Shown here piece after piece: positions 1 to 64,000 of a stretch of DNA of 64,000 nucleotides. The stretch spans positions 23,069 through 87,068 of the forward strand of contig JAXLXO010000026.1 in the NCBI GenBank assembly GCA_046327915.1, written 5' to 3'. The DNA comes from Candidatus Binatia bacterium. GTDB lineage: Bacteria; Desulfobacterota; Binatia; UBA12015. Made by a program: the position numbers and the translations under genes. The notes beneath the pieces are model-generated. The model was not told the origin of the DNA. It saw only the letters and a list, made by a program, of their open reading frames with translations, and made no database searches. How positions within the stretch are numbered: the stretch's first letter is position 1; every line of letters starts with the position of its first letter.

Positions 1-2
1 AC

Positions 3-110
3 GGCTGCAGCGAGGGCGATCTCGGCTGCGTCAAGAACAATCCCCTGCCCCTCGACCCGCTGTCCGGGGGCACCGAAGTGATCTTCGAGGAAGCGAGGGC
101 CCTGTCGTGA
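3..110 (+). CDS. C-terminal end of an unidentified CDS cut by the window edge
   Basis: Frame open from the window edge to TGA 108-110 (...DLGCVKNNPLPLDPLSGGTEVIFEEARALS*). Third positions are G/C-rich. The stop overlaps the GTG start of the next gene (GTGA). Confidence 0.35.
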   Translation, partial: GCSEGDLGCVKNNPLPLDPLSGGTEVIFEEARALS

Positions 111-649
111 TTCGTGCAAGCCTGATCGTCGCCGCGCTCGCGAGCGCGCTCGTCGCCGCGTTCGGACCGCCGGTGCTCGCGCAGCCCAGGGGCGAGCCGC
201 CGATGGGCTTCGGACGGCCGCAGTTCCTCGACGAGCTGTTCCGTCCCGAGCAGCTGATGCGCAGCCAGGGCGAGCTCGAGCTCACCGGCGAGCAGCGCAC
301 GGCGATCACCGACGCCATCCGGGCGACGCAGGACCGGCTCAACACGCTGCAGTGGGACCTCGCCGCGAAGAACGACGCCGTCGCGAAGCTCGTCGCACCC
401 GACCGCATCGACGTCGACGCAGCACTCGCCGCCGCCTCGCAGGGCATCGACCTCGAGGGGCAGATCAAGAAGGAGCATCTGAAGCTCCTGCTGCAGATCA
501 AGAACGTGCTGACGCCGGCGCAGATCGCGAAGCTGCGCGCCCAGAAGAAGGACCGCTGCCGCGACGACCGCCCCGGCCCTCCGGGCGGCCCCGGACACGG
601 CCCGGGCGGTCCGCCGCCGCCGGACGACGGGCCGCTCGGCATGCCCTGA
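107..649 (+). CDS. Exported LTXXQ-motif (Spy/CpxP-like) periplasmic protein with Pro/Gly-rich tail
   Basis: GTG start. Signal peptide (IVAALASALVAAFGPPVLAQP). Two LTxxQ motifs (LTGEQRTAI, LTPAQIAKL). Confidence 0.7.
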   Translation: MIRASLIVAALASALVAAFGPPVLAQPRGEPPMGFGRPQFLDELFRPEQLMRSQGELELTGEQRTAITDAIRATQDRLNTLQWDLAAKNDAVAKLVAPDRIDVDAALAAASQGIDLEGQIKKEHLKLLLQIKNVLTPAQIAKLRAQKKDRCRDDRPGPPGGPGHGPGGPPPPDDGPLGMP

Positions 650-740
650 CGCATCGCGCGACACCACCCGCGCCGGGGCGGCGGAAGCGCTCGACAGGCC
701 ACGCCGACCCCGGTACGACCACCGGATCGGAGGACGGGTC

Positions 741-2438
741 ATGCACGATCTCGTGGTTCGGAACGGTACGGTCATCGACGGCACCGGCAGTGAGCGCAAG
801 CACGCCGACGTCGCGATCGACGACGGGCGCATCAGCGCCGTCGGGAACGTCGGCGGACGCGGCCGGACGGAGATCGACGCGCGCGATCACCTCGTCACGC
901 CCGGCTGGGTCGACGTGCACACGCACTACGACGGCCAGGTGACGTGGGATCCGATCCTCGCGCCGTCGAGCTGGCACGGCGTCACGACGCTCGTCATGGG
1001 CAACTGCGGCGTCGGCTTCGCGCCGCGGCGTCCGGGCGAGGAGGACTTCCTCATCGAGCTCATGGAGGGCGTCGAGGACATCCCCGGCACGGCGCTGCAC
1101 GAGGGCATCGACTGGCAGTGGGAGACCTTCCCCGAGTACATGGACGCGCTCGACCGCATGCCGCGCGTGCTCGACGTCGCGGCACAGGTCCCGCACTGCG
1201 CGCTGCGCGCCTACGTGCTCGGCAAGCGCGCGCACGACGTCGACGTCACCGACGACGAGATCTCCGAGATGTCGCGCTTGACGCGCGAGGCGCTGCAGGC
1301 GGGAGCGATCGGCTTCTCGACCTCGCGCACGATCCTGCACCGCTCGAAGCACGGCCTCGTGCCGGGCACGTCGTCGACGGCGGAAGAGCTGCTCGGCATC
1401 GGCCGCGCGCTCGGCGACGCGGGACACGGCGTGTTCGAGATGGTCGCCGATCTGCAGGGCCAGGAGCCGGATCTCAGCTGGATGCGCGAGTTCTGCACCA
1501 CGACGAATCGCGCGATCACGTTCGCGCTCGCGCAGCTGCCGTACGCGCCGCACCAGTGGCGCGACACGCTGGCAAAGGTGGACGAGCTGTCGGCGCGCGG
1601 CATGAAGATCGTGCCGCAGGTGCCGTGCCGTCCGACCGGCATGCTGTTCGGGCTGCAGAGCTCGTTCCACCCGTTCTTCTTCCACCCGACCTACGCGCGC
1701 GAGCTGGCAGCACTGCCGCTCGACCAGCGCACAGCAAGCATGCGCACGCCGGAGATGCGCGCCCGGCTGCTGTCCGAGGAGCTGACGCACGAGAGCCCGA
1801 TCGTGCGCGCCCTGGCATCCAACTGGGCGCAGATGTTCCCGCTCGGCGAGCCGCCCGACTACGAGCCGGCGCCCGAAACCAGCGTCGCCGCAACCGCGGC
1901 GCGCACCGGCAAGCGTCCCGAGGAGATCGCGTACGACCTGCTGCTCGAGGGCGATGGCAAGCGCTTCCTGTTCGCGCCGCTCGCGAACTACGTCGACTGC
2001 GACTTCGAGGCGCTGCGCGAGATGATGCTGCACCCGCGGACCGTTCTCGGACTCTCCGACGGCGGCGCACACTGCGGGCTGATCTGCGACGCGAGCATGC
2101 CGACGTTCCTGCTGACGCACTGGGCGCGCGACCGGAAGCGCGGTGCGACGATCCCGCTCGAGCAGGTGGTGCGCCTGCAGACCGGCAACACCGCGAGCGT
2201 CTACGGCTTGACGGACCGCGGCACCCTCGAGGTCGGCAGGAAGGCCGACCTGAACGTCATCGACTTCGACCGCCTGCACCTCTACGGGCCGGAGATGGTG
2301 TTCGACCTGCCGGCGAAGGGGCGGCGCCTGATCCAGCGCGTCGACGGCTACCGCGCGACGGTGGTGTCGGGCGCGGTCACCTTCGAGAACGGCGAGTCGA
2401 CGGGCGCCATGCCGGGCAAGCTCGTGCGCGCATCGTAG
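741..2438 (+). CDS. N-acyl-D-amino-acid deacylase (D-aminoacylase) family amidohydrolase
   Basis: 565-aa ORF. N-terminus [14 protein letters not shown]...[12 protein letters not shown] and metal-binding [13 protein letters not shown]-terminal [14 protein letters not shown]. Confidence 0.8.
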
Positions 2439-2512
2439 TGGAAGAGTTTGCGCGCGACGACTCCTTCAGGAATTGCTTGCGCGCAAACCCGGCCGGCGCG
2501 TAGACGACGGCG

Positions 2513-3991
2513 ATGACATCCTCGCGATCGTCATGGCGTCGCCTCGCCGCGCCGGCCGTCGTGCTGCTCACGCTGCTCGTCGTCTACGGTCCGGCGCTGC
2601 GCGGCGCGTTCGTCTGGGACGACATCGACTTCATCGTCGAGACCAGCTGGTATCGCGCCGACGACGGGCTGCGCCAGATCTGGCTCGAGCCCAGCACGAC
2701 CAGCCAGTACTACCCGCTGACGTACTCGAGCCACTGGATCGAGCAGCGGCTCTTCGGCAGCGACACGCTCGGCTACCACGTCGTGAACGTCGTCCTGCAC
2801 GCCGCCAACGCCCTGCTCCTGTGGCTCGTGCTGCGCGCCCTCGGGGTTCCCGGCGCATCGCTCGCGGCCGCGATCTTCGCGCTGCACCCGGTGCACGCCG
2901 AATCGGTCGCATGGATCAGCGAGCGCAAGAACGTCCTGTCCGGGTTCTTCTTCCTGTCCGCCGTTCTCGCCTGGCTCCGCGCGAGCCCGCCGACCCAGGA
3001 CCGGATGGTGCATCGCGGCTGGTACGGGGCGTGCCTCGCGTTCTTCGTCATGGCGCTGCTCGCGAAGACGGTGGCCTGCTCGCTGCCCGCGGTCATCCTG
3101 CTGCTGGTCTGGTGGAAGCGCGGCCACGTGGACCGCGGGATCGTCGCGTGGCTGGCGCCGCTGTTCGTGATCGGGGTCGCGTTCGCGGCGCTGACCGTCT
3201 GGCTCGAGGTCCACACGGTGGGCGCCAAGGGCGACGAGTTCACTCTGCAGCCGCTCGACCGCATCGCCATCGCCGGACGCGCAGTCTGGTTCTACGCGGG
3301 AAAGCTCGCGTGGCCCGAGCGCCTCGTCTTCATCTACCCGCGCTGGCCCTCCGCCAGGTCGGCCCCGTGGCAGCTGCTCTTCGCCGGGGCGCTGCTCGTC
3401 GTGGTCGCGGTACTGTGGCGGGCACGCGACGCGATCGGGAGGGGCCCGCTCACCGCCGTGCTGCTGTTCGCCGGGATTCTCGTCCCCGCGCTCGGCTTCT
3501 TCGACGTCTACCCGATGCGCTACTCGTTCGTCGCGGACCACTTCCAGTACCTGGCGAGCACGGTCGCGATCGCGCTCGGGGCCGCGATCGCGACCGTCGG
3601 CGCGCGCCGACTCGGCACCTCTTGGCGACGGCCGGCGACGGCGCTCGCCGTCGCCGTGTGCGTCCTGCTCGCCGTCCTCACGTGGCGGCGAAGCCACGTG
3701 TTCGCGAACCCGGAGAACCTGTGGCGCGACACCGTCGCGGGCAACCCGACCGCGTGGATGGCCATGAACAACCTCGCGTACGAGCTGCGCCGCCAGGGGC
3801 GCTCGGGCGAATCGGTCCCGCTCGTCCGACGCGCGATCCAGCTCAACCCCGACTGCCTGGAGTGCTACGGCAATCTCGCCGACGCGCACCGCGACCTGGG
3901 CGACGAGGTCAGCCGGAAGGCGGTGTTCGGCCAGGTCACGGCGCACCTCCTGCGGCAGCTCGCCCGGAAGAACGCCGCGGCCGCGCGGTGA
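2513..3991 (+). CDS. Polytopic membrane protein with C-terminal TPR repeats (PMT/TMTC-like architecture)
   Basis: Many hydrophobic segments. N-terminal FVWDDIDFI region. C-terminal TPR-like AMNNLAYELRRQGR...AIQLNPDCLECYGNLADAH. Confidence 0.65.
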   Translation: MTSSRSSWRRLAAPAVVLLTLLVVYGPALRGAFVWDDIDFIVETSWYRADDGLRQIWLEPSTTSQYYPLTYSSHWIEQRLFGSDTLGYHVVNVVLHAANALLLWLVLRALGVPGASLAAAIFALHPVHAESVAWISERKNVLSGFFFLSAVLAWLRASPPTQDRMVHRGWYGACLAFFVMALLAKTVACSLPAVILLLVWWKRGHVDRGIVAWLAPLFVIGVAFAALTVWLEVHTVGAKGDEFTLQPLDRIAIAGRAVWFYAGKLAWPERLVFIYPRWPSARSAPWQLLFAGALLVVVAVLWRARDAIGRGPLTAVLLFAGILVPALGFFDVYPMRYSFVADHFQYLASTVAIALGAAIATVGARRLGTSWRRPATALAVAVCVLLAVLTWRRSHVFANPENLWRDTVAGNPTAWMAMNNLAYELRRQGRSGESVPLVRRAIQLNPDCLECYGNLADAHRDLGDEVSRKAVFGQVTAHLLRQLARKNAAAAR

Positions 3992-3998
3992 CGGGACC

Positions 3999-4604
3999 TC
4001 AGGCGCTGCCGCCGGCGGCGCGCATGTCGGGCGGCGGCGCGTCCTCCTCGGCCAGCTTCACCGTGCCCTGCTGCTCGGGATAGAGCCCGCGGATGCCGTC
4101 GTAGACCGCGCGCAGGCGGTCCATGTCGGCGCGCAGGTCGCCGCTCGGCGTGATCGGCGGACCGAAGCCGGCGATCTTGCGCGACCAGTCGAGGAAGCTC
4201 GGCACGATCGGCACGCGCGCGGTGTGCGCGATCCAGTAGAAGCCCGACTTCCACGCCTTGCCGTGCGCGCGCGTTCCTTCCGGCGCGATCACGAGGATCA
4301 GGCTCTTCTCGCGCGCGAAGTGCGCCGCCATCTGCGCGACCGCGTCCTGGCGCGAGCGCCGGTCGACCGGCATGCCGCCGAGAAAGCGCATCATGATGCC
4401 GAGCGGGAAGCGGAACAGCGTGTGCTTTCCGACCCAGCGCACGCGCAGCTCGAAGGCCATCGCGAACGCGAGCATGAAGAACAGGTCGAGGTTGCTCGTG
4501 TGCGGGGCCGCGACGAGCACGCAGCGCTCGCAGCCGGGTGGAAAGCTGCCCTGCGTGCGCCAGCCGAGCACGCGCAGGACCCAGAAGCCGAGACGTCTTC
4601 GCAT
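3999..4604 (-). CDS. 1-acyl-sn-glycerol-3-phosphate acyltransferase family (PlsC-like)
   Basis: HxxxxD (HTSNLD) and PEGTR (APEGTR) acyltransferase motifs. ATG 4604 (MRRRLGFWVL...) chosen over the longer ORF running to 4697. Confidence 0.75.
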   Translation of the reverse strand: MRRRLGFWVLRVLGWRTQGSFPPGCERCVLVAAPHTSNLDLFFMLAFAMAFELRVRWVGKHTLFRFPLGIMMRFLGGMPVDRRSRQDAVAQMAAHFAREKSLILVIAPEGTRAHGKAWKSGFYWIAHTARVPIVPSFLDWSRKIAGFGPPITPSGDLRADMDRLRAVYDGIRGLYPEQQGTVKLAEEDAPPPDMRAAGGSA

Positions 4605-4755
4605 GGTGGGGATTCTCGTCGGATTTCGACGTCGGGCGGCCCCGGGGACGCCCGCGCCGGCCGGATGCTTGAACGTGAAAAGCCGACCGATGTCCAATCG
4701 GCCGATTACCCCGGACGCATGAGCGCAGGCGCGACGGGTGTCGCTCTGGCCTGCG

Positions 4756-5484
4756 TCAGCCGGCGTCGCCGGTGTCCGCGACGTCCGCCGGTTGGCCCCC
4801 CGCCGCGAGCAGCCGCAGCACGATCGACTCGCGCAGCAGGCCCATCATCTCGTTCACCCGGTCGATGCCCTCGCGCGCGAGCCGCCGCGCGGTGTCGGCG
4901 TCGACCTTCGCCGGGATGCGCGCGCCGAAGCGGCGCAGCTCCTCGCGCGCGAGCCCGGTGAGCGTCTCGACGTAGAGCGCCGTCTCGCTCGGGGAGAAGC
5001 CCATCTCCTCGGTGAAGCCGGCCTCGCGGAGGCGCGCCCAGCTCTCGACGATCGCCACCGACGTGCCCTCCAGCGACGGCTTTCCGTCGCGCACCACGAC
5101 CTCGACCGCCCCCGCGTCGGCGAGCTCGCGGATCTCCTTCACCGGCAGCCCGACGCGCTTCGCGAGGCGCGTCAGGGTCTCGGCCGGGTGCGGCCCGGCC
5201 TCCGCGCGCGCGGCGGCCGGCGCGATCTGCCCGTCGAGCGCGTGCAGCGCGCGCGCTTCCATCTCGGTCAGCTCGCGGGCGTCGCCGACGATGCCCTTGA
5301 TGACCGAGAGCGGCAGGAAGCGCTCGCTCTGCAGGCGCTTGATGAGCAGGATGCGCTCGACGAACGACGCGTCGTACCAGGCCACGTTCCGGTCGGGGCG
5401 CTCCGGCTCCGGCAGCAGCCCCTCGCGGATGTAGTAGCGGATCGTCTCGCGCGAGACTCCGGTCGCGCGCTCGAGATCCTTCAT
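4756..5484 (-). CDS. MerR-family transcriptional regulator
   Basis: Internal ATG 5484 gives MKDLERATGVSRETIRYYIREGLLP, a MerR-type N-terminal HTH. The upstream part of the 352-aa ORF is Arg/Gly-rich and overlaps the neighbouring gene. Confidence 0.85.
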   Translation of the reverse strand: MKDLERATGVSRETIRYYIREGLLPEPERPDRNVAWYDASFVERILLIKRLQSERFLPLSVIKGIVGDARELTEMEARALHALDGQIAPAAARAEAGPHPAETLTRLAKRVGLPVKEIRELADAGAVEVVVRDGKPSLEGTSVAIVESWARLREAGFTEEMGFSPSETALYVETLTGLAREELRRFGARIPAKVDADTARRLAREGIDRVNEMMGLLRESIVLRLLAAGGQPADVADTGDAG

Positions 5485-5528
5485 CTTGACGTGCCGCGGA
5501 CGCGGCGCGTGCGGTGCCGGGTCGCGCG

Positions 5529-6638
5529 TCACTGCAGCGCGGCCTCCGCCAGATCCGCCGCCGTGGCACCCGCGCCGAGTGCTGCGACGCGCTCGACCTC
5601 GCGCCTGCGGTCGAAGTCGATCGCGACCGCCTCGTCGTGCGCCGCGAGCGCCTCGACGTCGGTGTCGGCGAAGCCGATGATGCCCATGTCGGCGTACGCC
5701 TTCTGGATGCGCGGGCCCCAGAGCCCGATCTCCTTCATCGCCGGCACGATGCGCGAGAACAGGCCCGAGCGATAGACCTTCATCATCTCCGAGCGCTCGA
5801 CGAACTGCTTGCACTCCTCCACCGGCAGCCCGAGCGTCTCCCAGACGTCCTCACCGAGGAAGCGGTCGCGCAGCAGGTAGCAGCCCTCGACCGCGAACTC
5901 CTCGCGCTCGTCGCGCTCCTTCTGGGTGAGCTGCGGGTAGTAGTCGCGCAGCGCGAGCCGTCCGAAGGCGACGTGCCGCGCCTCGTCCTGCATGACGTAC
6001 GCGTTCACCGACGCGGCGAGCGGGTTCTGCGCGTAGTCGCGGATCACGCCGAAGGCGGCGAGCGCGACGCCTTCGATGAGCACCTGCATGCCCAGATACG
6101 TGAAGTCCCAGCGCGACTCGGACAGCGTGTCGCCGATCAGCGACTGCAGGTGCTTGTTGATCGGGTAGATCAGGTCGTACTTCTCGTGCAGCAGCCGCGA
6201 GTACGCCTCGACGTGGCGCGCCTCGTCCATCACCTGCGTCGCGGCGTAGAACTTGGCGTCCATGCTCGGCACCTGCTGGACGATCTTCGCGGTGCAGATC
6301 AGCGCGCCCTGCTCGCCGTGCAGGAACTGCGACAGCTGCCACGACTGGAAGTGGCGACGCAGATTCGCCCGCTCGCCGTCGGTCATCCGGCTCCACATGT
6401 CGGAGCCGTGGATCGGGATCATCTCGTCGGGCAGCTGCGCCGGGTTGTCGTGGTCGAGCTCGGCCGACCAGTCGATGCGCTCCGCCGCGTCCCACTGCAG
6501 GGATTTGCCCTTCGCGTAGAGGTTGAGGAGCTTGTCGCGGCCGTCGTCGTACTCCCAGCGGAAGGTGGTCGCGTAGTCCTGCTTCACGTCCCACTCGATC
6601 GGGCCCCGGTCCGCTGCGTAGCGCTCTTCGGTCGACAT
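5529..6638 (-). CDS. Ferritin-like di-iron carboxylate protein (AurF/N-oxygenase-like family, tentative)
   Basis: Two ExxH motifs (MDEARHVE, QDEARHVA) with spaced acidic residues in a 369-aa protein. SD GGAGGAG lies upstream of the ATG. Confidence 0.7.
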   Translation of the reverse strand: MSTEERYAADRGPIEWDVKQDYATTFRWEYDDGRDKLLNLYAKGKSLQWDAAERIDWSAELDHDNPAQLPDEMIPIHGSDMWSRMTDGERANLRRHFQSWQLSQFLHGEQGALICTAKIVQQVPSMDAKFYAATQVMDEARHVEAYSRLLHEKYDLIYPINKHLQSLIGDTLSESRWDFTYLGMQVLIEGVALAAFGVIRDYAQNPLAASVNAYVMQDEARHVAFGRLALRDYYPQLTQKERDEREEFAVEGCYLLRDRFLGEDVWETLGLPVEECKQFVERSEMMKVYRSGLFSRIVPAMKEIGLWGPRIQKAYADMGIIGFADTDVEALAAHDEAVAIDFDRRREVERVAALGAGATAADLAEAALQ

Positions 6639-6679
6639 GCTCGGCTCTCCTCCCCGGCCTTCGCGGCCGGCTGCATTTT

Positions 6680-6703
6680 GCGTAGTACGTACTGCTATTA
6701 CGC
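6680..6703. promoter_or_regulatory. Palindromic candidate operator in the AT-richer di-iron/MerR promoter region
   Basis: Perfect 10-bp palindrome AGTACGTACT (6684-6693) nested in GCGTA...TACGC (6680-6703). A TTGACT -35-like hexamer lies upstream on the minus strand. Confidence 0.3.
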
Positions 6704-6739
6704 ATTCTGCCGTGGAGTCAAGCCTCGCATTTCCCTGGC

Positions 6740-7963
6740 CTACGCGAGCGATTCCCGGGCTGCGCTCTCGAAGCCACGGCTCGCGGCCCAGGTCAGCCGC
6801 CAGCCGCCGGCGACCGCCAGCATCAGGCTCATGCCCCAGAAGCAGAGCACCGCCAGCACCACGAAGCCCCCGGCGTAGGTCCCGGTGACCTCACGCACGA
6901 GGCCGAGCAGCGACGGCAGGAAGAAGCCGCCGAGCCCGCCCGCCGCGCCGACGAGCCCGGTCACGACGCCGATCTCGCGCTGGAAGCGCAGCGGCACCAG
7001 CTGGAAGACCGAGCCGTTGCCGGCGCCGAGGAGCGCCAGCGCCACCGCGAACAGGGGCGTCGCGAGCCACACCGCCGGCAGCGTCGCGATCGCGAGCAGC
7101 AGCGCCCCGACCAGACCGTAGAGCAGCGACAGCATGCGGATGCCGCCGTGGCGATCGGCGAGCAGGCCGCCGACCGGACGCATGAAGCTGCCGGCGAACA
7201 CGCACAGCGCCGTCAAGTCGCCGGCGACGACCTTGTCGACGCCGTACTGGTCGTGGAAGAAGACGCCGAGGAAGCTCGCGAGGCCGACGAAGCCGCCGAA
7301 GGTGATGCCGTAGAACAGGCAGAACCACAGCGTGTCGATCTCGCGCAGCACCTGCACGTAGTCGCGCAGCGCCTTCGGCGCCGGCTGGCTCGGGCTGTCC
7401 TTCGCGCACAGCAGGAACACGGCTCCGGCCGCCGCCATCGGCAGCATCGCGAGCCCCATCGCCGCGTGCCAGCCCCACGCCGCGGCGAGCCGCGGCATGA
7501 AGAGCGACGCCAGCACCGTTCCCGAGTTGCCCGCACCCGCGATGCCCATGACGAGCCCCTGATGGCGCGGCGGGTACCAGCGCGACGCGAGCGGAAGCGC
7601 CACCGCGAAGCTCGCGCCCGGCACGCCCAGCAGCAGTGCGACCAGCAGCAGGCGCGGCAGCGTGTCGGCGAACTGCCAGCCCAGCAGCAGCGGCACGAAC
7701 GTGAGCGCGATGCCGACGAGGCCCGTCCGGCGCGGCCCGAGATGGTCCGCGAGCGCGCCCAGCACGATGCGGAAGATCGAGCCGCCGAGCAGCGGCGTCG
7801 CGATCAGGAACCCCTTCTGCGTGGCGCTCAGCTGCAGGTCGTCGGCGATGAAGTTGCCGAGCGGCCCGAGCAAGTACCAAATACAGAAGCTGACGTCGAA
7901 GTAGACGAACGCGGCCAGCAGCGTCGGCCAGTGGCCGCTCCTGCGGAATTCGCTGAAGCTCAT
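6740..7963 (-). CDS. narK: MFS nitrate/nitrite transporter (NNP family)
   Basis: 407 aa from ATG 7963 (MSFSEFRRSGHWPTLL...). About 12 hydrophobic segments. Gly/Asn signatures (GIAGAGNSGT, LGAGNGSVFQ). ATGA overlap with the upstream stop. Confidence 0.85.
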   Translation of the reverse strand: MSFSEFRRSGHWPTLLAAFVYFDVSFCIWYLLGPLGNFIADDLQLSATQKGFLIATPLLGGSIFRIVLGALADHLGPRRTGLVGIALTFVPLLLGWQFADTLPRLLLVALLLGVPGASFAVALPLASRWYPPRHQGLVMGIAGAGNSGTVLASLFMPRLAAAWGWHAAMGLAMLPMAAAGAVFLLCAKDSPSQPAPKALRDYVQVLREIDTLWFCLFYGITFGGFVGLASFLGVFFHDQYGVDKVVAGDLTALCVFAGSFMRPVGGLLADRHGGIRMLSLLYGLVGALLLAIATLPAVWLATPLFAVALALLGAGNGSVFQLVPLRFQREIGVVTGLVGAAGGLGGFFLPSLLGLVREVTGTYAGGFVVLAVLCFWGMSLMLAVAGGWRLTWAASRGFESAARESLA

Positions 7964-8433
7964 GCTCTCCTCACGATCGCCGGTGCGAGGCCGCGCCGCG
8001 GCGGTCCGAACAGGACCTCGCCGGTGCGCGCGTCGAATGCGGCATGGTGGCAGGGACACTCGAAACGGGTGCGCTCGGCCGACCACAGAACGGGGCAGCC
8101 GAGGTGCGGACACCTGCGGTCGAACGCGATGGTCGCATCGTCGCCGACGCGCAGCAGCAGAGCCTCGCGGCCGTCGGCGGCGCGCAGCGTGCGCGCCTCG
8201 CCGACCGCCGGCACGTCGCCGTCGTCGAGAACGACCTCGAGCGGCGGCTCGGCGCGCGAGAGTACCCGGCGCGCCGACCACTCACCCCCGACCGCCAGCA
8301 CGGCGGCCGAACCGGCGGCGCAGAGGAAGCGCCGCCGGTCGAGCCGCTGCTCGTCCGCCGCCGCGACGGGAAACGCATCGCCGGTCCGCGGCGGACGCGA
8401 GTCGTCGCCGCCGGTCTTCGTCCTCAGTCGCAC
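7960..8433 (-). CDS. Rieske [2Fe-2S] protein with twin-arginine N-terminus
   Basis: CPHLGC...CPCHHAAF cluster boxes. DRRRFLCAAGSAAVLAVGG Tat-like motif. GTG 8433 is preceded by GGAGGAGG at 4 nt. The start is not certain. Confidence 0.7.
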   Translation of the reverse strand: MRLRTKTGGDDSRPPRTGDAFPVAAADEQRLDRRRFLCAAGSAAVLAVGGEWSARRVLSRAEPPLEVVLDDGDVPAVGEARTLRAADGREALLLRVGDDATIAFDRRCPHLGCPVLWSAERTRFECPCHHAAFDARTGEVLFGPPRRGLAPAIVRRA

Positions 8434-9026
8434 AACGCCTCCTCCAGCTGCAGCTCGGCGCGCGAGCGTGCCGGCACGCTCCACGCGCCGACCTCGATGC
8501 GCGCCGTCGGCGCCGGCACCATGACCGCGTTGCGGGTGGCGACGACGTGCTCGCCGAATGCAAACACGTCGAGCGGACGCGCACGCCGGCGGTCCTGGAC
8601 GTCCTCGTGGGTGCCGTAGAAGAGCGCGCCCGAGGGACACACCGTCGCGCACATCGGCGCGAGCCCGACCGACGTGCGGTCGTGGCAGAGGTCGCACTTC
8701 ATCATCAGCTCGCGCTCGACGTCGATCTTCGGGACGCCGAACGGACACGCGAGCGCGCAGCTGCCGCAACCGATGCAGCGCTCGACCGCCGCCGACAGCA
8801 CGACGCCGTCGGGGTCGGTCTTGATCGCGTCCGCCGGGCAGACGCTCGCGCACGCCGGATCCTCGCAGTGCATGCAGACCGTCGGCGACGTCTGCACGGT
8901 GGTCGCACGCTCGAGGCTGTCGAGGTGGATCATCGAGAAGCCGCCGTGGCCGGGGCACTCGCTGCACGCCTCGACGCAGGCCCGGCAGCCGATGCACCGG
9001 TTGCCGTCAATGAAAAGCTGCTGCAC
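8424..9026 (-). CDS. Four-cluster [4Fe-4S] ferredoxin-type subunit (DmsB/NrfC/HybA-like)
   Basis: Four Cys groups: [43 protein letters not shown]...CATVCP. No signal peptide. Confidence 0.85.
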
Positions 9027-11199
9027 GGGGGGCCTCCAGCTTGTCGATGCGCACCGCTGCCACCTTGAACTCCGGGATGCCGGCGACCGGGTCGTACGCG
9101 CGGTTCGTGAGCAGGTTGGCCGACTGCGCGCCGGGCCAGTGATAGGGAATGAACACGGTGTCGGGGCGGATCGTCGCCACGACGAGAGCGGTGAGCTCCA
9201 GCGCGCCGCGCCGGCTCGACACGCGCACGCGGTCGCCGTCGCGCACGCCCAGCTTCGCGGCGAGCTTCGGGTGCAGCTCGACCTTCGGCTCCGGGTACTG
9301 CTCGACCAGCGGGCCGATGCGGCGCGTCTGCGTGCCCGACAGGAACTGCGAGACCACGCGTCCCGTCGTGAGGAGGATCGGATACTCGTCGTCGGTGGTC
9401 TCGGCGGGCGGCCGGTACTCGACCGCGTGGAACCGCGCGCGTCCGTCGCGGTGCGCGAAGCGGCCGCCCTCGAAGAGCCGCGGCGTGCCCGGATGATCCG
9501 GCGTCGGGCACGGCCAGAACACGCCCATCTGCCGCTCGATGCGCTCCCAGGTGATACCCGCGTAGTCGGCGACGCCGCCCGCCGACACGCGCGCGAGCTC
9601 GGTGAAGATCTCCTCGGGTCCCGCGAAGGCGAAGCGCTCGCCCTGTCCGAGACGGCGCGCGAGATCGCACACGATGCGCCAGTCGGCGCGCGCCTCCCCG
9701 GGCGGGTCGACCGCCTTGCGGATGCGGATCACCCTGCCCTCCGCGCTGGTGACGGTGCCCTCGTCCTCCTCCTGCAGCGAGCCCGGCAGGACGAGGTCCG
9801 CGTGGCGTGCGGTCTCGGACAGGAAGAAGTCGATCGCGGTGTAGAACTCGAGCCGCTCGAGCGCCTCGCGCGTGAACGTCGCGTCGGGCAGCGAGACCAG
9901 CGGGTTGAAGCAGAGCGAGATCAGTCCCCGGATCTCGCCGCGGTGGATCGCCTCCACGATCTGCGGCGCGGTGTAGCCCTTGCCGGGCAGCACGTCGGGC
10001 TCGACGCCCCACATCGCGGCGACGTGCGCACGGTGCGCTGGATTCTCGATGTCGCGCGCGCCGGGCAGCTGGTTGCAGCGCTGTCCGTGCTCGCGTCCGC
10101 CCTGCCCGTTGCCCTGTCCGGTGATCGTCGCGTAGCCGCAGCCGGGCTTGCCGATCCTGCCGGTCGCGAGGACGAGGTTGATGCACGCGAGGACGTTCTC
10201 GACGCCCTTGGTGTGGTGCTCGATGCCGCGCGCGTGCAGCAGAAACGTCCGCGGCGCCTGCACCCACATCGTCGCCGCCTCGACGATGCGCTCGGCCGGA
10301 ATGCCGACCTCGCGCGCGACGCTCTCCGGCGTGTAGCGCTCGACGGTGCGCAGCACCTCGTCGAAGCCGGTGGTGTGCGCGGCGACGAAGGCGTGATCGA
10401 CGCCGCCGAGCCGGATCACGACGTTCAGGATCGCGTTCAGCAGCGCCGAGTCGCGTCCCGGACGCACCGGGAGGTAGAGGTCCGCGGTGCGCGCGATCGG
10501 CGTCAGGCGCGGATCGACGACGACCAGCTTCGCGCCGCGGTCGCGCGCGCGCCAGATGTAGTCGGTGGTGATCGGGCTGCACTCGGAGACGTTCGCGCCC
10601 AGCACCAGGACCAGATCCGTGGACGGGATGTCCGCCCACGGGTTCGCAGCCCGGTCGATGCCGAAGGCCTTCAGGTTCGCGGCCCCGGCCGCGACCATGC
10701 AGAGGCGCCCGTTGTAGTCGATGTGCCGCGTGCCGACCGCGAGGCGCGCGAACTTGCCCATGAGGTACGCCTTCTCGTTGGTGAGCGACGCGCCGGACAG
10801 GACGGCGACCGAGTCCGGTCCGTGACGGTCCTGCAGCCGGCGCACGCGCTCGGCCACGAGGTCGAGCGCCTCGTCCCACGGGATGCGGCCGAAGCCGCCG
10901 CCGGTGCGCACCATCGGCTGCAGCAGGCGGTCCGGATGGTTGTTCTGCAGGTAGCGCTTGACGCCCTTCGGGCAGAGCTTGCCGCCGTTGAACGGAAACT
11001 CCTCCCACGGCTCGACGCCGACCACGCGCTCGTCCCGGACGAGCAGCTTGACGCCGCACTGCTGGCCGCAGAAGCAGCAGTGCGTCTGCACCTTGCGGTC
11101 CGCGTGGGCGCGCGCCGCGAAGCCGCCGGGCGGCTCGTAGGAGCGGTGCGGTCCGTAGCGGTCGACGAGCTCTTCCAGCGGTGCGGTCGGCTTCGCCAT
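9007..11199 (-). CDS. Molybdopterin oxidoreductase, NasA/NarB-type (assimilatory-nitrate-reductase-like catalytic subunit)
   Basis: 730 aa from ATG 11199. N-terminal CxxCxxxC..C motif ([10 protein letters not shown]...KLCPKG). MGD core ([15 protein letters not shown]). No Tat signal and no in-frame TGA. Confidence 0.85.
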
Positions 11200-12233
11200 C
11201 ACGCAGCCCTCCGTGCCGGGTCCGACTCGGCGTGCGTGCCGAGAACGTGCGGGTGGAAGCGCGCGCCGACCAGCGCCGCCTGCGTGGTCGCGAGCCGACG
11301 ACGACGGCAGGCCGGGCACCAGTCGAGCGCGTCCAGCGCAAGGCCGCGCGCCGCGAGCATCGCGCGCACCGCGTCGTGCTGGACGCGCGGCGCGAGCGAT
11401 GCTCCGCAGCCGACGCACCCGACGCGGTCGTCCGAGCGCCGCACCGCGCGCGCACCGAGCTGCAGCGGCCGGATCAGTACGTGATGCAGCTTCGAGAACG
11501 GGATCGCCGCCAGCAGCACGATCACCGCGACCTCGTGCGCGGCGGACGCCACGTCGAAGAGCCGCGGCGCGTGCCGCGTCGCCGGCAAAGCGAGACCGGT
11601 CGCCGCGACGACGAGGAGCAGCACGAGGGGTGCCAGGTGGAACGACGACGTCTCTCCCGGAAGGGCGCGGATGCGAACGCGCCGCACGAGGAAGATCGAG
11701 GCACCGAGCAGCACCGCCACGCCGGCGAGCGCGAGCCCGTGGAACGCGAGCCAGCCGATCGCGCCGTCCACCGCGAAGCGCGCGGCCGGGACGCCGAGCA
11801 CGACGGCGCGGTAGTGCGCAGGACCGTCGGCCGCGAACCTCAGCCAGCCGAACACCAGCGGAACCGTGATCGCGAAGCTCGCGAGCGTGCCGAGCGAGAG
11901 CAGCAGGTGCGCGACCCAGCGCACGCGGGAGCGCCGTGCGACGAAGCGCTGCGCCACCAGGTCCGACGTCGCGGAGCGCAGCACCGCGCGCAGCTCGGCG
12001 GGATGCCGAAGTGCACGCAGGAGCGCGCCGGCGAGAGCGCGCGCGTGGAACGCCGACGGAGGACGCCGCCAGAACGCGCTTGCCCGGAACGCCGCTCCCG
12101 CGAACGCCGCCACGGTCGCACCGAGATAGCCCAGCAGCGCCGGATCGAGTGCCGCGCCGCGCTCCGAGCCGAAGAAGATCGCGAGCAGCAGCAGCGCCGT
12201 CGCGAGCGACGCGTCCCGCACCGGCGCGCTCAT
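11199..12233 (-). CDS. NarI/DsrM-like polytopic membrane protein with C-terminal CxxC..CxxC tail
   Basis: 344 aa from ATG 12233. Six to seven hydrophobic helices carrying His residues. [13 protein letters not shown] motif as in nitrate-reductase-gamma-like cytochromes b. Tail CVGCG...CPAC. ATGA and TGATG overlaps with the neighbours. Confidence 0.6.
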
Positions 12234-15200
12234 GCGCCACCGCCCGGGGCCGTCGCGGCCTCCGCCGCGGTGCAGGCCGACGCGCACGAGCCCGCACGCT
12301 GCAGCTGCTCCGGGGGCGGCAGCTCGACCCAGACGTCGTCGCCACGGAGCTCGACCGGAAACGTGCGGATCGCGTACTGAGGGTCCGCGAGCCCCGCTCC
12401 CGTCCGCAGCGAGAAGGTCTTCTTGTGCATGGGACACGCCACCTTGGGCTCGCCGTCCTGCGTGCCGAGCAGCCCGCGTGCGAGAACCGCGTCGCCGCGG
12501 TGCGGACACGTCGCCTGCGTCGCGTACCAGGCGCCGGCGCTCGCGAAGCGGAAGACGGCGATCTGCACGCCGCCGTGATCGTGATTGACGCCGCCGTCGG
12601 GCGGTACGTCTTCGGCGCGCGCGACGCGCACCCACGTGCGTCCGCCCGCGGGCGGCGCGAGCATGGCGGGACCGGCCGGCGGCGCGGACGGCCAATCCGC
12701 GGGGCGCCGCTGGCCGCGCTCGCGCACGAACGCGACGCGCGGATCCGGCGCGTTGCCGTCCGCGAAGTGCCGGAACGCGGCCCGCTTCGCGGGGTCGCGC
12801 ACGACCTCCGCCCACTCGCACGAGTAGGCGTCGACCAGCAGCTGCATGTCGCGCTCGAGATCCGCGCAGAGTCCGAGCGCGTCGTCGACGATGACGCTCC
12901 TCAGGTACTCGATGCCGCCGTCCATGCGCTCGATCCAGCGCGCGGTCCGCTCGAGCGGGTTCGCGGTCTGGACGTAGTACATGAGGAAGCGGTCGATCAG
13001 CCGGATCAGCGTGTCCTCGTCGAGGTCGGACGCGACCAGATCCGCGTGTCGCGGCTGCGCGCCGCCGTTGCCGCCAAGGTAGAGGTTCCAGCCGGTCTCG
13101 GTCGCGATGACGCCGAAGTCCTTGCTCTGCGCCTCGGCGCACTCGCGGATGCACCCCGACACGGCCGACTTGAGCTTGTGCGGCGCGCGGATGCCGCGGT
13201 ACCGCTCCTCGATGCGGATCGCGAGCGTGGTCGAGTCCTGCACGCCGAAGCGGCACCACGTCGAGCCGACGCAGCTCTTCACCGTCCGCATCGCCTTGCC
13301 GTAGGCGTGTCCGCTCTCGAAGCCGGCCTCGACCAGCGCCTCCCAGATCTCCGGCAGCTGCTCGACGCGCGCACCGAGCAGGTCGATGCGCTGCCCGCCG
13401 GTGATCTTGCAGGCGAGGTCGAACCTCTTCGCGACCTCTGCGATCACCATGAGCTTGTCGGGCGTGATCTCGCCGCCCGGAATGCGCGGAATCACCGAGT
13501 ACGTCCCGCCGCGCTGGATGTTGGCGAGGAAACGGTCGTTGGTGTCCTGGATCGACGCGTGCTGCAGGACGAAGTCGTTCCAGCTGCTGGCGAGGATCGA
13601 CGCGATCGCGGGACGGCACACCTCGCAGCCGGCCCCCGTGCCGTGGCTCGCGAGCAGCTGCTGGAAGCTGCGCACGCGCTTCAACTTGACGATCTGGAAC
13701 AGCTCCTGGCGCGTGAACGCGAAGTGCTCGCACAGGTCGCGGTTGGGCTCGCGCCCCGCACGCGCGAGCTCGGCGTCGAGGATCTGCGCGACCAGGGGGA
13801 CGCAGCCGCCGCAGCCCGTGCCGGCCTTCGTGCACGACTTGACGCCGCCGACGGTCGTCAGCTCCTGCTCCGCGATCGCGGCGCGGATCCGTCCCTTGCT
13901 CACGTTGTTGCACGAGCAGACCTGGGCGTCGTCGCCGAGGCTGCCCGCGACGCCCGCCGCGCCGACGCCCCCGCTGCTGCCGAACAGCAGCTCGTGCGAG
14001 CGCTCGGGCAGCGGCATGCCGCTCTTCGACAGCGCCAGCAGCGATGCGTACGGCCCCGCGTCGCCGACGAGAATGCCGCCCAGCAGCCGCTGCCGGTCGT
14101 CGCTGAGGATCAGCTTCTGGTAGACGCCGCGCGCGCGGTCCTCGTAGACCACGCGGTGCACGCTGGTGCCCGCCGACTCGTCGGCGAAGCAGCCGCCGAA
14201 GCTCGCGACGTCGACGCCGAGCAGCTTGAGCTTCGTCGACAGGTCGGCGCCGGTGAAGCGGCGGTCCTCGCCGCAGAAGCGCGCGGCGAGCGTCTCCGCC
14301 ATCTCGTAGCCGGGTCCGACGAGGCCGTAGATCATGCCGCCGACCAGCGCACACTCGCCGATCGCGAAGATGCGCGGGTCCGCGGTCGCGAGCGTCGGAT
14401 CGACGACGATGCCACCGCGCTCGCCGACCGCGAGGCCGGCGCCGCGCGCGAGCTCGTCGCGCGGCGTGATGCCGGCCGAGACGACGACCATGTCGACCGC
14501 GATCGTGACGCCGTCACGGAAGCGCAGCGCCGCGACCGGTGAGGCGGCATCGCTCGCGACGGCGCCGTCGATCGCCTCGGTCTGCGCCGCGACGTGAACG
14601 TGCACGCCGAGGCTCTCGATCGCGCGGCGCAGCACGTCGCCGCCGCCGCCGTCCACCTGACGCGGCATGAGGCGCGGCGCCGCCTCGACGACGTGCGTCT
14701 CGATGCCCATGTCGAGCAGCGCCTTCGCCGCCTCGAGCCCGAGCAGCCCGCCGCCGATCACCGCGGCGCTGCGAGCACGCGCGCCCCACGCGCGAATCGC
14801 CTCGAGATCCTCGATCGTGCGGTACGCGAACACGCCCGGTCGCGCGATTCCGGGCAGCGGTGGCACGAACGGCGCGGAGCCGGTCGCGAGCACGAGCGCG
14901 TCGTAGCGCCGGGTGCGCCCCGTCGCGGTGACCACCGTGCGCGCCGCGCGGTCGATCTCCGTCACGCGCTCCGCGAGGTGAAGCGCGATGCCCTGCTCCG
15001 CGTACCAGCCGCGCGTCTCGAGCTGCAGGTCGTCGGCGGTCTTGCCCGCGAAGAAGGCGCTCAGGTGCACGCGGTCGTACGCCGGCCGCGGCTCCTCGCC
15101 GATGCAGACGAGGCGGAAGCTCTCGCCGCTGTCGCGCTCGGTGAGCAGCTCGCAGAAGCGATGCCCGACCATGCCGTCGCCGACCACGACCACCGTGCGC

Positions 15201-15241
15201 CGTTCGTCGCCGTCGCCGTCGTCCCGCTCGCTCATCGTCAC
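12230..15241 (-). CDS. nirB: NAD(P)H nitrite reductase large subunit fused to a NirD-like Rieske domain (NirB-NirD)
   Basis: Rossmann motifs ([26 protein letters not shown]). BFD-like Cys pairs. Sirohaem/FeS motifs ([22 protein letters not shown]). C-terminal CPHRG...CPMHKK domain. Start is GTG 15241 or ATG 15235. Confidence 0.9.
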
Positions 15242-15246
15242 CCCGG

Positions 15247-15291
15247 AAAAAAGAAACGGCGCCCCTGGCGCGACGAGGAGGCCGTTCGTCG
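15247..15291 (-). terminator. Terminator/attenuator-like element immediately 5' of nirBD
   Basis: Minus-strand GC-rich alternative pairings (CGACGA/TCGTCG, GCGCC-AGG-GGCGC, AACGGC/GCCGTT) are followed by TTTCTTTTTT (15247-15256), 6-12 nt before the start codon. Confidence 0.45.
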
Positions 15292-15360
15292 TGCCGGGGA
15301 CGCCGTTGTCCCGTCACCGGGCCGTCGAGGACCGGTGATCGTCTATGTCGTTCGAGAACG

Positions 15361-15440
15361 CGGTCGCGGTCGACCGCCGCCAGGGGGAGACGGTCGTCGT
15401 TGACCGCCACCCCGCGAGGCGGTCGCAATCGACCGCCGCC
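15361..15440. repeat. Three tandem 21-nt units, each containing a CGGTCG-N4/5-CGACCG inverted repeat
   Basis: Copies at 15361-15381, 15391-15411 and 15420-15440 (period 29-30 nt). Stems are conserved and loops vary (CGGT / TCGTT / CAAT on the plus strand). Confidence 0.85.
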
Positions 15441-15587
15441 GCGCAGGCACGCAAACGGGGGGCCACGATCGCGTTCGCCGCGACGCCCGTCCTCGCGAGG
15501 TTTTTTCGTCGCGGTCAGCGCCGCGATCTGCGCGCTGCCGATCGCGCGGGCAGCGATCGCAGGCAGCTGCCCATCACGACGGCACGA

Positions 15588-17162
15588 TCAGAACGAGAGG
15601 ATGCCCTCCAGATACCCGTAGTTGCCGTCGCTGCCGACGAAGTTCTGATCGATCACGCCCTGTCCCCACGCGTGCGCGTAGAAGGCGTTCATCTTGAAGA
15701 ACGACGTCGGCCGGATCTCGAAGTTGACGTGCGCCAGGTAGGCCAGCTCGTAGCGGCCCTTCGCCGGGACGCCGCCGAAGCCGAAGAAGTCGTTCTTCGT
15801 GGCGCCGCCGCCGAAGTACGCGAGGTCCTGCGAGCTGTTGACGCGCAGCCAGTGGAAGTCCGTGCGCACCGTGACCATCGGCAGCGGGTCCATCAGCGCC
15901 TGCACGAAGACGTCCTGGTTGTTCATCATGTTGTAGAACGGGAACTGCGCGTACAGCCACGCCGTCGGCAGCATCTGGAAGAACGTCTGATGCCGGTCGT
16001 CGTTCGGGTTCGGGTCACCCGACGCGCTGTCGATGCCGAGCCGCAGCCACGGCCGCGACCACAGCTCGGCGAGCTGGTAGCCCGCCTCGACGCCGTAGGC
16101 CCACGCGGTGTGGTCCTGGTTCTGGTAGTTGCCCATCTGGCCGTAGCCGTACGCCAGGCCGTCGGCGAAGCCCGGGCCGAGCTCCTCGACGTGGATCACG
16201 TTCGCGCCGACGGTGTGGATCGTCGACGACTCGCCCTTCGCCGCTTGACGCACGGGCAGCGGACGATTGTCGGTGTAAACGACGTCGCGGTAGTCGTGGT
16301 AGACGAACCAGAACAGGCGTCCGATCGTGTTGCCGAGCTGCGGTGAGTCGGGCAGGTTCAGCGCGACGCCGCCGAGGTCGATGTCGAGCTCGCGGTTCGC
16401 GTCGACCTCGTAGCCGCCGTAGGTCGGGCGGAAGCCGAAGCCGGTGACGTTGATCAGGTCGTTGCCGAAGCCGACCTGGCCGCCGTCGAAGCTGCGGCCG
16501 ACGTGCGTGTAGTCGAACGGCCCGATCAGGCGCTGCCCGATGCGGTTCGCCTGCAGCCACTTCAGGTTGGGCTGCTTCGCCGCCACGTCGACGCCGTCGT
16601 AGTAGAGCTGGCGCCCGCCCTTGAGGAACAGGCCGTCGAGACCGAACAGGCTCTTCGTCTGCGCCCACGCATTGCGCAGGATCACGCCGTTCTGCGTGTG
16701 GCTCATCGTGTTGGCGTAGTACGTCCCGCCGACGCCGACCGCGCCCGACGGCACGTTGCCGAGCGTCGAGTCCTGCACCTGGACGAACATCTCGTAGGGC
16801 GCGCGCGTGACGCGGACGCCGACCTGCAGCTTGTTGCCGACGAAGTTGTAGCGCGAGTCCGGCGTCGGCGAGTCGGAAGGCGGCTGGAACCAGTCGACGA
16901 ACTCGGCGCGGAAGCGGTCGAAGATCTCGAGCCGGATCCTGCTGTCCCACGGACCGTCGGTCTCGATCCGCGGCGCCGCCGACGCCGCAGCCGGCGCCGC
17001 CGGCGCTGCGGCTGGCGCTGCCGCCCCGGCCCCGGAGCTCTGCGCCGACGAAACCGGCGGCAGCACGAGCAACGACAGCGACGTCAAGCACACAGCGGAA
17101 ACGATCGCGCGACGCCGCGGCGACGCTCCCATGAGGACACCTCCTCCCCTTCGGCGAATCAT
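15588..17162 (-). CDS. Outer-membrane beta-barrel porin, alginate-export (AlgE-like) family
   Basis: Signal peptide (...LVLPPVSSAQS), Ala/Pro linker, alternating beta-strand pattern and aromatic C-terminus (...GYLEGILSF). An alternative start at 17132 is possible. Confidence 0.7.
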   Translation of the reverse strand: MIRRRGGGVLMGASPRRRAIVSAVCLTSLSLLVLPPVSSAQSSGAGAAAPAAAPAAPAAASAAPRIETDGPWDSRIRLEIFDRFRAEFVDWFQPPSDSPTPDSRYNFVGNKLQVGVRVTRAPYEMFVQVQDSTLGNVPSGAVGVGGTYYANTMSHTQNGVILRNAWAQTKSLFGLDGLFLKGGRQLYYDGVDVAAKQPNLKWLQANRIGQRLIGPFDYTHVGRSFDGGQVGFGNDLINVTGFGFRPTYGGYEVDANRELDIDLGGVALNLPDSPQLGNTIGRLFWFVYHDYRDVVYTDNRPLPVRQAAKGESSTIHTVGANVIHVEELGPGFADGLAYGYGQMGNYQNQDHTAWAYGVEAGYQLAELWSRPWLRLGIDSASGDPNPNDDRHQTFFQMLPTAWLYAQFPFYNMMNNQDVFVQALMDPLPMVTVRTDFHWLRVNSSQDLAYFGGGATKNDFFGFGGVPAKGRYELAYLAHVNFEIRPTSFFKMNAFYAHAWGQGVIDQNFVGSDGNYGYLEGILSF

Positions 17163-17187
17163 CGTCTGCTCCCTCCCTCGGATCGGC

Positions 17188-18873
17188 TCAAGGGGCCTTG
17201 TGATCGCTCTCCTCGGCCGTCTGCCCCGCAGCGCGCGCGCCCGAGCTGCCGTAGCGCTCCGCCATCGACCGCTTGATCGCCTGCATCTGCTCCTCGGCGC
17301 CCTTCTGGAACCAGGCGTGCTCGGGTCGCGCGAGGATCTCGTCGATCACCGCGTTCGCACGCGCAGCGGCCTCGCCCTGCCCGTTCTCGGCGGCGTGCTT
17401 CGTGATCTCGCGCGCCTGCGGGATCAGCCCCATGTAGAAGCGGTCGGCGACCTCGAACATGCCGTGCCACTGCGTGTAGTCGGGTGCCATCATCGAGGCA
17501 CCCATGCGGGCGCGGCGTCCCTCGTGATGCCAGAGGTAGAACCACGTCCACTCGATCTCCTCGTCGTACTGCGTCGGCGTGAGGAGCTTCTCCTTCGCGA
17601 GCGTGCTCATGATCTGCTGGCCCGGCTTGGCGAACTTCTCGTTGTAGAGCAGCAGCAGACTGTCGTACTGCGAGTAGAACGCGTTGACGTAATCCGGGGT
17701 GTGGCAGTGACCGCACACCTCCTTCATCCGCGTGCGCTTCTGCTCCCAGGTGTCGGTGATCTTCTCCCGACGCTCGGCGGGATCGGTCGCGGTCACGATC
17801 TTGCCGCTGGCGTCGGTGTCCATGAGCAGGCTGACCGGCGGACGGTTGGTCCACGACAGCCGGCTGCCGGGATCGTGCGTGATCTTCCGTCCGTTGCGCG
17901 TGTTCGCCGACATGTGACAGGTCGCGCACGTCGGGGCCGCGGAGTAGTCCTCGCCGAGCACCCACTTCTCCGCGTTCAGGTTCATCTTGTCGTGCAGGTC
18001 GCGGAAGGCGACGCCGTGCTTCGACTCCTCGTAGATCTCCTTCTGCGGATGATCCGGACCGAGGTGGCACTTGCCGCAGTTCTCGGGCTGGCGCGCGCGC
18101 CGCGGCGAGAAGTCGTGGCGGCTGTGGCACGCCGAGCACGAGCCGCGCGAGCCGTCGAGGTTCAGGCGCCCGATGCCGGTGTTCGGCCACGTCTCGCGGT
18201 CGAAGAGCGGACGGCCCTTGTCGTCGCGCAGGATGTTCGCCGCGGCGTCCTTGTCGGTCGGGATGCCCTCGGCGTTCGGCTTGAGCTGGTCCACGTTGAT
18301 CGAGCCGCCGTTCTTCGAGCGCAACGCGACCTTGCTGCCGTGACACTGCTGGCAGCCCGAGAACGCGGCGGCGAGCCCGTTGACCTGGGTTACCTCCATG
18401 CCGGGAGTCTGCCCGTGCGGATTGAACGGCTGCCGCGCCCCCTCGACGTTCTCGGCGAGGAAGTTGTCGAGCGAGGCGAGGATGTTGCCCGCCGCCGCAT
18501 GATGGCTGCGCTCGAACTCCTGCGACACGTCGGCGTGACAGCGCGCGCAATCACGCGGCGTCGTGACGGTCGCGATCAGCTGCCCGTAGTGCTCGAAGGC
18601 GTCGGCGTCCTCCTTCGACGCCTGATGACACTCGACGCACGCGACGCCGCTGCGCGCGTGCTTGCTGCCCTCCCACTGCGCGACGATGCCGGGGTTGCTC
18701 TCGTTGTGGCAGCGGACGCACTCCTGCGACGCCGCCGGCACGGCGATGTGCGGACTCTCGAGCCCGGCCTCCTCGGCGCGGCGGATGACTTCCCGGCGCT
18801 GCACGTAGACGAGGGAAAGAAGAAAGATCAGCGAGGCGCCGATCAGCACCCAGCGCTTCTGGTTCAGCGTCAT
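17188..18873 (-). CDS. Octahaem hydroxylamine-oxidoreductase (HAO)-family cytochrome c with N-terminal membrane anchor
   Basis: Eight CxxCH motifs (CVRCH, CVECH, CARCH, CQQCH, CSACH, CGKCH, CATCH, CGHCH). HAO-like CGKCHLGPDHPQKEIYEESKHG and WHHEGRRARMGASMMAPDYTQWHG. ATG 18873 lies 1 nt after the cytochrome b stop. Confidence 0.85.
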   Translation of the reverse strand: MTLNQKRWVLIGASLIFLLSLVYVQRREVIRRAEEAGLESPHIAVPAASQECVRCHNESNPGIVAQWEGSKHARSGVACVECHQASKEDADAFEHYGQLIATVTTPRDCARCHADVSQEFERSHHAAAGNILASLDNFLAENVEGARQPFNPHGQTPGMEVTQVNGLAAAFSGCQQCHGSKVALRSKNGGSINVDQLKPNAEGIPTDKDAAANILRDDKGRPLFDRETWPNTGIGRLNLDGSRGSCSACHSRHDFSPRRARQPENCGKCHLGPDHPQKEIYEESKHGVAFRDLHDKMNLNAEKWVLGEDYSAAPTCATCHMSANTRNGRKITHDPGSRLSWTNRPPVSLLMDTDASGKIVTATDPAERREKITDTWEQKRTRMKEVCGHCHTPDYVNAFYSQYDSLLLLYNEKFAKPGQQIMSTLAKEKLLTPTQYDEEIEWTWFYLWHHEGRRARMGASMMAPDYTQWHGMFEVADRFYMGLIPQAREITKHAAENGQGEAAARANAVIDEILARPEHAWFQKGAEEQMQAIKRSMAERYGSSGARAAGQTAEESDHKAP

Positions 18874-18874
18874 G

Positions 18875-19927
18875 TCAATGCTCCACCGCGGCTTCCCAGA
18901 TCGTGAGGGCCACGATCGCGAGCACGCCCAACATTCCGATCCACACGCTCGCTTCGCTGAAGCGCGTGTGGCGTCGGATCCACGCATCGATGAACGGCCA
19001 GGCGAACATCACGAACACGATGAACCCGGTCGAGAGGACCGCGACGGTCCCGGAGAAGAGCTTCAGCCAGCGAAAGGCGACGTAGAAGAACCACTCCGGC
19101 TTGATCACCTCGGGCGTCGAGAGCGGGTCCGCCTGCGGCCCGAGGTGCGCCGGCAGCGCCGTCGCGAGCACCGACAGCAGCACCATGAGCAGGATGCCGA
19201 TGGTGAGCTCGGTCATGAGGTGGTCCGGCACGAAGTTGAAGTGTCCGCTCGCGGTCCTGTCGTCGTCGCCCTCGAAGCGGAACTCGGTCACGCCCTGGAT
19301 GCGGATGATCGCGATGTGGATCGCGAGCAGCAGCACCAGCAGGACGGGCAGCACCGCCGCGTGCAGCACGAAGAAGCGCGGCAGCGTGTGCTCGTTGTAG
19401 ACCTCGCCGCCGAGCAGCATCTCCTTCATCGGCTCGCCCACGATCGGCACGCTGGCCGCGATGTTCGCGCCGACCGTGGCGCCCCAGTAGCTGAGCTGCT
19501 CGAAGACCAGGCTGTAGCCGGTGAAGCCGAGCACCAGCGTGCACAGCAGGATGCACATGCCGACCATCCAGTTGATCTCGCGCGGCTTGCGGTACGCGCC
19601 GGTGAAGAAGACGCGCATCTGGTGCAGGATCACCGCGGCGATCATCAGCGTCGCGCCCCACTTGTGGACGCTGCGGATGAACCAGCCGTACGCGGCTTCC
19701 TCGCTGATGTAGCGCACCGACTGGTACGCGCTGGTCGACGACGGCTGGTAGTAGACCGCGAGCAGGATGCCGGTCGCGATCTGGACGATGAAGAGGTAGG
19801 CCGGCGTGCCGCCGAGCGCGAACCACCAGCGCTTCAGGTGATTCGGCACCGGCTCGTTGGTGAGCTCGCGAAGCTCCGCGCCCGAGACCGGAACCCGTTC
19901 CTGGAACCACGCGGCGACGCGGCTCAT
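18875..19927 (-). CDS. Cytochrome b (fused b6/subunit IV type), Rieske/cyt b module 2
   Basis: 350 aa from ATG 19927. His-bearing helices (HKWGATLMIAAVILHQMRVFFTGAYRKPRE; FFVLHAAVLPVLLVLLLAIHI). PEWFFY motif. Confidence 0.85.
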   Translation of the reverse strand: MSRVAAWFQERVPVSGAELRELTNEPVPNHLKRWWFALGGTPAYLFIVQIATGILLAVYYQPSSTSAYQSVRYISEEAAYGWFIRSVHKWGATLMIAAVILHQMRVFFTGAYRKPREINWMVGMCILLCTLVLGFTGYSLVFEQLSYWGATVGANIAASVPIVGEPMKEMLLGGEVYNEHTLPRFFVLHAAVLPVLLVLLLAIHIAIIRIQGVTEFRFEGDDDRTASGHFNFVPDHLMTELTIGILLMVLLSVLATALPAHLGPQADPLSTPEVIKPEWFFYVAFRWLKLFSGTVAVLSTGFIVFVMFAWPFIDAWIRRHTRFSEASVWIGMLGVLAIVALTIWEAAVEH

Positions 19928-20460
19928 CACACGCCCTGCGTGCGGCCGGGACGCGAGACCAGCGCCTCGGTCGGCACGTTGATGAACACCAGCTGGCCGC
20001 GTACCTCGAGCGGATAGCGCGGCAGCGGCGTGTTGCCTTCCTTCGGAGGTCCGCCGGTGGGCTGGCCCTCGGGGTTGAACGTGCCGTTGTGGCACGGGCA
20101 GACGTACTGGTCGCGGTGCGCTTCCCAGTGCACCTGACAGCCGAGGTGCGGACACGTGCTCGACAGCGCGACGAAGTCGGCCGCGGTGGAGCCCTGACCG
20201 AGCCGCGTCACGTTGATGGTCTGGCCGGTCGGCGCCGTCCAGCGCAGCGAGCCTCCCGCGGGCAGCTGGTCGAGCCGCGCGACGTACGTCCACGCGCGGC
20301 GCGCCGGTCCGGCCGGGTAGAGAAAGCGCCCTGCGTAGGCGGCGAACGTGCCGTACGCGGCGGCGAGCGCACCCACCAGGCCGAGGTTCAGCATGCGCGC
20401 GAGCAGATCGCGGCGCTCCGGCACGGGCGCTGCCGGCCCTTCGACGAGTCCCTCCTCCAT
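19927..20460 (-). CDS. Rieske [2Fe-2S] subunit, module 2
   Basis: CPHLGCQVHW...CPCHNGTF boxes. N-terminal hydrophobic anchor. ATG 20460 with SD GAGAGGGGGAA. TGATG overlap with the cytochrome b gene. Confidence 0.8.
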   Translation of the reverse strand: MEEGLVEGPAAPVPERRDLLARMLNLGLVGALAAAYGTFAAYAGRFLYPAGPARRAWTYVARLDQLPAGGSLRWTAPTGQTINVTRLGQGSTAADFVALSSTCPHLGCQVHWEAHRDQYVCPCHNGTFNPEGQPTGGPPKEGNTPLPRYPLEVRGQLVFINVPTEALVSRPGRTQGV

Positions 20461-20532
20461 CGTTCCCCCTCTCGCCTGATGGCGATCCGTGTGCGCACGA
20501 GCCGCACCACGAATCATGCTCTCGCCGTCACA

Positions 20533-21117
20533 TCAAGAATGGACGCGCTCCCGAAGCAGATCGACGGCCAGCGCGACGTGCGAATCCGGTGCGAGATCCG
20601 CGGCTTCGCCGAGGCGCGCGACCAGCGGAGCGAGGTGCGCAGCCACGAACGCGGCACGCGCCGCCGCAACGGTGTGCGCCGCCTCCGCGTCCCCGTTCGC
20701 CCAGGCGAGCGACTCCTTGAGCTCCAGAAATCCGACGAACCCCGCCTCCACGGCCACGTGGTCGGGCGGGTCCTCGGCACGGGGAGCGTAGCCGAACGCC
20801 TCGTAGAAGCGCGCCAGCTCCGAGAACATCCAGCCCGGATCGCCGAACCCCAGCGCACTCGCCTCGCGCGGCGACAGCGGCGCGCCCGGACCGAGCAGCG
20901 CGTGGTACTCGCCCTCGGTGATGCCGCGCGCGGCGGCGACGACCGCGCGCAGCGGCGGATCGTCGATCTCGTCCGCGAGGCGGTCGATCTCGGTGCTCCA
21001 GCCCGCGCGCGGACGCTCGAGGAGAAGTCCGAGCAGGCGCCAGTGCGCCGCGCGGGCGATTCCGTCGGCGACGCGGGTGGTGGCGCCCGCGTCGTGTCCG
21101 TTGCCTGCCGTGCTCAT
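20533..21117 (-). CDS. TorD/NarJ-family redox-enzyme maturation chaperone (delta)
   Basis: 194 aa. Core FYEAFGYAPRAEDPPDHVAVEAGFVGFL is typical of the family. ATGA overlap with the gamma gene. Confidence 0.7.
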   Translation of the reverse strand: MSTAGNGHDAGATTRVADGIARAAHWRLLGLLLERPRAGWSTEIDRLADEIDDPPLRAVVAAARGITEGEYHALLGPGAPLSPREASALGFGDPGWMFSELARFYEAFGYAPRAEDPPDHVAVEAGFVGFLELKESLAWANGDAEAAHTVAAARAAFVAAHLAPLVARLGEAADLAPDSHVALAVDLLRERVHS

Positions 21118-21968
21118 GGTGCCTCCGTCACACGCAGCGGCACCCAGCCGGTGCGCATCTTGCGCGCGCCGACCTCGCCGTGCTCGCCCGACCAGATCGC
21201 GAACGCGATCACGTCCGGAGTGTCGCCGCCGCCTCCGGCGAGCGGCCGCACGAGAACCACCGACCATCCCGACGGCGTGCGCACGCCGCGGCCCGTGGAC
21301 CGTGCGTGCTCCGCCGGGCGCAACGTGCCGGGCCCCTCGCCGACGAGGTCCTGCACCGGCTCGCTGCGCGGCCCCGCGACGTCGTTGCCGACCGCGCGCG
21401 CCGGTGCGTAGCGCTTCGCCATCGCCACCTGCTCGGGCGATCCCTTGACGAGGCTCGCCGCGTCGAACGGATAGCCGTCGACTCCCGCCGCGGGATAGAG
21501 CGCGCGGATGTCGTCCGGGCGTCCGTCGACGTTCGCCTGCCACGAGGCGCGCCAGTAGGTGATCTCGACCGGGCGTCCCGGCTCGCCCATCTGCGGCGCG
21601 GGAGCGTCGGGCGAGCGCTTCGCCGGCGTCTGCAGCGCGCAGGCGTCGGCGAACTTCGCCGGCCCCGGCACGTCGTTCGGGCTCGCATCGGACCAGTCGA
21701 GGCGGACGGCGAGCTTCGTGCCGTCGGTCAGGGCGCGCACGCGGACCTCCGGCGTCGACGGCGCGAGCAGGCGCGGCTCGACGATGTCCTGCAGTTGCAG
21801 CGCGGCGCGGTACTCCGGCGCGTCCTGCCAGGCGGCGTCGGCGGGATCGGTCGCGATCGCGGCGCGCCGCACGGCGCGGACCTCGGTCGCGGGCGTGTCC
21901 TGCGCCGGCTTGCCGCCGCAGCCGGCGAGCAGAAGGAAGATCGGGAGAAGCCGATGCCAGCGTCTCAT
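21114..21968 (-). CDS. EbdC/NxrC-like gamma subunit with lipoprotein-type signal peptide
   Basis: 284 aa. MRRWHRLLPIFLLLAGCGG lipobox. Resembles the ethylbenzene-dehydrogenase-gamma/DOMON-like fold family. SD GAGGAGG. Confidence 0.65.
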   Translation of the reverse strand: MRRWHRLLPIFLLLAGCGGKPAQDTPATEVRAVRRAAIATDPADAAWQDAPEYRAALQLQDIVEPRLLAPSTPEVRVRALTDGTKLAVRLDWSDASPNDVPGPAKFADACALQTPAKRSPDAPAPQMGEPGRPVEITYWRASWQANVDGRPDDIRALYPAAGVDGYPFDAASLVKGSPEQVAMAKRYAPARAVGNDVAGPRSEPVQDLVGEGPGTLRPAEHARSTGRGVRTPSGWSVVLVRPLAGGGGDTPDVIAFAIWSGEHGEVGARKMRTGWVPLRVTEAP

Positions 21969-21979
21969 GGCACACCTCC

Positions 21980-23109
<1,130 letters not shown>

Positions 23110-23110
<1 letters not shown>

Positions 23111-26100
23111 CAGACGTTCTCCTTCTTCGCGTCCGCCGCATCCTGCGGAGCGAGCTCGCCCGCGAGGTAACGCTTCATCACGTCGCTCTCGGTGCCCGGA
23201 CGGAGCCCGAGCTTCGCGGGACGCCACAGCCCCTCGCCGCCCATGCCGCCGGCCTCGGCCCTGGTGATCTTGACGATCGACTCGCGTGGCGCGCCGGTCG
23301 GGCAGTGCACGTCGGGCAGGAAGCCCTTGCCGATCTGCTGGCCGAAGAGCTCCTTGCGCACCAGCGAGTCGGTCATCCACGTCGGCTTCAGCCAGCCGCG
23401 CGTCGCCGCCTGGTGCGATCCGGAGCGGAACATCGCCTGGTAGTTGGTGCGCGGGTTCTTCGCGAGACCGTCGGGACGGCTCTTCGCTCCCTCGACCGAG
23501 CCGGGCGTCGCGCCGTACATGTTGAACCACATCCGCGTCACGCCGCGCGGCGTGCCCGGGTAGGCGCGCGCGCGGCACAGCAGCCGCGAGAACTCGTAGT
23601 CCTTCGCGTTGTTCTGCCACCCGCGGAACGGACGATCGGCGGGATCGGAGTCGATCCACACGTAGTCGCCGTCCGCGACGCCGAGGGCGCGGGCGTCCTC
23701 GGGATTGATGTCGACGTAGCCTTCGGCGACGAACGGCGCGCGCGTGTCGTGCCGGTACATGTCGCCGAACGGGCCGAACAGCATCGCGACGAAGTCGGTG
23801 TCGATCGGCATGGTGTGCGCGCCGTGCCGGTACTTGGGCGTGTGGAAGACGAAGCGGTAGCCGTCGTCGGCGAGCGGATGCTTCGTCGCGCGGGTCTCGG
23901 CCCACGTCAGCACCACGTTGCGGCCCTGCCGGGTCTCGCAGTCGAGCGCGTCCCGCGACACGCCGTAGTCCTCGGGCCCCTTCGGACGCAGCGCCTCGTG
24001 GCGCGGCGCGACGATCACGTTCGGCTGGTAGAACGTGGAGTCGATCGGCTCGCGATGCACGGGCAGGTTCTCGCCCGCCTCGATGAACTCGTCCTCGTCG
24101 CGGTAGAACTCGAGCCGTCCGGTCTTCGTGTACCAGGGCCGGTTCTCCTCGACCTGCTCCCAGCCGACGGCCTTCGGATAGGTGCGCGACATGAGCAGCG
24201 CGGGAATGCCGTTCTTCGCCTTCTCGTGCAGGTCGTCGATGTCGTAGCCCGCCGCGCAGGACGAGCCGTCGAGGATGCGCTGCAGGTAGGTCTGCACGCG
24301 CTTCTCGCGCACGAACTTCCAGCAGTCGTCGAAGCGCTTGTCGCCGGTGCGCTCGGCGAGCGCGTGGCCGACGTTCGCGAGCACCTCGATGTCGCCGCGC
24401 GTGTCGAAGAGGCGCGGCATCGGCGTCTCGGGGAAGACCGTGATGAACGGGTTGGTGACCGAGGCGCAGATGTCCGGGTACTTGAGCTCGGCCCAGGAGT
24501 CGACGGCGAACACGACGTCGGCCCACTCGCACGACGTCGACCACCACCACTCGTTGACGCAGATCATCTCGATCGTCGGCAGGACGTTGACGACCGTGTT
24601 GTAGTGCCACTTGACGTTGCCGAGGATCGAGTTCGCGTTCGCGAACCACATCGACTTCGTCGGCGTCGGGATGTGGCCCTTTCCGGTCAGCGTGCGGTTA
24701 CCGACCTTCAGGATGTGGTGCTCGTGGTTGTAGTAGTGCGCCGACTCGGGCTTCCAGTACTGCTTGACGCGCGCCGGCTTCGACGGATCGAGCTCGAGGT
24801 CGAACGGGTTCTCGTTGATGTACTGCGGCACGCCGTTGAACAGCGAGACGCGGTAGTTGCCGGCGAACGAGCCGACGTTGCCGGCGAAGCGGCCGACGTT
24901 GCCGGTCAGCGCCGCGAGCAGGAAGATGTCGCGGTCCTTGTTGTCGTTGTTGAAGAACTGGTTCGGTCCCATGCCGACCGCGAACAGCGTCGTGCCGGGG
25001 TGGGCCGCGATGTCGCGCGCGAGGCGCTGCACCGCGTCCGCCGGCGCCCACGTCATGTCCTCGACGGTCTTCGGATCGAAGTGCGCGGCGTACTCCTTGA
25101 CCAGGTCGAAGACCGGACGGCAGCGCACCTTGCTCCCGTCCTGCAGCGTGACCTCGACCGAGCCCTCGAGCAGCGCGTCCCTGGTCACGTCGGACTGCGC
25201 TCCCACGGCGTCGCGCACCAGGCGGCGCGGCGCCTTCGCCGCGGCGTCCCACCAGACGTAATCGCCCCACTCGGCGCGCAGCGCCGCGGGCAGGATCTGG
25301 TCGTTCTGCTTGCCCGGCGGCGGCGCCTTCTCGCCGGCGGGCAGGATCTTCGTCTGGTTCGTTAGCGTTGCCGGATCGCCGCCGAAGACGTCCTTCGCGC
25401 TCAGGTTCTTCAGCGTGTCCATGCGGACCAGGACCGGCAGGTCGGTCCACTGGCGCACGTAGTCGGCGTCGTAGAGCTTCTCCTGCAGCACGACGTTGGC
25501 GAGGCCGAGCGCCAGGGCCGGCGTCGTGCCGGGCCGAACGACGATCGCGTCGTCGGCCTTCGACGAGGTCGACGAGTACTCGCACGCGATGTTGACGATG
25601 CGCGTGCCCTTGAGGCGCGCCTCCGTCATCCAGTGCGCGTCGGGCATCTTGGTCGTCACCCAGTTCATGCCCCAGATGACGAGCGTGCGGCACAGCTCGA
25701 CCGAGCTGAGATCGAACTCGACCGTCTGCTGGCCGGTCACCATCGGGTGACCCGGCGGCAGGTCGGTGTGCCAGGAGTAGTTGTCGAAGCCGCGCGCGCC
25801 CATCGCCTTGTCCGGCTCGACGCCGCGGATCTTCGCGTCGAGCAGCGCCATCGAGTTCGCGAGCCGGTACATGCCGAACACGCGCGTCAAGCCAAGAAGG
25901 GGCATGCCGCCGCGGAACTTGAGCACCTGCGTGCCGACGCCCTGCGTCGCCGCGACCACCTCGTCCTGGTAGCCCTGCGCGTGCAGCAGCCTCTGGCCCG
26001 CCTCGCCGTTGTAGGTCTCGGTGATGTTGACCAGCGCCGCGGCGACGATCGCCGCCGCCTCCTCGTGCGTGACGCGCAGCCACTCGTCGCGCGCGCGCTG

Positions 26101-26580
26101 GAACATCTCCTTCGGCGGACGTCCGTTCTCGTCGCGCGGGAAGCCCGCGTCGACCCACTGCTTGAAGCCCTTGCGCACCATCGGGTGGCGCACGCGCCGG
26201 TCGCCGTAGAAGCGGCGCGTGAGCGCGAGCCCCTTCTGGCAGACGCGCGGATCCCAGCGGTGCGACGCCTTGTTGCCGTCGAGATCGGTCGCCTCGCCGT
26301 AGCGCATGGTCGGCCCGATGCGCGTCACCACCCCCGAGCGCACGTACGCGTTCAGGATGCAGTTGTGCGTGTCGTTGGGCGCGCACAGGAAGGTGAATTT
26401 CGAGTCCGTCTTCCAGAGATCGCGGTAGGCGTTCTCCCAGTCGCGGCTCGGGTAGCGCGCGAGGGGGTTCTCGACCGCGTCGAGGCCCCACGCCCGCGTC
26501 GCCGACTGCACGAACGCTCCGAAGCCGAGCGCGCTCGCCCCCTCGAGGAACTGGCGCCGCGACAGGCCGTTGGATTTCAT
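23110..26580 (-). CDS. Tat-exported type II DMSO-reductase-family catalytic alpha subunit (NarG/NxrA-like)
   Basis: 1156 aa. Twin-arginine signal [24 protein letters not shown]-x3-D-x3-C-x39-C FeS motif. [11 protein letters not shown] contains the Asp that ligates Mo in NarG-type enzymes. SD GGGAGGA. Confidence 0.9.
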
Positions 26581-28247
26581 CTCGGGTCCTCCCAGCTGCG
26601 CAGGTACGTCGCGATCGCGACGATCTCGTCGTCGGCGAGCACGCGGTGCGCGGGCGATGCCGAGCCGAAGGCCGGCATCGAGGTGCCGCGGCGGCCGCGG
26701 CGGATCGTCTCGACGAGGTAGGTGTCGCTCGCGGCGGCGAGGAAGCGGCGGTTGGCGAGCGCCGGGCCTTCCTTGCCCTCGCCGTTCGCGCCGTGACACG
26801 ACGCGCACGACTCCGCGTACAGGCGCGCGCCGGTGGTCGCGTCACCGCCGAGCCAGCGCAGCGGCTGCGCGTCGACCGGGGCGTCGACGCCACCGGCGAG
26901 CGTCCGCAGGTGCGCGATCACCGCGTCGATCTCCTCCGGACGCAGGCCACCGGATCCCTCGCCCCACGCCGGCATGCGCCGTCCCGGACGTCCGTGCGTG
27001 ATGGTCTCGCGCAGGAAGCGGTCGGACGCGACGGCGAGGAAGTCGGGATTCGCGACGGCCGGGAACGCCGCCGCGCCGCCGTAGCGCATGCCCTCGCCCG
27101 ACGGACCGTGGCAGGCCGCGCAGAACGTGCCCCAGAGGGTCGCGCCGTCGGCCGCGAACTCGCGCTCGCCGAAGCGCTCGGCGCGGATGCGGTCGCGCGG
27201 CCAGAACTTCTCCGGCCGGTCGCTGCGGCGCAGCGACAGCATGTAGAACGTCAGCAGGTCGACCTGCCTGTCGTCGAGGCCGAGGACCGGCATCCGCGAG
27301 CCCGGCACCACCGCCGCGGGATCGCGGAAGTGCGCGCCGAACCAGCTCGACAGCGTGTGCTCGGGCACGCCGTGGAAGCTCGTCTGTCCGGGGTCCTTGT
27401 CGCCGACGTGCGTGAGATCCGGACCGTCGTCGCCGCCGACGCCGGCGATCTTGTGGCAGCCCCGGCAGCCGAGCTCGTGAAAGGCCGCCTTCGCGGCGAC
27501 GAGATCGGGCGCGCCGACGCGCGAGTCGAGGTAGGCGCGGATGACGTCGCGATCGTGCGCCGGGATCGGACCGAACGACGAGCGCCACGGCCCCTCGGTC
27601 GCGGCCTCGTGCCGCGCGAGATGCTCGTCGTACCAGCGCGGATCGACGCCGCGCGCCCCCACGCGGGACAGGTCGGGCGAAGGGATGCCGGCGGTGCCGG
27701 GACGCGTGGTGCCGCCGCGTCCGTCGAGCGCATGGCAGGCGAGGCAGTCGTTGCGCTCGAGCACGGCGAGGCCCTGCGCGAGATCGGCGCGCCGCGGCAC
27801 GGCGACGTGCGTGTGGCAGCTGCCGCAGCCCGCCCACGCGTAGCGTGCCGGCAGCATCGGCTCCGGCCAGTGCGGCACGGTGCCGTGCGCATCGCCGGTC
27901 TCGGTCGCGCGCCCCTGACCGCCGTGGCAGGCGACGCAGCCGAAGTCCGCCGGATCGTGCGCGACGTCCGGGTGCGGACCGAGCACCGGGTCGCCCGCGA
28001 TGCCGTGCTCGCCGGGCGCCATGCCGACGTGGCAGCTGATGCAGCGGTCGGTCGCGCCCAGCGCGGGCACGTAGCTCTGCCGCAGCTGCACCGCGAACGC
28101 GGCCGCCTGCTCGGGCGCGAGCCGGGCCTGGTAGCCGCGCTGGATGCGGCGCCAGTCGCGGTCGACGTTCTCGCGCCAGATCGCGACCAGCAGCAACGCG
28201 AGCGTTCCGAGGCTCGCGACGAGGAGGAGGATCTTGTTCGCGCGCAC
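26577..28247 (-). CDS. Membrane-anchored heptahaem cytochrome c
   Basis: N-terminal TM helix. Seven CxxCH motifs (CISCH, CVACH, CGSCH, CLACH, CRGCH, CAACH, CASCH). ATGA overlap with the alpha gene. Confidence 0.85.
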
Positions 28248-28257
28248 GGCCGTTCCC

Positions 28258-29796
28258 TCAGTGCGCCGGCCAGTCCGCGGGCGACCAGAAGAAGTGCCAG
28301 TTCGGTCCGCGGAAGTGGACGCCGACGATGGTCAGCACGATGAAGCCGCACAGGAAGCAGGTGAAGAGCGCGAGCGCGCCGGCGCGCGTCGAGTCGTAGC
28401 GCTTGACGCACCAGAGCGACCAGACGGCGTACGCGAAGGCGAGCAGCGTTCCCGGATTGACGAACGTCACGACCAGCTGCGGGATGTCGGGGAACCACTC
28501 GCGCAGCCAGCCGAAGCGGATCGCCAGCGCCTCGATGCCGATCACCGTCGCGAGCCCGAAGACGGCCGAGCGCAGCACCAGCGGCAGGCCGCCCGGGCCG
28601 CCGAACCACTCGCCGGTGCCCTCGGTCTCGCGGTCGAGCAGCGGGATCAGCGTCAATCCCAGGATGACCAGCGTGGGCAGGCCCATGCCGCCCATGAACG
28701 CCGAGTACGCGACCAGCTCCTGCAGGCCGAGGAAGTACCAGGGCGCCTTGGCGGGATTCTCCGGCACGGCCGGATTGGCGAGCTCCTTGAGCGGCGCGTC
28801 GGAGTACAGCGCCAGCGCGAGGCACACCAGCACCGTGAGCATGAAGACCGCGAGCTCGGCGTAGAACAGGTGCGGCATCGCGGGCACGGTCTTCTCCGGC
28901 GCGCGCCCGACCGCCGGCGACGTGCCGCGCACCAGGGCCGCGAGCTGGTAGGTCTTGCGAGGCGCGTCGGTGAACACCGGCTGCACCGGAACCGGCGAGT
29001 CCGCGACGCGCAGGTCCGCGTCCGCGGGCCGCGCGAGCCCGCCGTCCTTGCGGATGCGCCAGAAGTGCACGCCGAGCAGCACGCCGAGCAGCAGAGGCAG
29101 CACCATCACGTGCAGCAGGTAGAAGCGGATCAGCGCCTCTTCGCCGATCTCCTCCGAGCCGAGCAGGATGAACTTCACCATGCCGCCGGGATCGAAGTGC
29201 GACGTCCAGCCGAGCGCGTCGGTGATCTCGCGCGGCGACTGCGCGATGTTCGCGCCGATGGTGATCGCCCAGTACGCGAGCTGGTCCCACGGCAGCAGGT
29301 AGCCGGTGAACGAGAGGCCGAGAGTCAGGACCAGCAGACCCATCCCGATCACCCAGTTGAACTCGCGCGGCTTGCGGTACGACGCCGTGTAGAAGATGCG
29401 CGCCATGTGGGCGAACACGACGAACACCATCACCTGCGCCGCCCAGCGGTGGATGTTGCGGATGAGCTTGCCGGTCGGGACGACGAAGTGGATGTCCTTG
29501 ACGGACCAGTACGCCACCTCGGGGTACGGCTTGTAGTAGAACATCAGCAGGATCCCGGTGCCGAGCGTCACCAGGAACGCGGACAGCGCCGCGATGCCGA
29601 GCCCCCACGTGGTGCTCCAGCGGAACGTCCACAGGTGGACGCGCACGCTGTGCAGGTGCAGGAAGAGGTTGCCGAACACGAACGACGAGCGCGCGCGGTC
29701 GGTGGTCGGCGCACCGGTGCGCGACACCGCGCCGCGCAGCGTCTGCGGCAGCGTGCGCAGGTTGGTGCCGAAGCGCTGCAGGCCGGTGGCGCTCAC
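28258..29796 (-). CDS. Cytochrome b (long, fused type with extra C-terminal helices), Rieske/cyt b module 1
   Basis: 512 aa from GTG 29796 (GTGA overlap). HRWAAQVMVFVVFAHMARIFYTASYRKPRE and FYLLHVMVLPLLLGVLLGVHF His pairs. PWYFLG motif. Confidence 0.8.
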   Translation of the reverse strand: MSATGLQRFGTNLRTLPQTLRGAVSRTGAPTTDRARSSFVFGNLFLHLHSVRVHLWTFRWSTTWGLGIAALSAFLVTLGTGILLMFYYKPYPEVAYWSVKDIHFVVPTGKLIRNIHRWAAQVMVFVVFAHMARIFYTASYRKPREFNWVIGMGLLVLTLGLSFTGYLLPWDQLAYWAITIGANIAQSPREITDALGWTSHFDPGGMVKFILLGSEEIGEEALIRFYLLHVMVLPLLLGVLLGVHFWRIRKDGGLARPADADLRVADSPVPVQPVFTDAPRKTYQLAALVRGTSPAVGRAPEKTVPAMPHLFYAELAVFMLTVLVCLALALYSDAPLKELANPAVPENPAKAPWYFLGLQELVAYSAFMGGMGLPTLVILGLTLIPLLDRETEGTGEWFGGPGGLPLVLRSAVFGLATVIGIEALAIRFGWLREWFPDIPQLVVTFVNPGTLLAFAYAVWSLWCVKRYDSTRAGALALFTCFLCGFIVLTIVGVHFRGPNWHFFWSPADWPAH

Positions 29797-30299
29797 GTCG
29801 TCACCTTCGTTCCCGGCGCGACGGTCTGGCTCTCGTCGACGAGGTAGCTGCCGCCTCCCGCGGACGATACCGCGAGCCACGGCAGCGCCTTCGGCGCCGG
29901 CCCCTTCGTCACCGCGCCGTCGAGCTTGAACTGCGAGCCGTGGCACGGGCACGCGAAGCCCGCGCCCTCCTGCTTGACGATGCAGCCGAGGTGCGTGCAG
30001 ACGGTCGACAGCGCCCACACGCCGCTCGCGTCGCGGAACACCGCGACCGAGCGGCCCTGCGGCACGAACGGCTCGCCGGCGGCCAGCGTCTCCGGCAGCG
30101 TGACGCGGAACTTGCGCGACGGCACCGGCACCACCGCGGCGCGCGGCAGGCGAAGGGCGCCGACCGCGGCGACCGCGAGCGCCGCGACCGCCGACCACAG
30201 CGCGGCGAGGCCCAGGAAGTCGCGGCGCGCCACCGGTGGTGGCGCGAGGCGCGAGCCGGCCGCTGCGGGAGCGTCGTCTGCCGATCGGGTCTGGCTCAT
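29793..30299 (-). CDS. Rieske [2Fe-2S] subunit with Tat motif, module 1
   Basis: 168 aa. RRDFLGLAAL Tat motif. CTHLGC...CPCHGSQF boxes. ATGA overlap with the upstream gene. Confidence 0.8.
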   Translation of the reverse strand: MSQTRSADDAPAAAGSRLAPPPVARRDFLGLAALWSAVAALAVAAVGALRLPRAAVVPVPSRKFRVTLPETLAAGEPFVPQGRSVAVFRDASGVWALSTVCTHLGCIVKQEGAGFACPCHGSQFKLDGAVTKGPAPKALPWLAVSSAGGGSYLVDESQTVAPGTKVTT

Positions 30300-32266
30300 G
30301 CGTGGCTCCACTCGGTCGTGAAGCGGACGCGCTCCATCTCGATCGCGTCCGCGGGACAGCGCATCGCGCACAGGGCGCAGCGGATGCAGCGGTCCTCGTC
30401 CTTCAGGATGGCGGTGATCTCGAGAGCGTCGTCCGCGCACGGCGCACCGTCGTGCGCGAGGCTCGCCGCGAGCACGGCATCGATCTCGGGAGTCGGCTCG
30501 AGGTCGGCGAGACGCGCGAGCTTCAGGCAGGACGTGGGGCAGACGTCGACGCATCCGCCGCACAGCACGCAGCGCGTGCCGTCGAACACCGGCGCGACGC
30601 CGCAATCGAGACAGCGCGACGCTTCGCGCCGTGCGAGCGCCTCGTCGAAGCCGCGCTCGACGGACGTTCCCGGCTCGCCGAGCCGCTCCGCGACCGACCG
30701 CGTCGGGACCTCCTGGCGCGGCACCGACTCGTACTGCTGCTCGCGCCGGTACCGTTCGAGCGGCACGTGCACCTCGACGGCGCGCGGCTGCAGCCGGCTT
30801 CCGGTGACGAACTCGTAGACCGAGCGCGCCGCACGCTTGCCGGACGCGACCGCATCGATGAGCAGCCGCGTGCCGTGCGCGAGATCGCCGGCGACGAACA
30901 CGCCCGGCGCGCTGCTGGCGAGCGTCGCGGCGTCGACCTTCGGCCAGCCGGGGCGGAGCTCCTCGACGTCGCCGCCGCCGTCGGCGAGGAACGACAGGTC
31001 CGGCGCCTGCCCCGCCGCGATCAGCACCGTGTCGCACGGGATCACGTGGCGATCGGCGTCGTCGAAGACCGGCGAGAAGCGGCGCTGCTCGTCGTACACG
31101 CGCAGGCAGCGGCGGACCTCGACCCCGGTCACGCGACCGTCCTCGTCGCGCCGGATCTCGACCGGGCCGAAGCCGCTCCAGCGCTCGATGCCCTCCTCGT
31201 CGCCCTCGACGATCTCGACGGTGTCGGCCGGCATCTCCTCGAGCGTCTCGAGCGACACGAGGTGCACGCGGCGTCCGCCGATCAGGCGTGCCGCCGTGCG
31301 TGCGGCGTCGAGCGCCGCCTGCCGCACGACGGTGCGCGCGACGTCGTAGGCGACGTTGCCGCCACCGATCACGACCGCCTCCCGGCCGAGGTCGAACGGC
31401 TCGTCGAGAGCGACCGCGCGCAGGAGGTCGACGCCACCGTACACGCGGGGACCGCTCTCCCCGGGCAGGCCGAGCGCGCGCGGACGCTTCGCGCCGACGG
31501 CGATGACGACCGCGGCGAAGTCGCGGCGCAGCGCGGCGAACGAGACGTCACGCCCGATCGCGACCCCGGTGCGGATCTCGACCCCGAGGGCCTCGATCAC
31601 CGCGACCTCCTCGCGGATCACCTCGCGCGGCAGGCGGTACGACGGAACGCCGAGCGCCAGCATCCCGGCCGCGATGCGCTCGATCTCGAACACCACCGGA
31701 CGGAAGCCCATCAGCGCGAGGTCGTGCGCCGCCGAAAGACCTGCCGGTCCGGCGCCGACGATCGCCACCGGCGTCCCGTCCACGGGACGGAAGCCGCCGC
31801 GCGCGCACGCACGCACCAGCGCCGCCATCTCTTCGGGTCCGGCGCACACCTTCGGGTCGTGGCCGTGCAGGGCGTCGAGCGTCGCGCGCGCGCCGCGCGC
31901 CTCGGCGCCGAAGCTCTCGCAGGCGAAGCGCTTCAGCGCGCGGATCGCGATCGGCTGATCGGTGCCGAGATACGATCCGTCCGGCGCGATGCGCGGGATG
32001 CGGCCGCGCCGGCAGGCGGCCTCGCACGGCGCACCGCAGATCCGCCCGCAGATCGAGGCGAACGGATTCGGGCCGCGGGCGATGAGATACGCCTCCGCGA
32101 TCCGCCCCTCCGCGATCGCGCGCACGTAGCCGCGCGCGTCGGTGTGCACGGGGCACGCGACCTGACAGGAGATCAGCTGCCGATGGTGGCTCTCGTCGGG
32201 AACGTCGACGTCCAGACGAGGGGTTCCGGGAATGGCGGCCACGGCGTCTGCCAGAGCAACGCTCAT
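30296..32266 (-). CDS. GltD-like NAD(P)H-dependent FAD/Fe-S oxidoreductase with C-terminal 2x[4Fe-4S] ferredoxin domain
   Basis: N-terminal Cys region (CQVACPV, NPFASICGRICGAPCEAAC). Rossmann motifs (VAIVGAGPAGLSAA, VVIGGGNVAYDVA). C-terminal CVLCGGCVDVCP and CIRCALCAMRCP. Confidence 0.85.
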   Translation of the reverse strand: MSVALADAVAAIPGTPRLDVDVPDESHHRQLISCQVACPVHTDARGYVRAIAEGRIAEAYLIARGPNPFASICGRICGAPCEAACRRGRIPRIAPDGSYLGTDQPIAIRALKRFACESFGAEARGARATLDALHGHDPKVCAGPEEMAALVRACARGGFRPVDGTPVAIVGAGPAGLSAAHDLALMGFRPVVFEIERIAAGMLALGVPSYRLPREVIREEVAVIEALGVEIRTGVAIGRDVSFAALRRDFAAVVIAVGAKRPRALGLPGESGPRVYGGVDLLRAVALDEPFDLGREAVVIGGGNVAYDVARTVVRQAALDAARTAARLIGGRRVHLVSLETLEEMPADTVEIVEGDEEGIERWSGFGPVEIRRDEDGRVTGVEVRRCLRVYDEQRRFSPVFDDADRHVIPCDTVLIAAGQAPDLSFLADGGGDVEELRPGWPKVDAATLASSAPGVFVAGDLAHGTRLLIDAVASGKRAARSVYEFVTGSRLQPRAVEVHVPLERYRREQQYESVPRQEVPTRSVAERLGEPGTSVERGFDEALARREASRCLDCGVAPVFDGTRCVLCGGCVDVCPTSCLKLARLADLEPTPEIDAVLAASLAHDGAPCADDALEITAILKDEDRCIRCALCAMRCPADAIEMERVRFTTEWSHA

Positions 32267-32474
32267 GCCCCGACGAACCGCCGATCATCGCCGCTTATGC
32301 GCCCGATTTGTCGCTTCCAAATAGCGACATTGAGAACCCGGCCGGCTCGCGTTCCCGCGGCTGGGAACTCCGGGCGCCGGGAGTCTGCCCGTCATCTGGA
32401 CCGTCGTCGGCCCGTCAGAGGACGACGCCCGCCGCGTCTTCCTCCCGTCGTGATCGGCGAAGCCGGTGCGGACG

Positions 32475-33758
32475 TCAGTGCCTCGCGTGGCTGCAGATCC
32501 CGGCCCCGCCGAGCGCCGCGAGATAGGCGAGCGGCTGGTCGGGATCGAACGTGCGTCCGTCGAGGAACGCGTCCGCACCCATCACGATCGGTGACGTCGC
32601 CGCGCCGAGCAGCCACGGACCGTCGTGGACGCCCTCGTCCTTCGCGTCGATCAGCGGCACCGGAATCCCGAGCGGGGCCGCGGCCTCGCGGTACACGTCG
32701 CAGCGGTAGACGGCGGCACTCACCGCGGCGAAGTCGACGGGCGACTCGATCTGTCCCCAGCGCAGCATCTGGGTCAGGAACCAGACCGCGTGCGAGCGCC
32801 ACGGAAAGGTCGCGGCACCGCGAAAGAAGGTACCCGCGCGCGACGACGGCTCGTCCCCGGGACGCACGGCACCCGCGAGCGCGCGTTCGATGACCTCGAC
32901 CGGGGCGTCGACGTGGCTCTCGCCGGCGATCACGTGCAGCGTCTCGAGGTGGTTCTCGGGTCGGTCGATCCAGCGCGCGGCGTCGACGATCGCACGCACC
33001 AGCGCGCGATGCGTGTGCGGGTGGCGCTCGGCCCAGGCGCGCGTGACGCCGAGGACCTTCTCCGGCGCGTTGTTCCAGACGTCGTACGAACGCACGACGG
33101 TGTTCCCGCAGCCGAGGTGGGCCGCGTGCGCGCCCCACGGCTCGCCGACGCAGTAGCCGTCGATCGTGCCGTCGGCGAGCGCCGCGACCATGGCGCTCGG
33201 CGGCAGGATGCGGATCTCGACGTCGCGGTCCGGGTCGATGCCGCCGGTCGCGAGCCAGTAGCGGAGCTCGTAGTTGTGCGCCGAGAACGGGTACACCACC
33301 GCGAACACGAGCGGCGGCCGCCCGCGACGGCGCCCCTCCTCGATCACCGCCTGCAGCGCGCGTGCCGGCATGGGGTCCTGCCGCGCCGCCTGCGAATCGG
33401 CCTCGCGCATGCGGCGGTGCAGGTCGGTCGACACCGTGATCGCGTTGCCGTTGAGACCGAGCGACAGCGCGGTCACCATCGGCACCGCGCGTGCGCCCGC
33501 GCCGAGCGTCGCCGCGAGCGTCATCGGCGCGAGCATCTGCGCCGCGTCGAGCAGGCCGGCCTCCAGATTGTCGCGCACGTTCGCCCACGAGCGCTCGCGC
33601 GACAGCGTGACGTCGAGGCCGTGCCTGCGGAAGAAGCCGCGCTCCTTCGCGACGACCAGCGGTGCCGCGTCGAGCAGCGGGACGAAGCCGAGCCGGAGCG
33701 TGCTCTTCTCGAGATCCTCGTCGGCAGCCGCCCAGTCGGCGGATCGGATCGTCAGCAT
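32475..33758 (-). CDS. nasS: Cytoplasmic NrtA-like nitrate/nitrite-binding sensor protein NasS
   Basis: 427 aa with no signal peptide. LRLGFVPLLDAAPLVVAKERGFF binding-protein fold. Lies directly downstream of the ANTAR regulator. Confidence 0.8.
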   Translation of the reverse strand: MLTIRSADWAAADEDLEKSTLRLGFVPLLDAAPLVVAKERGFFRRHGLDVTLSRERSWANVRDNLEAGLLDAAQMLAPMTLAATLGAGARAVPMVTALSLGLNGNAITVSTDLHRRMREADSQAARQDPMPARALQAVIEEGRRRGRPPLVFAVVYPFSAHNYELRYWLATGGIDPDRDVEIRILPPSAMVAALADGTIDGYCVGEPWGAHAAHLGCGNTVVRSYDVWNNAPEKVLGVTRAWAERHPHTHRALVRAIVDAARWIDRPENHLETLHVIAGESHVDAPVEVIERALAGAVRPGDEPSSRAGTFFRGAATFPWRSHAVWFLTQMLRWGQIESPVDFAAVSAAVYRCDVYREAAAPLGIPVPLIDAKDEGVHDGPWLLGAATSPIVMGADAFLDGRTFDPDQPLAYLAALGGAGICSHARH

Positions 33759-33771
33759 GCGCGTGTCCTCT

Positions 33772-34389
33772 TCACAGGAGCGTCGCCATCTCGATGACGT
33801 TGCGCGCCACGTCGGCGAGGCGCTGGCCGCGGCTCATCGCCATCTGCCGCAGCATCCGGTACGCGTCGTCCTCGCTGCAGCCGCGGCGCTGCATCAGGAT
33901 GCCCTTCGCGCGCTCGACGAGCTTGCGCTCCGCGAGCGAGTTGCGCGCCTCGTCGAGCTCGATCCTGAGGCTCTGAAAGGCGCGGAAGCGCGCCAGCGCG
34001 ACCTCGACCACCGGACGAACGCGCTCCGGGCTGGCGCCCTTGACGACGTACGACGCGACGCCGGCCTCGACCGCCGCGCGGATCGACGCGCTGTCGCTCT
34101 CGTCGACGAACATCACGATCGGCCGCGGCTGCTCGAGGAACACGCGGCGCGAGTCCTCGAGGATGTCGCGGTCGGGCGAGTCCATGTCGACGATGATGAC
34201 GTCGGGCTCGAGCTCGCGGACGCAGCGCAGCAGGTCGAAGCTTCCGGACGGCGGCGTCAGCGCGACGTACCCCTCGCGCTCGAGTGCCTCGCGCAGCGCG
34301 TGCGACCGGTCGACGGTGCGGTCGACGATCAGGACGCGGAGGTCTCGCGGCGACGGAGAGGGCGGGACCTTCTGTGTGACCTGGGACAA
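33772..34389 (-). CDS. nasT: Response-regulator/ANTAR antiterminator NasT
   Basis: REC domain (LRVLIVDR...DVIIVDMDSPD) plus ANTAR domain (ERKLVERAKGILMQRRGCSEDDAYRMLRQMAMSRGQRLADVA). TTG 34389 with GGAAGG SD at 6 nt is proposed, but the start is uncertain. Confidence 0.8.
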   Translation of the reverse strand: MSQVTQKVPPSPSPRDLRVLIVDRTVDRSHALREALEREGYVALTPPSGSFDLLRCVRELEPDVIIVDMDSPDRDILEDSRRVFLEQPRPIVMFVDESDSASIRAAVEAGVASYVVKGASPERVRPVVEVALARFRAFQSLRIELDEARNSLAERKLVERAKGILMQRRGCSEDDAYRMLRQMAMSRGQRLADVARNVIEMATLL

Positions 34390-34603
34390 ATGGTGCCTTC
34401 CCGCGACGTCCTGCGACCGGCTCGACGCCAGCGACACCCCGTCCTTTGCAAGGCTTGCGCCACCGGCACGCAGCCGCGAAGCGCCGTCGCCCGAGCGCGC
34501 GGCGCGCGCGCGAGCGCCTCCGAGCCCAAACGGTGAGCACGCGGTGCCTGCTTCTCGCGCGCCGGTTCGCCCGTCCGGAATCGGCGCGCTATACGCGGTC
34601 GCC

Positions 34604-35689
34604 ATGCAGAGCGGGTCGCGGCCGGTGGCAACGGAGGTGCGCGCGCTCGCGCTGCCGGACGTCGCCGCGTGGTCCACGGCGGTGCTCGCGCCGTGGCTGC
34701 TCGGACGCGGCATGCTGCTGCTCGTCGCGTCGAGCGCGGCACGCTACCGCGGCAAGACGTTTCTCGCCGGCTACGCGGTCTGGGACGGCGCCTGGTACGC
34801 GCAGATCGCGCGCGACGGCTACGGCTTCACCTCGGTGCGCGGCGAGATGCCGTGGCCGTTCTTCCCGCTGTTCCCGGCGGTCCTGAACGTCGGCGAGCGG
34901 CTCGGCGTTCCGGCCGCGGCGACCGGATTGATCGTCAATCACCTGGTCCTGCTGCTGGCGATGACCGGCGTGTGGGCGATCACGGCCGCGCACGGCACGC
35001 GCCGCGAGGCGGCTCTGGCGTCGTGGTCGCTGGGGCTCTTCCCGGGCACGGTCGCGCTCACCCTGCTCTATCCCGACGCGCTCTTCCTCGCGTGCGGCGT
35101 GTGGGCCTTCCTCGCGATCGAGCGCGGACGCGACACGACCGCGGCGCTGCTCGGTGCGGTCGCCGCACTCGTCCGGCCGAACGGCGCGGTGCTCGCGGCG
35201 AGCCTCGGCGCCGCCGTCCTGCTCGCGGGCGGGTCCTGGCGGCGCGCGGCGGGCGTGGTCGTGCCGGCCGCCGCCTGCGTCGCCGCGTGGCTCGCCTTCC
35301 TCTGGCTGCGCGCCGGCGACCCGCTCGCCTTCGTGCACGCCAAGGCCGCGTGGCACGAGGTCACGCTGGTGTCGCTGCTCTCGGGCGCCGACTCGCTGCC
35401 GAAGCTCGACGCGGCCCCGCTCGTTCTCGCCGTGCTCGTCATCGGGCTCGCGTGGCGGCGCCTGCCCGCCGGCTGGCTGGTGCTCGCGGCGCTCACGCTG
35501 CTGCCGTCGCTCGGGCTCGGCATCCTCGGCATGCCGCGCTACACCGCCGCCTGCTTCGTGGTCTTCGTCGCGGGCGGCATGGCGCTCGCGCGTCTGCCGC
35601 GCGGCGCCGTCGCCGCGATCCTCGCGGCGTTCGCCTTCGGGCTGCTGTCGCTCGGCGTGCGCGTGCTGCGCTCGGAGCACATGCCGTGA
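34604..35689 (+). CDS. Polytopic membrane glycosyl(mannosyl)transferase-like protein (PIG-V/GT-C-like)
   Basis: 361 aa from ATG 34604. About 9 TM segments. WDGAWYAQIARDGY motif. Confidence 0.6.
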   Translation: MQSGSRPVATEVRALALPDVAAWSTAVLAPWLLGRGMLLLVASSAARYRGKTFLAGYAVWDGAWYAQIARDGYGFTSVRGEMPWPFFPLFPAVLNVGERLGVPAAATGLIVNHLVLLLAMTGVWAITAAHGTRREAALASWSLGLFPGTVALTLLYPDALFLACGVWAFLAIERGRDTTAALLGAVAALVRPNGAVLAASLGAAVLLAGGSWRRAAGVVVPAAACVAAWLAFLWLRAGDPLAFVHAKAAWHEVTLVSLLSGADSLPKLDAAPLVLAVLVIGLAWRRLPAGWLVLAALTLLPSLGLGILGMPRYTAACFVVFVAGGMALARLPRGAVAAILAAFAFGLLSLGVRVLRSEHMP

Positions 35690-36732
35690 CGCAGGAGGGA
35701 CGCGCAGGAGATCCATCCTCGACGCCCGACGCGGACTTCACGGCCTGCGCCGCGCGCTTCGCCGGACGCCGCTGCCTCGTCACCGGCGGGCTCGGCTTCA
35801 TCGGCTCGAACCTCGCGCTGGCGCTCGCGTCGGCGGGCGCGCACGTGAGCGTCGTCGACGCGCTGATCCCGTCGCACGGCGGCAACCCGCACAACATCGC
35901 CGACGCCGCACGGCCGATCGAGCTCGTGGTCAGCGACATCGCGGACGCGACGCGCACGGCACCGCTGCTGCGCGACGTCGACTACGTCTTCAACCTCGCC
36001 GGCCAGATCAGCCACCTCGACTCGATGGAGGACCCGCTCACCGACTTCGACCTGAACGCACGCGCGCACCTCGCGTTCCTCGAGACGCTGCGCGCGGTCG
36101 GCGGCAATCCGGTCGTGGTCTACTCGTCGACGCGCCAGCTCTACGGGCGTCCGCGCTATCTGCCGGTCGACGAGGAGCACCCGGTGCAGGCGGTCGACGT
36201 CAACGGCATCTCGCAGTACGCCGGCGAGCAGTTCCACCTGCTCTACGCGCGCGTGTACGGGCTGCGCGCCTGCTCGCTGCGCCTGACGAACGTCTACGGG
36301 CCGCGCATCCGCATCTCGCCGAGCCGCCAGGGCGTGCTGGGCGTGTTCCTGCGCCGCGTGCTCGACGACCAGGCGATCACGGTCTACGGCGACGGCGCGC
36401 AGGTGCGCGACTTCCTCTACGTCGACGACGTCGTGGAAGCGCTGCTGCGCGCCGCGCTGTGCGAGGCGGCGGTCGGCGCGGTGTTCAACGTCGGACACCA
36501 CGAGACGCTGTCGCTGCGCGAGACCGCGGAGATCATGACGCGCGTCGCCGGCAGCGGACGCGTCGAGCTGGTGCCGTGGCCGCGCGAGCGCGCCGCGATC
36601 GACATCGGCGACTTCGTGAGTGACTTCGGCGCGGCGCGCCGGGTGCTCGGCTGGGAGCCGCGCACCGCATTCGCCGACGGCATGCGGCAGACGATCGACT
36701 TCTTCCGCGCACACCGGGAATGGTACCGATGA
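35686..36732 (+). CDS. Extended-SDR NAD-dependent epimerase/dehydratase homologue with atypical active-site residues
   Basis: GTG start (GTGA overlap). VTGGLGFIGSNL Rossmann motif. VVYSSTRQLYG. The position of the usual YxxxK reads NGISQ (aa 173-177). Confidence 0.85.
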   Translation: MTQEGRAGDPSSTPDADFTACAARFAGRRCLVTGGLGFIGSNLALALASAGAHVSVVDALIPSHGGNPHNIADAARPIELVVSDIADATRTAPLLRDVDYVFNLAGQISHLDSMEDPLTDFDLNARAHLAFLETLRAVGGNPVVVYSSTRQLYGRPRYLPVDEEHPVQAVDVNGISQYAGEQFHLLYARVYGLRACSLRLTNVYGPRIRISPSRQGVLGVFLRRVLDDQAITVYGDGAQVRDFLYVDDVVEALLRAALCEAAVGAVFNVGHHETLSLRETAEIMTRVAGSGRVELVPWPRERAAIDIGDFVSDFGAARRVLGWEPRTAFADGMRQTIDFFRAHREWYR

Positions 36733-36801
36733 CGCCGACGCTCTCGCACGAGTGGTACCGATGACGCCGACGCTCTCGCACGAGTGGTACCGATGACGCC
36801 G
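36721..36801 (+). repeat. 32-bp tandem duplication (2.5 copies) of the epimerase-stop/aminotransferase-start junction
   Basis: TGGTACCGATGACGCCGACGCTCTCGCACGAG at 36721-36752 and 36753-36784, identical. Partial third copy at 36785-36801. Confidence 0.95.
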
Positions 36802-37863
36802 GCCATCCCGATCGTCGATCTCGCACGGCGGCACGCGGCGCACGCGCACGAGTTCGACGCCGCGATCGCGCGCGCGCTGCACTCCGGACGCTGGCTGCTC
36901 GGCCCCGAGGTCGAAGCGCTCGAGGCGGAGCTCGCGGCGTGGTCCGGCTACGCGCACGCGGTCGGCGTCGGCTCGGGCACCGACGCCCTGGTGCTCGCGC
37001 TGCGCGCGGCGGGCATCGGCCCCGGCGACGAGGTGCTGGTGCCCGCGTTCACCGCGGTGCCGACGGTCGCCGCGGTCTGCACCGCTGGCGCGACCCCGGT
37101 GCCGGTGGATGTGGATGCCGCCACCGCGGCGATCGATGCAGACGCGGCGCGCTCCGCGTGCACGCCGCGCACGCGCGCCGTGATCCCGGTGCACCTCTAC
37201 GGACGCCCGTGCGACGTCGAGCCGCTGCGCGCGCTCGGACTCGTCGTCATCGAGGACGCGGCGCAGGCGCACGGTGCGCTCGAGCACGGCAGCAGTCGCG
37301 CGGTCGCGACCAGCTTCTACCCGACCAAGAACCTCGGCGGCATCGGCGACGGCGGCGCCGTCCTCACCGACGACGCGCAGCTCGCCGCGGACATCCGGCT
37401 GCTGCGCCACCACGGCATGCGCGAGCTGTACGTCCACGAGAGGGTCGCCACGAACTCGCGCATGTCGGAGGTCGAGGCGGCGGTGCTGCGCGTCGGGCTC
37501 GCACACCTGCCCGCGTGGAACGAGCGCCGCCGCGACGTCGCGCGACGCTACCGCGAGGCCGCACCGCACCTCGCCTGGCACGCGGATCATCCGCGCCACG
37601 TGCACCACCTGTGCGTGCTGCGCATCGCCGACCGCGCGGCCTTCGCGCGATCGCTTCCCGCGGCGACCGCCGTCCACTACCCGCTCGCGGTCACGCAGCA
37701 GCCGGCCTACCGGCACTTCACGCGCACCGCGTGCCCGCGCGCCGAAGCATGGGCCACCGAGTGCTTGACGCTGCCCTGCTTCCCCGAGCTGCGCGACGAC
37801 GAGGTCGATCGCGTGTGCGAGGCGCTGGCCGCCGTTCCGTCCGATCGCGAGCCCCTGTCGTGA
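36793..37863 (+). CDS. DegT/DnrJ/EryC1/StrS-family PLP-dependent sugar aminotransferase
   Basis: 356 aa. DAAQAHGA motif. SFYPTKNLGGIGDGGAV with the Schiff-base Lys. Confidence 0.85.
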   Translation: MTPAIPIVDLARRHAAHAHEFDAAIARALHSGRWLLGPEVEALEAELAAWSGYAHAVGVGSGTDALVLALRAAGIGPGDEVLVPAFTAVPTVAAVCTAGATPVPVDVDAATAAIDADAARSACTPRTRAVIPVHLYGRPCDVEPLRALGLVVIEDAAQAHGALEHGSSRAVATSFYPTKNLGGIGDGGAVLTDDAQLAADIRLLRHHGMRELYVHERVATNSRMSEVEAAVLRVGLAHLPAWNERRRDVARRYREAAPHLAWHADHPRHVHHLCVLRIADRAAFARSLPAATAVHYPLAVTQQPAYRHFTRTACPRAEAWATECLTLPCFPELRDDEVDRVCEALAAVPSDREPLS

Positions 37864-37898
37864 CCGGGCGCGACCGCTGAGCCGATCGCGAGCGAACG

Positions 37899-38618
37899 AT
37901 GCGGCGTGACGAGTACGAGCGCATCGCGGCCGTCGAGGCCGCGCACTGGTGGTACGCGGCGACGCGCGCGCTGCTCGAGCAGACGCTCGCACCGCTGCTG
38001 CCGCCGGGCGCGCGCGTGCTCGACGCGGGCTGCGGACCGGGCGCCACCGGCAGCTGGCTCGCGCGCCACGGACGCCTCGTCGCGGCCGACGTCGAGCCGC
38101 TGGCGCTGCAGCTGCACCGCGCGCAGGGCCACGAGGCGCTGCTCGCCGCCGCGACGCTCGAGCACCTGCCGTTCGCCGACGCGAGCTTCGACGCGGCGCT
38201 GTGCGTGACCGTGCTCTACCACGAGCAGATCGCCGATCCGCGCGTCGCCGTGCGCGAGCTGGCACGCGTCGTCAAGCCGGGCGGCGTGCTGTGCCTGCTG
38301 GAGCCCGGCGTGCGCCGGCTGCGGCGCGCGCACGACCGGATCACGCACACCGCGCGCCGCTTCGCGCGCGCCGACCTCGCGGCCCTGCTCATCGACGCGG
38401 GGCTTCGTCCGCGGCGCGTGACCGGCGCCTACGCGTTCCTCGTGCCGCCGGCGCTGGTGAAGGCCGCGCTCGAGCGCGAGGAGACCGCGAGCGATCTCGA
38501 CACCGGACAGGGCCTCGCCGGAACGATCCTCGGCGGCGTCGCGGCGCTCGAGCGGCGCTGGCTGCGCACGCACGATCTCCCGGGCGGCCTGTCGATCCTC
38601 GCGCTCGGCGTCAAGTAA
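37899..38618 (+). CDS. Class I SAM-dependent methyltransferase
   Basis: Motif I VLDAGCGPG. VVKPGGVLCLLEP. Confidence 0.8.
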   Translation: MRRDEYERIAAVEAAHWWYAATRALLEQTLAPLLPPGARVLDAGCGPGATGSWLARHGRLVAADVEPLALQLHRAQGHEALLAAATLEHLPFADASFDAALCVTVLYHEQIADPRVAVRELARVVKPGGVLCLLEPGVRRLRRAHDRITHTARRFARADLAALLIDAGLRPRRVTGAYAFLVPPALVKAALEREETASDLDTGQGLAGTILGGVAALERRWLRTHDLPGGLSILALGVK

Positions 38619-38636
38619 CGCGCCGCGCGACCACCC

Positions 38637-39863
38637 TCACGGCGTCGGGGTCGGCTCTTCGGTCGGCGTCGGATCCGGCGTCGGATCGGGGCTCGGCGTG
38701 GGATCCGGCGTGGGGTCGGGACTCGGTGTCGGATCGGGCGTCGGGTCCGGGCTCGGCGTGGGATCGGGCGTCGGGTCGGGCGACGCCGTGGGATCCGGCG
38801 TCGGAGCCGGCGTCGGATCCGGGCTCGGCGTCGGACCGGGGGTCGCGGTCGGCTCGTCCGTCGGCGTCGGATCGGGTGTCGCGGTCGGCTCGAGCGTGGG
38901 CGTCGGCGCGGGAGATTCGGTCGGATCGTAGGTCGGCGTGACCTCGGGCGTCTGCGTCGGCGACGGAGTGGGCGTCGGCGTCGGGTGGTACGTGATCGTC
39001 GGGGTCGGCGACGGGCTCGGGCTCGGCGTGGGCGACGGCGTCGGGACGAGCGTCGGCACGCTCTCGAGGTAGTGGCCCTGGTTGCCCATGCGGACGCCCA
39101 TCGTCGCGAACTTGCGCCCGCCCGAGTCGAGCACGTCGACGCGACGCACCTCGACGTGGTCGGTGGACAGGATCGCGAGCTGCTTGCCGGGACGTCCGTT
39201 GGGACGCGACTTGCCGCTCTGCACGTCGAACGACACCGTGTCGACCAGCCACGGACCGCCGTTCACGGAATACTCGATCTCGGCGCGGTTGGCGGCGTTG
39301 TTGAGGCGCGAGTTGGTCGCGCGCGAGCGGAGCGCGTCGAAGCCGATGGTCCACTTGCCGCTGCGCGACAGGATGGTGTCGCCGCCGCGCGTGAAGCCGA
39401 CGTCGCTCAGCGTGTCGACCACCCACACCAGCGGCGAGGAGAACACGTCGCGGCCGCGCGCGCCGATGTCGCTGCCGAGGACGGCGTAGGTCTGTCCGTT
39501 GCCGTCGAGGACGCGGACGTTCGAGATCTCGAGCTTGTCCTGGTCGCGCACGCCGAAGGCGAGGCGCCAGACCTCCTTGTCGCTGTCGATCGGGTAGACG
39601 ACGCCGATCGTCGGGACCCCGTTGATGCGGAAGTCCATGCTCAGCTTGCCGTTCTGCGGATGGCCGGGGAAGTCGAGCTCGACCCAGCCGCCGCGGCTCG
39701 GCCGCACGTTCAGGTAGCCGCCGCCGGTGCCGACGACCCGCACGAGGTTCGCCTTGACGTTCGAGCGGTGCGCGCGCGCCGCCGACGGCACGAGAACCAC
39801 GGCCGCGGCGAGCGCGAGCCAGACGAAGCGGCGGCCCAGTCTGCGGCAAGACATCGACCGCAT
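38637..39863 (-). CDS. Secreted protein of unknown function with about 140-aa C-terminal Pro/Thr/Asp-rich tail
   Basis: Signal peptide ([19 protein letters not shown]). About 260-aa beta-rich-looking domain without recognisable motifs. Tail of [15 protein letters not shown] repeats runs to the stop. Confidence 0.6.
38640..39060 (-). repeat. Coding low-complexity Pro/Thr/Asp repeat tract
   Basis: Reiterated GGATC(G/C)GG(C/T)GT(C/G)GG-type units on the plus strand encode (PDPTPSPD)n in the minus-strand CDS. Confidence 0.7.
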
Positions 39864-39932
39864 GGTTACGTCAGCGGACCGACGCCACGCAACCGAGTTT
39901 TGCGCTCTACGAGGAGCTTGCGCTGGCGGACG

Positions 39933-40832
39933 TCAGCGAGCGCCGTCGCGTTCGGCGCGCCGGCGCTCGGCATCACGATATGCGGTCTCGGCGAACCGTT
40001 CGCCGAATGCGACCTCGCCGGGGCTCCGTCCGTCGACGTGCCCCATGATGCCCTTGTAGAGCCGGTAGCCCAGCAGGCCGAGCACGCGGTCCGGCAGCCG
40101 GGCCGCGACCTCGCGCGGGATGCCGAGGTACGGGTTCTGCTGCTGCCGGACGAAGCCCGGGCAGTACTGCACGTTCACGCCGCAGCGCCACTCGTCGGCC
40201 GTCGTGTTGGCGCCGCCGCCATGCCACAGGCTGCCGTGGAACACCATCACGCTGCCGGCCGGCATCTCGAGCTTGCGCACGTCCACGTCCTCCGGCGCGT
40301 CCGGATCGCCGGGCGCCTGCGGCCACAGGTGCGAGCCCGGCACGTACCACGTGCCGCCGTTGGCCGCGGTGAAGTCGGTGAGCGCCCACATCGACGTGAC
40401 CATCATCGGCGCGTGCGGACGCTTGAGGTGCCGCGACATCACGATGTCGTCGCCGTGCAGCGGCTGCGGATCCTCGCCCGGTCCGATGTCGATCGCGGTC
40501 ATGCCCGAGAGCAGGCAGCCGCGGTCGAGCAGGCGCTCGACGATCGGCAGGATCGACGGGTGCGCCGGCATCTCCGCGAAGATCGGGTCCTTCGCGAGCA
40601 GGTTGTACATGCGGCGCGTGGCCTTGCCCTCGGCCGCGGTGTTGCGCGGCTCGACGCCGAGCTCGCGCTCGAGGCGGCGGATCGCGTCGCGCAGCGCCGC
40701 CGTCAAGTCGGGATCGACCGCGTCGCGGACGACCGTGTAGCCGTCGCGCGCAATGCGCTCGAGATGCGCTTCGAGGCCGTCGTCGTCGGTCGCTGCCGTC
40801 TGCACCGTTCCTCCTCGCGAGAACGCGACCAT
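39933..40832 (-). CDS. Phytanoyl-CoA dioxygenase (PhyH) family Fe(II)/2-oxoglutarate oxygenase
   Basis: 299 aa from ATG 40832. LHGDD (HxD) and FHGSLWHGGGAN facial-triad pattern. Confidence 0.8.
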   Translation of the reverse strand: MVAFSRGGTVQTAATDDDGLEAHLERIARDGYTVVRDAVDPDLTAALRDAIRRLERELGVEPRNTAAEGKATRRMYNLLAKDPIFAEMPAHPSILPIVERLLDRGCLLSGMTAIDIGPGEDPQPLHGDDIVMSRHLKRPHAPMMVTSMWALTDFTAANGGTWYVPGSHLWPQAPGDPDAPEDVDVRKLEMPAGSVMVFHGSLWHGGGANTTADEWRCGVNVQYCPGFVRQQQNPYLGIPREVAARLPDRVLGLLGYRLYKGIMGHVDGRSPGEVAFGERFAETAYRDAERRRAERDGAR

Positions 40833-40934
40833 GCCGCCGCGGCCCGTCCGGCGCAAGCCACGGCGCCGGATCGACGCTCCGGCCGCAGGCACGGGCTCGC
40901 ATCCGCGCGCGCGATCGCGCATGGTGCGAGGTCG

Positions 40935-41636
40935 ATGTCCGAGCCGCTCGATGCTCTCCTCGACAACGCCGTCTGGCACGCGCTGACCGGTCCCCTCGCC
41001 CGCTTCGCGACGGGAACGCCGCCGGCGCTGCGCTTCCCCGACGACGTCGCACCGTTCGGCGCGCTGCCGGACACGGTGAACGACGCGGCGTGGGACGCGG
41101 CGCGCGTGGCCGCAGGACCGGGAGGCATCGCGGTTCTCTTCCGGCATCCGCTCGACGCGCCGCCGGGGTGGGAGGTCGTCGCGCGGATGCCGTGCGCGCA
41201 GATGACGTACGACCGTCCAGCACCGCCCGCCGGCCCGGAGCTCGACGCACCGCCGGTCACGCTCGGCGCGGACGACGCGGCGGAGATGCAGGGACTGGTC
41301 GCGGCGACGCGCCCCGGCCCGTTCGGACCGCGCACGCACCAGCTCGGACGCTATGTCGGCGTGCGCGACGGCGGACGTCTGGTCGCGATGGCGGGCGAGC
41401 GCCTGCGCGTCCCGGGCGCCACCGAGATCAGCGCCGTGTGCACCGATCCCGCGTACCAGCGGCGCGGGCTGGCGGCGGCGCTCGTCCGCGGGCTCGTCGG
41501 CGAGATCCTCTCGCGCGGCGAGCGTCCGTTCCTGCACGTCGCCGACGACAATCACGGCGCACGTCGCGTGTACGAGGCGCTCGGCTTCACGGTGCGCGCA
41601 CGCATCGACGCGCTGATCCTGCGCACGCCGGGCTGA
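40935..41636 (+). CDS. GNAT-family N-acetyltransferase
   Basis: 233 aa. Acetyl-CoA motif VCTDPAYQRRGLAAALV. Confidence 0.75.
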   Translation: MSEPLDALLDNAVWHALTGPLARFATGTPPALRFPDDVAPFGALPDTVNDAAWDAARVAAGPGGIAVLFRHPLDAPPGWEVVARMPCAQMTYDRPAPPAGPELDAPPVTLGADDAAEMQGLVAATRPGPFGPRTHQLGRYVGVRDGGRLVAMAGERLRVPGATEISAVCTDPAYQRRGLAAALVRGLVGEILSRGERPFLHVADDNHGARRVYEALGFTVRARIDALILRTPG

Positions 41637-41726
41637 AGCCGCGGAGTGCGGCTACTGCCGCGCGCCGCTTGACGCGACCGGTTTCCGGCTTGGGTCCGGC
41701 CGATCGTCGATGATAAGCCCGGCGCC

Positions 41727-43133
41727 ATGTCGTCCTCGCTGTCGCGCCGTGCGCTTCTCCGTCTGCTGAGCCTCGGCCCCGTCGCGTCGGCCCTGCCCGC
41801 CTGCGGCGGCGGCGGCGGCGCGAGCGGTGGCGAGGGGAGCGGCGGTGACGCCGGACGCGTGCTGGTGATCGGCGCCGGCGTGTCGGGACTCGCGGCCGCG
41901 AGCGCTCTGCGCGCGGCGGGACGCGAAGTGGTCGTGATCGAGGCGCGCGACCGCATCGGCGGCCGCACCTGGACCACGGACTTCGGCGGCGCGCCGGTCG
42001 ACCTCGGTGCCGCCTGGATGCACAGCACCGACGGCAACCCGGTCGCCGACTTCGCGCGCCGCAACGACATCGGGTGGCGTCCCGCCGAGGTGATCGACGA
42101 GACCATCGCGGCGTACGACCCGCACGAGGGCTTCGTGTCGCTCACCGACCTGGTCGAGTACGTCGCGGCGACACAGAGCGGCTTCGAGGAGTCGGTCGGC
42201 GATCTGCGCAGGGCGCTCGGACCGGGCGCGAGCCTCGCCCCCGCGATCGACCTGTACCTCGATCGCATCGGGCTCTCCGGTGCGCGCCGCCGCTGGGCCG
42301 ACTTCGGCATCCGTCAGGGCATCGTCGAGCTCTTCTACGGCGGCCCCGCCGACCTCACCTCGCTCGACGCGATCTTCGAGGACTCGGAGTTCGAGGGCGG
42401 CAACCAGTTCCCCGACGGCGGCTACACGCGCGTCGTCGCGGCACTCGCGAGCGGGCTCGACGTGCGCACCGGCGAGGTCGTCGAGACCATCCGCCGCGAC
42501 GAGCGCGGCGTCACCGTCGAGACGTCACGCGCGACCCACCGCGGCACGCACGCGATCGTGACGCTGCCGCTCGGCGTGCTGAAGTCGGGCACGATCCGCT
42601 TCGAGCCCGAGCTCCCCGAGCGCAAGAGCAGCGCGATCGCGCGCCTCGACATGGGCAACTTCGAGAAGGTCGTGCTGCGCTTCCCGCGTCCGTTCTGGCT
42701 CGACGCCGGCAACCACACGACGGTCTGGTTCTCGGACACCTACGGCGAGTTCCCGATCCAGTTCGACCTGTCGCGCTTCACCGGACGGTCCGACCTGCTG
42801 TGCTTCTCCGGCGGACGTTTCGCACGCTCGCTGGCCGACCGCAGCGACGACGAGGTCTTCGCGCGCGTGCTCGCGATCCTGCGCGAGGTGCGCGGCGCGT
42901 CGGTCCCCGATCCGGAGCTCGCGGTGCGCACGCGCTGGCTCGCCGATCCGTTCGCGCGCGGCTCGTACTCGTACATTCCGGTCGGCGCGACCCCGGACGA
43001 CATGGTGGCACTCGGCGAGCCCGCGGACGCGCGCCTGCTCTTCGCCGGCGAGGCGACGGTGCCCGCCTACTACGGCACCGTCGCCGCCGCGATGATCTCG
43101 GGCCTCCGCGAAGCGGACCGGCTGCTGTCGTAA
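41727..43133 (+). CDS. Flavin-containing amine oxidase with Tat/lipoprotein-type signal
   Basis: SRRALLRLL...LPACGG signal. VLVIGAGVSGLAAA dinucleotide motif. IGGR. C-terminal LLFAGEAT. Confidence 0.85.
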   Translation: MSSSLSRRALLRLLSLGPVASALPACGGGGGASGGEGSGGDAGRVLVIGAGVSGLAAASALRAAGREVVVIEARDRIGGRTWTTDFGGAPVDLGAAWMHSTDGNPVADFARRNDIGWRPAEVIDETIAAYDPHEGFVSLTDLVEYVAATQSGFEESVGDLRRALGPGASLAPAIDLYLDRIGLSGARRRWADFGIRQGIVELFYGGPADLTSLDAIFEDSEFEGGNQFPDGGYTRVVAALASGLDVRTGEVVETIRRDERGVTVETSRATHRGTHAIVTLPLGVLKSGTIRFEPELPERKSSAIARLDMGNFEKVVLRFPRPFWLDAGNHTTVWFSDTYGEFPIQFDLSRFTGRSDLLCFSGGRFARSLADRSDDEVFARVLAILREVRGASVPDPELAVRTRWLADPFARGSYSYIPVGATPDDMVALGEPADARLLFAGEATVPAYYGTVAAAMISGLREADRLLS

Positions 43134-43155
43134 CGAGGGGGCACGCGCCCCCTCG
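43134..43155. terminator. Perfect 9-bp GC hairpin between convergent genes
   Basis: CGAGGGGGC-ACGC-GCCCCCTCG starts 1 nt after the amine oxidase TAA. No clear U-tract on either strand. Confidence 0.35.
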
Positions 43156-43242
43156 CCCCGTCAAGCAAAGCTCGCCGGGGCCGCACTCCCCGCGCTCGCT
43201 GCGCTCGGCCGCACGCTTCGCGTGCGGAGGCGGTTCACGCGC

Positions 43243-44031
43243 CTACCACAACTGGTCCGTGTACGTGTCGGTGCCGATGACGGTCGGCAGCCAGGGCGAC
43301 GCGAACACGACCTTCGCGAGCCCCGTCGCCTCGACCTGCTTCGCGTAGTCGCGAAAGCGCTGCCAGCCGTTCGCGGCGGCCTCGTCGAGGAACCAGAGCT
43401 GCATGTCGAGGCGGTCGGTGTTCTCGACCTTCGGGATCGCCATCGGCGCCTCGCCCTGCGGGATCGGCGACCACGTCGAGCAGATCGCGGCCGGCGAGCC
43501 CTTCATGAACTTCGGCAGGATCTCGCCGCGCAGCTTCGCGTCGAGCGTCTCCTGCGCGACGCCCTCGTTGCGCAGGACGGCGATCATCGCGAGCCCCGGG
43601 AAGCGATGGTCGAGCGCCAGCGGCAGCGGCACCGGATCGTCGTCGCGGTAGTACGCCCAGTCGACGTTGTACATCAGCGTGTGCACGTGCGTGCGCTCGT
43701 TGAAGCCGCGGTCGTTCTTGTAGAGCCAGTGCGCCTGCGTGTTGCCCCACGCGCGCTGCTCGTCGAGCTTGCCCTCGTGGATCCAGTAGATCGCGACGTA
43801 CGAGCCGGCCTTGACGCTCGGCTTCGCGAGCGGGCTGTCCTCGGGGAAGCGCAGCGCCTTCAGGTCGCGCGTCGCGACCCAGCGCGAGCCGGCGAAGAGC
43901 CACGGTCCGACCATGCAGCCGGCGTAAAAGTGGTCGCGCTCGTACCAGCGATTGTACGCCACCTCGTGTCCGGGCAGCGGATCGACCATCGTGAGCAGCA
44001 TGCTGCCGACCTGGACCGGATAGTCCTTCAT
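43243..44031 (-). CDS. Hypothetical protein (coding-like, family not recognised)
   Basis: 262-aa ORF with strong G/C third-position bias and balanced composition. No motif recognised. Confidence 0.6.
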   Translation of the reverse strand: MKDYPVQVGSMLLTMVDPLPGHEVAYNRWYERDHFYAGCMVGPWLFAGSRWVATRDLKALRFPEDSPLAKPSVKAGSYVAIYWIHEGKLDEQRAWGNTQAHWLYKNDRGFNERTHVHTLMYNVDWAYYRDDDPVPLPLALDHRFPGLAMIAVLRNEGVAQETLDAKLRGEILPKFMKGSPAAICSTWSPIPQGEAPMAIPKVENTDRLDMQLWFLDEAAANGWQRFRDYAKQVEATGLAKVVFASPWLPTVIGTDTYTDQLW

Positions 44032-44071
44032 CTCTTCTCGACCTCTCTCGTTGGATTGACGCCGCGCGCGA

Positions 44072-44713
44072 TCAGCGCAGCATGCGGCGGATGCCCGGGA
44101 TGCCGAACGTCGCCTCGAACGGCGTCGAGGTCTTCTCGTCCACGACGCGGAAGCCGACGCCCTCGTAAGCGCGCTGTGCGGCGGTGTTGCCGATCAGCAC
44201 CGCGATCTGGCTCTGCGCGTGGCCGCGCTCGGCGCCGCGCGCGAGGATCGCCTCGAGCAGCTGCTTCATGATCCCCCTGCCGCGGTATCGAGGCTTCGTC
44301 GCGACCCACTCGACGATCCAGTCCTCCTCCGCGGCCTCGGGAACGCAGGTGAGGAACGGCAGGATGCGCTCCTGCAGGGCACCCGCCTGAAGGTCGGTCC
44401 AGCCGATGGCGCGGAACGCCTCGTTCATCGCCGCGAACAGCAGCTCGCCCGCGGTGACGGACGGGTTCTCGTAGCCCGACAGTCCCGCCGCCGGCTCGCC
44501 GTCGACCTCCGCGATCAGGAAGTTCGACCAGTGGCAGAAGGAGCGCGCGTCCGCGCGGACGATCTTCTCGATCTGCGAGAGGCGCCACGCGTCGGAGCCG
44601 AGGAACACGAGATCCCAGAAGCCGTACGGCAGGTGCGAGCGCGCGGCCTCCTGCTGGACCCACGCGACCAACGGTGCGTCGGACTCGGTCGCGGGGCGGA
44701 TGGTGGTGCTCAT
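44072..44713 (-). CDS. GNAT-family N-acetyltransferase
   Basis: 213 aa from ATG 44713. WVATKPRYRGRGIMKQLLEAIL acetyl-CoA motif. Confidence 0.7.
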   Translation of the reverse strand: MSTTIRPATESDAPLVAWVQQEAARSHLPYGFWDLVFLGSDAWRLSQIEKIVRADARSFCHWSNFLIAEVDGEPAAGLSGYENPSVTAGELLFAAMNEAFRAIGWTDLQAGALQERILPFLTCVPEAAEEDWIVEWVATKPRYRGRGIMKQLLEAILARGAERGHAQSQIAVLIGNTAAQRAYEGVGFRVVDEKTSTPFEATFGIPGIRRMLR

Positions 44714-44792
44714 CCGCGGGATCATGCATGAGGCCGCGCCCGCCGCCAACCGCCCGCCGCCGGACACGACGGCTGGTTTGAACGGCCCCGCG

Positions 44793-45395
44793 TTACTGAA
44801 GGACGCCGAGCAGCGTCGCGTTGTCGCAGTCGGCGATGGCGGGGGCGTCGGCATCGCGTGCCACGAAGTGGTGGGTGTCGTTGAAGCGCACCGCGGCGCC
44901 GTCGAAGAGCGCACACACGCGTACCGAGCCCCACGTGAGCCGGACCGCGACCGCACCCTCGGGCGGGACCAGGTTCAGCAGCGACGACGCGATGCGCAGC
45001 TTCAAGACCGGTCCCGTGCGCAACACGACGGTGCGCACCCCATCCCCGGCTGCCGCCGTAGCGTGGTAGTTGAACACGACGGACTTCGGCGAGACCCGCG
45101 GCGTCAGCCAGCCCCCCGGCAGACGGCCGGGGAGCGCACCACTCGGGACGATGTCGCCCTGGCCGCCACCGAACACCGTGATGCCCAGCCCGGCGAGGGA
45201 CGGGTCATCGGGTCCATCGACGGCCGGTACGGGGATCGCCGGGTCGCGCAGCTCGATCGTGAGCGCACCGCTTCCGGCTTCGTTGTGGCGCAGCGTGAGC
45301 AGCTTGCCGGCAACCGGATAGTCGGTCGCAGAAGCCCGAGCCGCGCTCGCGACAACGGCTGTCGAGAGAACCAAGATCGCAATCCGTCGCGTCAT
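44793..45395 (-). CDS. Exported hypothetical protein
   Basis: Signal peptide MTRRIAILVLSTAVVASAARA. 200 aa. No motif recognised. Confidence 0.55.
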   Translation of the reverse strand: MTRRIAILVLSTAVVASAARASATDYPVAGKLLTLRHNEAGSGALTIELRDPAIPVPAVDGPDDPSLAGLGITVFGGGQGDIVPSGALPGRLPGGWLTPRVSPKSVVFNYHATAAAGDGVRTVVLRTGPVLKLRIASSLLNLVPPEGAVAVRLTWGSVRVCALFDGAAVRFNDTHHFVARDADAPAIADCDNATLLGVLQ

Positions 45396-45501
45396 CGTGC
45401 GCCCCTCCTGGACTTCCGGATTGTCAGAGCGCGCTCCTCGCTGTCAAGAAGATTGTCCCGCGCAGCCGAGAGAGAACGACCGCCGACCCGGCCAGCCGAT
45501 C

Positions 45502-46350
45502 TCAGTCGAGCAGCGCGCCGCTCTCCACCCAGGTCTTCTCCAGACGCTCGAGGCGTCGCATCGCCTGCGACCGCAGCGCGTCGCCGACACCGGCGACGAA
45601 CGCGTTCAGGAGTGCCACGATGCCGACGCTGCTGTCGAACGGACCGGCGGCGTCGGCGGCGACGGTGAAGACGTGCTGCGCACCGTCGGCGAGCGCCGAC
45701 AGCGGACCGTCGCACAGCACGACGGCGCGCGCACCCGTCGCGGCGACGCGCCGCGACGCCGCGACGATCCAGCGCTCGTGGCGCTGCAGGTCGACGAGCA
45801 GCACCACGTCGCCGCGCCGGACGCGTGCCAGCTGGCTCACGACGCGGAACTCCGAGCCACCGATCAGGCGCACGCCATCGCGGATCAAGCCGAGGTCGAC
45901 GGCGAACGAGGTCCCGACCGGCCGGCACTGCTCGCTCGGCAGGACGAACACGTCGCGGCGCAGGTCGGCGAGCAAGGCGACGGTCGCGGCGAAGGCTCGC
46001 GCGTCGACCGCCTCCAGCGTGCGCCGCACGTTGGCGAGCTCGACCTCGAGCACACGGGCGAGCACCGGCGCGGGCGACGCGCCGCGGATGCGCTCCACGG
46101 CCGGACGCAGGCGCTGCGACAGCCCGTCCCGCACGGCCGCCTGCAGTCCGACGAAGCCCGCGAAGCCGAGCCGCGTCGCGAGGCGCAGCACGGTCGGGCC
46201 GCTGGTGCCGGCCCGCGCCGCGACCGACGCGACGGTGCCGAAGGCGACCGCCTCCGGATCGGACGCGACCACGTCGGCGACGCGCCGCTCGCCGGGGCTT
46301 AGTCGCACCGACGCCGCGCGGATCCGTTCCGTAACGTTCATTCCGCTCAT
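45502..46350 (-). CDS. MurR/RpiR-family transcriptional regulator (HTH + SIS domain)
   Basis: 282 aa from ATG 46350. N-terminal HTH (LSPGERRVADVV...TVASVAARAGTSGPTVLRLATRLGF). C-terminal SIS-like domain. Confidence 0.8.
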   Translation of the reverse strand: MSGMNVTERIRAASVRLSPGERRVADVVASDPEAVAFGTVASVAARAGTSGPTVLRLATRLGFAGFVGLQAAVRDGLSQRLRPAVERIRGASPAPVLARVLEVELANVRRTLEAVDARAFAATVALLADLRRDVFVLPSEQCRPVGTSFAVDLGLIRDGVRLIGGSEFRVVSQLARVRRGDVVLLVDLQRHERWIVAASRRVAATGARAVVLCDGPLSALADGAQHVFTVAADAAGPFDSSVGIVALLNAFVAGVGDALRSQAMRRLERLEKTWVESGALLD

Positions 46351-46422
46351 GTCGCTTGACTGGAACGCACGATACGATAGCTTTCGGCGCGCGGCAAACG
46401 GATCGGTGCCGCGAACTCCCGC

Positions 46423-47598
46423 ATGTCCGCCACGCCGACCATCGAACGCATCGAGCTCCACGCGCTGCACGTGCCGTTTCACGCCGCCGTGCGCGAGACC
46501 ATGGCGGCCGCCGCGGGCGGGCTCGGCATGGCGATCGCCGCCGAGGAGCCGTGGACCGGCGGCGACTTCGTGATCGCGCGGCTGGTCGCCGACGACGGCA
46601 GCGAAGGACTCGGCGAGGCGTTCGTGTGGCTGCCCGAGACCGGTGTCTCGCCCGCGCAGATCGTCGACGCGGTGCAGGGGGCGCTCGGCCGCTACGTGCT
46701 CGGCGCTTCGCCGTTCGCGGTCGGCGCGCTGCGCGACCGCATGGACGCCAACGTCGCGCGCAGCGAGGTCGCGAAGGGCCTGCTCGACATGGCGTGCTGG
46801 GACCTCATGGGCCGCATCGCGGGACGGCGTGCGTGCGACCTGATGGGCGGTGCGGCCGCGGACGAGCTGCCGCTCGCGGCGCTGATCCCGCTCGCGGGTC
46901 CGCAGTTCATGGTCGATCTCGCGCTCGCGTTCCGGCGCGGCGGCACCGCGAGCTTCCGGCTGAAGCTCGGCGAGAGCATCGTCCGCGACCGCGAGATCGT
47001 GGCGCTCGCGCGCGAGGCGCTGGGCGCCGACGCGCGACTCCGCGTCGACTACAACCAGGCCTACACCGCCGACGAGGCGGTGCGCGCGATCGACGCGATC
47101 GCCCCGTACGGCATCGATTGCGCCGAGCAGCCGGTGCGTGCCGACGACTGGCTCGGCATGGCGCGCGTGCAGCGCGCGATGAAGGTCCCGCTGATGGCGC
47201 ACGAGGGCTGCTTCTCGCTCACCGACGTGACGGCCCTGGTCGAGCTCGGCGCGATCGGCGTGCTCGGCGTGAACGGCGAGCGCCCCGGCGGCATCACGCA
47301 CGCGCTGCGCGCGATCGACTACTGCGCCCGGCGCGGCATGGGCACCGTGCTGCACAACCAGCCGCTCGGCATCGGCTCGGCGGCGCAGATCCACCTCGGC
47401 GCGGCGCGCGCGTCCGTGCTCGGTCACGCGATGGAGCTCTTCGGGCATGTCATGCTCGAGGACGACCTCGTCACGACGGCGATCGACTACTCCGGCGGGC
47501 GCGTGCGCGTGCCGGACGCGCCCGGCTTCGGCGTGACGCTCGACGAGGCGGCGCTCGAGCGCTACCGCGTCGCGGCGCCGGTGGTGCTGCGGCGATGA
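46423..47598 (+). CDS. Enolase-superfamily enzyme (mandelate racemase/muconate lactonizing/dipeptide-epimerase-like)
   Basis: 391 aa. N-terminal capping domain. FRLKLG...LRVDYNQAYT...CAEQP barrel metal-ligand pattern. Confidence 0.85.
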   Translation: MSATPTIERIELHALHVPFHAAVRETMAAAAGGLGMAIAAEEPWTGGDFVIARLVADDGSEGLGEAFVWLPETGVSPAQIVDAVQGALGRYVLGASPFAVGALRDRMDANVARSEVAKGLLDMACWDLMGRIAGRRACDLMGGAAADELPLAALIPLAGPQFMVDLALAFRRGGTASFRLKLGESIVRDREIVALAREALGADARLRVDYNQAYTADEAVRAIDAIAPYGIDCAEQPVRADDWLGMARVQRAMKVPLMAHEGCFSLTDVTALVELGAIGVLGVNGERPGGITHALRAIDYCARRGMGTVLHNQPLGIGSAAQIHLGAARASVLGHAMELFGHVMLEDDLVTTAIDYSGGRVRVPDAPGFGVTLDEAALERYRVAAPVVLRR

Positions 47599-49265
47599 GT
47601 GCCGCAGCGGGTGCGGGCCGCGACGCCAGCGGCGACGCCGGCGTCCTCTACCGCGGCGGCGACGTGGTCACGATGGACGCCGCGCGTCCGCACGCGACGG
47701 CGCTCGCGACTCGTGCCGGACGCATCGTCGCGGTCGGCACGGAGGACGAGTGCCGCGCCGCGCTCGCGCTGGCCGGCACCGGCGAGCGCTCCGTCGAGGA
47801 GATCGACCTCGCCGGCCGCTGCGTCGTGCCGGGCTTCATCGACACGCACCTGCACCCGGTCGGGCTGCTGTACTTCGACCTGCACGCGGACCTGAGCCGC
47901 GTCGCGAGCATCGCGGAGATGCAGGACGTGCTGCGCGCGGCGGCGGCTGCGCATCCGGACGATCCCTGCGTGGTCGGTCTGCGCCTGCAGGACGAGAGCC
48001 TCGCCGAGCGGCGCCTGCCGACGCGCGGCGAGCTCGACGCGGTGTGCAGCGATCGCCCGGTCGTGGTCCTCGAGCACGACGGGCACAGCGCCGCGGGCAA
48101 CTCGGTGGCGCTGGCGGCCGCGGGCCTCGACCGGATGACGAGCGATCCGCCGGGTGGACGTCTCGCGCGCGACGCGAGCGGACGCCCGTCGGGCGCGGCC
48201 TTCGAGAGCGCGGCGCAGATGCTGCTCGGCGCCGCGCCGTCGCCGTCGCTCGAGCGCTTCCGCGACACCGCGCGGACGACCTTCGCGCGCATGAGCGCGC
48301 ACGGCATCACCAGCGCCGGCGTCGTCCTGCAGACCGACGAGGAAGGGCCCGGCGGCGCCGGAGCCGCGCTCGAGTCGCTCGGCTTCCTGATGCTGCTCGA
48401 CGAGGTTCCGTTCGCGACCTACGCGATCCTCATCGGTCGCACCGTCGAGGCCGCGGTCGCGGCACGCGCGAGCGCGCTGCACGATCCGGCGGCGGGACGC
48501 CGCGTCGGCGGCTTCAAGATCTTCGCCGACGGCACCTTCGGCAGCTGCACCGCCTGCATGCGCGATCCGTTCTCTGACCGCCCCGGCGAGCGCGGCTTCC
48601 TGACGCTGCCCGAGGACGAGATCGAAGCCCGCATGCGCGCGGCGCACGACGCCGGGCTGCAGGTGTGCGTGCACGCGATCGGCGACGCGGCGGTCGAGCG
48701 CTGCGTCGATCTGTACGAGCGGCTGCTCGCCGAGGCACCGCGCCCGGACCATCGCCATCGCATCGAGCACGCGTCGATCGCCGATCCCGCGCTGATCGCG
48801 CGCATCGCGCGGCTCGGCATCGCGGTCTCGACGCAGCCGCTGTTCATCCACTCGGAGAAGAGCTGGCTCGAGCGGCGGCTCGGCGCCGAGCGTGCGCGGC
48901 ACGTCTATCCGCTGCGCGCGTTCGCCGACGCGGGCGTGCTGGTCGGCGGGGCGTCGGACGCGCCGGTCGAGTCGACCGACGTGCTGCACGCGATCGCCTG
49001 CTGCGTGACGCGCGAGGGCTTCGTGCCGAGCCAGGCGCTGACGCCGCACGAGGCGCTCGCGCTGTTCACGCGCGACGCGGCCCGCGTGCAGTTCGAGGAG
49101 AACGAGAAGGGCACGCTGACACCCGGCAAGCGCGCCGACCTCGTCGTGCTCGAGGCGAATCCGCTCGCGGTCGCGCCGCACGAGATCGCCGCGATCCGGG
49201 TGCTGCGCACGGTCGTCGCAGGCCGCGTCGTGCACGACGTCGCGGCACGAGGAGAATCCCGGTGA
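47595..49265 (+). CDS. Metal-dependent amidohydrolase (Amidohydro_3/YtcJ-like)
   Basis: 556 aa from ATG 47595 (ATGA overlap). PGFIDTHLHP HxH motif. VHAIGD. IEHAS. Confidence 0.85.
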   Translation: MSAAAGAGRDASGDAGVLYRGGDVVTMDAARPHATALATRAGRIVAVGTEDECRAALALAGTGERSVEEIDLAGRCVVPGFIDTHLHPVGLLYFDLHADLSRVASIAEMQDVLRAAAAAHPDDPCVVGLRLQDESLAERRLPTRGELDAVCSDRPVVVLEHDGHSAAGNSVALAAAGLDRMTSDPPGGRLARDASGRPSGAAFESAAQMLLGAAPSPSLERFRDTARTTFARMSAHGITSAGVVLQTDEEGPGGAGAALESLGFLMLLDEVPFATYAILIGRTVEAAVAARASALHDPAAGRRVGGFKIFADGTFGSCTACMRDPFSDRPGERGFLTLPEDEIEARMRAAHDAGLQVCVHAIGDAAVERCVDLYERLLAEAPRPDHRHRIEHASIADPALIARIARLGIAVSTQPLFIHSEKSWLERRLGAERARHVYPLRAFADAGVLVGGASDAPVESTDVLHAIACCVTREGFVPSQALTPHEALALFTRDAARVQFEENEKGTLTPGKRADLVVLEANPLAVAPHEIAAIRVLRTVVAGRVVHDVAARGESR

Positions 49266-50377
49266 GCACCTCGACCATCGCAGAGTCGTTCCGCGCGTCG
49301 TACGGCGACGCGCGCGGTCTCTTTCTCGAGAGCTGCGCGGCCTCCGGTGCGCGCGTCGCGTCGCACGCGCATCCCCTGCCCGGCCCGGACGGCGCCGCGC
49401 TGTCTCTCGACGAGGCGCGCTTCGGGCCCGACGACGCGCGCCGCGTGCTCTTCGTCGCGTCGGGCACGCACGGCGTCGAGGGCTACTGCGGCTCGGGAAT
49501 CCAGAGCTTCCTGCTCGCCGACGGGCTCGCGTCGCGGCTGCCCGAAGGCGTCGCGCTGGTCCTCGTGCACGCGGTCAATCCGTGGGGCTTCGCGTGGACG
49601 AGGCGCGTGAACGAGGACAACGTCGACCTGAACCGCAACTTCCTCGACCACGACGCGCCGCACCCCGACAACCCCGACTACGATCGCCTGTACGACGTGC
49701 TCAACCTGCCGTCGCTCGATCCGGCCGCGATCGCCGACGGCATGGCGCAGCTGAAGCGCTTCGAGGACGAGCACGGCTGGGCCGCGATGTACCGCGCGCT
49801 GTCCGGCGGCCAGTACCGGCACCCGCGCGGCGTGCAGTTCGGCGGCACCGCGCCGACGTGGTCGAACCGCACCCTGCGCGCGCTGTGGCAGCGGCACGCC
49901 GGCGCGGCCGAGGTCGCGGCGTTCGTCGACCTGCACTCGGGTCTCGGACCGCGCGCGATGGGCATGCTGCTGCAGACCGCGCGCGAGGGCAGCACGGCGG
50001 ACCTGCTCGCGCGCGCGTGCTGGCCGGACGTGATCCGCGCCGAGCCCGCGCAGGGCGGCGACGCGGCACTGGTGTCGGGGCTGATCGGACCGGCGTTCGT
50101 CGCGGCATTGCCGCACGTGGCGGCGGTCGGGCTGGTGCTGGAGTTCGGCACGCGCGAGCTCACCGAGGTCCTGCAGGCGGTGCAGGCCGACCACTGGCTC
50201 GACGCGCACGGCGTGCGCGACTCGGATCAGGGCCGCGCGATCGCGCGCCGCATGCGCGACGCCTTCTTCCTCGACGACGCCGACTGGCAGGAGGCCGTCT
50301 GCCTGCGCGCTCGCGAGGTCGTCGATCGCGCGCTCGCCGGCGTGCACGCATACGCGGCGCCTGCGGAGGGACGATGA
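49262..50377 (+). CDS. M14-type metallocarboxypeptidase-like protein (DUF2817-like)
   Basis: GTG start (GTGA overlap). SGTHGVEG (HxxE). VHAVNPWGFAWTRRVNEDNVDLNRNF. Confidence 0.7.
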   Translation: MSTSTIAESFRASYGDARGLFLESCAASGARVASHAHPLPGPDGAALSLDEARFGPDDARRVLFVASGTHGVEGYCGSGIQSFLLADGLASRLPEGVALVLVHAVNPWGFAWTRRVNEDNVDLNRNFLDHDAPHPDNPDYDRLYDVLNLPSLDPAAIADGMAQLKRFEDEHGWAAMYRALSGGQYRHPRGVQFGGTAPTWSNRTLRALWQRHAGAAEVAAFVDLHSGLGPRAMGMLLQTAREGSTADLLARACWPDVIRAEPAQGGDAALVSGLIGPAFVAALPHVAAVGLVLEFGTRELTEVLQAVQADHWLDAHGVRDSDQGRAIARRMRDAFFLDDADWQEAVCLRAREVVDRALAGVHAYAAPAEGR

Positions 50378-50844
50378 CCGGGCATGCTGCACACGTTCGC
50401 GAGGCGACACCCGCGGATCGCGACTTCCTCGTCGACTGCGCGAGCGCGATGGCGCTCGAGACCGAGCACAAGGAGCTCGACCTGCCGACGCTCCGCGCGG
50501 GTGTCGCGGCCCTGCTCGACGATGCGACGCGCGGTCGCGTGCTCGTCGCCGAGGTCGGCGGTGCCCCGGCCGCGACGCTGATGCTCACCTACGAGTGGAG
50601 TGACTGGCGCAACGGCTTCTTCTGGTGGATCCAGAGCGTCTACGTCGTCCCGGCGCAGCGCCGGCGCGGGCTCTACCGGCTGCTGCACGAGCACGTGCGC
50701 GAGCTGGCCGCACGCACCGACGGCGTGTACGGGCTGCGGCTCTACGTCGAGCGCGACAACGCCGACGCGCAGCAGACGTACCGCCGGATGGGCATGGAGG
50801 AGACCGCGTACCGCATCTACGAGGAGCCGGTGCGCCGCGGCTGA
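50374..50844 (+). CDS. GNAT-family N-acetyltransferase
   Basis: 156 aa from ATG 50374 (ATGA overlap). VVPAQRRRGLYRLLHEHV acetyl-CoA motif. Confidence 0.8.
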   Translation: MTGHAAHVREATPADRDFLVDCASAMALETEHKELDLPTLRAGVAALLDDATRGRVLVAEVGGAPAATLMLTYEWSDWRNGFFWWIQSVYVVPAQRRRGLYRLLHEHVRELAARTDGVYGLRLYVERDNADAQQTYRRMGMEETAYRIYEEPVRRG

Positions 50845-50904
50845 GGTCGGCGACGCGCGCGTCCGTGGCAGACCGCACCGCTTCCGTGCGAGGATGCGGC
50901 CGTC

Positions 50905-51585
50905 ATGCAGCCCGCGCCGAAGTCCCCGGCGACCACGCCGTCTCCCGGCAAGCGCGTCCTCGACCCGATGGAGCGCCTCTCCGAGGTACTGTTCGGGCTC
51001 ATCATGGTCTTGACGTTCACCGGCTCGCTCGGCGCGGCGACCGCGGGACGCGAGGAGATCCGCACGATGCTCATCGGAGCGATCGGCTGCAATCTCGCCT
51101 GGGGGGTCGTCGACGCAGCGATGTTCCTGATGGCGCAGCTGGCCGAGCGCGGACGCGGCCTCCTCGCCTACCGCACCGCGCGGCACTCCGGCGACCCGGA
51201 GCGCGCGCGCCGGGCGATCGCGGAAGCGCTGCCACCGATCGTGGCCGCGGTGATGACACCGGGCGAGCTCGACGCGATCCGGGAGCGGCTGCGGAGCCAG
51301 CCAGAGCCGCCGCCGACACCGCGACTCGTCGCCAGGGACTTCCGCGGTGCGCTCGGCGTCTTCCTGCTGGTCTTCCTCTCGACCTTCCCGGTCGCGGTCC
51401 CGTTCCTGCTGATGCACGAGGCGCAGACGGCGCTGCGCGTCTCGAACGCGATCGCGCTGGCGATGCTGTTCCTCACCGGACACGCGCTCGGACGCCTCGC
51501 GGGACGGCATGCGATCGGCACCGGCCTGATCATGATGCTGATCGGCATCGCGCTGGTCGCGATCACGATCGCGCTCGGCGGCTGA
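50905..51585 (+). CDS. Membrane protein, VIT1/CCC1-like (tentative)
   Basis: 226 aa. LSEVLFGLIMVLTFTGSLGAA resembles the VIT-family first helix. Four to five TM segments. The family call is weak. Confidence 0.55.
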   Translation: MQPAPKSPATTPSPGKRVLDPMERLSEVLFGLIMVLTFTGSLGAATAGREEIRTMLIGAIGCNLAWGVVDAAMFLMAQLAERGRGLLAYRTARHSGDPERARRAIAEALPPIVAAVMTPGELDAIRERLRSQPEPPPTPRLVARDFRGALGVFLLVFLSTFPVAVPFLLMHEAQTALRVSNAIALAMLFLTGHALGRLAGRHAIGTGLIMMLIGIALVAITIALGG

Positions 51586-52464
51586 CTACTCCTCCTGCCG
51601 GCGCCCCGTGAACCAGAACGCGACGCCGAAGGCGAGCAGCAGCGTGATGCCGAGCGCCGAGCCGAACGGCCAGTTGCGCGCGTTTCCCTTGAACTGGTTC
51701 TCGATGATGTTGCCGATCATGTCGACCTTGCCGCCACCCAGGATGTCGTTGACGGCGTAGAGGCCGAGCGCCGGAATGAACACCAGCAGGATGCCCGCGG
51801 TGATGCCCGGCGACGTCATCGGCACGATGACGCGCGAGAACGCGCGCACCGGTCCGGCGCCGAGGTCGAACGCAGCCTCGACGAGCGCGTTGTCGAGCTT
51901 CTCGACGCTGGTGTAGATCGGCAGGATCATGAACGGCAGGAACGTGTAGACCAGCCCGAGGATCACGGCGGCCGGCGTGTACAGCATCTCGAACGGCTGC
52001 GTGATCAGCTGCCACTGGATCAGCAGGCCGTTCAGCAGGCCCTCGTTCTTCAGGATGGTCACCCACGCGTAGGTCCGGATGAGGAAGCTCGTCCAGAACG
52101 GGATCATGACCATCATCAGGAGCAGGTTTCGCCAGCGCGCGTCGGCGCGGCCGATGTAGTACGCGACCGGGTAGCCCATCACGAGGCAGATGATCGTCGT
52201 GAGCCCGGAGTACAGGATCGAGCGCACGACGATCTTCAGGTACGTCGGATCGAGGACCGCGGCGTAGTTGTCCATCGTGAAGTCGAGCACCACGCCGCCG
52301 AGCGTGCCGCGGCGTCCGAAGCTGTAGACCAGCATGATCGCGGTCGGCGCGACCACGAAGAGCGCGACCCACAGCAGCAGCGGCGACAGCAGCAGCCACC
52401 CGGTGAGCCCGGGTGGCCGCTGGTAGCCGGTCGGCGCTGCGACGCTGGTGTTTCCCGTGCGCAT
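51586..52464 (-). CDS. potB: Spermidine/putrescine ABC transporter permease (PotB-like)
   Basis: 292 aa, six TM segments, EAA-type loop (VEAAFDLGAGPVRAFSRVIVP). Confidence 0.85.
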   Translation of the reverse strand: MRTGNTSVAAPTGYQRPPGLTGWLLLSPLLLWVALFVVAPTAIMLVYSFGRRGTLGGVVLDFTMDNYAAVLDPTYLKIVVRSILYSGLTTIICLVMGYPVAYYIGRADARWRNLLLMMVMIPFWTSFLIRTYAWVTILKNEGLLNGLLIQWQLITQPFEMLYTPAAVILGLVYTFLPFMILPIYTSVEKLDNALVEAAFDLGAGPVRAFSRVIVPMTSPGITAGILLVFIPALGLYAVNDILGGGKVDMIGNIIENQFKGNARNWPFGSALGITLLLAFGVAFWFTGRRQEE

Positions 52465-52471
52465 TGCGCGA

Positions 52472-53626
52472 TCAGCTGTCCGCCTTGAGGTCCGTGACCA
52501 TCTTGTCGATGGGGACCGCGCGGTCGCCGATGTCGCGGAAGGTCTCGAGCTTCGGGTTGCCGGGCGGGTAGCTCGCGGGGTTGGCGAGTTCCTCGGGCGT
52601 GAGCTCCTTGCGCGCCGCGAGATTGGGATTCGTGTACGGGAAGTCCGCCGAGATCAGCTTCGAGACCTCGGGGCGCAGGATGTAGTTCATGAACAGCATC
52701 GCGGCCTCGGGGCTGTTGGCGTTGGCCGGGATCGCGAGGCTGTCGATGAACTGGTGCGCGCCCTCGGCGGGCAGAACGTAGGCGAACTTCTCGTTCTCGT
52801 TGAACAGCATCGCGGCCTCGCCCGACCACACGACGCCGAGGTCGACGTCGCCGTTGAGCAGCGCGGTCTTCGGGCTGTCGGAGTCGTAGACCTTGACCAG
52901 CGGCAGCCACTTCTGGAGCACGGGCTTCACCTTCTCGAGGTTCTCCGGCGTCACGTCGTTGGCCGGGATGCCCTTGGTCGCCATCGCCCAGGTCACGATC
53001 TCGCGCGGGTCGTCGAGCACGACGATGCGGCCCCTGTACTTGTCCTGGAAGACGTCGCCGTAGCCCTTGACCGTGCCGGCCGGGATCTTCTCGGTGTTGA
53101 CGACGATGCCGACCGTGCCGGCCATCCACGGCACCGTGTACTTGTTCTGCGGATCGTGCGGCAGGCCGCGGTACTCGGGCGCGATGTTCTTCGCGTTCGG
53201 CACCTTCGACCAGTCGATCTCGTGCAGCTGCTTCTCGTTGACCAGCGCCTCGATGGTGTACTCGGACGGCTGGATCAGGTCGTAGCGCGTGGCACCCGAG
53301 ACCAGCTTCGCGAGCATCTCCTCGTTCGAGGCGTAGGTCTCGTAGTTGACCTTGATCCCGGTCTCCTTCTGAAAACCGTCGATCACGCCCTGCGGCACGT
53401 ACTCCGACCACGCGAAGAGGTTCAGCTCCTTCGGCAGCGGCTTCGCCGCCTCGGCCTTCGCCGCCGCAGCCGGTGCCGCCGCGGGTGCGGCGGGTGCGGC
53501 CGTCTCGGGCTTCTTCTCCTCGCTCGGGCTCTTGCTGCACGCACCGATCAGCGCCACCGCGCCGACGACGGCGAGCACGAGTCCACGCTGCCCCGCGATC
53601 GAGAACGACTTGCTTCGCTTCATCAT
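52472..53626 (-). CDS. Polyamine ABC transporter periplasmic substrate-binding protein (PotD/PotF-like)
   Basis: Lipobox/signal (VGAVALIGAC). LNLFAWSEYVPQGVIDGFQKETGIKV start is typical of the PotD/F family. Confidence 0.85.
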   Translation of the reverse strand: MMKRSKSFSIAGQRGLVLAVVGAVALIGACSKSPSEEKKPETAAPAAPAAAPAAAAKAEAAKPLPKELNLFAWSEYVPQGVIDGFQKETGIKVNYETYASNEEMLAKLVSGATRYDLIQPSEYTIEALVNEKQLHEIDWSKVPNAKNIAPEYRGLPHDPQNKYTVPWMAGTVGIVVNTEKIPAGTVKGYGDVFQDKYRGRIVVLDDPREIVTWAMATKGIPANDVTPENLEKVKPVLQKWLPLVKVYDSDSPKTALLNGDVDLGVVWSGEAAMLFNENEKFAYVLPAEGAHQFIDSLAIPANANSPEAAMLFMNYILRPEVSKLISADFPYTNPNLAARKELTPEELANPASYPPGNPKLETFRDIGDRAVPIDKMVTDLKADS

Positions 53627-53672
53627 GCCTCCGTCCGGCGCCGGCCCGCGGCCGCGCGCGGATGATCCCTCC

Positions 53673-54446
53673 TCAGTGCTCCCGCTTCTTCAGCAGCTCG
53701 GTGACGATCACCAGCACGACCGTCGACAGGATGAACACCGTCGAGATCGCGTTCAGCGTCGGATCGAGACCCTTCTTGACGCGCCCGAAGATCTCGAGCG
53801 GCAGGGTGCGCGTGCCGGCGCTGGCCGTGAAATACGTCACGATGAGCTCGTCGAGCGAGAGCGTGAACGACATCAGCGCGCCCGAGACGATCGCGGGCGC
53901 GAGATAGGGAACGAGAATCTTGCGGAACGCCTGCCAGGGCGTGGCGCCGAGGTCCTGCGCCGCCTCCTCGAGCGACGGGTCGAGGCCGGCGAGGCGCGCC
54001 TGCACCGCGACCATCACGAACGGGAAGCAGAACGTGACGTGGCTGATGATGATCGTCGAGTAGCCCAGCTCGAGGTGCACGGCGACGAAGAAGATCAGCA
54101 GGCTGACGCCCATGATCACCTCGGGGATGATCATCGGGATGAAGATCAGCGTGCTCAGCATGCGCACGCCGGGGAAGCGGTAGCGGAACAGCAGCCACGC
54201 GCCCGCGGTGCCGAGCGCCACCGACAGCACGGTCGTGACCACCGCGACGTAGAGGCTGCTGTACAGCGACTGCACCAGCACCTGGTCGCGCCAGATCGCG
54301 GCGTACCAGTCGAGCGTGAAGCCCTGCCAGACGATGTTGAGGCGCGAGGAGTTGAACGAGTAGCCGATCAGGATGACGATCGGCAGGTAGAAGAAGATCA
54401 TCACCAGCACGGTCCAGAAGCCGAGCAGGCGCTGGACCGTCTTCAC
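53673..54446 (-). CDS. potC: Spermidine/putrescine ABC transporter permease (PotC-like)
   Basis: 257 aa, six TM segments, EAA loop (EEAAQDLGATPWQAFRKILVP). Confidence 0.85.
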   Translation of the reverse strand: MKTVQRLLGFWTVLVMIFFYLPIVILIGYSFNSSRLNIVWQGFTLDWYAAIWRDQVLVQSLYSSLYVAVVTTVLSVALGTAGAWLLFRYRFPGVRMLSTLIFIPMIIPEVIMGVSLLIFFVAVHLELGYSTIIISHVTFCFPFVMVAVQARLAGLDPSLEEAAQDLGATPWQAFRKILVPYLAPAIVSGALMSFTLSLDELIVTYFTASAGTRTLPLEIFGRVKKGLDPTLNAISTVFILSTVVLVIVTELLKKREH

Positions 54447-54577
54447 GCCGCCTCCTCGCGCAGAGCCGCGTGGTCTCGCTCGCGATCGGCGATCGCGCTG
54501 CGTCGCTTCCGCCCGTCCGGCACGAGCCGGGCTTACAATCGCGGCGGCCGCGTCGTCAAATCAAAGCCGCGGTCCGG

Positions 54578-54985
54578 CTACTGAGCGCCCTGCTGCGCCA
54601 CCTTCTTCGCCACCGCGTCCTCGAACTTCTGCTTCAGCTCGTCCTTCGAGGCGTCGTAGGCCTGGTACTGCTCGGGCGACAGCGCGGTCTTCAGCTCGGC
54701 GTCCTTCTCGGCCTGGATCGCCTTCATCTGGCGCGCCTTGGAGAACATGCCGTCGTCGCCCTTGATGACGGGCTCGGTCTTCTCGGCGTACTTCAGGTTG
54801 ATCGCGCCGATCTTCGCGCTCTCCTCCGGCGAGAGCCCGAGCTTCTTCACGAGGAATTCGGTCTGGATGCCGGCGCGCTCCTGCGGCGTGGTCTTCTGCA
54901 GCAGGCTCATCAGGTCGGCACGGGCCGCGGTCGCCGTCAGCAACACAGCCGCGATGAGAACCATGAACCGTCTCTGCTTCACCAT
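54578..54985 (-). CDS. Small exported helical protein, unknown function
   Basis: Signal peptide (FMVLIAAVLLTATAARA). Lys/Glu-rich helical repeats. The start (54985 or 54997) is uncertain. Confidence 0.55.
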   Translation of the reverse strand: MVKQRRFMVLIAAVLLTATAARADLMSLLQKTTPQERAGIQTEFLVKKLGLSPEESAKIGAINLKYAEKTEPVIKGDDGMFSKARQMKAIQAEKDAELKTALSPEQYQAYDASKDELKQKFEDAVAKKVAQQGAQ

Positions 54986-55037
54986 TCCCCCTGACATCCG
55001 GCAGTCGCCGCCCAGGGCCCATCGGGAGACAACGCCA

Positions 55038-56015
55038 CTACCCGACCTTCTTCGACTGTCCGAGCCATTGATGCAACTCGGTCGCGTGCTCCGCAATGTC
55101 CTGGGCCTCTTCAGCGAGGTACTCCGTATAGTGGTCGTACGTCCCGGCCGTGCGGTCGACGGCGGCGAAGTGCGCCATGACCACGGCCTGCCAAACGATC
55201 GCGCAGGAGTGGATGGAGAGGAGTTCGTCTTCGAGAATGGTGCGTCGTCGCGTGATCCGCAGGGTTCTGACGACGATCAGAACGAACGTCGATGACAAGA
55301 TGGAAATAGGGATCAGGGCGGGACACGAGAGCGTCTGCAGGAAGAGGGGCAGGAGCATCAGCAACTGAGTGAACGCGAGCACCGAAAGGATCGTCCTGAG
55401 ATAGCTTCCTGCGTAATACACCGCGTTCGGCCGCCCTTGACGATTGACCGAACTCGCGAGTCGTTGAGGGAGAAACCAGGGGTATCCGGAGTTCGATCCG
55501 CACCGAGGAGCGAGGCAAGCCGCGACGCTCGGGTGAAGGTGGTAGAGTCCACCCCGAAACCAGTTGACCCACCCGAGGTGGTTTTCCTCGAGCCATCGTC
55601 CGACGAGGGTCCCCTCGGGCGTCCGGTAGATCGCGCGGAAGAGAGTCGGCTGAACCACCCGCCACGCACGCACCGCCTCTTCCCAAGCAAGTTCCCGCAT
55701 CTCGGATCGCCAGCGGGGCTTTTCACCGCGCAAGAACGCGTAGTTGAGTCGCTCCGTGCGAGCCAAGTGCAGTTCGTATCCACAGTTTCGATTGGCGGTT
55801 GCGTACTTGAAGATGCTCATCCGGCTTACCGCCATCAAAAGCGCGATGGCGGGCAGAGGGGCGTACGCGGCACCTGGAACGCGCCCCATCGCGCCGAGGC
55901 TGATTCCGAGAACGGTCGAAGCGATGGCGAGCGACTGAAACGAATACTGCGTGAAACATTGCTTGGCGCCGGACGCTTCGGACCGAATCGCATCGATCAC
56001 ATCGATTTCTCTCAT
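55038..56015 (-). CDS. Orphan four-TM membrane protein in a low-GC patch
   Basis: 325 aa from ATG 56015 with strong SD AAGGAGAGG. Two TM pairs separated by a soluble stretch of about 130 aa. Three 60-nt lines counted by hand gave 52%, 62% and 57% GC, against about 70% around it. Confidence 0.6.
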   Translation of the reverse strand: MREIDVIDAIRSEASGAKQCFTQYSFQSLAIASTVLGISLGAMGRVPGAAYAPLPAIALLMAVSRMSIFKYATANRNCGYELHLARTERLNYAFLRGEKPRWRSEMRELAWEEAVRAWRVVQPTLFRAIYRTPEGTLVGRWLEENHLGWVNWFRGGLYHLHPSVAACLAPRCGSNSGYPWFLPQRLASSVNRQGRPNAVYYAGSYLRTILSVLAFTQLLMLLPLFLQTLSCPALIPISILSSTFVLIVVRTLRITRRRTILEDELLSIHSCAIVWQAVVMAHFAAVDRTAGTYDHYTEYLAEEAQDIAEHATELHQWLGQSKKVG

Positions 56016-56273
56016 GTCCTCTCCTTCAGGATTGGCGGGATTCGGAGTGGGATGGCCGGGGCTCGGTATCCGAGCACGGCAATACGGAGAACGCGCAAGG
56101 CAGCGGGATCCCCGTGCAAAACGCGAACCGGTCGCCAACCGAGCGAATACCCGGGCGATGGCGGCGAAACCGTGCGCTCATACGGACACCCGTCCGAAGG
56201 TTCGGACTTGCCCGAGCCGAACGGTGCCCGCCGGAGAAATGTCGGGCCCGCGAACCGACTGCGTGACTCGAGG

Positions 56274-57200
56274 TTATGCCCCGAACACGTCCAGCGCGGC
56301 GTCGAAGGTGTTGAGGTGCACCTGCACGACCTTTCGCGTGTCCTCGGTGTACCCGCCGGCCAGCACCCACGCGATCGGCAGGCCCTCGGCCTTCGCGAAC
56401 GCGAACACCAGACGGTCGCGCTCGCGCAGGTCGTCGTGGTCGAGGTCGAGCGGCGAGTACGGATCCTCGCGGTACGGATCGGCTCCGGCCTGGTAGATCA
56501 CGAGGTCCGGCCTGCCCTGCTCGAGCAGCAGCGGCAGCCCCTGCTCCATCACGGCGAGCATGCCGTCGCGCCTGCAGCCGTTGGGCAGCGCGATCGAGCG
56601 GTGGTTCGGGCCGTCGGCGTGGTGCAGGACCGTGACGTCGGAGTACGGCTTGTTCTGGTGATAGTCGTTGCCGTAGAGCGACACGTTCACCAGCCACGGA
56701 CGCGTCGTCGCGAGTGCCGCGGTGCCGTTGCCGTAGTGCAGGTCCATGTCGAAGACCGCGACGGTCGACAGCTCGCCCGCCGTACGCAGCGCCTCCGCCG
56801 CGACCACGAGCCCGTTGAACGTGCAGAAGCCCTCGCCGTGATCGGCGTGGCTGTGGTGGAAGCCGCTCGCGACGGCCGCCGCAGCGCCATCGCGCAGCGC
56901 ACGACGCGACGCCGCGATCACACCGCCGTTCGTCAAGCACACCGACGGATACAGCTCCGGCGTCCACGGGAACTTCTGCGACTCGGCGAGCGCGCGCGGC
57001 TCGCCGGTGCGCACCGCGTCGACGTACTCCTTCGTGTGCACGCGCAGCAGGTCGGCTTCGGACGCGGGCTCGGGACGCTCGAGCCGGATCCCCGGGCGCT
57101 CGCGCAGCCCGTCGGCGACCATCGAGAACTTGGTGATCGGCATCACGTGCTTGCCGATCGGCGCGGCGTACCCGGGGTCGTAGTAGGCGGTGATCGTCAC
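56274..57200 (-). CDS. Histone-deacetylase-family amidohydrolase (acetylpolyamine/acetoin AcuC-like)
   Basis: GFHHSHADHGEGFCTFNG and DMDLHYGNGT zinc/active-site motifs. Confidence 0.85.
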   Translation of the reverse strand: MTITAYYDPGYAAPIGKHVMPITKFSMVADGLRERPGIRLERPEPASEADLLRVHTKEYVDAVRTGEPRALAESQKFPWTPELYPSVCLTNGGVIAASRRALRDGAAAAVASGFHHSHADHGEGFCTFNGLVVAAEALRTAGELSTVAVFDMDLHYGNGTAALATTRPWLVNVSLYGNDYHQNKPYSDVTVLHHADGPNHRSIALPNGCRRDGMLAVMEQGLPLLLEQGRPDLVIYQAGADPYREDPYSPLDLDHDDLRERDRLVFAFAKAEGLPIAWVLAGGYTEDTRKVVQVHLNTFDAALDVFGA

Positions 57201-57283
57201 GGCGGTCTCCTCGGCGTTTCGACGCCCGGTGTATCACCCGCAGCACGATCGACCCACCCCGGCGAGCGTGCTTTACAGGGCGC

Positions 57284-58630
57284 ATGGAGCCGCTGAGCCT
57301 CGAGACGCTGCGCCGCATCGACCAGGCGCACCATCTGCACCCCTTCACCGACCATGGCGACCTGCACCGGCAGGGCACGCGCATCATCCGATCGGCGTCG
57401 GGCTGCACCGTCATCGACGAGAACGACCGTCCGCTGATCGACGCGCTGGCCGGACTCTGGTGCGTCAACGTCGGCTACGGGCGCCGCGAGATCGCCGACG
57501 CCGTGTACGAGCAGATGACCGCGGTCGCGTACTACCCGTCGTTCTTCAACACGACGACGGAGCCGACGATCCTGCTCGCCGGCAAGCTCGCGCAGCTCGC
57601 ACCGAAGGGACTCGGGCACGTCTTCTTCTCGAACTCCGGATCGGAAGCGAACGAGTCGGCACTGAAGCTGATCCGCGGCTACCAGAAGCTGCGCGGCAAG
57701 CGCGCCAAGCAGAAGATCGTGACGCGCTCGTTCGCGTACCACGGCGTCACGCTCGCGACGACGAGCATGACCGGACTGCCGTCGTGCACCGACCCGTTCG
57801 ACCTGCCGCTGCCCGGCTTCGTCCAGGTGCCCGGGCCGTACACGTACGGCGCGAACAACGGCATGACACCCGAGCAGTACGGCGACTGGTGCCTCTCCGA
57901 GACCGAGCGCATCATCCTGAAGGAAGGTCCGGACACGATCGCCGCATTCTTCGCGGAGCCGATCCAGGGCGCGGGCGGCGTCATCGTCCCGCCGCCCGGC
58001 TACCTGCGCGCGCTGCGCGACCTGTGCCGCAGGCACGACATCCTGTTCGTCGCCGACGAGGTCATCACCGCGTTCGGACGCCTCGGCACGTGGTTCGCGT
58101 CGGAGCTGTGGAACCTCGAGCCCGACCTGATCGTCACCGCGAAGGGCATCACCAGCGGCTACCTGCCGCTCGGCGCGACGCTGGTGCGCGACGAGATCGC
58201 CGAGGCGCTCACCAAGGGCGGCTACCTCGCGCACGGCTACACGTACTCGGGACACCCCGCCGCGACCGCCGCCGCGCTCGCCAACCTCGAGATCCTCGAG
58301 AAGGAGAAGCTCGTCGAGCGCGTGCGCGACGACGTGGGTCCCTACTTCCAGAAGAAGCTGCAGTCGCTCGCGGGACACCGCGCGGTCGGCGAGGCGCGCG
58401 GCTTCGGACTCATCGGCGCACTCGAGTGCCTGCCGCGCGGCGGACGCGCCGAGCTCACCCCGACGACGCTGCTCGGCGTCAAGGCCGCGGCGCTGGTCCG
58501 CGAGGAAGGCGTGATCGTGCGCGGCATCCGCGATCTGGTCGCCCTGGCGCCGCCGCTCGTCGTGACGCACGAGGAGGTCGACCGGATCTTCGCCGCGGTC
58601 GAGGAGGGTCTCGACCGGCTCTGGGATTGA
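57284..58630 (+). CDS. Class III PLP aminotransferase (omega-/putrescine-pyruvate transaminase-like)
   Basis: SGSEANESALKL, DEVITAFGRLG, and TAKGITSGYLPLG with the PLP Lys. Confidence 0.9.
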   Translation: MEPLSLETLRRIDQAHHLHPFTDHGDLHRQGTRIIRSASGCTVIDENDRPLIDALAGLWCVNVGYGRREIADAVYEQMTAVAYYPSFFNTTTEPTILLAGKLAQLAPKGLGHVFFSNSGSEANESALKLIRGYQKLRGKRAKQKIVTRSFAYHGVTLATTSMTGLPSCTDPFDLPLPGFVQVPGPYTYGANNGMTPEQYGDWCLSETERIILKEGPDTIAAFFAEPIQGAGGVIVPPPGYLRALRDLCRRHDILFVADEVITAFGRLGTWFASELWNLEPDLIVTAKGITSGYLPLGATLVRDEIAEALTKGGYLAHGYTYSGHPAATAAALANLEILEKEKLVERVRDDVGPYFQKKLQSLAGHRAVGEARGFGLIGALECLPRGGRAELTPTTLLGVKAAALVREEGVIVRGIRDLVALAPPLVVTHEEVDRIFAAVEEGLDRLWD

Positions 58631-58690
58631 CGGCGATCGCGGGCCCGCGCGAGCGCGCATGCACCCGCCGGGCCTCGCTCGCGATCGCCG
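58631..58690. terminator. Long inverted repeat between convergent aminotransferase and MCP genes
   Basis: 11-bp arms CGGCGATCGCG / CGCGATCGCCG plus an inner GGCCCG/CGGGCC pairing. No U-tract. Confidence 0.3.
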
Positions 58691-58702
58691 CCTGCGGACC
58701 GC

Positions 58703-60496
58703 TCAGTAGGTGAAGCGCCCCACCAGGCCTTGAAGCTCCGAGGCCATGCGGGCCAGCTCGCCGGCCGCACTCTGGGTGTCGTTGGCACCGGACGTCGTGC
58801 TCTGCGCCGCCTGGGCAACGCCGACGATGTTCTGCGCGATCTCGTGGCTGCCCTGCGCGGCCTCGCCCGCGTTGCGCGAGATCTCGGCGGTCGTCGCCGT
58901 CTGCTCCTCGACCGCGCTCGCGATGGTGGTCGAGATGTCGTTGACCCGGTTGATGATCCCGGTGATCTGCTCGATCGCCTCGACCGCCCCTCGGGTGTCG
59001 ACCTGGATGGCCTCGATCTTCTGCCCGATGTCCTCGGTGGCCTTGGCGGTCTCCTTCGCCAGCTCCTTCACCTCGTTCGCCACCACCGCGAAGCCCTTGC
59101 CCGCCTCCCCCGCGCGCGCAGCCTCGATGGTCGCGTTCAGAGCCAGCAGGTTGGTCTGCTGCGCGATCGACGTGATCACCTTGATGACCTTGCCGATCTC
59201 GCTGCTCGACTCGCCGAGCTTGGCGACGGTGGCGTTGGTATCGGCCGCGACCTTGACCGCCGCCGTCGCGACCTTGGCCGCCTCCGACGCGTTCTTCGCG
59301 ATCTCGCGGATGCTCGCACCCATCTCGTCGGCGCCGGTCGCGACGGTGCCGACGTTCTTGCTGACCTCCTCGGCGGCGGCCGACACGACGCCCGCCTGCG
59401 CGGAGGTCTCCTCCGCGTTGGCGCTCATCTGCTGGCTCACCGACGACAGCTCCTCGGCCGAGTTCGCGAGCGACTGCGCGTTCTGCGCGATGCCCTTCAC
59501 GCTGGTGCGCAGATCCGCCAGGAACGCGGAGAGCCCCTCGCCCATCTGCCCGATCGCGTCGGCGCCGCGCACCGACACCTCGCGCGTGAGGTCGCCGCGC
59601 GTCGCCGCGGTCACGACGTCGAGCATCGCGTCGACCTTGCTGCGCAGCTCCTCGGCCTGCCGGCGCTCGCGCTCGGCGGCGGCGTTGCGCTCGCGCACGC
59701 CCGCAGTGACGTCGATCGCGTACTTCACGACCTTGAACGGCTTGCCGCTCGCGTCGGGGATCGGGTTGTACGACGCCTGGATGAAGACCTCGCGCCCGCC
59801 CTTGCCGATGCGGCGGAACTCGCCGGCCTGGAACTCGCCGCGGTTCAGCGCCGCCCAGAACTCGCGGTACTCGGGGCTGCGCCGGTAGTCGTCGTCGACG
59901 AACATGCCGTGCGGCCGGCCCTTGATCTCGTCGAGCGTGTAGCCGAGCGCGTTCAGGAAGTTCGCGTTCGCGTCGAGCACCGTGCCCTCGAGGTCGAACG
60001 CGATCACGGCCTGCGTGTTGCCGATCGCCTGGATCTGGCCGGCGTAGTCGACGTTCTTCGCCTCGAGCGCGAGCGTCTCGGTGACCACGGCCCACGTCAC
60101 CATCGGACCGAGGTACTCGCCGCGGTCGTCGCGGATCGCGCGCACGTTGAGCTCGAGCTTCTCGGGCCCGAGCGTGATCACCGCCTTGTGCGGCAGATTC
60201 GCCGGGTCCGCGAGCACCTGGCGCGGGTGCTCCGGGTGCTTGTGGAAGATGTCGATCGACTGTCCGACGACCTGGCTCGCCTTCACCGGCAGCAGGTGCT
60301 CGATGGTCTCGAGCGTGCGCACCGACGCCGCGTTGAGGTAGCGGATCACCAGGCTCTTGTCGGCCCAGATCACGTTGATCGGTGCCGCGTCGAGCATCGC
60401 GCGGAGCCGGCCGAGCCCCTCGTCCCCACTCGCCGCTGCGGAACGAAGGTGTGCCGACTGAGGGACGTGCTCGTTGCGCTTCAGCCTGGTGCTCAT
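58703..60496 (-). CDS. Soluble methyl-accepting chemotaxis protein with two PAS domains
   Basis: No TM segment. Two PAS-like repeats, then HAMP-like region, then the signalling hairpin [31 protein letters not shown]. Confidence 0.9.
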
Positions 60497-60744
60497 TCTC
60501 GACTTCTCCCCGGCGATCTCGCCGCTCTCAGGACGATTCGACTCTCCGCGCCGTCGACCTCCGACCGCGTCGTCATGCTAAAATGTCGGATAAGAAACGA
60601 AGGCACTGAAGGCATCTCGAACGGAAAAACGCAGATTGCACCATGCAAATTCTTGCGCGGCGCAACACCGCTCGCGGTCGCGCGTGAGCGAGAAAACCAC
60701 CCGCGCGACTCAAGTGATCGTGCCCTGCGGGCCGAGTCTCATGT

Positions 60745-61116
60745 GTGATCACGGACACCCCTCCCGACGCACTCGACTACGACGAATTGCTCGACGAGCT
60801 CGGCGGAGACCGGCAGCTGCGGCGTCAGCTGCTGGAGCTGATGGTCGAAAGCACCACGCAGTCTGCGGCGCTCGTCCGCACGGCGTACGGCGCACGGGAC
60901 TGCTCGGCGCTCGCGAACTCCGCGCACAAGCTCAAGAGCGCGCTGGTGGCATTCGGAGCGGGCCCGGCTGCCGACGCGGCGTCGCGGCTCGAGGACATCG
61001 GTCGAAACGCGGACCTGACCGCGGCGTCGACCGTACTGGAACTTCTTCTGACCGAGCTGACGCGGCTCCACGCTGCCGTCGCACAGCTCCTGAAGAGCGA
61101 GGACGTGACGCAATGA
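60745..61116 (+). CDS. Stand-alone Hpt (histidine phosphotransfer) domain protein
   Basis: GTG start. 123 aa four-helix-like. SAHKLKSA phosphoacceptor motif. Confidence 0.7.
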   Translation: MITDTPPDALDYDELLDELGGDRQLRRQLLELMVESTTQSAALVRTAYGARDCSALANSAHKLKSALVAFGAGPAADAASRLEDIGRNADLTAASTVLELLLTELTRLHAAVAQLLKSEDVTQ

Positions 61117-61688
61117 AGATCCTGCTGGCCGAGGACGAGCTCGTCAGCCGCACCTACTTGACGAAGCAGCTCGAGAGGCTCGGCTACGAGGTCGTCGCCG
61201 CGGAGGACGGGCTCGAAGCGTGGGAGCAGTTCCAGCGCGAGCCGGCGGAGCTCGTCATCTCCGACATCCTGATGCCGGGCATGGACGGGCTCGACCTCTG
61301 CCGACGCATCCGGACGTCCTCGAGCCCGCCGTTCTACACCGTCGTGATCCTCATCACGACGCTGAAGGGCAAGCAGTGGTACATCAAGGGACTGGAAGCC
61401 GGCGCGGACGACTTTCTCACCAAGCCCGCGACGTTCGACGAGCTGGTCGCCCGGCTGAGCGTCGCCGAGCACACGCTGCACCTCGAGCGCGGCATGAAGC
61501 ACCTCGAGGGCTTCCTCGGCGCCTGCCCTTCCTGCCACTCCGTGCGCAGGCCGGATGGTCGCTGGATGCCGATGCGAAGCTTCGTGGCGACGATGCCGCC
61601 GCCGGAGCGCCCCGACGAATGCCCGTCGTGCTTCGAGGCGCAGGAGCGCGACGGCGGAGTGGATCGGGCCAGCGGATGTCCCGCCTGA
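61113..61688 (+). CDS. Response-regulator receiver domain with C-terminal CxxC..CxxC extension
   Basis: ATGA overlap with the Hpt gene. KILLAEDE...DILMPGMDGLDL...TKP receiver residues. Tail CPSCH-x29-CPSCF. Confidence 0.85.
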   Translation: MKILLAEDELVSRTYLTKQLERLGYEVVAAEDGLEAWEQFQREPAELVISDILMPGMDGLDLCRRIRTSSSPPFYTVVILITTLKGKQWYIKGLEAGADDFLTKPATFDELVARLSVAEHTLHLERGMKHLEGFLGACPSCHSVRRPDGRWMPMRSFVATMPPPERPDECPSCFEAQERDGGVDRASGCPA

Positions 61689-62764
61689 AGGTACTGATCG
61701 TCGACGACGAGGTCGTCTACCGCACGATGCTCGCGACCGCGCTCAAGGACGATCAGGCGTTCGCGCCGGTCCGGATGGCGTCGGAGGGAGCGATGGCGCT
61801 CGCGGCGATCGACGCGGAGAAGCCGGACGTCGTGACGCTCGACCTCGACATGCCGGTGATGAACGGGATGAAGACGCTGGTCGAGATCCGTCGCCGGCAC
61901 CCGGGGCTGCCGGTCGTCGTCCTGAGCGCGTTCGCACGCCCCGGGATGGAGGAGCTCGAGGTCCTCACCATGGGCGCGGACGACTGCGTCACGAAGATTC
62001 CCGCCGGCGGTGCGATGAAGAGCTCGCTCGCCTGGATGCGGGAGCACATCCTCCCGCGCCTGAAGCGCGCGGTCGAGCAGCGCGCGCCGCGACGACCCGC
62101 CGCCGAGGCCGCGCCACCGACCCGGCGAGCCCCGCAGCGCCCCGGCGACGTGGCCGTCGTCGCCATCGCCGCCTCCGCGGGCGGTCCCGATTCGGTGGAG
62201 AAGGTTCTGGCCGCGCTGCCCGCGGATCTGCCCGTGCCGATCGTCGTCGTGCAGCACATGCCGCCGGAGTTCACACGGCTCTACGCAGAGCGTCTCGACC
62301 GCAACACGCCGTTCCGCGTCTGCGAGGGGACGGCGGGCGCCGAGCTCGTTCCCGGAGGAGTCTGGGTCGCGCCCGGCGGGTACCACATGGTGGTGGCGCG
62401 CAACGATCGTCGCGTCGTGCTGGGCATCAACGAGGAGCCGCGGGAGCACGGCTGCCGTCCGGCGGCGGACCCGCTGTTCCGGTCGGTCGCCGACGTGTAC
62501 GGAGCGCGCGCTCTCGCCGTGGTCATCAGCGGCATGGGCGTCGACGGATTGAAGGGAAGCCGCCGGCTCTACGAGGCCGGGGCGCAGATCGTGGTTCAGG
62601 ACGAAGCGACGTCGGTCGTCTGGGGAATGCCCGGAGCCGTCGCCAAGGCCGGCCTCGCGGACGTGATCGCGCCCCTGCCCCGAATCTCCGAGGAGATCGT
62701 CGCACGCACGGTCACGGCGCGACGGGCCGCGACGGAATCGGCCCGCGCGCAGGCCGTCGCCTGA
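61676..62764 (+). CDS. cheB: Chemotaxis response regulator protein-glutamate methylesterase
   Basis: REC domain (VLIVDDE...DLDMPVMNG) plus methylesterase motifs (VVAIAASAGGP, GMGVDG, DEATSVVWGMP). 13-nt overlap with the upstream gene. Confidence 0.9.
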   Translation: MSRLKVLIVDDEVVYRTMLATALKDDQAFAPVRMASEGAMALAAIDAEKPDVVTLDLDMPVMNGMKTLVEIRRRHPGLPVVVLSAFARPGMEELEVLTMGADDCVTKIPAGGAMKSSLAWMREHILPRLKRAVEQRAPRRPAAEAAPPTRRAPQRPGDVAVVAIAASAGGPDSVEKVLAALPADLPVPIVVVQHMPPEFTRLYAERLDRNTPFRVCEGTAGAELVPGGVWVAPGGYHMVVARNDRRVVLGINEEPREHGCRPAADPLFRSVADVYGARALAVVISGMGVDGLKGSRRLYEAGAQIVVQDEATSVVWGMPGAVAKAGLADVIAPLPRISEEIVARTVTARRAATESARAQAVA

Positions 62765-62815
62765 CGGCGCAGGGGCGTTCGAGATCTTCGCACACCACAC
62801 CCAAACGGGCCTCAT

Positions 62816-64000
62816 ATGGCGAACGAAGATGGTCGAGTTTCGGGCGTGAACGCGCGCATGACGGCAGCTGGCGCCGATCCCACGGGAGCTTCGCGGCGCG
62901 CCCGGAAGGTCGTGCTCGCGGCAGCCATCGGCTGCGTCGCGATCGCACTGTCCGACGTGCCGGGCATCGCGCAGCGTCTTCCGCACCTCGTTGGCGACAT
63001 GGCCGGACGCGTCACCACGCACGCGGCCGTGCCGCTCCTGCTGGCGGCTTCGGGGTTCGCACTGGCGCTTCTGCGGTATCGCCTAACACGTGCGCCGCTC
63101 GTGATCGGCTGCGTCGACGTGGTCGCGTGCGGCCTCTCGCTCGCGCACGCCTTCGCGACGGCCCCGGTCGTCGACCCGACCGCGGCCCCGATCGTGCGCG
63201 TCGACGCGATCGGGGCGTGGCTTCCCGTCAATCTGGCGATCGCGCTGGGCCTCGCCGGCGTCGCGCTGATCCTGCTCTCTCTTCGCCGCGTCGAATGGCT
63301 CGCGGAGGTTGCCGCGGCGTCGCTCGCCACCGCGGCGCTCTTCTCGCTCCGCGATCATGCGCAGGGCCTCGAGTCGGCGATCTTCGCGTCGACGACCCGC
63401 ACGCTGCCGCCCCTCGCGAGCACGGCGCTGCTGCTGCTGTCGGTCGGCATGCTGGCGCTGCGTGTCGAGCGGGCCGTCTCCGCCGGACGAGGCAGGATCG
63501 GTACGCTCGCCTTGCCGCTTGCCGTGCTCGTCGCGTCGACCAGCGTGCTCGTCGCCTCGACGGTGCAGGAGCACGAGCTGGCCCGCACGCTCGAGCGCAG
63601 CTGGTCGCGCTCCGTGGCGATCGACGAGGCCGTCAACCACCAGCTGACGGAGCGGCTCGGGGCACTTCAGCGCATGGCCCGGCGCTGGCAGTACCATCCG
63701 CCGATGGCCGAGTGGCAGGCCGACGCAGGCCGTTATCTCCGGGACATGCACGGCCTGGAGGCGCTGGCCATCGTCCGCGATCGCGGCGCGCAGCCGGACG
63801 TGCTCGCGAGCGCGCCCGACGATCGGATCGATCCGCAGCTGGTCGCCCGGATGACCGGGCAGTGGCCGCCGCCGGACGTGACGTCGCTGCGCTCGACGCA
63901 ACCGGACGACGGCTCGGAGTCCAGCCTGATCGTCATGGTCCCGGTCCCCGATGACGGCGCGCTCCGCGAGTACCTGTTCGCCCAGCTCGACCTCGCCGCG
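62816..64000 (+). CDS. Membrane sensor-like protein, N-terminal part (runs off the window; not in the ORF track because no stop is reached)
   Basis: Frame open from ATG 62816 to the window end (395 codons) with strong G/C third-position bias. Five to six TM helices followed by a soluble domain. The function is inferred only from context. Confidence 0.55.
   Translation, partial: MANEDGRVSGVNARMTAAGADPTGASRRARKVVLAAAIGCVAIALSDVPGIAQRLPHLVGDMAGRVTTHAAVPLLLAASGFALALLRYRLTRAPLVIGCVDVVACGLSLAHAFATAPVVDPTAAPIVRVDAIGAWLPVNLAIALGLAGVALILLSLRRVEWLAEVAAASLATAALFSLRDHAQGLESAIFASTTRTLPPLASTALLLLSVGMLALRVERAVSAGRGRIGTLALPLAVLVASTSVLVASTVQEHELARTLERSWSRSVAIDEAVNHQLTERLGALQRMARRWQYHPPMAEWQADAGRYLRDMHGLEALAIVRDRGAQPDVLASAPDDRIDPQLVARMTGQWPPPDVTSLRSTQPDDGSESSLIVMVPVPDDGALREYLFAQLDLAA

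Follow-up and report, generated by a model that had tools for sequence, protein, structure and literature searches.

Does the nitrate reductase encoded at this locus belong to the classical soluble Nas enzymes, or is it a membrane-bound enzyme that draws its electrons from the quinone pool? The question is raised by four adjoining genes at 7960-12233 of the window, the whole stretch of 64,000 nucleotides from a Candidatus Binatia bacterium that was analysed. A NasC-type molybdenum subunit is accompanied here by a NarI-like membrane protein, a four-cluster iron-sulfur (FeS) protein and a Rieske protein. Most probably, the quartet forms a nitrate reductase of hybrid subunit composition that is bound to the membrane and linked to the quinone pool.

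Operon organisation and flanking genes

The quartet lies in an operon of the order nirBD–membrane–Mo–FeS–Rieske–narK, with every gene on the minus strand. As read directly from the junction sequences, neighbouring genes overlap at all five junctions: nirBD and the membrane gene by ATGA, the membrane and Mo genes by TGATG, the Mo and FeS genes by 20 nt, the FeS and Rieske genes by 10 nt, and the Rieske gene and narK again by ATGA. An earlier note on this DNA had described four overlap-coupled genes downstream of nirBD, joined to narK through an ATGA overlap, and both the gene model and the junctions bear this out. The operon is translationally coupled, which counts for a single complex. Moreover, the domain calls match the assigned roles (Nitrate_red_gam; Molybdop_Fe4S4, Molybdopterin and Molydop_binding; Fer4_11; Rieske; NarK-family MFS). 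The operon encodes no NAD(P)H, ferredoxin or flavodoxin module that would serve the nitrate reductase specifically.

The first gene is a nirB-nirD fusion (12230..15235, minus strand; 1001 aa) encoding the large subunit of NADH-nitrite reductase with a C-terminal NirD Rieske_2 domain. Its product exceeds the cut-offs of TIGR02374 NirB (1040 bits) and TIGR02378 NirD (94.6 bits) and carries the Pfam domains Pyr_redox_2, Fer2_BFD, NIR_SIR and Rieske_2. The NirD-domain boxes, CPHRGD.. and CPMH, lack the two extra Cys present in the downstream Rieske protein. The final gene, narK (6740..7963, minus strand; 407 aa), encodes a NarK/NNP-family nitrate/nitrite MFS transporter, which scores 287.7 bits against TIGR00886, below the cut-off of 311.7, and 141.8 bits against MFS_1. 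Just upstream of nirBD, a terminator-like hairpin with a T-run (15259..15271, minus strand) probably marks the end of the preceding transcription unit; it is a consensus match only; the region has two sites of this kind, and chance alone would give 2.2. Immediately upstream, the window encodes multihaem cytochromes c and, as a separate unit, a Rieske/cytochrome b module.

Subunits of the quartet

The membrane subunit (11199..12233, minus strand; 344 aa) is predicted to have six transmembrane (TM) helices, N-in/C-in, and an Arg-rich cytoplasmic Cys4 tail. This orientation, derived from hydropathy and positive-inside charge counts, agrees with natural fusions of a 12-TM NarK to the membrane subunit (P0376, P0402, P0409 and P0483). 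Its apparent resemblance to NarI is weak (24 bits; Foldseek E about 0.03; TM-score about 0.45). PF02665 (Nitrate_red_gam) matches marginally, at 24.0 bits against a cut-off of 22.9, and reaches E<=0.01 in 18 of 31 family members; residues 102-264 give partial QmoC, TcuB and TmcC matches. A PDB profile search gave no match. For the AF2 model (pLDDT 83.7), the top eight Foldseek matches in the PDB are all NarI (prob 0.97-1.0, E about 0.03-0.1, TM 0.41-0.46). The family comprises 845 clusters at 50% identity (E<=1e-3).

The 13-residue NarI/DsrM-type motif and the CxxC..CxxC tail that had been noticed in this polytopic protein are both present, the motif at residues 244-256 (11466-11504). Four conserved His are candidate haem ligands, namely H109 (11907-11909), H165 (11739-11741), H233 (11535-11537) and H251 (11481-11483), all on the minus strand; H233 and H251 are spaced 18 residues apart in the last TM helix, with H251 inside the motif. 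The candidates hold on alignment: all four are invariant across 22 Binatia-type sequences, and H109, H233 and H251 across 31 sequences from several phyla. The putative distal-haem ligand, at position 165, is His or Asn; Bacillales and many other members have Asn, so a two-haem wire is not assured family-wide. After the last TM helix follows the C273xxC276 ... C306xxC309 tail (11307..11417, minus strand), predicted to be cytoplasmic and metal-binding, rubredoxin-like or zinc-ribbon-like. It contains 16 Lys+Arg and is modelled by AF2 as two short strand pairs plus helices; across phyla, C273 never varies, and conservation of C276, C306 and C309 is 90% or higher. Nowhere is the subunit more strongly conserved than in the outer-face segment PLVFGW..F..Y.

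The catalytic Mo-bisPGD subunit (9007..11199, minus strand; 730 aa) is NasC-like and, in keeping with its earlier description as a NasA/NarB-like protein, has no signal peptide. Its N-terminus lacks both an RR pair and a hydrophobic stretch, and the MAKP.. start is common to the Deinococcus orthologue, which itself follows a real intergenic gap. NF047855 NasC is the best model at 796.7 bits, below its cut-off of 1100, and Fdh-alpha, NapA and NarG score 617, 274 and 61.5 bits. The FS0 motif C41/C42-x-C44-x3-C48 lies at 11053-11082 and the predicted Mo ligand, Cys167 in GRLCM, at 10696-10710 (both minus strand); the ligand site is Cys-Met, not Sec/Cys-His. Together, the GRLCM motif, the NasC model and the nitrate/nitrite neighbour genes suggest nitrate as the substrate. 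The 4x[4Fe-4S] electron-transfer subunit (8424..9026, minus strand; 200 aa) is of the DmsB/FdnH/NrfC/HybA class, with neither signal nor TM helix. Its four Cys groups (residues 11-21, 51-64, 84-94 and 111-131), Fer4_11 score of 74.4 bits and best PDB match, FdnH (1kqf_B, E 2.7e-27), uphold its reading as a signal-less DmsB/NrfC-like ferredoxin.

The Rieske [2Fe-2S] protein (7960..8433, minus strand; 157 aa) has a conserved N-terminal tail, a twin-arginine motif and a single long helix, and its cluster domain is of the bc/b6f/AioB type. The sequence DRRRFLCAAGSAAV starts at residue 32, and the twin-arginine motif with its hydrophobic segment, D32-RRRFLCAAGSAAVLAVGG-EW52 (8278..8340, minus strand), is a putative Tat signal or signal-anchor. 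A start downstream of RRR would have made the protein NasG-like and soluble, but the true start lies upstream: the GTG at 8433 is preceded by the Shine-Dalgarno sequence GGAGGAGG, the sole internal start falls inside the hydrophobic stretch, and F21, P22, E28, D32, R33, R34, R35, F36 and L37 (DRRRFL) are invariant in 27 orthologues. RR occurs in 15 of 16 locus-derived orthologues, the exception (L024) being frameshifted. RRxF is conserved across the sampled phyla, with RK in one lineage; the counterparts are RRGFMK/RRSFMK in Bacillales, SRREFTRFL in Deinococcus, SRREFARFL in Holophagaceae, NRRAFL in L031 and NRKQF in L033. The cluster boxes CPHLGC ... CPCHH (8044..8112, minus strand), read directly, include two extra Cys, the disulfide formers of bc1/b6f-type Rieske proteins, which are kept in all orthologues seen. 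PF00355 scores 43.6 bits, and the best PDB sequence match is AioB (8r3a_B, E 1.7e-11), then b6f PetC. In the AF2 model (pLDDT 87.4), a helix at 25-60 precedes a beta domain at 65-156, and Foldseek ranks full-length b6f PetC first, then AioB soluble domains (rmsd 1.5-2.8 A). In bc1/b6f-type proteins, the Ser and Tyr of CPCHGSxY raise the cluster potential, whereas the box here reads CPCHHAAF; the cluster is thus probably low-potential and suited to (mena)quinol.

Distribution and gene neighbourhoods

In 25 of 25 related Binatia-type loci, the genes follow the order nirBD-membrane-Mo-FeS-Rieske(-narK) as far as the contig extends, and this is not due to chance. Beyond these loci, the quartet is found in Brevibacillus, Paenibacillus, Bacillus, Deinococcus, Holophagaceae and two metagenomic lineages, and thus spans at least four phyla, cultured Bacillales among them. 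Its contexts there are respiratory (Fnr, NreABC-like, NsrR-like, Hcp, Hmp) or assimilatory (NrtABC-like, NirA-like): NreABC-like, Fnr, Hcp and Hmp genes adjoin it in Bacillales, and NrtABC-like and NirA-like genes in L033. Nitrate importers are repeatedly linked to the quartet, namely narK here, a NarU-like NarK (464 bits) in Brevibacillus, a NarK-family MFS in Deinococcus and the NrtABC-like ABC system, and some organisms have NarK and the membrane subunit as a single fused protein. Within 10 kb of the Paenibacillus and Bacillus loci, no transporter was found. The searched literature yielded no characterised equivalent and no description of the quartet, save one 2012 remark on Bacillus bataviensis.

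Electron route, sidedness and known systems

In the full model, which is judged slightly more likely than not, the active site is cytoplasmic and only the Rieske domain reaches the outer face. The NasC-type and FeS subunits would dock on the NarI-like cytochrome b from the cytoplasm, beside a proximal haem (H109/H251) and the Cys4 tail. The Rieske protein would be inserted by Tat and retain its N-terminal helix as a membrane anchor, placing the disulfide-stabilised [2Fe-2S] domain beside a distal haem site (H165/H233). Quinol would be oxidised at a Qo-like site to which both the Rieske cluster and the conserved PLVFGW loop region contribute. Electrons may then pass through the haem(s) across the membrane, possibly the Cys4 centre, the 4x[4Fe-4S] subunit, FS0 and Mo-Cys167 to nitrate, a Nar-like redox loop that would conserve energy. 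In this organism, NarK would import nitrate and the co-transcribed NirBD would reduce nitrite to ammonium, which would allow nitrate assimilation or ammonification with a first step free of NAD(P)H or ferredoxin cost. NarI-family members connect the quinone pool with FeS partners in the cytoplasm; this connection, the importer linkage and the lack of a signal on both Mo and FeS subunits favour the cytoplasmic active site. The outer-face Rieske domain is suggested by the conserved RRxF, the long N-terminal helix, the PetC-like fold and the ever-present disulfide Cys.

Sidedness is reversed in the strongest alternative, which is nevertheless rather unlikely: Mo, FeS and Rieske subunits would assemble in the cytoplasm and be co-exported on the Rieske Tat signal as in AioAB, with the Rieske helix as anchor, electrons running from quinol through the NarI-like protein, Rieske and FeS to Mo, and NarK/NrtABC importing nitrite for NirBD. 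It gains from the fact that the only Tat-type signal of the quartet, conserved across phyla, is that of the Rieske protein, whose best sequence match and superposition are with AioB. Likewise, exported FdnH, NrfC and HybA types, signal-less or hitch-hiking, are among the FeS subunit's closest relatives of solved structure, the overlapping FeS-Rieske gene order suggests direct partners, and haloarchaeal pNar has been proposed to act with a Rieske/cyt b module. However, the importer linkage, with its physical NarK fusions and NarU-like antiporters, speaks against a periplasmic enzyme, and we know of no Nap operon with such importers; NarK and NrtABC can carry nitrite too, so this argument is not decisive. 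Export would also leave the conserved cytoplasmic Cys4 tail and the proximal-haem His pair without a partner, and if a transmembrane haem pair delivered to an acceptor of +420 mV on the outer face, proton-motive force would be wasted or consumed. Furthermore, NapA has its own Tat signal, domain and family model calls revealed no NapD/TorD-type chaperone in the operon, and to our knowledge all NasC/NasA/NarB-clade enzymes characterised so far are cytoplasmic. The Tat hitch-hiker export of the Mo subunit that the earlier note had envisaged is therefore the less likely topology.

With the sidedness of the full model, it is conceivable, though improbable, that the outer Rieske domain takes electrons from an extracytoplasmic carrier (cytochrome c, a cupredoxin or a bc complex) instead of forming part of a quinol site, and that the NarI-like protein is a pure transmembrane wire, like TmcC and HmcE of sulfate reducers. 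Tmc, Hmc and Dsr NarI-like subunits do join periplasmic redox proteins to cytoplasmic FeS proteins. A dependence of nitrate reduction by Streptomyces Nar1 on the bcc-aa3 supercomplex, reported in PMC7931247, would fit as well, as would the cytochrome genes upstream in the window. Yet no cytochrome c gene stands alongside the quartet in any lineage examined. Inward flow from carriers of about +250 mV to nitrate would have little driving force against the membrane potential, and the CPCHHAAF box points to (mena)quinol. A soluble Nas, in which a NasG-like Rieske carrier with a vestigial Tat-like N-terminus relays NirB NADH electrons with the FeS protein to Mo and the membrane protein serves nitrate transport or sensing, is very improbable: although nirBD adjoins the quartet in every Binatia locus, a Rieske-type protein, NasG, mediates between NasB and NasC in Paracoccus, cytoplasmic NarG retains a remnant Tat motif and membrane subunit–NarK fusions exist, the quartet lacks nirBD in Brevibacillus, Paenibacillus, Bacillus, Deinococcus and Holophagaceae, NirB already includes a NirD Rieske domain, the Tat motif remains intact across phyla and followed by a TM-length helix, the two disulfide Cys are invariant and typical of extracytoplasmic Rieske proteins, and the invariant His at NarI-like positions and the Cys4 tail speak for a redox role.

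Compared with known systems, the full model departs from Nar, Dsr or Hdr-type NarI proteins, which need no Rieske centre, and we know of no characterised precedent for a Rieske protein feeding a b-haem chain. The Rieske domain is equally similar to PetC and to AioB, the latter a direct docking partner of a periplasmic Mo subunit, and all three points count against the full model. The departure from a classical soluble Nas, already proposed in the earlier note, is supported: throughout Binatia, Bacillales, Deinococcus and Holophagaceae, the gene for the NasC-like subunit is invariably accompanied by genes for a NarI-like membrane protein, a four-cluster protein of the DmsB/FdnH type and a Rieske protein with a conserved twin-arginine N-terminus. 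Since the quartet recurs across these phyla, cultured Bacillales included, many genes now labelled 'NasC' probably encode an unrecognised membrane-bound, quinol-linked nitrate reductase.

The nitrate reductase operon and its surroundings

Four genes on the minus strand of the window, at 7960-12233, form a conserved and translationally coupled set: a nitrate-reductase-type molybdenum (Mo) subunit, a four-cluster iron-sulfur wire (FeS subunit), a NarI-like membrane protein, in which His residues are conserved and a Cys4 tail is predicted to face the cytoplasm, and a Rieske protein whose Tat-type N-terminus is intact and is followed by a helix of anchor length. This quartet represents a Mo-bisPGD nitrate reductase with a subunit combination for which no earlier description was found in the open full-text literature and that is widespread, also in cultured bacteria. 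Every motif that the earlier note had reported for this region was recovered. The operon starts with a nirB-nirD fusion (15235..12230, 1001 aa; NirB 1040 bits and NirD 94.6 bits, both above cut-off), followed by the polytopic membrane protein (12233..11199, 344 aa; marginal Nitrate_red_gam match), the Mo-bisPGD subunit (11199..9007, 730 aa; NasC as the best model), the four-cluster ferredoxin (9026..8424, 200 aa; Fer4_11), the Rieske protein (8433..7960, 157 aa; PF00355) and a NarK-family transporter (7963..6740, 407 aa; TIGR00886 and MFS_1), all on the minus strand. Neighbouring genes overlap at all five junctions from nirBD to narK (ATGA, TGATG, 20 nt, 10 nt and ATGA). 5' of nirBD, at 15259-15271, lies a terminator-like hairpin, a kind of match that occurs in this sequence at chance frequency.

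The G+C content of the window is about 71%, with long spurious ORFs on both strands. Codon-position G+C content and domain searches identified the minus strand as the coding strand for 6740-15235, and plus-strand ORFs such as 7962-9068 and 8674-11484 were rejected as Arg/Ala-rich artefacts of this composition. An upstream extension of the Mo ORF to 12345 was also rejected, since the in-frame stretch is an out-of-frame read of the membrane gene and the protein starts with MAKP as in Deinococcus.

Just 3' of narK lies an AurF-like di-iron N-oxygenase gene (5529-6638, minus strand; PF11583, 63 bits). A second redox island is situated directly upstream of nirBD (17188-32266, minus strand throughout). 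It encodes a GltD-like NAD(P)-binding FeS flavoprotein (30296-32266), a fused cytochrome b6/ExtP + ExtQ-like cytochrome b (28258-30198), a multi/dihaem cytochrome c (26577-28247), a 1232-aa alpha subunit of the type-II DMSO reductase family (23110-26808; TIGR03479, 307 bits; NarG/Nxr/Ebd-like) with its beta subunit (21980-23140), a chaperone-like protein (20533-21975), a second Rieske protein (19927-20517) and an HAO/HDH-like multihaem cytochrome c (17188-18987). The island resembles anammox/Nitrospira-style Rieske/cytochrome b + NXR or periplasmic-Nar modules. Between the island and nirBD lies a gene for an Alginate_exp-type outer-membrane porin (15588-17162, minus strand), a candidate for a nitrate/nitrite porin; the metagenomic scaffold L033 also encodes a porin from this Pfam family (2490-3746), within a nitrate-transporter cluster adjoining the quartet.

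Features of the four subunits

The membrane subunit has six TM helices with both ends cytoplasmic, as judged from hydropathy and Lys/Arg counts, and thus departs from the NarI pattern of five TM helices and no extra domain by one helix and a Cys4 tail of about 95 residues. The NarI/DsrM-type motif noticed earlier is present at residues 244-256, and the Cys motifs are C273xxC276 and C306xxC309. The PF02665 (Nitrate_red_gam) match is a marginal pass (24.0 bits against a cut-off of 22.9) and covers residues 162-219 only; at E<=0.01 the same model matches 18 of the 31 family members. The QmoC, TcuB and TmcC models match residues 102-264, the TM3-TM6 core, with 23-29 bits. The top eight Foldseek hits of the AF2 model (pLDDT 83.7) are all NarI chains, with probabilities of 0.97-1.0, weak E-values of 0.03-0.1 and target-normalised TM scores of 0.41-0.46. 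A profile search of the PDB with the membrane family returned nothing, even at E<=10.

Conserved candidates for the haem-ligand histidines on which the earlier reading depended are present in this subunit. They are H109, H165, H233 and H251, none of which varies among the 22 sequences of the Binatia clade. Among 31 sequences from several phyla H109, H233 and H251 remain invariant, and position 165 is occupied by His or Asn. H233 and H251, the latter within the 244-256 motif, stand 18 residues apart on the last TM helix, the spacing of H187 and H205 in NarI. H109 and H165 lie on different helices, unlike the situation on NarI helix II. The predicted topology would place H165 and H233 near the outer face and H109 and H251 near the inner face. 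The H165 column of the multi-phylum alignment (window 11739-11741) marks a putative distal-haem ligand: it holds His in Binatia, Deinococcus and Holophagaceae, and Asn (F-N-x-L-N) in Bacillales and many others, with no obvious replacement His. Because of this Asn in Bacillales, the number of haems may differ between lineages, and in Bacillales the Rieske cluster itself might be the redox centre at the outer face. Conservation within the membrane subunit is highest in PLVFGW..F..Y, which is predicted to lie at the outer face.

The Mo subunit was placed relative to the NasA, NarB, NapA and Fdh families by curated HMM scores. The best model is the B. subtilis-type NasC (NF047855, 796.7 bits), followed by Fdh-alpha (617), haloarchaeal NasA (421), NapA (274) and NarG (61.5 bits). 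No equivalog cut-off was reached among the curated models, that of NasC being 1100 bits. The orthologues behave in the same manner: those of Brevibacillus (872), Paenibacillus (856) and Deinococcus (787) all score below 1100, and NasC is still their best-scoring family. The predicted Mo ligand is C167 in GRLC167M. Cys-Met at this position is characteristic of nitrate reductases, whereas Sec/Cys-His is found in formate dehydrogenases. The N-terminus carries a four-Cys [4Fe-4S] motif (C41/42-C44-C48; PF04879, 51.4 bits). Cytoplasmic formate dehydrogenases and monomeric NapA are the solved relatives. A formate dehydrogenase identity, suggested by the best PDB hits, was rejected on account of the Cys-Met ligand, the higher score of NasC than of Fdh-alpha and the nitrate-related genomic contexts. 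As the earlier note had stated, the Mo and FeS proteins are both without a signal peptide, neither having an RR pair or a hydrophobic N-terminus. A NapA-type Tat signal was not found on the Mo subunit, with no RR pair in the first 60 residues, and NapA models gave 274 and 259 bits, short of their respective cut-offs (904 and 931). Residues 1-39 (window 11083-11199) form a conserved extension, L..L...YGP.L.Y.PPGG(F/W), ahead of the FS0 motif. This extension, which is not a Tat motif, is common to Binatia, Deinococcus, Holophagaceae and L033, and is missing in Bacillales.

The FeS subunit has four complete Cys groups (residues 11-21, 51-64, 84-94 and 111-131) and belongs to the CISM four-cluster beta class of DmsB, FdnH and NrfC (Fer4_11, 74.4 bits against a cut-off of 26.2). 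Its closest solved relative is FdnH (E 2.7e-27), and it reached no single equivalog cut-off among the curated models.

The Rieske protein has CPHLGC...CPCHH boxes, among whose residues are two additional Cys which in bc1/b6f-type proteins form a stabilising disulfide. The NirD domain of the same operon (CPHRGD.., CPMH) provides an internal contrast, as it lacks those two Cys. The best sequence matches are AioB (E 1.7e-11) and b6f PetC. Foldseek of the AF2 model (pLDDT 87.4) retrieved full-length b6f PetC first and then the soluble domains of AioB, at 1.5-2.8 A rmsd. The model consists of a single continuous helix at residues 25-60 followed by a beta domain, which suggests that the predicted helix is an uncleaved anchor. 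The bc1/b6f-type features thus comprise the CxHxGC and CxCH boxes, the disulfide Cys and a predicted N-terminal helix. The scores against bc1/b6f models are below the cut-offs (QcrA 43.7 bits against 275, PetC 40.2 against 154 and 250), as is that against the AioB model TIGR02694 (37.5 against 95.65), and the operon holds no bc-type cytochrome b as partner, the partner there being NarI-like. Additionally, CPCHHAAF stands in place of CPCHGSxY. From this substitution, a lowered cluster potential, compatible with electron transfer to b haems, is suggested; bc1 mutagenesis forms the basis of this reading.

The N-terminal motif of the Rieske protein, DRRRFLCAAGSAAV, was confirmed from residue 32 onwards. 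The start lies upstream of the RRR motif, at GTG 8433 preceded by GGAGGAGG, and not downstream as the earlier note had considered possible. The next in-frame start, GTG 8301, was rejected, as it falls within the hydrophobic segment and the orthologue starts are all upstream of RR. The RR pair is present in 15 of 16 locus-derived orthologues, the sixteenth (L024) being frameshifted, and the ATG-started ones have their start upstream of it. Moreover, F21, P22, E28 and D32-R-R-R-F-L37 are invariant in 27 database orthologues. It follows that the twin-arginine N-terminus is translated and is under selection. With a Tat motif defined as an (S/T)-R-R-x-F-L-K-like sequence and at least 13 uncharged residues near the N-terminus, the protein presents D-R33-R34-R-F-L-C and then 15 uncharged residues. 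The twin-arginine motif is conserved in the Rieske proteins of Bacillales (RRGFMK/RRSFMK), Deinococcus (SRREFTRFL) and Holophagaceae (SRREFARFL) and in L031 (NRRAFL), with NRKQF (RK) in one lineage. The Pfam TAT_signal model did not match the window protein at E<=0.01 and gave 14.2 bits against 22.7 with the Paenibacillus orthologue. The N-tail before RR (residues 21-31, window 8341-8373) is unusually conserved for a Tat n-region, which hints at a cytoplasmic contact or a chaperone site; Holophagaceae (AFPVD) and L033 (QYPVN) have a comparable aromatic-Pro-Val element.

Distribution and genomic context

In 25 genome loci, most of them from Candidatus Binatia MAGs, the genes run nirBD-membrane-Mo-FeS-Rieske(-narK) as far as each contig reaches; this set is biased to Binatia, since the genome-contig scan used Binatia-clade peptide patterns. 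A restriction of the family to the Binatia lineage was rejected, as tblastn of a plasmid collection with the Rieske protein found Brevibacillus and Deinococcus. A profile search with the membrane family gave 845 clusters (50% identity) at E<=1e-3 and 341 at E<=1e-10. A search with the Brevibacillus protein gave 845 hits, the best 120 of which belong mostly to cultured Paenibacillus, Bacillus, Cytobacillus and Metabacillus. Nearly all homologues of the membrane protein are without a name in the records. Compared with the proteins of the window, those from other lineages are 48-60% identical in the Mo subunit, 48-57% in FeS, 35-37% in the Rieske protein and 29-32% in the membrane subunit.

Four other lineages carry the quartet with no nirBD. 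In Brevibacillus laterosporus it is adjoined by a NarU-like NarK and a Crp/Fnr-like gene. On the Deinococcus plasmid it is followed by a 2-TM DUF6755 peptide and then a NarK-family MFS transporter. Paenibacillus mucilaginosus has it among Hmp, two Crp/Fnr genes, PFL, hemerythrin, Hcp and an NreABC-like set, and Bacillus sp. FJAT-18017 ahead of an NreABC-like set. In Holophagaceae it stands after an Rrf2 regulator and ahead of DUF6755 and two MFS genes. On L033 its neighbours are an NrtABC-like ABC transporter on one side and a CysJ-like/NirA-like pair on the other. The latter (L033 11422-15029) consists of a CysJ-like diflavin reductase (Flavodoxin_1, FAD_binding_1, NAD_binding_1) and a NirA/CysI-like sirohaem protein, and represents a different assimilatory pairing in place of nirBD.

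Small ORFs accompany the quartet in several lineages. A 2-TM peptide is encoded 3' of the Rieske gene in Deinococcus, Holophagaceae, Bacillales and the locus L031 (L027 9246-9587, L032 11509-11718, L028 14359-14547, L030 14369-14569, L031 13931-14149); it is DUF6755 in Deinococcus and Holophagaceae, and in Bacillales it has no significant Pfam match. The window is without this peptide, and narK overlaps the Rieske stop there. In Bacillales there are, in addition, two conserved ORFs for soluble proteins of about 90-115 aa; they have no Pfam match and may encode assembly factors. The small ORFs after the Bacillales Rieske gene showed neither chaperone nor cytochrome domains.

Furthermore, natural fusions join a NarK-family MFS protein to the N-terminus of the membrane subunit (P0376, P0402, P0409 and P0483/P0518 among its homologues; L031 8001-10490), and one of them has the Mo, FeS and Rieske genes after it. 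These fusions probably lie behind the annotation of unfused homologues as 'MFS transporter' in Deinococcus, Holophagaceae, Binatia and several Bacillales.

Proposed mechanism and comparison with known systems

The four proteins are inferred to form one membrane complex which draws electrons from the quinone pool. We lean slightly towards a topology with the Mo and FeS subunits on the cytoplasmic face and only the Rieske domain outside. One argument is that the quartet is tied to three kinds of nitrate importer, namely NarK as a gene of its own (among them a NarU-like antiporter), NarK joined to the membrane subunit in a single protein, and an NrtABC-like ABC system; a NarU-like antiporter only makes sense if nitrate is reduced inside. 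Moreover, the characterised members of the NarI family (NarI, HdrE, DsrM, TmcC, HmcE, QmoC and TcuB) connect to cytoplasmic FeS partners, and the predicted proximal His pair and the Cys4 tail lie on that side. The lack of a signal on Mo or FeS, together with the otherwise cytoplasmic NasC clade, argues in the same direction. The predicted outer-face location of both PLVFGW..F..Y and the Rieske domain, with the disulfide Cys of the latter, suits a Qo-like quinol-oxidising site there. Such a site would oxidise quinol, the Rieske cluster, probably of low potential, would pass electrons to the b haems, and the electrons would cross the membrane inward as in Nar, which would yield a redox loop.

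The earlier note had proposed a hybrid, quinol-linked enzyme whose catalytic part might be exported by Tat hitch-hiking. The hybrid membrane-linked enzyme is supported, whereas the Mo subunit is probably not exported in this way. Hitch-hiker export, in which Mo, FeS and Rieske are carried out together on the Rieske signal as in AioAB, would accord with the AioB-like Rieske protein and the coupling of the FeS and Rieske genes; we regard it as the less likely topology, and it leaves the cytoplasmic Cys4 tail, the inward haem and the importer linkages unexplained. Entry of cytochrome c electrons through the Rieske protein is a minor alternative, as is an ordinary soluble Nas with a vestigial Tat-like motif.

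With the cytoplasmic arrangement of Mo and FeS, the quartet could represent an unrecognised fourth architectural class of prokaryotic nitrate reductase beside Nar, Nap and Nas. A b6f-like Rieske protein inserted by Tat would, together with a NarI-like cytochrome b, constitute a new Qo-like quinol-oxidising module driving a cytoplasmic NasC-type enzyme, so that nitrate assimilation/ammonification conserves energy. The class would occur widely in Bacillales, Deinococcus, Acidobacteriota and Binatia, its genes being annotated at present as 'assimilatory NasC' plus 'hypothetical protein'/'MFS transporter'. This proposal is tentative, and we give it somewhat less than even credence. In genome and metagenome surveys, NasC-like genes are taken to encode soluble, assimilatory enzymes dependent on NAD(P)H or ferredoxin. 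Should a large subfamily of them prove membrane-bound and quinol-linked, nitrogen-cycle inferences from gene counts would need revision, and energy-conserving nitrate assimilation would be possible in some lineages. In Bacillales, the quartet lies beside anaerobic/NO-stress regulators (Fnr, NreABC-like, Hcp, Hmp). A Rieske centre whose partner is a cytochrome b of NarI type instead of bc type would also widen the repertoire of quinol-oxidising modules. The system is directly testable, since its carriers include the cultured and tractable Brevibacillus laterosporus and Paenibacillus mucilaginosus. Additionally, a propagated misannotation of the membrane subunit is exposed, with the natural NarK fusions as its probable source.

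The earlier note had allowed that the quartet could be a known, characterised Nas variant. None was found in the open full-text literature apart from one remark on Bacillus bataviensis; an earlier description elsewhere is possible. In that organism genes for an iron-sulfur protein and a second Rieske protein are linked to nasC, an arrangement common to other Bacillus species; an alternative assimilatory system was suggested, with no mention of a membrane subunit, a Tat motif or a quinol link (Heylen & Keltjens 2012, PMC3475470). The B. bataviensis cluster is probably the same system as the quartet. The Archaeoglobus 'novel nitrate reductase', the Caldithrix Nap with Rieske/cytochrome b and the C. 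jejuni Nap phylogeny were rejected as different systems.

Each known system shares some features with the quartet. The Mo subunit is like NasC (B. subtilis type), NasA and NarB in its N-terminal [4Fe-4S] cluster, its Cys-Met Mo ligand and its operon with nirBD and a nitrate transporter. In contrast to Nas, it is always accompanied by the membrane, FeS and Rieske subunits and has no C-terminal [2Fe-2S] domain. The window operon is without a NasB-like diaphorase or a ferredoxin/flavodoxin dependence signature, and apart from NirB no gene for a soluble NAD(P)H, ferredoxin or flavodoxin donor partner of NasB type was found there. With arsenite oxidase AioAB and iodate reductase IdrAB, the quartet shares a small Rieske protein that carries the sole Tat signal next to a Mo-bisPGD enzyme, and the Rieske domains are similar in fold and sequence. 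AioA contains a [3Fe-4S] cluster and has no protein ligand to Mo, whereas the Mo subunit has a 4-Cys FS0 motif and Cys167, and Aio lacks both a four-cluster subunit and a cytochrome b. The arsenite_ox_L (AioA) model gave 152.6 bits against 359 on the Mo subunit, and arsenite_ox_S 37.5 against 95.65 on the Rieske protein.

Like bc1/b6f and the haloarchaeal pNar-NarBC, the quartet combines an anchored Rieske protein with a Tat-type N-terminus and a b-type cytochrome, and its Rieske protein shares their CxHxGC/CxCH boxes with disulfide Cys and the GPP 'Pro loop'. It differs from these complexes in the NarI-type partner cytochrome, the lack of cytochrome c1/f and CPCHHAAF for CPCHGSxY. The NarI-like modules of DsrMK, HdrDE, TmcABCD, HmcA-F, QmoC and TcuB connect cytoplasmic FeS proteins with the quinone pool or with periplasmic carriers, whereas the cytoplasmic partner in the quartet is a molybdoenzyme. 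QmoC and TcuB have an FeS domain fused to the membrane domain; in the quartet, the fused domain is a C-terminal 4-Cys tail instead of an N-terminal ferredoxin or CCG domain.

From NarGHI, the quartet is distinguished by a Mo subunit that falls in the NasC/NapA/Fdh clade and has Cys as its ligand (61.5 bits against 1084 with the narG model), an FeS subunit of 200 aa compared with about 510 aa in NarH (narH model 40.1 bits against 524), a membrane subunit of six TM helices with a Cys4 tail, an extra Tat-type Rieske subunit and an operon with no NarJ-like gene. Nevertheless, both systems unite a catalytic Mo-bisPGD subunit with a four-cluster FeS subunit and a cytochrome b of the NarI family, and both are genetically linked to NarK; both have the last-helix His pair 18 residues apart in a PF(S/T)(K/R)L.H-type motif, and the quartet, like NarGHI, would probably oxidise quinol outside and reduce nitrate inside. 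In its overall working, the quartet system is most like NarGHI + NarK.

Follow-up and report, generated by a model that had tools for sequence, protein, structure and literature searches.

Several described systems bear on the locus analyzed here. The bc complexes of anammox bacteria encoded by kuste4569-74 and kustd1480-85 include a GltD-like subunit (PMC12954380), and the Rieske protein Kustd1480 has a potential of +335 mV as measured in the anammox bc study. Nar-type genes beside complex III genes are already on record for Thermogutta terrifontis (PMC5673643), and clusters of Rieske/cytochrome b and pNar genes are known from haloarchaea (PMC3509893). The nitrite oxidoreductase (NXR) of Kuenenia reduces nitrate in vitro about 25 times faster than it oxidizes nitrite (PMC8387239), and Planctomycetota sequences similar to those described below have been interpreted as putative nitrite oxidoreductases by Dalcin Martins et al. 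(PMC10732223).

The locus lies in a 64-kb stretch of DNA (hereafter, the window) and comprises 11 genes, all on the minus strand, which, judged by sequence comparison, are two separate, widely shared respiratory cassettes standing side by side in this lineage (Table 1). The coordinates, lengths, Tat motifs, haem counts and junctions agree gene for gene with those in the earlier note, down to the exact position of the 72-nt gap, and the GC3 of the 11 coding frames (0.85-0.94) is as expected, the genome GC being 70%. From gltD to the HAO gene, the intergene junctions measure -4, -4, +10, -4, -1, +11, -4, +72, -1 and +1 nt. No terminator-like or promoter-like site was found in the 72-nt seam between the cassettes, which may be co-transcribed.

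Table 1. Features of the locus in window coordinates. L228 is a relative of the window locus with a 96% identical alpha subunit.
Feature	Coordinates	Strand	Length and evidence
nasT-like ANTAR response regulator	33772..34713	-	longest ORF; Pfam ANTAR 5.8e-22 + Response_reg
nasS-like NMT1_2 (NrtA-type) nitrate/nitrite-binding sensor partner	32475..33758	-	Pfam NMT1_2 9e-86
gltD-like (cassette A gene 1)	30296..32266	-	656 aa; Pfam Fer4_20 + Pyr_redox_2 + 2x Fer4
Rieske-1 (cassette A gene 2)	29793..30299	-	168 aa; Pfam Rieske
Cytochrome b (cassette A gene 3)	28258..29796	-	512 aa, GTG start; Pfam Cytochrome_B + Cytochrom_B_N_2
Heptahaem cytochrome c (cassette A gene 4)	26577..28247	-	556 aa; Pfam Cytochrom_C x3, CBB3, Cytochrome_C7
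Alpha (cassette A gene 5)	23110..26580	-	1156 aa; Tat motif SRRQFLEG
Beta (cassette A gene 6)	21980..23110	-	376 aa; Fer4_11 2.2e-29; TIGR03478 DMSO_red_II_bet 4.5e-79
Gamma (cassette A gene 7)	21114..21968	-	284 aa; Pfam EB_dh 1.4e-16; 7B04_C E 2e-16
Delta (cassette A gene 8)	20533..21117	-	194 aa; Nitrate_red_del 8.7e-6; TIGR03482
Cassette A/B seam	20461..20532	-	72 nt; L228 equivalent 62 nt
Rieske-2 (cassette B gene 1)	19927..20460	-	177 aa; Pfam Rieske
Cytochrome b (cassette B gene 2)	18875..19927	-	350 aa; Cytochrome_B 9e-54 + Cytochrom_B_C
HAO-family octahaem cytochrome c (cassette B gene 3)	17188..18873	-	561 aa; 8 CxxCH; Pfam Multi-haem_cyto
Alginate_exp-family outer-membrane beta-barrel	15588..17162	-	Pfam Alginate_exp 1.2e-17; 25 nt past HAO gene
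nirBD leader	15249..15408	-	two ANNGNN-hexaloop hairpins + GC hairpin with T-run; pattern match only

The earlier note had overlooked a 12th gene, encoding the Alginate_exp porin, as well as nasT and nasS upstream and the nirBD-nasC-narK assimilation cluster directly downstream. The porin gene probably closes the unit and may encode an anion porin; homologs of it flank cassette A at 13 further loci. The nasS gene begins 13 nt downstream of nasT and ends 208 nt upstream of gltD; the gene order around nasT is identical in L228, where the orthologue is 205 aa long, so that the true start of nasT is probably near 34389. No recognizable ANTAR-type hairpins were found in the leader upstream of gltD, and the nirBD leader is a candidate for the respiratory transcript end and/or a NasT antitermination site.

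The explanation that we favor, and to which we give slightly better than even chances, is that the locus is a nitrate-responsive “nitrate island” of a Binatia-like bacterium, devoted to bc-dependent, periplasmic reduction of nitrate to nitrite and on to ammonium or NO. Two portable respiratory cassettes would be set between nasTS and the assimilatory nirBD-nasC-narK cluster. Cassette A would be a dedicated Rieske/cytochrome b quinol oxidase that reduces nitrate to nitrite in the periplasm, with a high-potential branch running from the Rieske protein via the heptahaem cytochrome c, the NxrC-like haem b and the FeS subunit to the Mo site. Cassette B would provide a second, canonical menaquinol-type Rieske/cytochrome b pair feeding an HAO-family octahaem enzyme, which would take the nitrite so formed to ammonium or NO.

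Alpha is predicted to be a Mo-bisMGD catalytic subunit exported by the Tat route, and it belongs to the periplasmic NXR-type superclade. Its alignment with Kuenenia NxrA (7B04_B) spans the full length (residues 6-1148, E 1.2e-268, about 41% identity) and scores 897 bits, compared with 167 for PcrA, 138 for EbdA and 117 for NarG. In a tree from a reference set without DMS dehydrogenase (DdhA) sequences, alpha lies outside the ethylbenzene, selenate and (per)chlorate clades. The motif CAPNDTHNC corresponds to C67/N70/D71/C75 of KsNxrA; both the Cys3/Asp FS0 motif and the Asn for the substrate are retained. It is very improbable that the substrate is something other than nitrate or nitrite, such as chlorate, perchlorate, selenate, iodate or an organic compound, with the nitrogen-related neighbors being coincidental. 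Type II DMSO-reductase enzymes have switched substrates many times, and alpha falls far short of the cut-offs of the NCBIfam narG and Ebd models, but NxrA outscores PcrA, EbdA and NarG 5- to 8-fold in bits, alpha retains both the substrate-coordinating Asn (N70 in KsNxrA, Ile in EbdA) and the Asp ligand of Mo, and nitrogen- and NO-related neighbors recur across many phyla. Within the superclade, which also takes in NarG from two nitrate reducers in culture, Thermogutta terrifontis and Methanoperedens, alpha stands as a separate lineage next to the true nitrite oxidizers, being about 40% identical to true NXRs, whereas these are about 60% identical among themselves. The nearest lineages, Gaiellaceae (54%) and an NXR-like group, both lack bc and GltD genes.

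Beta is a predicted NarH/NxrB-like FeS subunit, and delta a predicted TorD/NarJ-type maturation chaperone. Gamma is an NxrC/EbdC-like periplasmic haem b subunit, which here carries a lipoprotein signal (lipobox LLAGC), with a Met and a Lys conserved in the segments where the counterparts of the Met155/Lys305 haem ligands of Kuenenia NxrC should lie.

The GltD/NfnB-like FAD and NAD(P) oxidoreductase that opens cassette A in 114 of 116 loci is cytoplasmic, lacks a signal peptide and is predicted to hold four [4Fe-4S] sites; it resembles the subunit described for kuste4569-74 and kustd1480-85, and its best solved relatives, 9BOV, NfnA 9N5U, 8OH5 and NfnI, contain NfnB-like or GltD-like modules. 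Rieske-1 is a Tat-anchored [2Fe-2S] protein (Tat motif ARRDFLG; CTHLGC...CPCHGSQF) with the Kuenenia R/b Rieske protein 9RK4 as its top PDB match (E 3.9e-15), and the CPCHGSxF (Ser/Phe) box, as in Kustd1480, is present in every member of its family. The 512-aa cytochrome b, ExtP/ExtQ-like by NCBIfam, combines a b6-like four-helix core with a fused subunit-IV-like part and extra helices; it carries the four canonical His ligands of the haems, and in an analysis of 65 orthologues His 47, 49, 54, 309 and 512 are invariant as well. The heptahaem cytochrome c has an N-terminal TM anchor, four c7/c3-type haems and three class-I/CcoP-like domains; its count of 7 CxxCH motifs recurs in 69 of 71 orthologues. 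Overlapping start/stop codons and conserved flanking blocks speak for a fixed wiring of alpha to the bc complex.

Under the favored explanation, the flavoprotein on the cytoplasmic face would most likely use the low-potential electron of the b haems to reduce NAD(P)+, by the quinol-based bifurcation proposed for kuste4569-74 and kustd1480-85. However, whereas the anammox complexes have the haem cn cysteine, the cytochrome b of cassette A here lacks it, and therefore the NAD(P) branch may differ or not work at all; heterotrophs, moreover, have no obvious need for NAD(P)H from quinol. Less likely, NAD(P)H could feed the complex. The corresponding view of cassette A as a reductant-dissipating NAD(P)H:nitrate oxidoreductase with a Nap-like role, in which the GltD-like subunit oxidizes NAD(P)H and electrons pass via the b haems either to the quinone site or straight across the membrane, so as to keep the redox balance or supply nitrite to the periplasm instead of producing NAD(P)H, seems to us distinctly unlikely. 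It draws on the same parts list, on the reversibility of GltD/NfnB-type flavoproteins, on the reductant sink that heterotrophs often require and on the adjoining assimilatory genes, and NAD(P)H had also been considered as a donor in the earlier note. Yet Hauser et al. point to the large free-energy drop that would be wasted in the homologous anammox complexes and to the existence of coupled NADH dehydrogenases, and the Ser/Phe box is shared with those Kuenenia Rieske proteins whose high potential suits the bifurcation scheme.

Several hundred species-level genomes, spread over more than 10 phyla, encode relatives of alpha, and the retrieved cassette A loci all come from MAGs. About 115 of the 120 loci whose flanks are long enough share the gene order of cassette A: the gltD-Rieske-cytochrome b-heptahaem c block precedes alpha in 114 of 116 loci, and beta, gamma and delta follow it in 120 of 123. 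Thermogutta terrifontis is absent among the 80 best loci of alpha relatives. The two cassettes adjoin only in the window and in L228; a relative with a 93% identical alpha has the 8 genes of cassette A alone, and in an Anaeromyxobacter MAG, an independent case, an HAO-like gene lies 1.5 kb after cassette A. Because each is conserved alone in hundreds of genomes, we consider them two autonomous cassettes of 8 and 3 genes, contrary to the earlier proposal of one anammox-like complex split around the molybdoenzyme.

In cassette B, Rieske-2 (RRDLL; CPHLGC...CPCHNGTF) belongs to the Gly/Phe class, has b6f-type proteins as top PDB matches and in other genomes likewise precedes the genes for the cytochrome b and the HAO-family protein. 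The 350-aa cytochrome b is unsplit, with a b6 core and a subunit IV part, and shows 61-81% identity across 80 loci. The membrane-anchored HAO-family octahaem protein is a putative nitrite reductase, with 4QO5 (the Ignicoccus octahaem protein) and 6H5L (Kuenenia HAO-like) as top PDB matches and relatives encoded in at least 591 genomes. In 26 of the 80 loci examined, napA directly follows cassette B, an arrangement shared by Caldithrix abyssi; here, the NXR-type enzyme fills the slot that a known nitrate reductase holds elsewhere.

Because NXR-type enzymes are reversible, the direction of catalysis is beyond the reach of homology. The earlier note held that it could not be read from sequence; sequence alone is indeed insufficient, yet the gene neighborhoods, here (nasTS, nirBD, nasC, narK) and elsewhere, point to nitrate/nitrite reduction and not nitrite oxidation. 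The nasTS linkage is seen only in the window and its 96% relative. Genes for Rrf2/NsrR-like (26 loci), ScdA/RIC (19), Crp/Fnr (17), MoaA (9) and YwiC (8) proteins lie within 6 kb of cassette A at other loci. The napA genes that follow cassette B, the HAO-like gene of the Anaeromyxobacter MAG and the superclade NarG of the two cultured nitrate reducers also speak for reduction. That cassette A is a true nitrite oxidoreductase, passing electrons from periplasmic nitrite via the CcoP-like heptahaem c to a terminal oxidase, while proton-motive force reverses the Rieske/cytochrome b-GltD module to supply quinol or NAD(P)H for biosynthesis, is unlikely. The superclade and Asp-ligated FS0 that alpha shares with the NXRs of Nitrospira, Nitrospina and anammox bacteria agree with it, as do the CcoP-like C-terminal cytochrome c domains, and an integral NAD(P) reductase would deal with the reverse-electron-flow problem that nitrite oxidizers face; Dalcin Martins et al. 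proposed this activity for related sequences from Planctomycetota, and Poghosyan et al. also raised the possibility. Against it stand the distance of alpha from true NXRs; the spread of the lineage over Acidobacteriota, Planctomycetota, Binatia and MAGs labelled Anaeromyxobacter, Desulfarculaceae and Thermodesulfobacteriota, one MAG coming from a sample labelled AnMBR; flanks with NO, anoxia and nitrate regulators and repair genes rather than oxidases or CO2-fixation genes; and the placement of the window cassette inside a nitrate-assimilation and nitrite-reduction cluster. Electron transfer from nitrite (+430 mV) to menaquinone or NAD(P)+ would also be steeply uphill.

Compared with the known systems, the NXR-type alpha and the anammox-like parts recognized in the earlier note hold up, unlike its single split complex and unreadable direction. 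We, too, found no biochemically characterized system with the cassette arrangement in the literature, but the implied uniqueness is at odds with the Thermogutta terrifontis and haloarchaeal clusters. In the favored explanation, the energetics of cassette A, downhill from menaquinol (-70 mV) to nitrate (about +430 mV) and uphill to NAD(P)+ (-320 mV), parallel the published proposal for the anammox bc complexes, and cassette A would in effect amount to a bc-dependent “pNar” of bacteria with an NXR-type enzyme as its basis.

The minus strand of the window carries 11 consecutive genes that fall into two sets (coordinates in the table). Cassette A comprises eight genes, for a GltD-like FAD/FeS protein, Rieske-1, a 512-aa cytochrome b, a heptahaem cytochrome c, the alpha, beta and gamma subunits of a molybdoenzyme and its chaperone, delta; cassette B comprises three, for Rieske-2, a 350-aa cytochrome b and an HAO-family octahaem protein. 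At the computed GC content of ~70%, six-frame ORF lists are full of spurious frames, and genes were called by third-position GC (0.85-0.95 in true frames) together with inspection of the translations. The re-called genes, their Pfam matches and the motif counts reproduce the gene lengths, start motifs and haem counts reported for the 11 genes in the earlier note. The junctions, in gene order, measure -4, -4, +10, -4, -1, +11, -4, +72, -1 and +1 nt, and the only longer gap is the seam between cassettes A and B.

Features of the window in and around the two cassettes (window coordinates)
Feature	Position	Strand	Basis or remark
AurF-like di-iron N-oxygenase family gene	5529-6638	minus	adjoins the NarK-like transporter gene
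NarK-family MFS transporter	6740-8281	minus	
Fer4_11 ferredoxin-like gene	8424-9026	minus	
NasC-like assimilatory nitrate reductase	9007-12345 (ORF)	minus	top match, 795 bits, under cut-off
Fused nirB-nirD	12230-15241	minus	NF011565, 1082 bits, over cut-off
GC hairpin with T-run	15271-15249	minus	ends 8 nt before the nirBD start
omp-nirBD spacer	15249-15408	minus	
ANNGNN-hexaloop hairpin	15312-15297	minus	
ANNGNN-hexaloop hairpin	15408-15389	minus	
Alginate_exp-family outer-membrane barrel (omp), twelfth gene	15588-17162	minus	25 nt 3' of the HAO-like gene
11 genes of cassettes A and B	17188-32266	minus	
Seam	20461-20532		
NasT/NasS pair: ANTAR response regulator and NMT1_2 (NrtA-like) protein	upstream of gltD	minus	domain content
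Region given over to nitrate/nitrite	6740-34713		~28 kb

The cassettes are flanked by nasTS on one side and by nirBD, nasC and narK on the other, so that the entire region is devoted to nitrate and nitrite. The downstream genes make up a complete assimilatory set, and an original nasTS-nirBD-nasC locus may have received both respiratory cassettes by insertion. The NasC-like ORF is 1112 aa long, with Fe4S4/NasC homology only from residue ~414, and its first ~400 codons have no domain match. The Alginate_exp barrel, which may be a nitrate/nitrite porin, also occurs beside cassette A in 13 of 80 loci fetched from other genomes (here given L-numbers), either before gltD or after delta (L001, L005, L008-L010, L014, L015, L028 and others); a Binatia genome with 92% identity has the porin gene directly after delta.

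The spacer between omp and nirBD, with its two hexaloop hairpins and the GC hairpin with a T-run, looks like a NasT-type ANTAR antitermination leader or attenuator, judging from these motifs, and may also end the respiratory transcript. A claim of NasT control over cassette A itself was dropped: no ANNGNN-hexaloop hairpins were found in the gltD leader, its comparison with Rfam at permissive E-values gave chance-level matches only (none was found at gathering thresholds in the whole window), and its fold is only mildly stabler than that of shuffled sequence (z = -2.3). Scans of 15200-34900 returned no promoters and four terminator-like sites, compared to a mean of 4.4 in shuffled sequence, none of them in the seam. 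Cassettes A and B may be co-transcribed, perhaps along with omp.

The alpha subunit, which bears the Tat motif SRRQFLEG, is a full-length homologue of the structurally defined NxrA of Kuenenia stuttgartiensis (KsNxrA, PDB 7B04). It aligns end to end with chain 7B04_B (E 1.2e-268, query 6-1148 versus chain 3-1148; ~41% identity over 917 positions) and scores 897 bits with NxrA, compared to 167 with PcrA, 138 with EbdA and 117 with NarG. No NCBIfam equivalog cut-off is reached, with 140.9 bits for TIGR01580 (NarG; cut-off 1084) and 149 bits for EbdA (cut-off 2000). The motif CAPNDTHNC, found in the window protein and 79 of 80 orthologues, where outgroups have CxPNCTHxC, corresponds to the Cys3/Asp FS0 ligands C67, D71 and C75 and the substrate Asn70 of KsNxrA. 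The Asp of a W-H-x-D motif aligns with KsNxrA and is taken as the Mo ligand (Asp275 in KsNxrA). Thus, end-to-end homology, the Cys3/Asp FS0 and the substrate Asn all assign alpha to the NXR type. A NarGHI enzyme does not fit the NarG score below the cut-off, the lack of a NarI gene, the Tat signal on alpha and a gamma subunit of the EB_dh type. Likewise, as regards the ethylbenzene/selenate/(per)chlorate branch, the EbdA and PcrA scores are far under that of NxrA, and the Asn is kept where Ebd has Ile. The earlier note had named placement of alpha within a non-nitrogen clade as fatal to its reading, and alpha does not belong with the ethylbenzene or (per)chlorate references, in a comparison made without SerA, ClrA and DdhA.

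Among 1.8 billion representative proteins, searched exhaustively, few clusters neighbour alpha over its full length; they are from Gaiellaceae (54% identity), SAR202/Chloroflexota (46%), and Tectimicrobiota and another group (40%), the last two each ~60% identical to KsNxrA; remoter neighbours, at 30-33%, are of the Thermincola, Halorussus and Ammonifex types. In a neighbour-joining tree, a small, rough sketch without curated Ser, Clr and Ddh references, the window family and the Gaiellaceae group are sister to the branch that unites KsNxrA, Tectimicrobiota, the NXR-like P0124 and SAR202, and among the sequences in this tree, the Asp FS0 motif is confined to the window family, Gaiellaceae and the groups of the KsNxrA branch. 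With ~40% identity to KsNxrA, alpha is not part of the close-knit clade formed by the enzymes of proven nitrite oxidisers and of anammox bacteria, which share ~60% mutual identity. For reference, the Kuenenia and nitrite-oxidiser NxrA are ~60% identical (Chicano et al., PMC8387239), and NxrA shares ~40% with Nitrotoga and Hydrogenobaculum, and ~20% with NarG, EbdA and the Nitrobacter type (PMC8387239). In published trees, the clade that contains NXR also includes NarG from two nitrate respirers, Thermogutta terrifontis and Methanoperedens (PMC10732223).

The remaining subunits of the molybdoenzyme are consistent with this assignment. Beta is NarH-like and, at 376 aa, shorter than the 430-aa beta of an NXR-like relative. 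Gamma, a homologue of KsNxrC from the EB_dh family, has a lipoprotein signal and retains Met and Lys in the stretches expected to hold the haem b ligands Met155 and Lys305 of KsNxrC, so that a Tat-exported alpha would be paired with a haem b-binding gamma, as in the NXR type.

The two Rieske proteins have different affinities. The closest solved relative of Rieske-1 is the Kuenenia Rieske/cytochrome b (R/b) Rieske protein 9RK4 (E 3.9e-15), which we take, by its Ser/Tyr box, to be Kuste4569; another Kuenenia Rieske entry, 9RK3, comes third (E 4.3e-12). All members of the Rieske-1 family have the box CPCHGSxF. The Ser/Phe pair of Kustd1480 was measured at +335 mV (PMC12954380), and an older correlation assigns 200-230 mV to Ser/Phe and 120-160 mV to Gly/Phe (PMC3509893). 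Rieske-2, which is nearest to b6f-type proteins, belongs, with its box CPCHNGTF, to the Gly/Phe class.

The best solved relatives of the GltD-like protein hold NfnB-like or GltD-like modules, and cassette A encodes together a GltD-like protein, a Rieske protein, a b6-type cytochrome b and a multihaem cytochrome c, the set found in anammox-type NAD(P)-linked complexes. The split of b6 and subunit IV, with covalently bound haem cn, is absent from cassette A: the 512-aa cytochrome b is a single protein with the four canonical His haem ligands, no Cys in its N-terminal region and no haem cn cysteine. In 65 orthologues, His47, His49, His54, His309 and His512 are invariant, and Cys480 is the sole invariant Cys. 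For the anammox complexes, a model by Hauser et al. has an additional b haem, held by an N-terminal His, as the bridge to the NAD(P) reductase (PMC12954380). The extra invariant His are compatible with this model without proving it, and the extra His and Cys may mark a further cofactor site on the side of the GltD-like protein. Given their translational coupling and invariant synteny, the cassette A subunits may form a physical complex, which might reduce NAD(P)+ at the expense of quinol.

Cassette A is widespread. In GTDB, with one genome per species, one alpha query gave 329 confirmed relatives and a second at least 587, the numbers of carrier species being lower or approximate bounds. All retrieved cassette A loci come from MAGs, with taxonomy as deposited and a few MAGs clearly mis-binned, and no cultured or assayed member came to light. 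The best alpha matches are from Binatia, the probable source group of the window, and further carriers include Acidobacteriota (many orders), Planctomycetota, Myxococcota, Desulfobacterota-type lineages, Zixibacteria and Eisenbacteria, among others; alpha identity of 72-92% between phyla implies lateral spread. Within the 144 loci fetched, some of them on duplicate contigs, the gltD-Rieske-cytochrome b-heptahaem c block lies 5' of alpha in 114 of the 116 whose flanks are long enough, and beta-gamma-delta lie 3' of alpha in 120 of 123; the clustering as a whole is kept in about 115 of 120 loci. None of the 144 contains the Rieske-2/cytochrome b pair, nasTS or nirBD. Cassette B is similarly autonomous: its HAO-like protein has at least 591 relatives, and in the best 80 of these loci, orthologues of Rieske-2 and the 350-aa cytochrome b precede the HAO-like gene in almost all that have enough upstream sequence, and an NXR-type gene is found near none.

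The earlier note had read the 11 genes as a single complex split around the molybdoenzyme. This reading was rejected on the synteny of both cassettes, each being conserved without the other across genomes. The full nasT-nasS-eight-gene-three-gene order is present in a relative with a 96% identical alpha (Logan SRR14271340), and a 93% relative (L227) has the eight genes alone, with no cassette B. Two portable cassettes have thus come to lie side by side only recently, and the resulting 11-gene layout is lineage-specific. Both cassettes also occur, on separate contigs, in at least two other MAGs, CAZGSN01 (L004, L144) and CAYUAX01 (L075, L135), and co-occurrence without adjacency may be common. 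Descent of the bc/GltD linkage from the ancestor of the NXR superclade was likewise rejected because the Gaiellaceae and NXR-like P0124 sister loci are of the alpha-beta-gamma-delta type, without bc or GltD genes.

Several individual loci deserve a separate mention. In L227, cassette A is surrounded by unrelated lipid-metabolism genes, which fits a mobile cassette, and a toxin-antitoxin-like HTH_3/Gp49 pair (3351-4054) lies directly 5' of it. The acidobacterial locus L022 has a second gamma-delta pair ~3 kb downstream of the first (7228-8408 and 10915-11810). A Vicinamibacterales MAG encodes a stand-alone paralogue of cassette A genes 1-4, at ~40% identity and without a molybdoenzyme (L146 886-5940; also L138), and in L146 this block is divergent from COX2/COX1-like genes and a Rieske-cytochrome b-HAO cassette.

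The HAO-family protein of cassette B contains eight CxxCH motifs, matches Pfam Multi-haem_cyto (9e-22) and shows the octahaem HAO fold by its matches to 4QO5 (E 1e-42) and 6H5L (E 4e-26). Only residues 242-348 align with Nitrosomonas HAO, and the position of the C-terminal cross-linking Tyr is outside the alignment. Among the best 80 of the at least 591 cassette B loci, NapA lies within ~30 nt 3' of the cassette in 26 (e.g., L108 11657-14029) and is a true NapA (NF010055, 948 bits, over the cut-off), small multihaem cytochromes are nearby in 41, and divergent COX1/COX2-like haem-copper oxidase genes, possibly NO reductases, in ~12. Rieske-cytochrome b-HAO plus NapA thus looks like a widespread bc-Hao-Nap module of Gemmatimonadota, Acidobacteriota and Planctomycetota, and the NapA neighbourhood supports a reductive role of the HAO-family protein. 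Where other genomes have NapA beside the bc-HAO cassette, the window has the NXR-type cassette. NXR-type and HAO-type genes are linked a second time, independently, in L049, where an HAO-like gene with a signal peptide and without a Rieske/cytochrome b pair of its own lies 1.5 kb downstream of cassette A. This Anaeromyxobacter sp. MAG locus (6650-10171) runs from cassette A through a glutamine-amidotransferase-like gene and a hemerythrin to the HAO-like octahaem gene.

Homology alone gives no catalytic direction for alpha, and the Kuenenia enzyme (KsNXR) works both ways in vitro, with reduction the faster (PMC8387239). The gene context is more informative. An Rrf2 (NsrR-like) regulator lies directly upstream of cassette A in 26 loci, and within 6 kb of cassette A there are ScdA/RIC di-iron repair proteins (19 loci), Crp/Fnr (17), MoaA (9) and YwiC (8), as well as hemerythrins. 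Taken together, the nasTS, nirBD, nasC and narK neighbours, the Rrf2, RIC and Crp/Fnr genes, the NapA slot and the L049 linkage lean to reduction. Run backwards, with nitrite as donor to menaquinone or NAD(P)+, electron transfer would have to climb a steep energy gradient. Overall, we somewhat favour the reading of cassette A as a bc-dependent periplasmic nitrate reductase, with nitrite reduction by cassette B, perhaps to ammonium or NO, as the next step.

A more ambitious version of this reading, plausible and unproven, to which we give a rather low probability, is that cassette A is a quinol-bifurcating nitrate reductase with an NAD(P)H branch. Menaquinol would be oxidised at Qo, with one electron passing via the NXR-type enzyme to periplasmic nitrate and the other, via the b haems, to the flavoprotein making NAD(P)H. 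The drop in energy between menaquinol at -70 mV and nitrate at ~+430 mV can cover the cost of raising the second electron to NAD(P)+ at -320 mV. The same energetic scheme has been proposed for kuste4569-74 with nitrite/NO (PMC12954380).

In the searchable literature, with most subscription journals beyond reach, we found no description or assay of the eight-gene cassette A. Earlier reports of related alpha sequences go no further than an unassigned 'novel NXR/NAR', and related Planctomycetota sequences have been interpreted as nitrite-oxidation potential (PMC10732223); public databases label this lineage 'nitrate reductase / nitrite oxidoreductase alpha subunit'. What is new is the fixed, widespread gene combination. 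Should these enzymes prove to be bc-dependent nitrate reductases, the interpretation of MAGs from Acidobacteriota, Planctomycetota, Binatia and related groups as potential nitrite oxidisers would need revision, and a widespread route of nitrate respiration, missed by the standard NarG and NapA markers, would be revealed. If bifurcation is real, it would be a natural, genetically hard-wired case of a mechanism so far hypothesised only for anammox bc complexes, and hundreds of species from soils and sediments may have it.

To our knowledge, no driving reaction has so far been proposed for kustd1480-85. Cassette A joins an anammox-type NAD(P)-linked R/b complex to an identifiable high-potential terminal enzyme and therefore offers a defined system for testing quinol bifurcation to NAD(P)H, in addition to its interest for nitrogen-cycle annotation. 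More generally, the window illustrates the assembly of respiratory cassettes into larger units.

Cassette A combines features of several known systems. With the NXRs of Kuenenia (NxrABC, PDB 7B04) and of the Nitrospira/Nitrospina type, it shares the Tat signal, the C-x2-N-D-x3-C FS0, the Asp Mo ligand, the NarH-like beta, the EB_dh haem b gamma and the TorD-type chaperone. It differs from true NXRs in that alpha is only ~40% identical and forms a separate lineage with the Gaiellaceae group, beta is shorter, the gene context suggests reduction, and a Rieske/cytochrome b/heptahaem c/GltD module, absent from NXR loci and from the nearest sister lineages, is always encoded alongside.

The haloarchaeal Rieske/cytochrome b-pNar (narB-narC-narG-narH-orf7-narJ) and the outward-facing Nar of Methanoperedens have in common with cassette A a Tat-exported NarG-type enzyme, an Orf7/EB_dh-type periplasmic haem b and no NarI. 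Cassette A shows the pNar-type clustering of Rieske and cytochrome b genes with such an enzyme and an Orf7-like haem b protein, a likeness of architecture, not orthology: the Halorussus alpha is 32% identical with an all-Cys FS0, the haloarchaeal clusters as described lack the GltD-like NAD(P) subunit and the heptahaem c, and cassette A is bacterial and laterally spread over many phyla.

The anammox R/b complexes (kuste4569-74, kustd1480-85) share the GltD-like FAD/FeS subunit, the Rieske protein, the b6-type cytochrome b and a multihaem c; Rieske-1 is nearest to the Kuenenia R/b Rieske, with the Ser/Phe box of Kustd1480, and an HAO-like octahaem protein is encoded nearby. However, the anammox cytochrome b is split, whereas that of the window is fused in 512 aa without the haem cn cysteine; the haems of the cytochrome c number seven, not six or eight; an NXR-type molybdoenzyme from the same cassette serves as the high-potential partner; and the HAO-like protein is encoded in another cassette, which has a separate bc pair.

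The cultured nitrate-respiring planctomycete T. terrifontis has Nar genes adjoining complex III genes (THTE_1506-1512: TorD, 'NarI', NarH, NarG, complex III), in the same reported order, chaperone-gamma-beta-alpha-bc; this locus is known from annotation alone, with no mention of a GltD-like subunit (PMC5673643). T. terrifontis was rejected as a carrier of the exact cassette A and kept as an analogue: it is absent from the best 80 of the at least 587 loci obtained with the alpha of a Thermogutta MAG as the query and so is probably related more remotely. The three parts of cassette B recur in the nap-Rieske/cytochrome b-epsilon-Hao cluster of Caldithrix abyssi, where HAO is the proposed nitrite reductase (PMC5317091); the window has an NXR-type cassette in place of NapA, and the likeness is one of parts list. 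Thus, the nearest concept to cassette A is, in function, the haloarchaeal Rieske/cytochrome b-pNar and, in enzyme lineage, the periplasmic NXR; the nearest counterpart of its bc module is the NAD(P)-linked anammox R/b complex, and that of cassette B is the Caldithrix Rieske/cytochrome b-epsilon-Hao.

Follow-up and report, generated by a model that had tools for sequence, protein, structure and literature searches.

The architecture in which an HAO-family octahaem gene stands with Rieske and cytochrome b genes has been published for Caldithrix, Nitrospira and anammox bacteria, and the module has been noted in genome papers; the octahaem gene analysed here is a further member. In Caldithrix abyssi, the cluster Cabys_2556-2564 (nap-Rieske-cytochrome b-epsilon-Hao) led to the hypothesis of a quinol-fed nitrite reductase giving ammonium (PMC5317091). 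As in our locus, a Tyr-less octahaem HAO gene directly follows those for Rieske and cytochrome b and is joined to periplasmic nitrate reductase genes; compared by gene layout, the Caldithrix cluster has NapMADGH and a protein called periplasmic, whereas an NXR-type neighbour and a membrane anchor are found here. One relative (P0184) has a nap-linked layout comparable to the Caldithrix cluster. The Nitrospira OCC/ONR-petBC genes share the Rieske, cytochrome b, octahaem architecture and have been proposed to perform quinol-dependent periplasmic reduction of nitrite to ammonium (PMC6311188, PMC6606698, PMC12342949); expression of the octahaem 'ONR' and Rieske/cytochrome b genes is high when nitrite is the sole nitrogen source, and the ONR transcript drops with ammonium (PMC6606698, PMC7522533, PMC6311188). 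The role proposed there is assimilatory, the likeness is one of published architecture alone, and there were no Nitrospirota among the 80 best loci read in this work.

In Kuenenia, Kuste4574 is a cross-link-free, HAO-like octahaem protein bound in the Rieske/cytochrome b complex R/b-3, for which nitrite reduction has been proposed (PMC12485887, PMC12954380); AlphaFold3 failed to dock it (PMC12954380). Its soluble homologue HAOr (Kustc0458, 6h5l) is of the same cross-link-free type. Kuste4574 differs from our protein in being an anammox enzyme proposed to make NO, and R/b-3 (Kuste4569-4574) holds an NAD(P) oxidoreductase and a multihaem cytochrome in the same complex, whereas here these belong to a separate upstream operon. 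All the R/b-3 component types are present in the window (the whole 64-kb stretch of DNA that was analysed), split between two operons that each have a Rieske protein and cytochrome b of their own. IhOCC of Ignicoccus hospitalis (Igni_0955-type, 4qo5), a P460-free nitrite reductase according to PMC9250108, is the solved structure closest to our protein by sequence and fold, with eight CxxCH motifs in the same order and no cross-link Tyr; it differs in being archaeal, only 24% identical and without the conserved N-terminal anchor and charged linker, and the available text of PMC4429474 mentions no Rieske/cytochrome b partner. Epsilonproteobacterial epsilon-Hao, according to PMC5317091, is likewise a Tyr-less member of the reductive HAO family, often encoded beside nap genes.

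Compared with these systems, our protein is probably a quinol-fed, reductive HAO-family nitrite reductase in a Rieske/cytochrome b complex: the absence of the Tyr cross-link, the anchor and the place behind Rieske and cytochrome b make quinol-fed nitrite reduction its most likely function. The preliminary description, made from the sequence, had proposed a reductase fed from the quinol pool, a reading that is supported, if unproven, by these features and by IhOCC as nearest solved structure. The genes concerned are:

15588..17162, minus strand: outer-membrane porin of the AlgE/alginate-export family (Pfam Alginate_exp), 25 nt downstream of the octahaem gene
17188..18873, minus strand: 561-aa octahaem cytochrome c assigned to the HAO/IhOCC clade, with a predicted membrane anchor and apparently without the cross-link Tyr
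18875..19927, minus strand: cytochrome b of the fused b6 plus subunit IV type, 350 aa (Pfam Cytochrome_B, 182 bits)
19927..20460, minus strand: Rieske [2Fe-2S] protein; its N-terminus is of the RR (Tat-like) kind, and its cluster motifs are CPHLGC and CPCHNG

The octahaem start lies 1 nt past the cytochrome b stop, as had been claimed (TGA at 18877-18875, C at 18874, ATG at 18873). This start Met is shared by 18 of 19 aligned homologues, and a longer open reading frame from 18987 was therefore rejected as the gene. The cytochrome b ATG and the Rieske TGA share one base, the Pfam Rieske and Cytochrome_B matches are both above their cut-offs, and cytochrome b carries the haem ligand pairs H118-x13-H132 and H219-x14-H234 and the Qo motif PEWF. 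The octahaem gene, called terminal in the preliminary description, is the last of the three-gene Rieske/cytochrome b module and not the last of the operon: the porin gene follows, its start is preceded by the ribosome-binding site GGAGGGAG, and it is probably co-transcribed with the octahaem gene. A porin occupies the same place in a relative whose octahaem protein is 85% identical, and a dozen or so further loci also have Alginate_exp-family porins close to the module. The GC content of the window is 71%; no rRNA or tRNA genes and no Rfam matches were found in it, and a promoter/terminator scan gave background level only.

Matches were found in at least 582 stretches from genomes of many phyla, of which the best 80 loci were read; the nearest relatives of the octahaem protein are metagenome contigs. 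Cytochrome b precedes the octahaem gene in all 80 loci, and Rieske is present in 73 (contig ends account for six of the seven gaps), in the same order and on the same strand. Blind all-against-all clustering of the open reading frames returned no other neighbour in more than about 10 of the 80 loci; it missed napA, which was recovered by directed tblastn of the same loci. The Rieske, cytochrome b and octahaem genes are a self-contained three-gene module, and the genetic coupling to a quinol-oxidising module noted beforehand proves far tighter than the sequence alone could show, extending to three anchored sister clades (43-50% identity) that also adjoin Rieske/cytochrome b genes, one of them in the order HAO-Rieske-cytochrome b. 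Three further sister clades are soluble: one follows a cytochrome c/NrfC/NrfD-like module, one lies near napFDA and one stands alone. By analogy with NrfA, the octahaem protein would be the constant part and the quinol dehydrogenase the exchangeable one. The partner of epsilon-Hao is a NapC/NrfH-type tetrahaem quinol dehydrogenase, not a Rieske/cytochrome b pair. Against a physical complex of the kind favoured here speak the difference between the trimers of the HAO family and the dimers of bc complexes, and the failed AlphaFold3 docking of Kuste4574 (PMC12954380).

Upstream of the module lies a second set of genes:

20533..26553, minus strand: genes for a periplasmic molybdoenzyme of the NXR/pNar type, separated from the Rieske gene downstream by 72 nt
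23110-26553, minus strand: NxrA-like subunit, matching Kuenenia NXR-A (7b04) over its full length (E 4e-267)
21980-23110, minus strand: NxrB-like subunit
21114-21888, minus strand: gamma-like NXR subunit
20533-21252, minus strand: NarJ-like chaperone

This operon is of the Nitrospira/anammox type. That it forms one conserved unit with the module was rejected, because in relatives with 93% and 78% identical NxrA the operon stops with the chaperone gene or shortly behind it, and the locus with the 85%-identical octahaem protein has no NXR upstream; the two occur separately in other genomes. The separate upstream operon of the window encodes its own Rieske protein and cytochrome b, the NAD(P) oxidoreductase and the multihaem cytochrome. 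NasST and the cytoplasmic NirBD and NasA are also encoded in the window; with NirBD and NasA present, a further capacity for reducing nitrite to ammonium would be redundant, which counts against our reading. Across the family, napA follows the module in 34 of the 80 loci, within about 300 nt and mostly less than 60 nt away, the products pass the NCBIfam NapA cut-offs, and a NapB-like gene accompanies napA in most of these loci. About half of the 80 loci have no nitrate reductase adjoining the module, a further point against our reading. The recurrent tie to periplasmic nitrate reductases (napA in the 34 loci, the NXR-type enzyme here) points to nitrite as the substrate.

A rather unlikely alternative makes the octahaem protein mainly an electron wire: it would replace cytochrome c1/f and link the Rieske centre with further periplasmic enzymes (NapAB, the NXR-type enzyme, oxidases), with haem 4 having no physiological substrate or a side activity only. 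Neither napC nor napGH is present in the two annotated Rieske-cytochrome b-octahaem-napA examples, whose operons encode no other quinol dehydrogenase, so that NapAB there must be fed through the Rieske/cytochrome b/octahaem complex; the octahaem gene occupies the slot of the c-subunit gene in bc operons, and bc complexes with multihaem c subunits have been described, among others in anammox bacteria, Nitrospina and Methylomirabilis (PMC3578206, PMC12954380). A pure wire, however, fits poorly with the distal Asp-His pair and HAO catalytic architecture, invariant across phyla (79% mean column identity), with the lack of a nearby partner enzyme in about half of the loci, and with the soluble sisters, whose pairing with other quinol dehydrogenases is the pattern of a terminal reductase. 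Wiring and nitrite reduction are in any case compatible roles.

The octahaem protein contains exactly eight CxxCH motifs, as first counted (residues 52, 79, 109, 174, 246, 266, 316 and 387), which hold all of its 16 Cys; more than two such motifs arose in none of 20,000 residue shuffles, and the CxxCK of a Lys-ligated catalytic haem (NrfA/TvNiR type) is absent from the 561 residues. The motifs pair one-to-one and in order with those of NeHAO and are all invariant across 65 diverse relatives. By sequence, the protein matched IhOCC (E 1e-42; E 1e-49 with a HMMER profile), Kustc0458 (E 4e-26) and HDH/HAO/HOX (about 1e-11 to 1e-14) in the PDB, and Pfam Multi-haem_cyto with 78 bits. The AF2 model (pLDDT 92.3) was built from a 65-sequence alignment, used instead of 20 close homologues (pLDDT 47), and shows three long C-terminal oligomerisation helices (393-427, 439-460, 464-496). 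Its 11 Foldseek matches at E <= 0.001 were all HAO-family chains, in the order IhOCC (TM 0.59/0.64), Kustc0458 (TM 0.53/0.58) and HAO/HOX/HDH (TM 0.43-0.48), the oxidative enzymes being the most distant of the significant matches; the NrfA/TvNiR fold was not significant (TvNiR E 0.02, TM 0.25; NrfA E >= 0.1). An hhalign comparison of the family profile with a small HAO/HOX profile gave 99.7% probability. These results, which bear out the HAO-like character first ascribed to the protein, place it in the HAO/IhOCC clade.

Grouping with tetrathionate or sulfite reductase cytochromes, which would have spoken against the first reading, was not seen: OTR and MccA were absent from the PDB sequence matches at E <= 1 and from the 50 best Foldseek matches listed. 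Reduction of another oxyanion (sulfite, tetrathionate, selenite, tellurite) in place of a nitrogen oxide is accordingly a very improbable function, and all the functional neighbours found are nitrate/nitrite genes (NapAB, the NXR-type enzyme, NasST, NirBD, NasA). What speaks for it is the best NCBIfam match of cytochrome b, ExtP of a selenite/tellurite operon, which stays below its cut-off (224 versus 290 bits), and the frequent promiscuity of multihaem reductases.

Kustc0458 is the second-closest solved structure, and HAOr turns nitrite into NO, as cited in PMC12485887 and PMC9250108; together with the NO formation proposed for the Rieske/cytochrome b-bound Kuste4574 (PMC12954380), this raises the possibility, which we consider doubtful, of a NO-forming nitrite reductase serving denitrification rather than ammonification. 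The octahaem nitrite reductase IhOCC (PMC9250108) is closer by both the sequence and fold scores given above (TM 0.59 versus 0.53), the Nitrospira and Caldithrix analogues have been assigned to ammonium formation (PMC6606698, PMC5317091), and no nor or nos genes were found within the 64-kb window. A further point against NO formation is an invariant Arg, found in the aligned relatives at the position of the NeHAO pocket residue Tyr334, where it would favour the binding of an anion, as happens in NrfA.

The sites of the octahaem protein that bear on the direction of catalysis are:

18340..18354, minus strand: fourth CxxCH (C174-QQ-C177-H178), by motif order the counterpart of the HAO catalytic haem 4 site
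18049..18054, minus strand: Asp274-His275, aligned by HMMER and hhalign with the distal-pocket Asp267-His268 of N. europaea HAO
17461..17484, minus strand: residues 464-471 (PDYTQWHG), the segment homologous to the HAO cross-link loop, with Gln468 in the Tyr column

The fourth CxxCH is followed by G[SA] in 120 of 120 homologues, all of which also keep GPDHP, the motif of the distal Asp-His pair; in 44 distant relatives, the Asp274 and His275 columns are kept in 33 and 29, respectively, and conservation is 89% or higher for six distal-His candidates (H72, H95, H125, H253, H286, H333). Gln468 takes the column of NeHAO Tyr467 and KsHOX Tyr451 in an L-INS-i alignment of 53 sequences; IhOCC has Thr there, and 117 of 120 close relatives have His. 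This sequence-based assignment was made by MAFFT with IhOCC as a bridge, plus a HMMER alignment to IhOCC, with which our protein shares the loop motif D-[W/Y]-T-x-[F/W]; it rests on MAFFT via IhOCC because the HMMER profile left the C-terminal third unaligned to NeHAO, and the local hhalign alignment stops at about residue 450, short of the loop. Two residues upstream of Gln468, Tyr466 is invariant in the family (Phe in 1 of 120 members); it was rejected as an unlikely cross-linker, its column being Trp in both NeHAO and IhOCC and Y/W/F/I in relatives. By the alignments, then, the oxidising tyrosine cross-link is absent from the octahaem protein, which lies nearest to the known reductive members of the family.

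The database names of the homologues ('hydroxylamine oxidoreductase/dehydrogenase') and their true homology to HAO would suggest an oxidative hydroxylamine, NO or hydrazine dehydrogenase. This is the least probable of the readings considered here: apart from the missing Tyr and the structural distance of HAO/HOX/HDH, the partner is a quinol-oxidising Rieske/cytochrome b complex, and amo and hzs are absent from the 64-kb window. The N-terminus also lacks the cleaved signal peptide typical of soluble oxidative HAO/HOX/HDH:

18802..18852, minus strand: residues 8-24 (WVLIGASLIFLLSLVYV), predicted uncleaved N-terminal transmembrane signal-anchor

The helix W8-V24 is bordered by K6-R7 and Q25-R26-R27 and has no small-x-small (AxA) cleavage motif; 20 homologues spanning several phyla share F17, S20, L21, V24, Q25, E28 and R31 without exception, and the AF2 model has a helix at 3-35 (pLDDT 86-96). 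The soluble sister clades have AxA-type signal peptides and neither the anchor nor the Rieske/cytochrome b pair. Judged from the hydropathy of 120 homologues, the residues invariant across phyla and the modelled helix, the N-terminus is a conserved anchor, as the preliminary description had read it; the combination of an oxidative Tyr and a cleavable signal peptide, named there as evidence of a soluble HAO, was found in neither of its parts.

In the favoured quinol-fed nitrite reductase, the octahaem cytochrome, tethered by one N-terminal helix, would join the Rieske protein and cytochrome b as third subunit of a b6f-like complex, in place of cytochrome c1/f. Quinol would be oxidised at the Qo site of cytochrome b, and one electron would pass through the Rieske cluster and the eight-haem chain to the presumably five-coordinate haem 4. 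Without the tyrosine cross-link to which HAO owes its oxidase character, this haem would act in the reductive direction, on nitrite in the periplasm. The product would most likely be ammonium, as with IhOCC and epsilon-Hao, with NO, as with Kuenenia HAOr, as the alternative. Nitrite would come from the periplasmic nitrate reductase encoded alongside (NapAB in many genomes, the NXR-type enzyme here), to which the haem chain probably also feeds electrons, and since the electron donor is a Rieske/cytochrome b complex, nitrite reduction and a proton-motive Q cycle could be coupled.

More tentatively, the octahaem subunit may double as c1/f equivalent and catalytic subunit of a proton-motive quinol:nitrite oxidoreductase that also feeds the periplasmic nitrate reductase, a widespread and unrecognised alternative to NrfAH/NapC, working here in series with the NAD(P)H-linked Rieske/cytochrome b-NXR operon. 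If this were so, one small complex would make the whole periplasmic nitrate-to-ammonium route electrogenic, Acidobacteriota, Gemmatimonadota, Planctomycetota and others would possess an alternative to NrfAH/NapC, and the NAD(P)H-linked operon would be of the anammox R/b type, in an island possibly controlled by NasST.

The octahaem family is routinely labelled 'hydroxylamine oxidoreductase/dehydrogenase', and the 80 loci read span many phyla with no known nitrifier among them. If its members are quinol-fed nitrite reductases, metagenome counts of them as nitrification potential are wrong, and a common route of nitrite reduction, possibly an energy-conserving ammonification, is missing from nitrogen-cycle models. 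For the subunit role of the Kuste4574 type, the family provides carriers outside the anammox bacteria, some of them cultured, Acidobacteria bacterium Mor1 for example.

The octahaem cytochrome c gene is preceded by Rieske and cytochrome b genes and followed by a porin gene:

19927-20460, minus strand: Rieske protein
18875-19927, minus strand: cytochrome b
17188-18873, minus strand: octahaem cytochrome c, 561 aa
15588-17162, minus strand: AlgE/alginate-export-family outer-membrane porin, directly after the octahaem gene

A motif scan of the 561-residue protein located CxxCH at residues 52, 79, 109, 174, 246, 266, 316 and 387, confirming the eight motifs of the preliminary description; all 16 cysteines lie inside them, CxxCK was absent, and in 20,000 shuffles of the sequence the CxxCH count never exceeded two. 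The reported start, 1 nt past the cytochrome b stop, also stands: one base separates the cytochrome b TGA (18877-18875) from the octahaem ATG at 18873. A longer ORF from 18987 was rejected as the gene, since 18 of 19 aligned homologues share the start methionine at 18873. The stop codon of the Rieske gene overlaps the cytochrome b start codon by one base (TGATG). The octahaem gene, described as terminal, is the last of the three-gene module but not of the operon, the porin gene starting 25 nt 3' of its stop, with a strong ribosome-binding site in front. Histidine spacing in the cytochrome b is of the b6 type (13 and 14 residues), and its Qo motif reads PEWF; in the Rieske protein the cluster motifs are the standard ones and the N-terminus carries RR.

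PDB sequence searches gave as best match IhOCC of Ignicoccus (4qo5; E 1e-42, or 1e-49 with the family profile), next the reducing HAO-like protein Kustc0458 of Kuenenia (6h5l; E 4e-26), and then HDH, N. europaea HAO (NeHAO) and anammox HOX (E about 1e-11 to 1e-14). An initial structure model, built on 20 close homologues, was of low quality (pLDDT 47); a later one, from an alignment of 65 sequences including distant representatives, reached pLDDT 92.3 and pTM 0.85. Foldseek ranked the PDB structures against this model in the same order: IhOCC (TM 0.59/0.64), Kustc0458 (TM 0.53/0.58), and HAO, HOX and HDH (TM 0.43-0.48), with no significant match to TvNiR or NrfA. Both rankings place the protein in clade 1 of PMC9250108, the HAO/HDH/IhOCC clade, and towards IhOCC within it, as expected from the HAO-family identity first proposed. 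The competing grouping, with octahaem tetrathionate or sulfite reductase cytochromes, was excluded, since HAO-family structures rank first and OTR and MccA are not among the Foldseek matches listed.

The cross-link tyrosine is Tyr467 in NeHAO (within NPGGWTYTEGW; query sequence 100% identical to 4fas) and Tyr451 in Kuenenia HOX, aligned to NeHAO in the same search (within MYNQTYGNG). When 50 family members and diverse relatives were aligned with NeHAO, HOX and IhOCC (L-INS-i), this column held Gln468 in the window protein and Thr in IhOCC, in which P460 is known to be missing (PMC9250108); 117 of 120 close relatives have His. The sequence alignment thus indicates that the oxidative cross-link tyrosine, whose presence the preliminary description had set against a reductive enzyme, is absent from the window protein. 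HMMER independently aligns the cross-link loop with IhOCC, and a profile-profile match to the HAO/HOX profile (99.7%) ends near residue 450, short of this loop. The invariant Tyr466 aligns with Trp of both NeHAO and IhOCC, the column being Y, W, F or I in distant relatives and Phe in one family member. The distal pair Asp267-His268 of HAO aligns with Asp274-His275 (invariant in 120/120 homologues), NeHAO Tyr334 aligns with Arg344 (invariant in the 20 aligned relatives), and six non-motif histidines, candidate distal ligands, are kept in 39 to 44 of 44 distant relatives. Gln occupies the tyrosine column in the window protein (residues 464-471; 17461-17484, minus strand) and two close relatives.

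Residues 8-24 of the window protein are hydrophobic and lie between K6-R7 and a charged helix, without any small-x-small cleavage site. The aligned homologues, which include Acidobacteriota, Planctomycetota and Deltaproteobacteria-labelled MAGs, share invariant F17, S20, L21, V24, Q25, E28 and R31, a conservation that would not be expected of a cleaved signal peptide, and the structure model has a single high-confidence helix from 3 to 35. The N-terminus is thus better read as the hydrophobic helix originally suggested than as a cleavable signal. Among 50%-identity representatives, some clades have this anchor plus charged linker and others ordinary AxA-type signal peptides.

The octahaem family is very large and very conserved: over 7,900 proteins scored in the homologue search, mostly near 70% identity, in the representative library the close family comes down to P0121, a single full-length cluster at about 70% identity, and fragments, and at least 582 stretches of GTDB species-representative genomes encode a relative. 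Eighty loci were read, among whose named sources are Acidobacteriota, Gemmatimonadota, non-anammox Planctomycetota, Deltaproteobacteria/Polyangiaceae-labelled MAGs, Binatia, Chloroflexota, Krumholzibacteriota and Eiseniibacteriota. Gene order and strand were constant, with cytochrome b directly 5' of the octahaem gene in 80/80 and Rieske upstream in 73/80, six of the seven misses being contig ends. On a Gemmatimonadota MAG chromosome (L010, CP070812.1) only a partial cytochrome b match, without a Rieske match, lies upstream within the 10 kb flank; this could be due to frameshifts in a long-read assembly or to a decayed module. A 5.8-kb contig binned as 'Candidatus Kuenenia sp.' (L080, JAYTAK010001279.1) encodes a 63%-identical member behind cytochrome b, and is either mis-binned or an anammox copy of the module.

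Three anchored sister clades (43-50% identity) also adjoin Rieske/cytochrome b, one in the order octahaem-Rieske-cytochrome b followed by genes for a NapA-sized molybdopterin enzyme and ferredoxin-type proteins. None of three soluble sister clades does: in the first the octahaem gene comes behind small cytochrome c, NrfC-like and NrfD-like genes, in the second it is near napF, napD and napA, and in the third it stands alone. The anchor therefore tracks the Rieske/cytochrome b partner, and what is exchanged is the quinol dehydrogenase. NrfA likewise partners either NrfH or NrfBCD, and by this analogy the exchange argues that the octahaem protein is the terminal reductase. At L085:7090-11479, small multihaem cytochrome, NrfC-like and NrfD-like genes precede a soluble sister octahaem (51% identical over the C-terminal half; members labelled Brocadiaceae and Planctomycetota), a different quinol-dehydrogenase module serving the same type of octahaem protein.

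A Tat-exported NapA gene lies 3' of the octahaem gene in 34/80 loci (e.g. L084:11657-14601), the gap being usually 60 nt or less and never above about 300 nt; the NapA scores above both NCBIfam NapA cut-offs, and a NapB-like gene follows in most of the 34 loci extending far enough. Two annotated examples are five-gene Rieske-cytochrome b-octahaem-napA-napB operons encoding neither NapC nor NapGH, so that NapAB in these operons has no candidate quinol dehydrogenase other than the Rieske/cytochrome b/octahaem complex. The 'NapB' at L084:13969-14601 carries four CxxCH motifs where two are usual, and has no NCBIfam match and a weak match to Pfam NapB. In the window napA is absent, and an operon for a periplasmic NXR-type enzyme ends 72 nt 5' of the Rieske gene; its NxrA-like alpha subunit matches Kuenenia NXR-A over its full length (E 4e-267), and the operon also encodes beta (NarH-like) and gamma subunits and a NarJ-like chaperone. 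The association of two different periplasmic nitrate-reducing enzymes with the same module points to nitrite as the octahaem substrate. The NXR linkage is not ancestral, because no NXR lies upstream of an 85%-identical octahaem relative, and relatives whose NxrA is 93% and 78% identical have operons that stop at the chaperone gene or just past it. The porin may let nitrate or nitrite through the outer membrane; AlgE-family porins lie beside the module, upstream or downstream, in about a dozen other loci.

In the proposed mechanism quinol would be oxidised at the Qo site, and the electron would pass the Rieske centre and the eight-haem chain to the non-cross-linked haem 4, where nitrite would be reduced. 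Ammonium is the more likely product, since IhOCC is the closest relative and ammonium formation has likewise been assigned to the analogues in Caldithrix and Nitrospira (PMC5317091, PMC6606698); the main alternative is NO-forming nitrite reduction, as by Kuenenia HAOr (Kustc0458; PMC12485887). A second alternative, compatible with catalysis, is that the protein mainly relays electrons to NapAB or NXR. In Nitrospira, expression of the octahaem gene and its Rieske/cytochrome b neighbours is high when nitrite is the only nitrogen source, and ammonium addition lowers the octahaem transcript in N. japonica (PMC6606698, PMC7522533).

Three published settings show the same architecture: Caldithrix abyssi (nap, Rieske, cytochrome b and epsilon-Hao; PMC5317091), Nitrospira (octahaem OCC/ONR with petBC; PMC6311188, PMC12342949) and anammox R/b-3 (with Kuste4574; PMC12485887, PMC12954380). 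The function hypothesised in these three settings, still a proposal in each, matches the quinol-fed reductase of the preliminary description, and the window gene thus joins a known, uncharacterised kind. The present analysis adds how large and how conserved the family is, that the anchor goes strictly with a Rieske/cytochrome b partner, that napAB commonly extends the operon, and that the window has an NXR-type variant. Source annotations of several homologues (P0009, P0020, P0028, P0033, P0068, P0100 and others) read 'hydroxylamine oxidoreductase' or 'hydroxylamine dehydrogenase', names which, given the missing tyrosine and the reductive context, are probably misleading for metagenome-based nitrification calls.

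The module lies within a run of same-strand nitrogen genes of about 26-29 kb, ordered 5' to 3' on the minus strand as nasT-like, nasS-like, GltD-like, second Rieske, second cytochrome b, seven-haem cytochrome c, nxrABC-like, chaperone, the module, porin, nirBD, a weakly NarI-like membrane protein, nasA and an MFS transporter:

32475-34743, minus strand: NasS-like (NMT1_2) and NasT-like (response-regulator receiver plus ANTAR) regulator genes, head of the run
20533-32266, minus strand: eight-gene NXR operon, comprising the next five lines
30296-32266, minus strand: GltD-like FAD/FeS NAD(P)H oxidoreductase
about 29793-30299, minus strand: second Rieske protein
about 28258-29796, minus strand: second cytochrome b, 512 aa
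26577-28247, minus strand: anchored seven-haem cytochrome c
23110-26553, minus strand: NxrA-like, then NxrB-like, gamma and chaperone
5529-15241, minus strand: cytoplasmic assimilatory genes downstream of the module
within 5529-15241, minus strand: fused NirB-NirD, 1003 aa
11199-12347, minus strand: membrane protein, weak NarI-like match
9007-11235, minus strand: NasA-like nitrate reductase
6740-8281, minus strand: MFS transporter
5529-6890, minus strand: AurF-like di-iron N-oxygenase homologue

The NasS/NasT-like pair at the head suggests nitrate/nitrite-responsive antitermination control of the island. The eight-gene operon resembles the anammox Rieske/cytochrome b complexes bearing an NAD(P) oxidoreductase, and looks like such an NAD(P)-linked complex wired to a periplasmic NXR; the best PDB match of its Rieske protein is an anammox Rieske structure (9rk4). 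Both a Binatia MAG and a relative whose NxrA is 93% identical have these eight genes in the identical order, and the NxrA family is 75-96% identical across sources named Chloroflexota, Binatia, Kryptonia, Eisenbacteria and Thermoanaerobaculia. With the assimilatory genes, the organism would have both periplasmic and cytoplasmic nitrate-to-ammonium routes.
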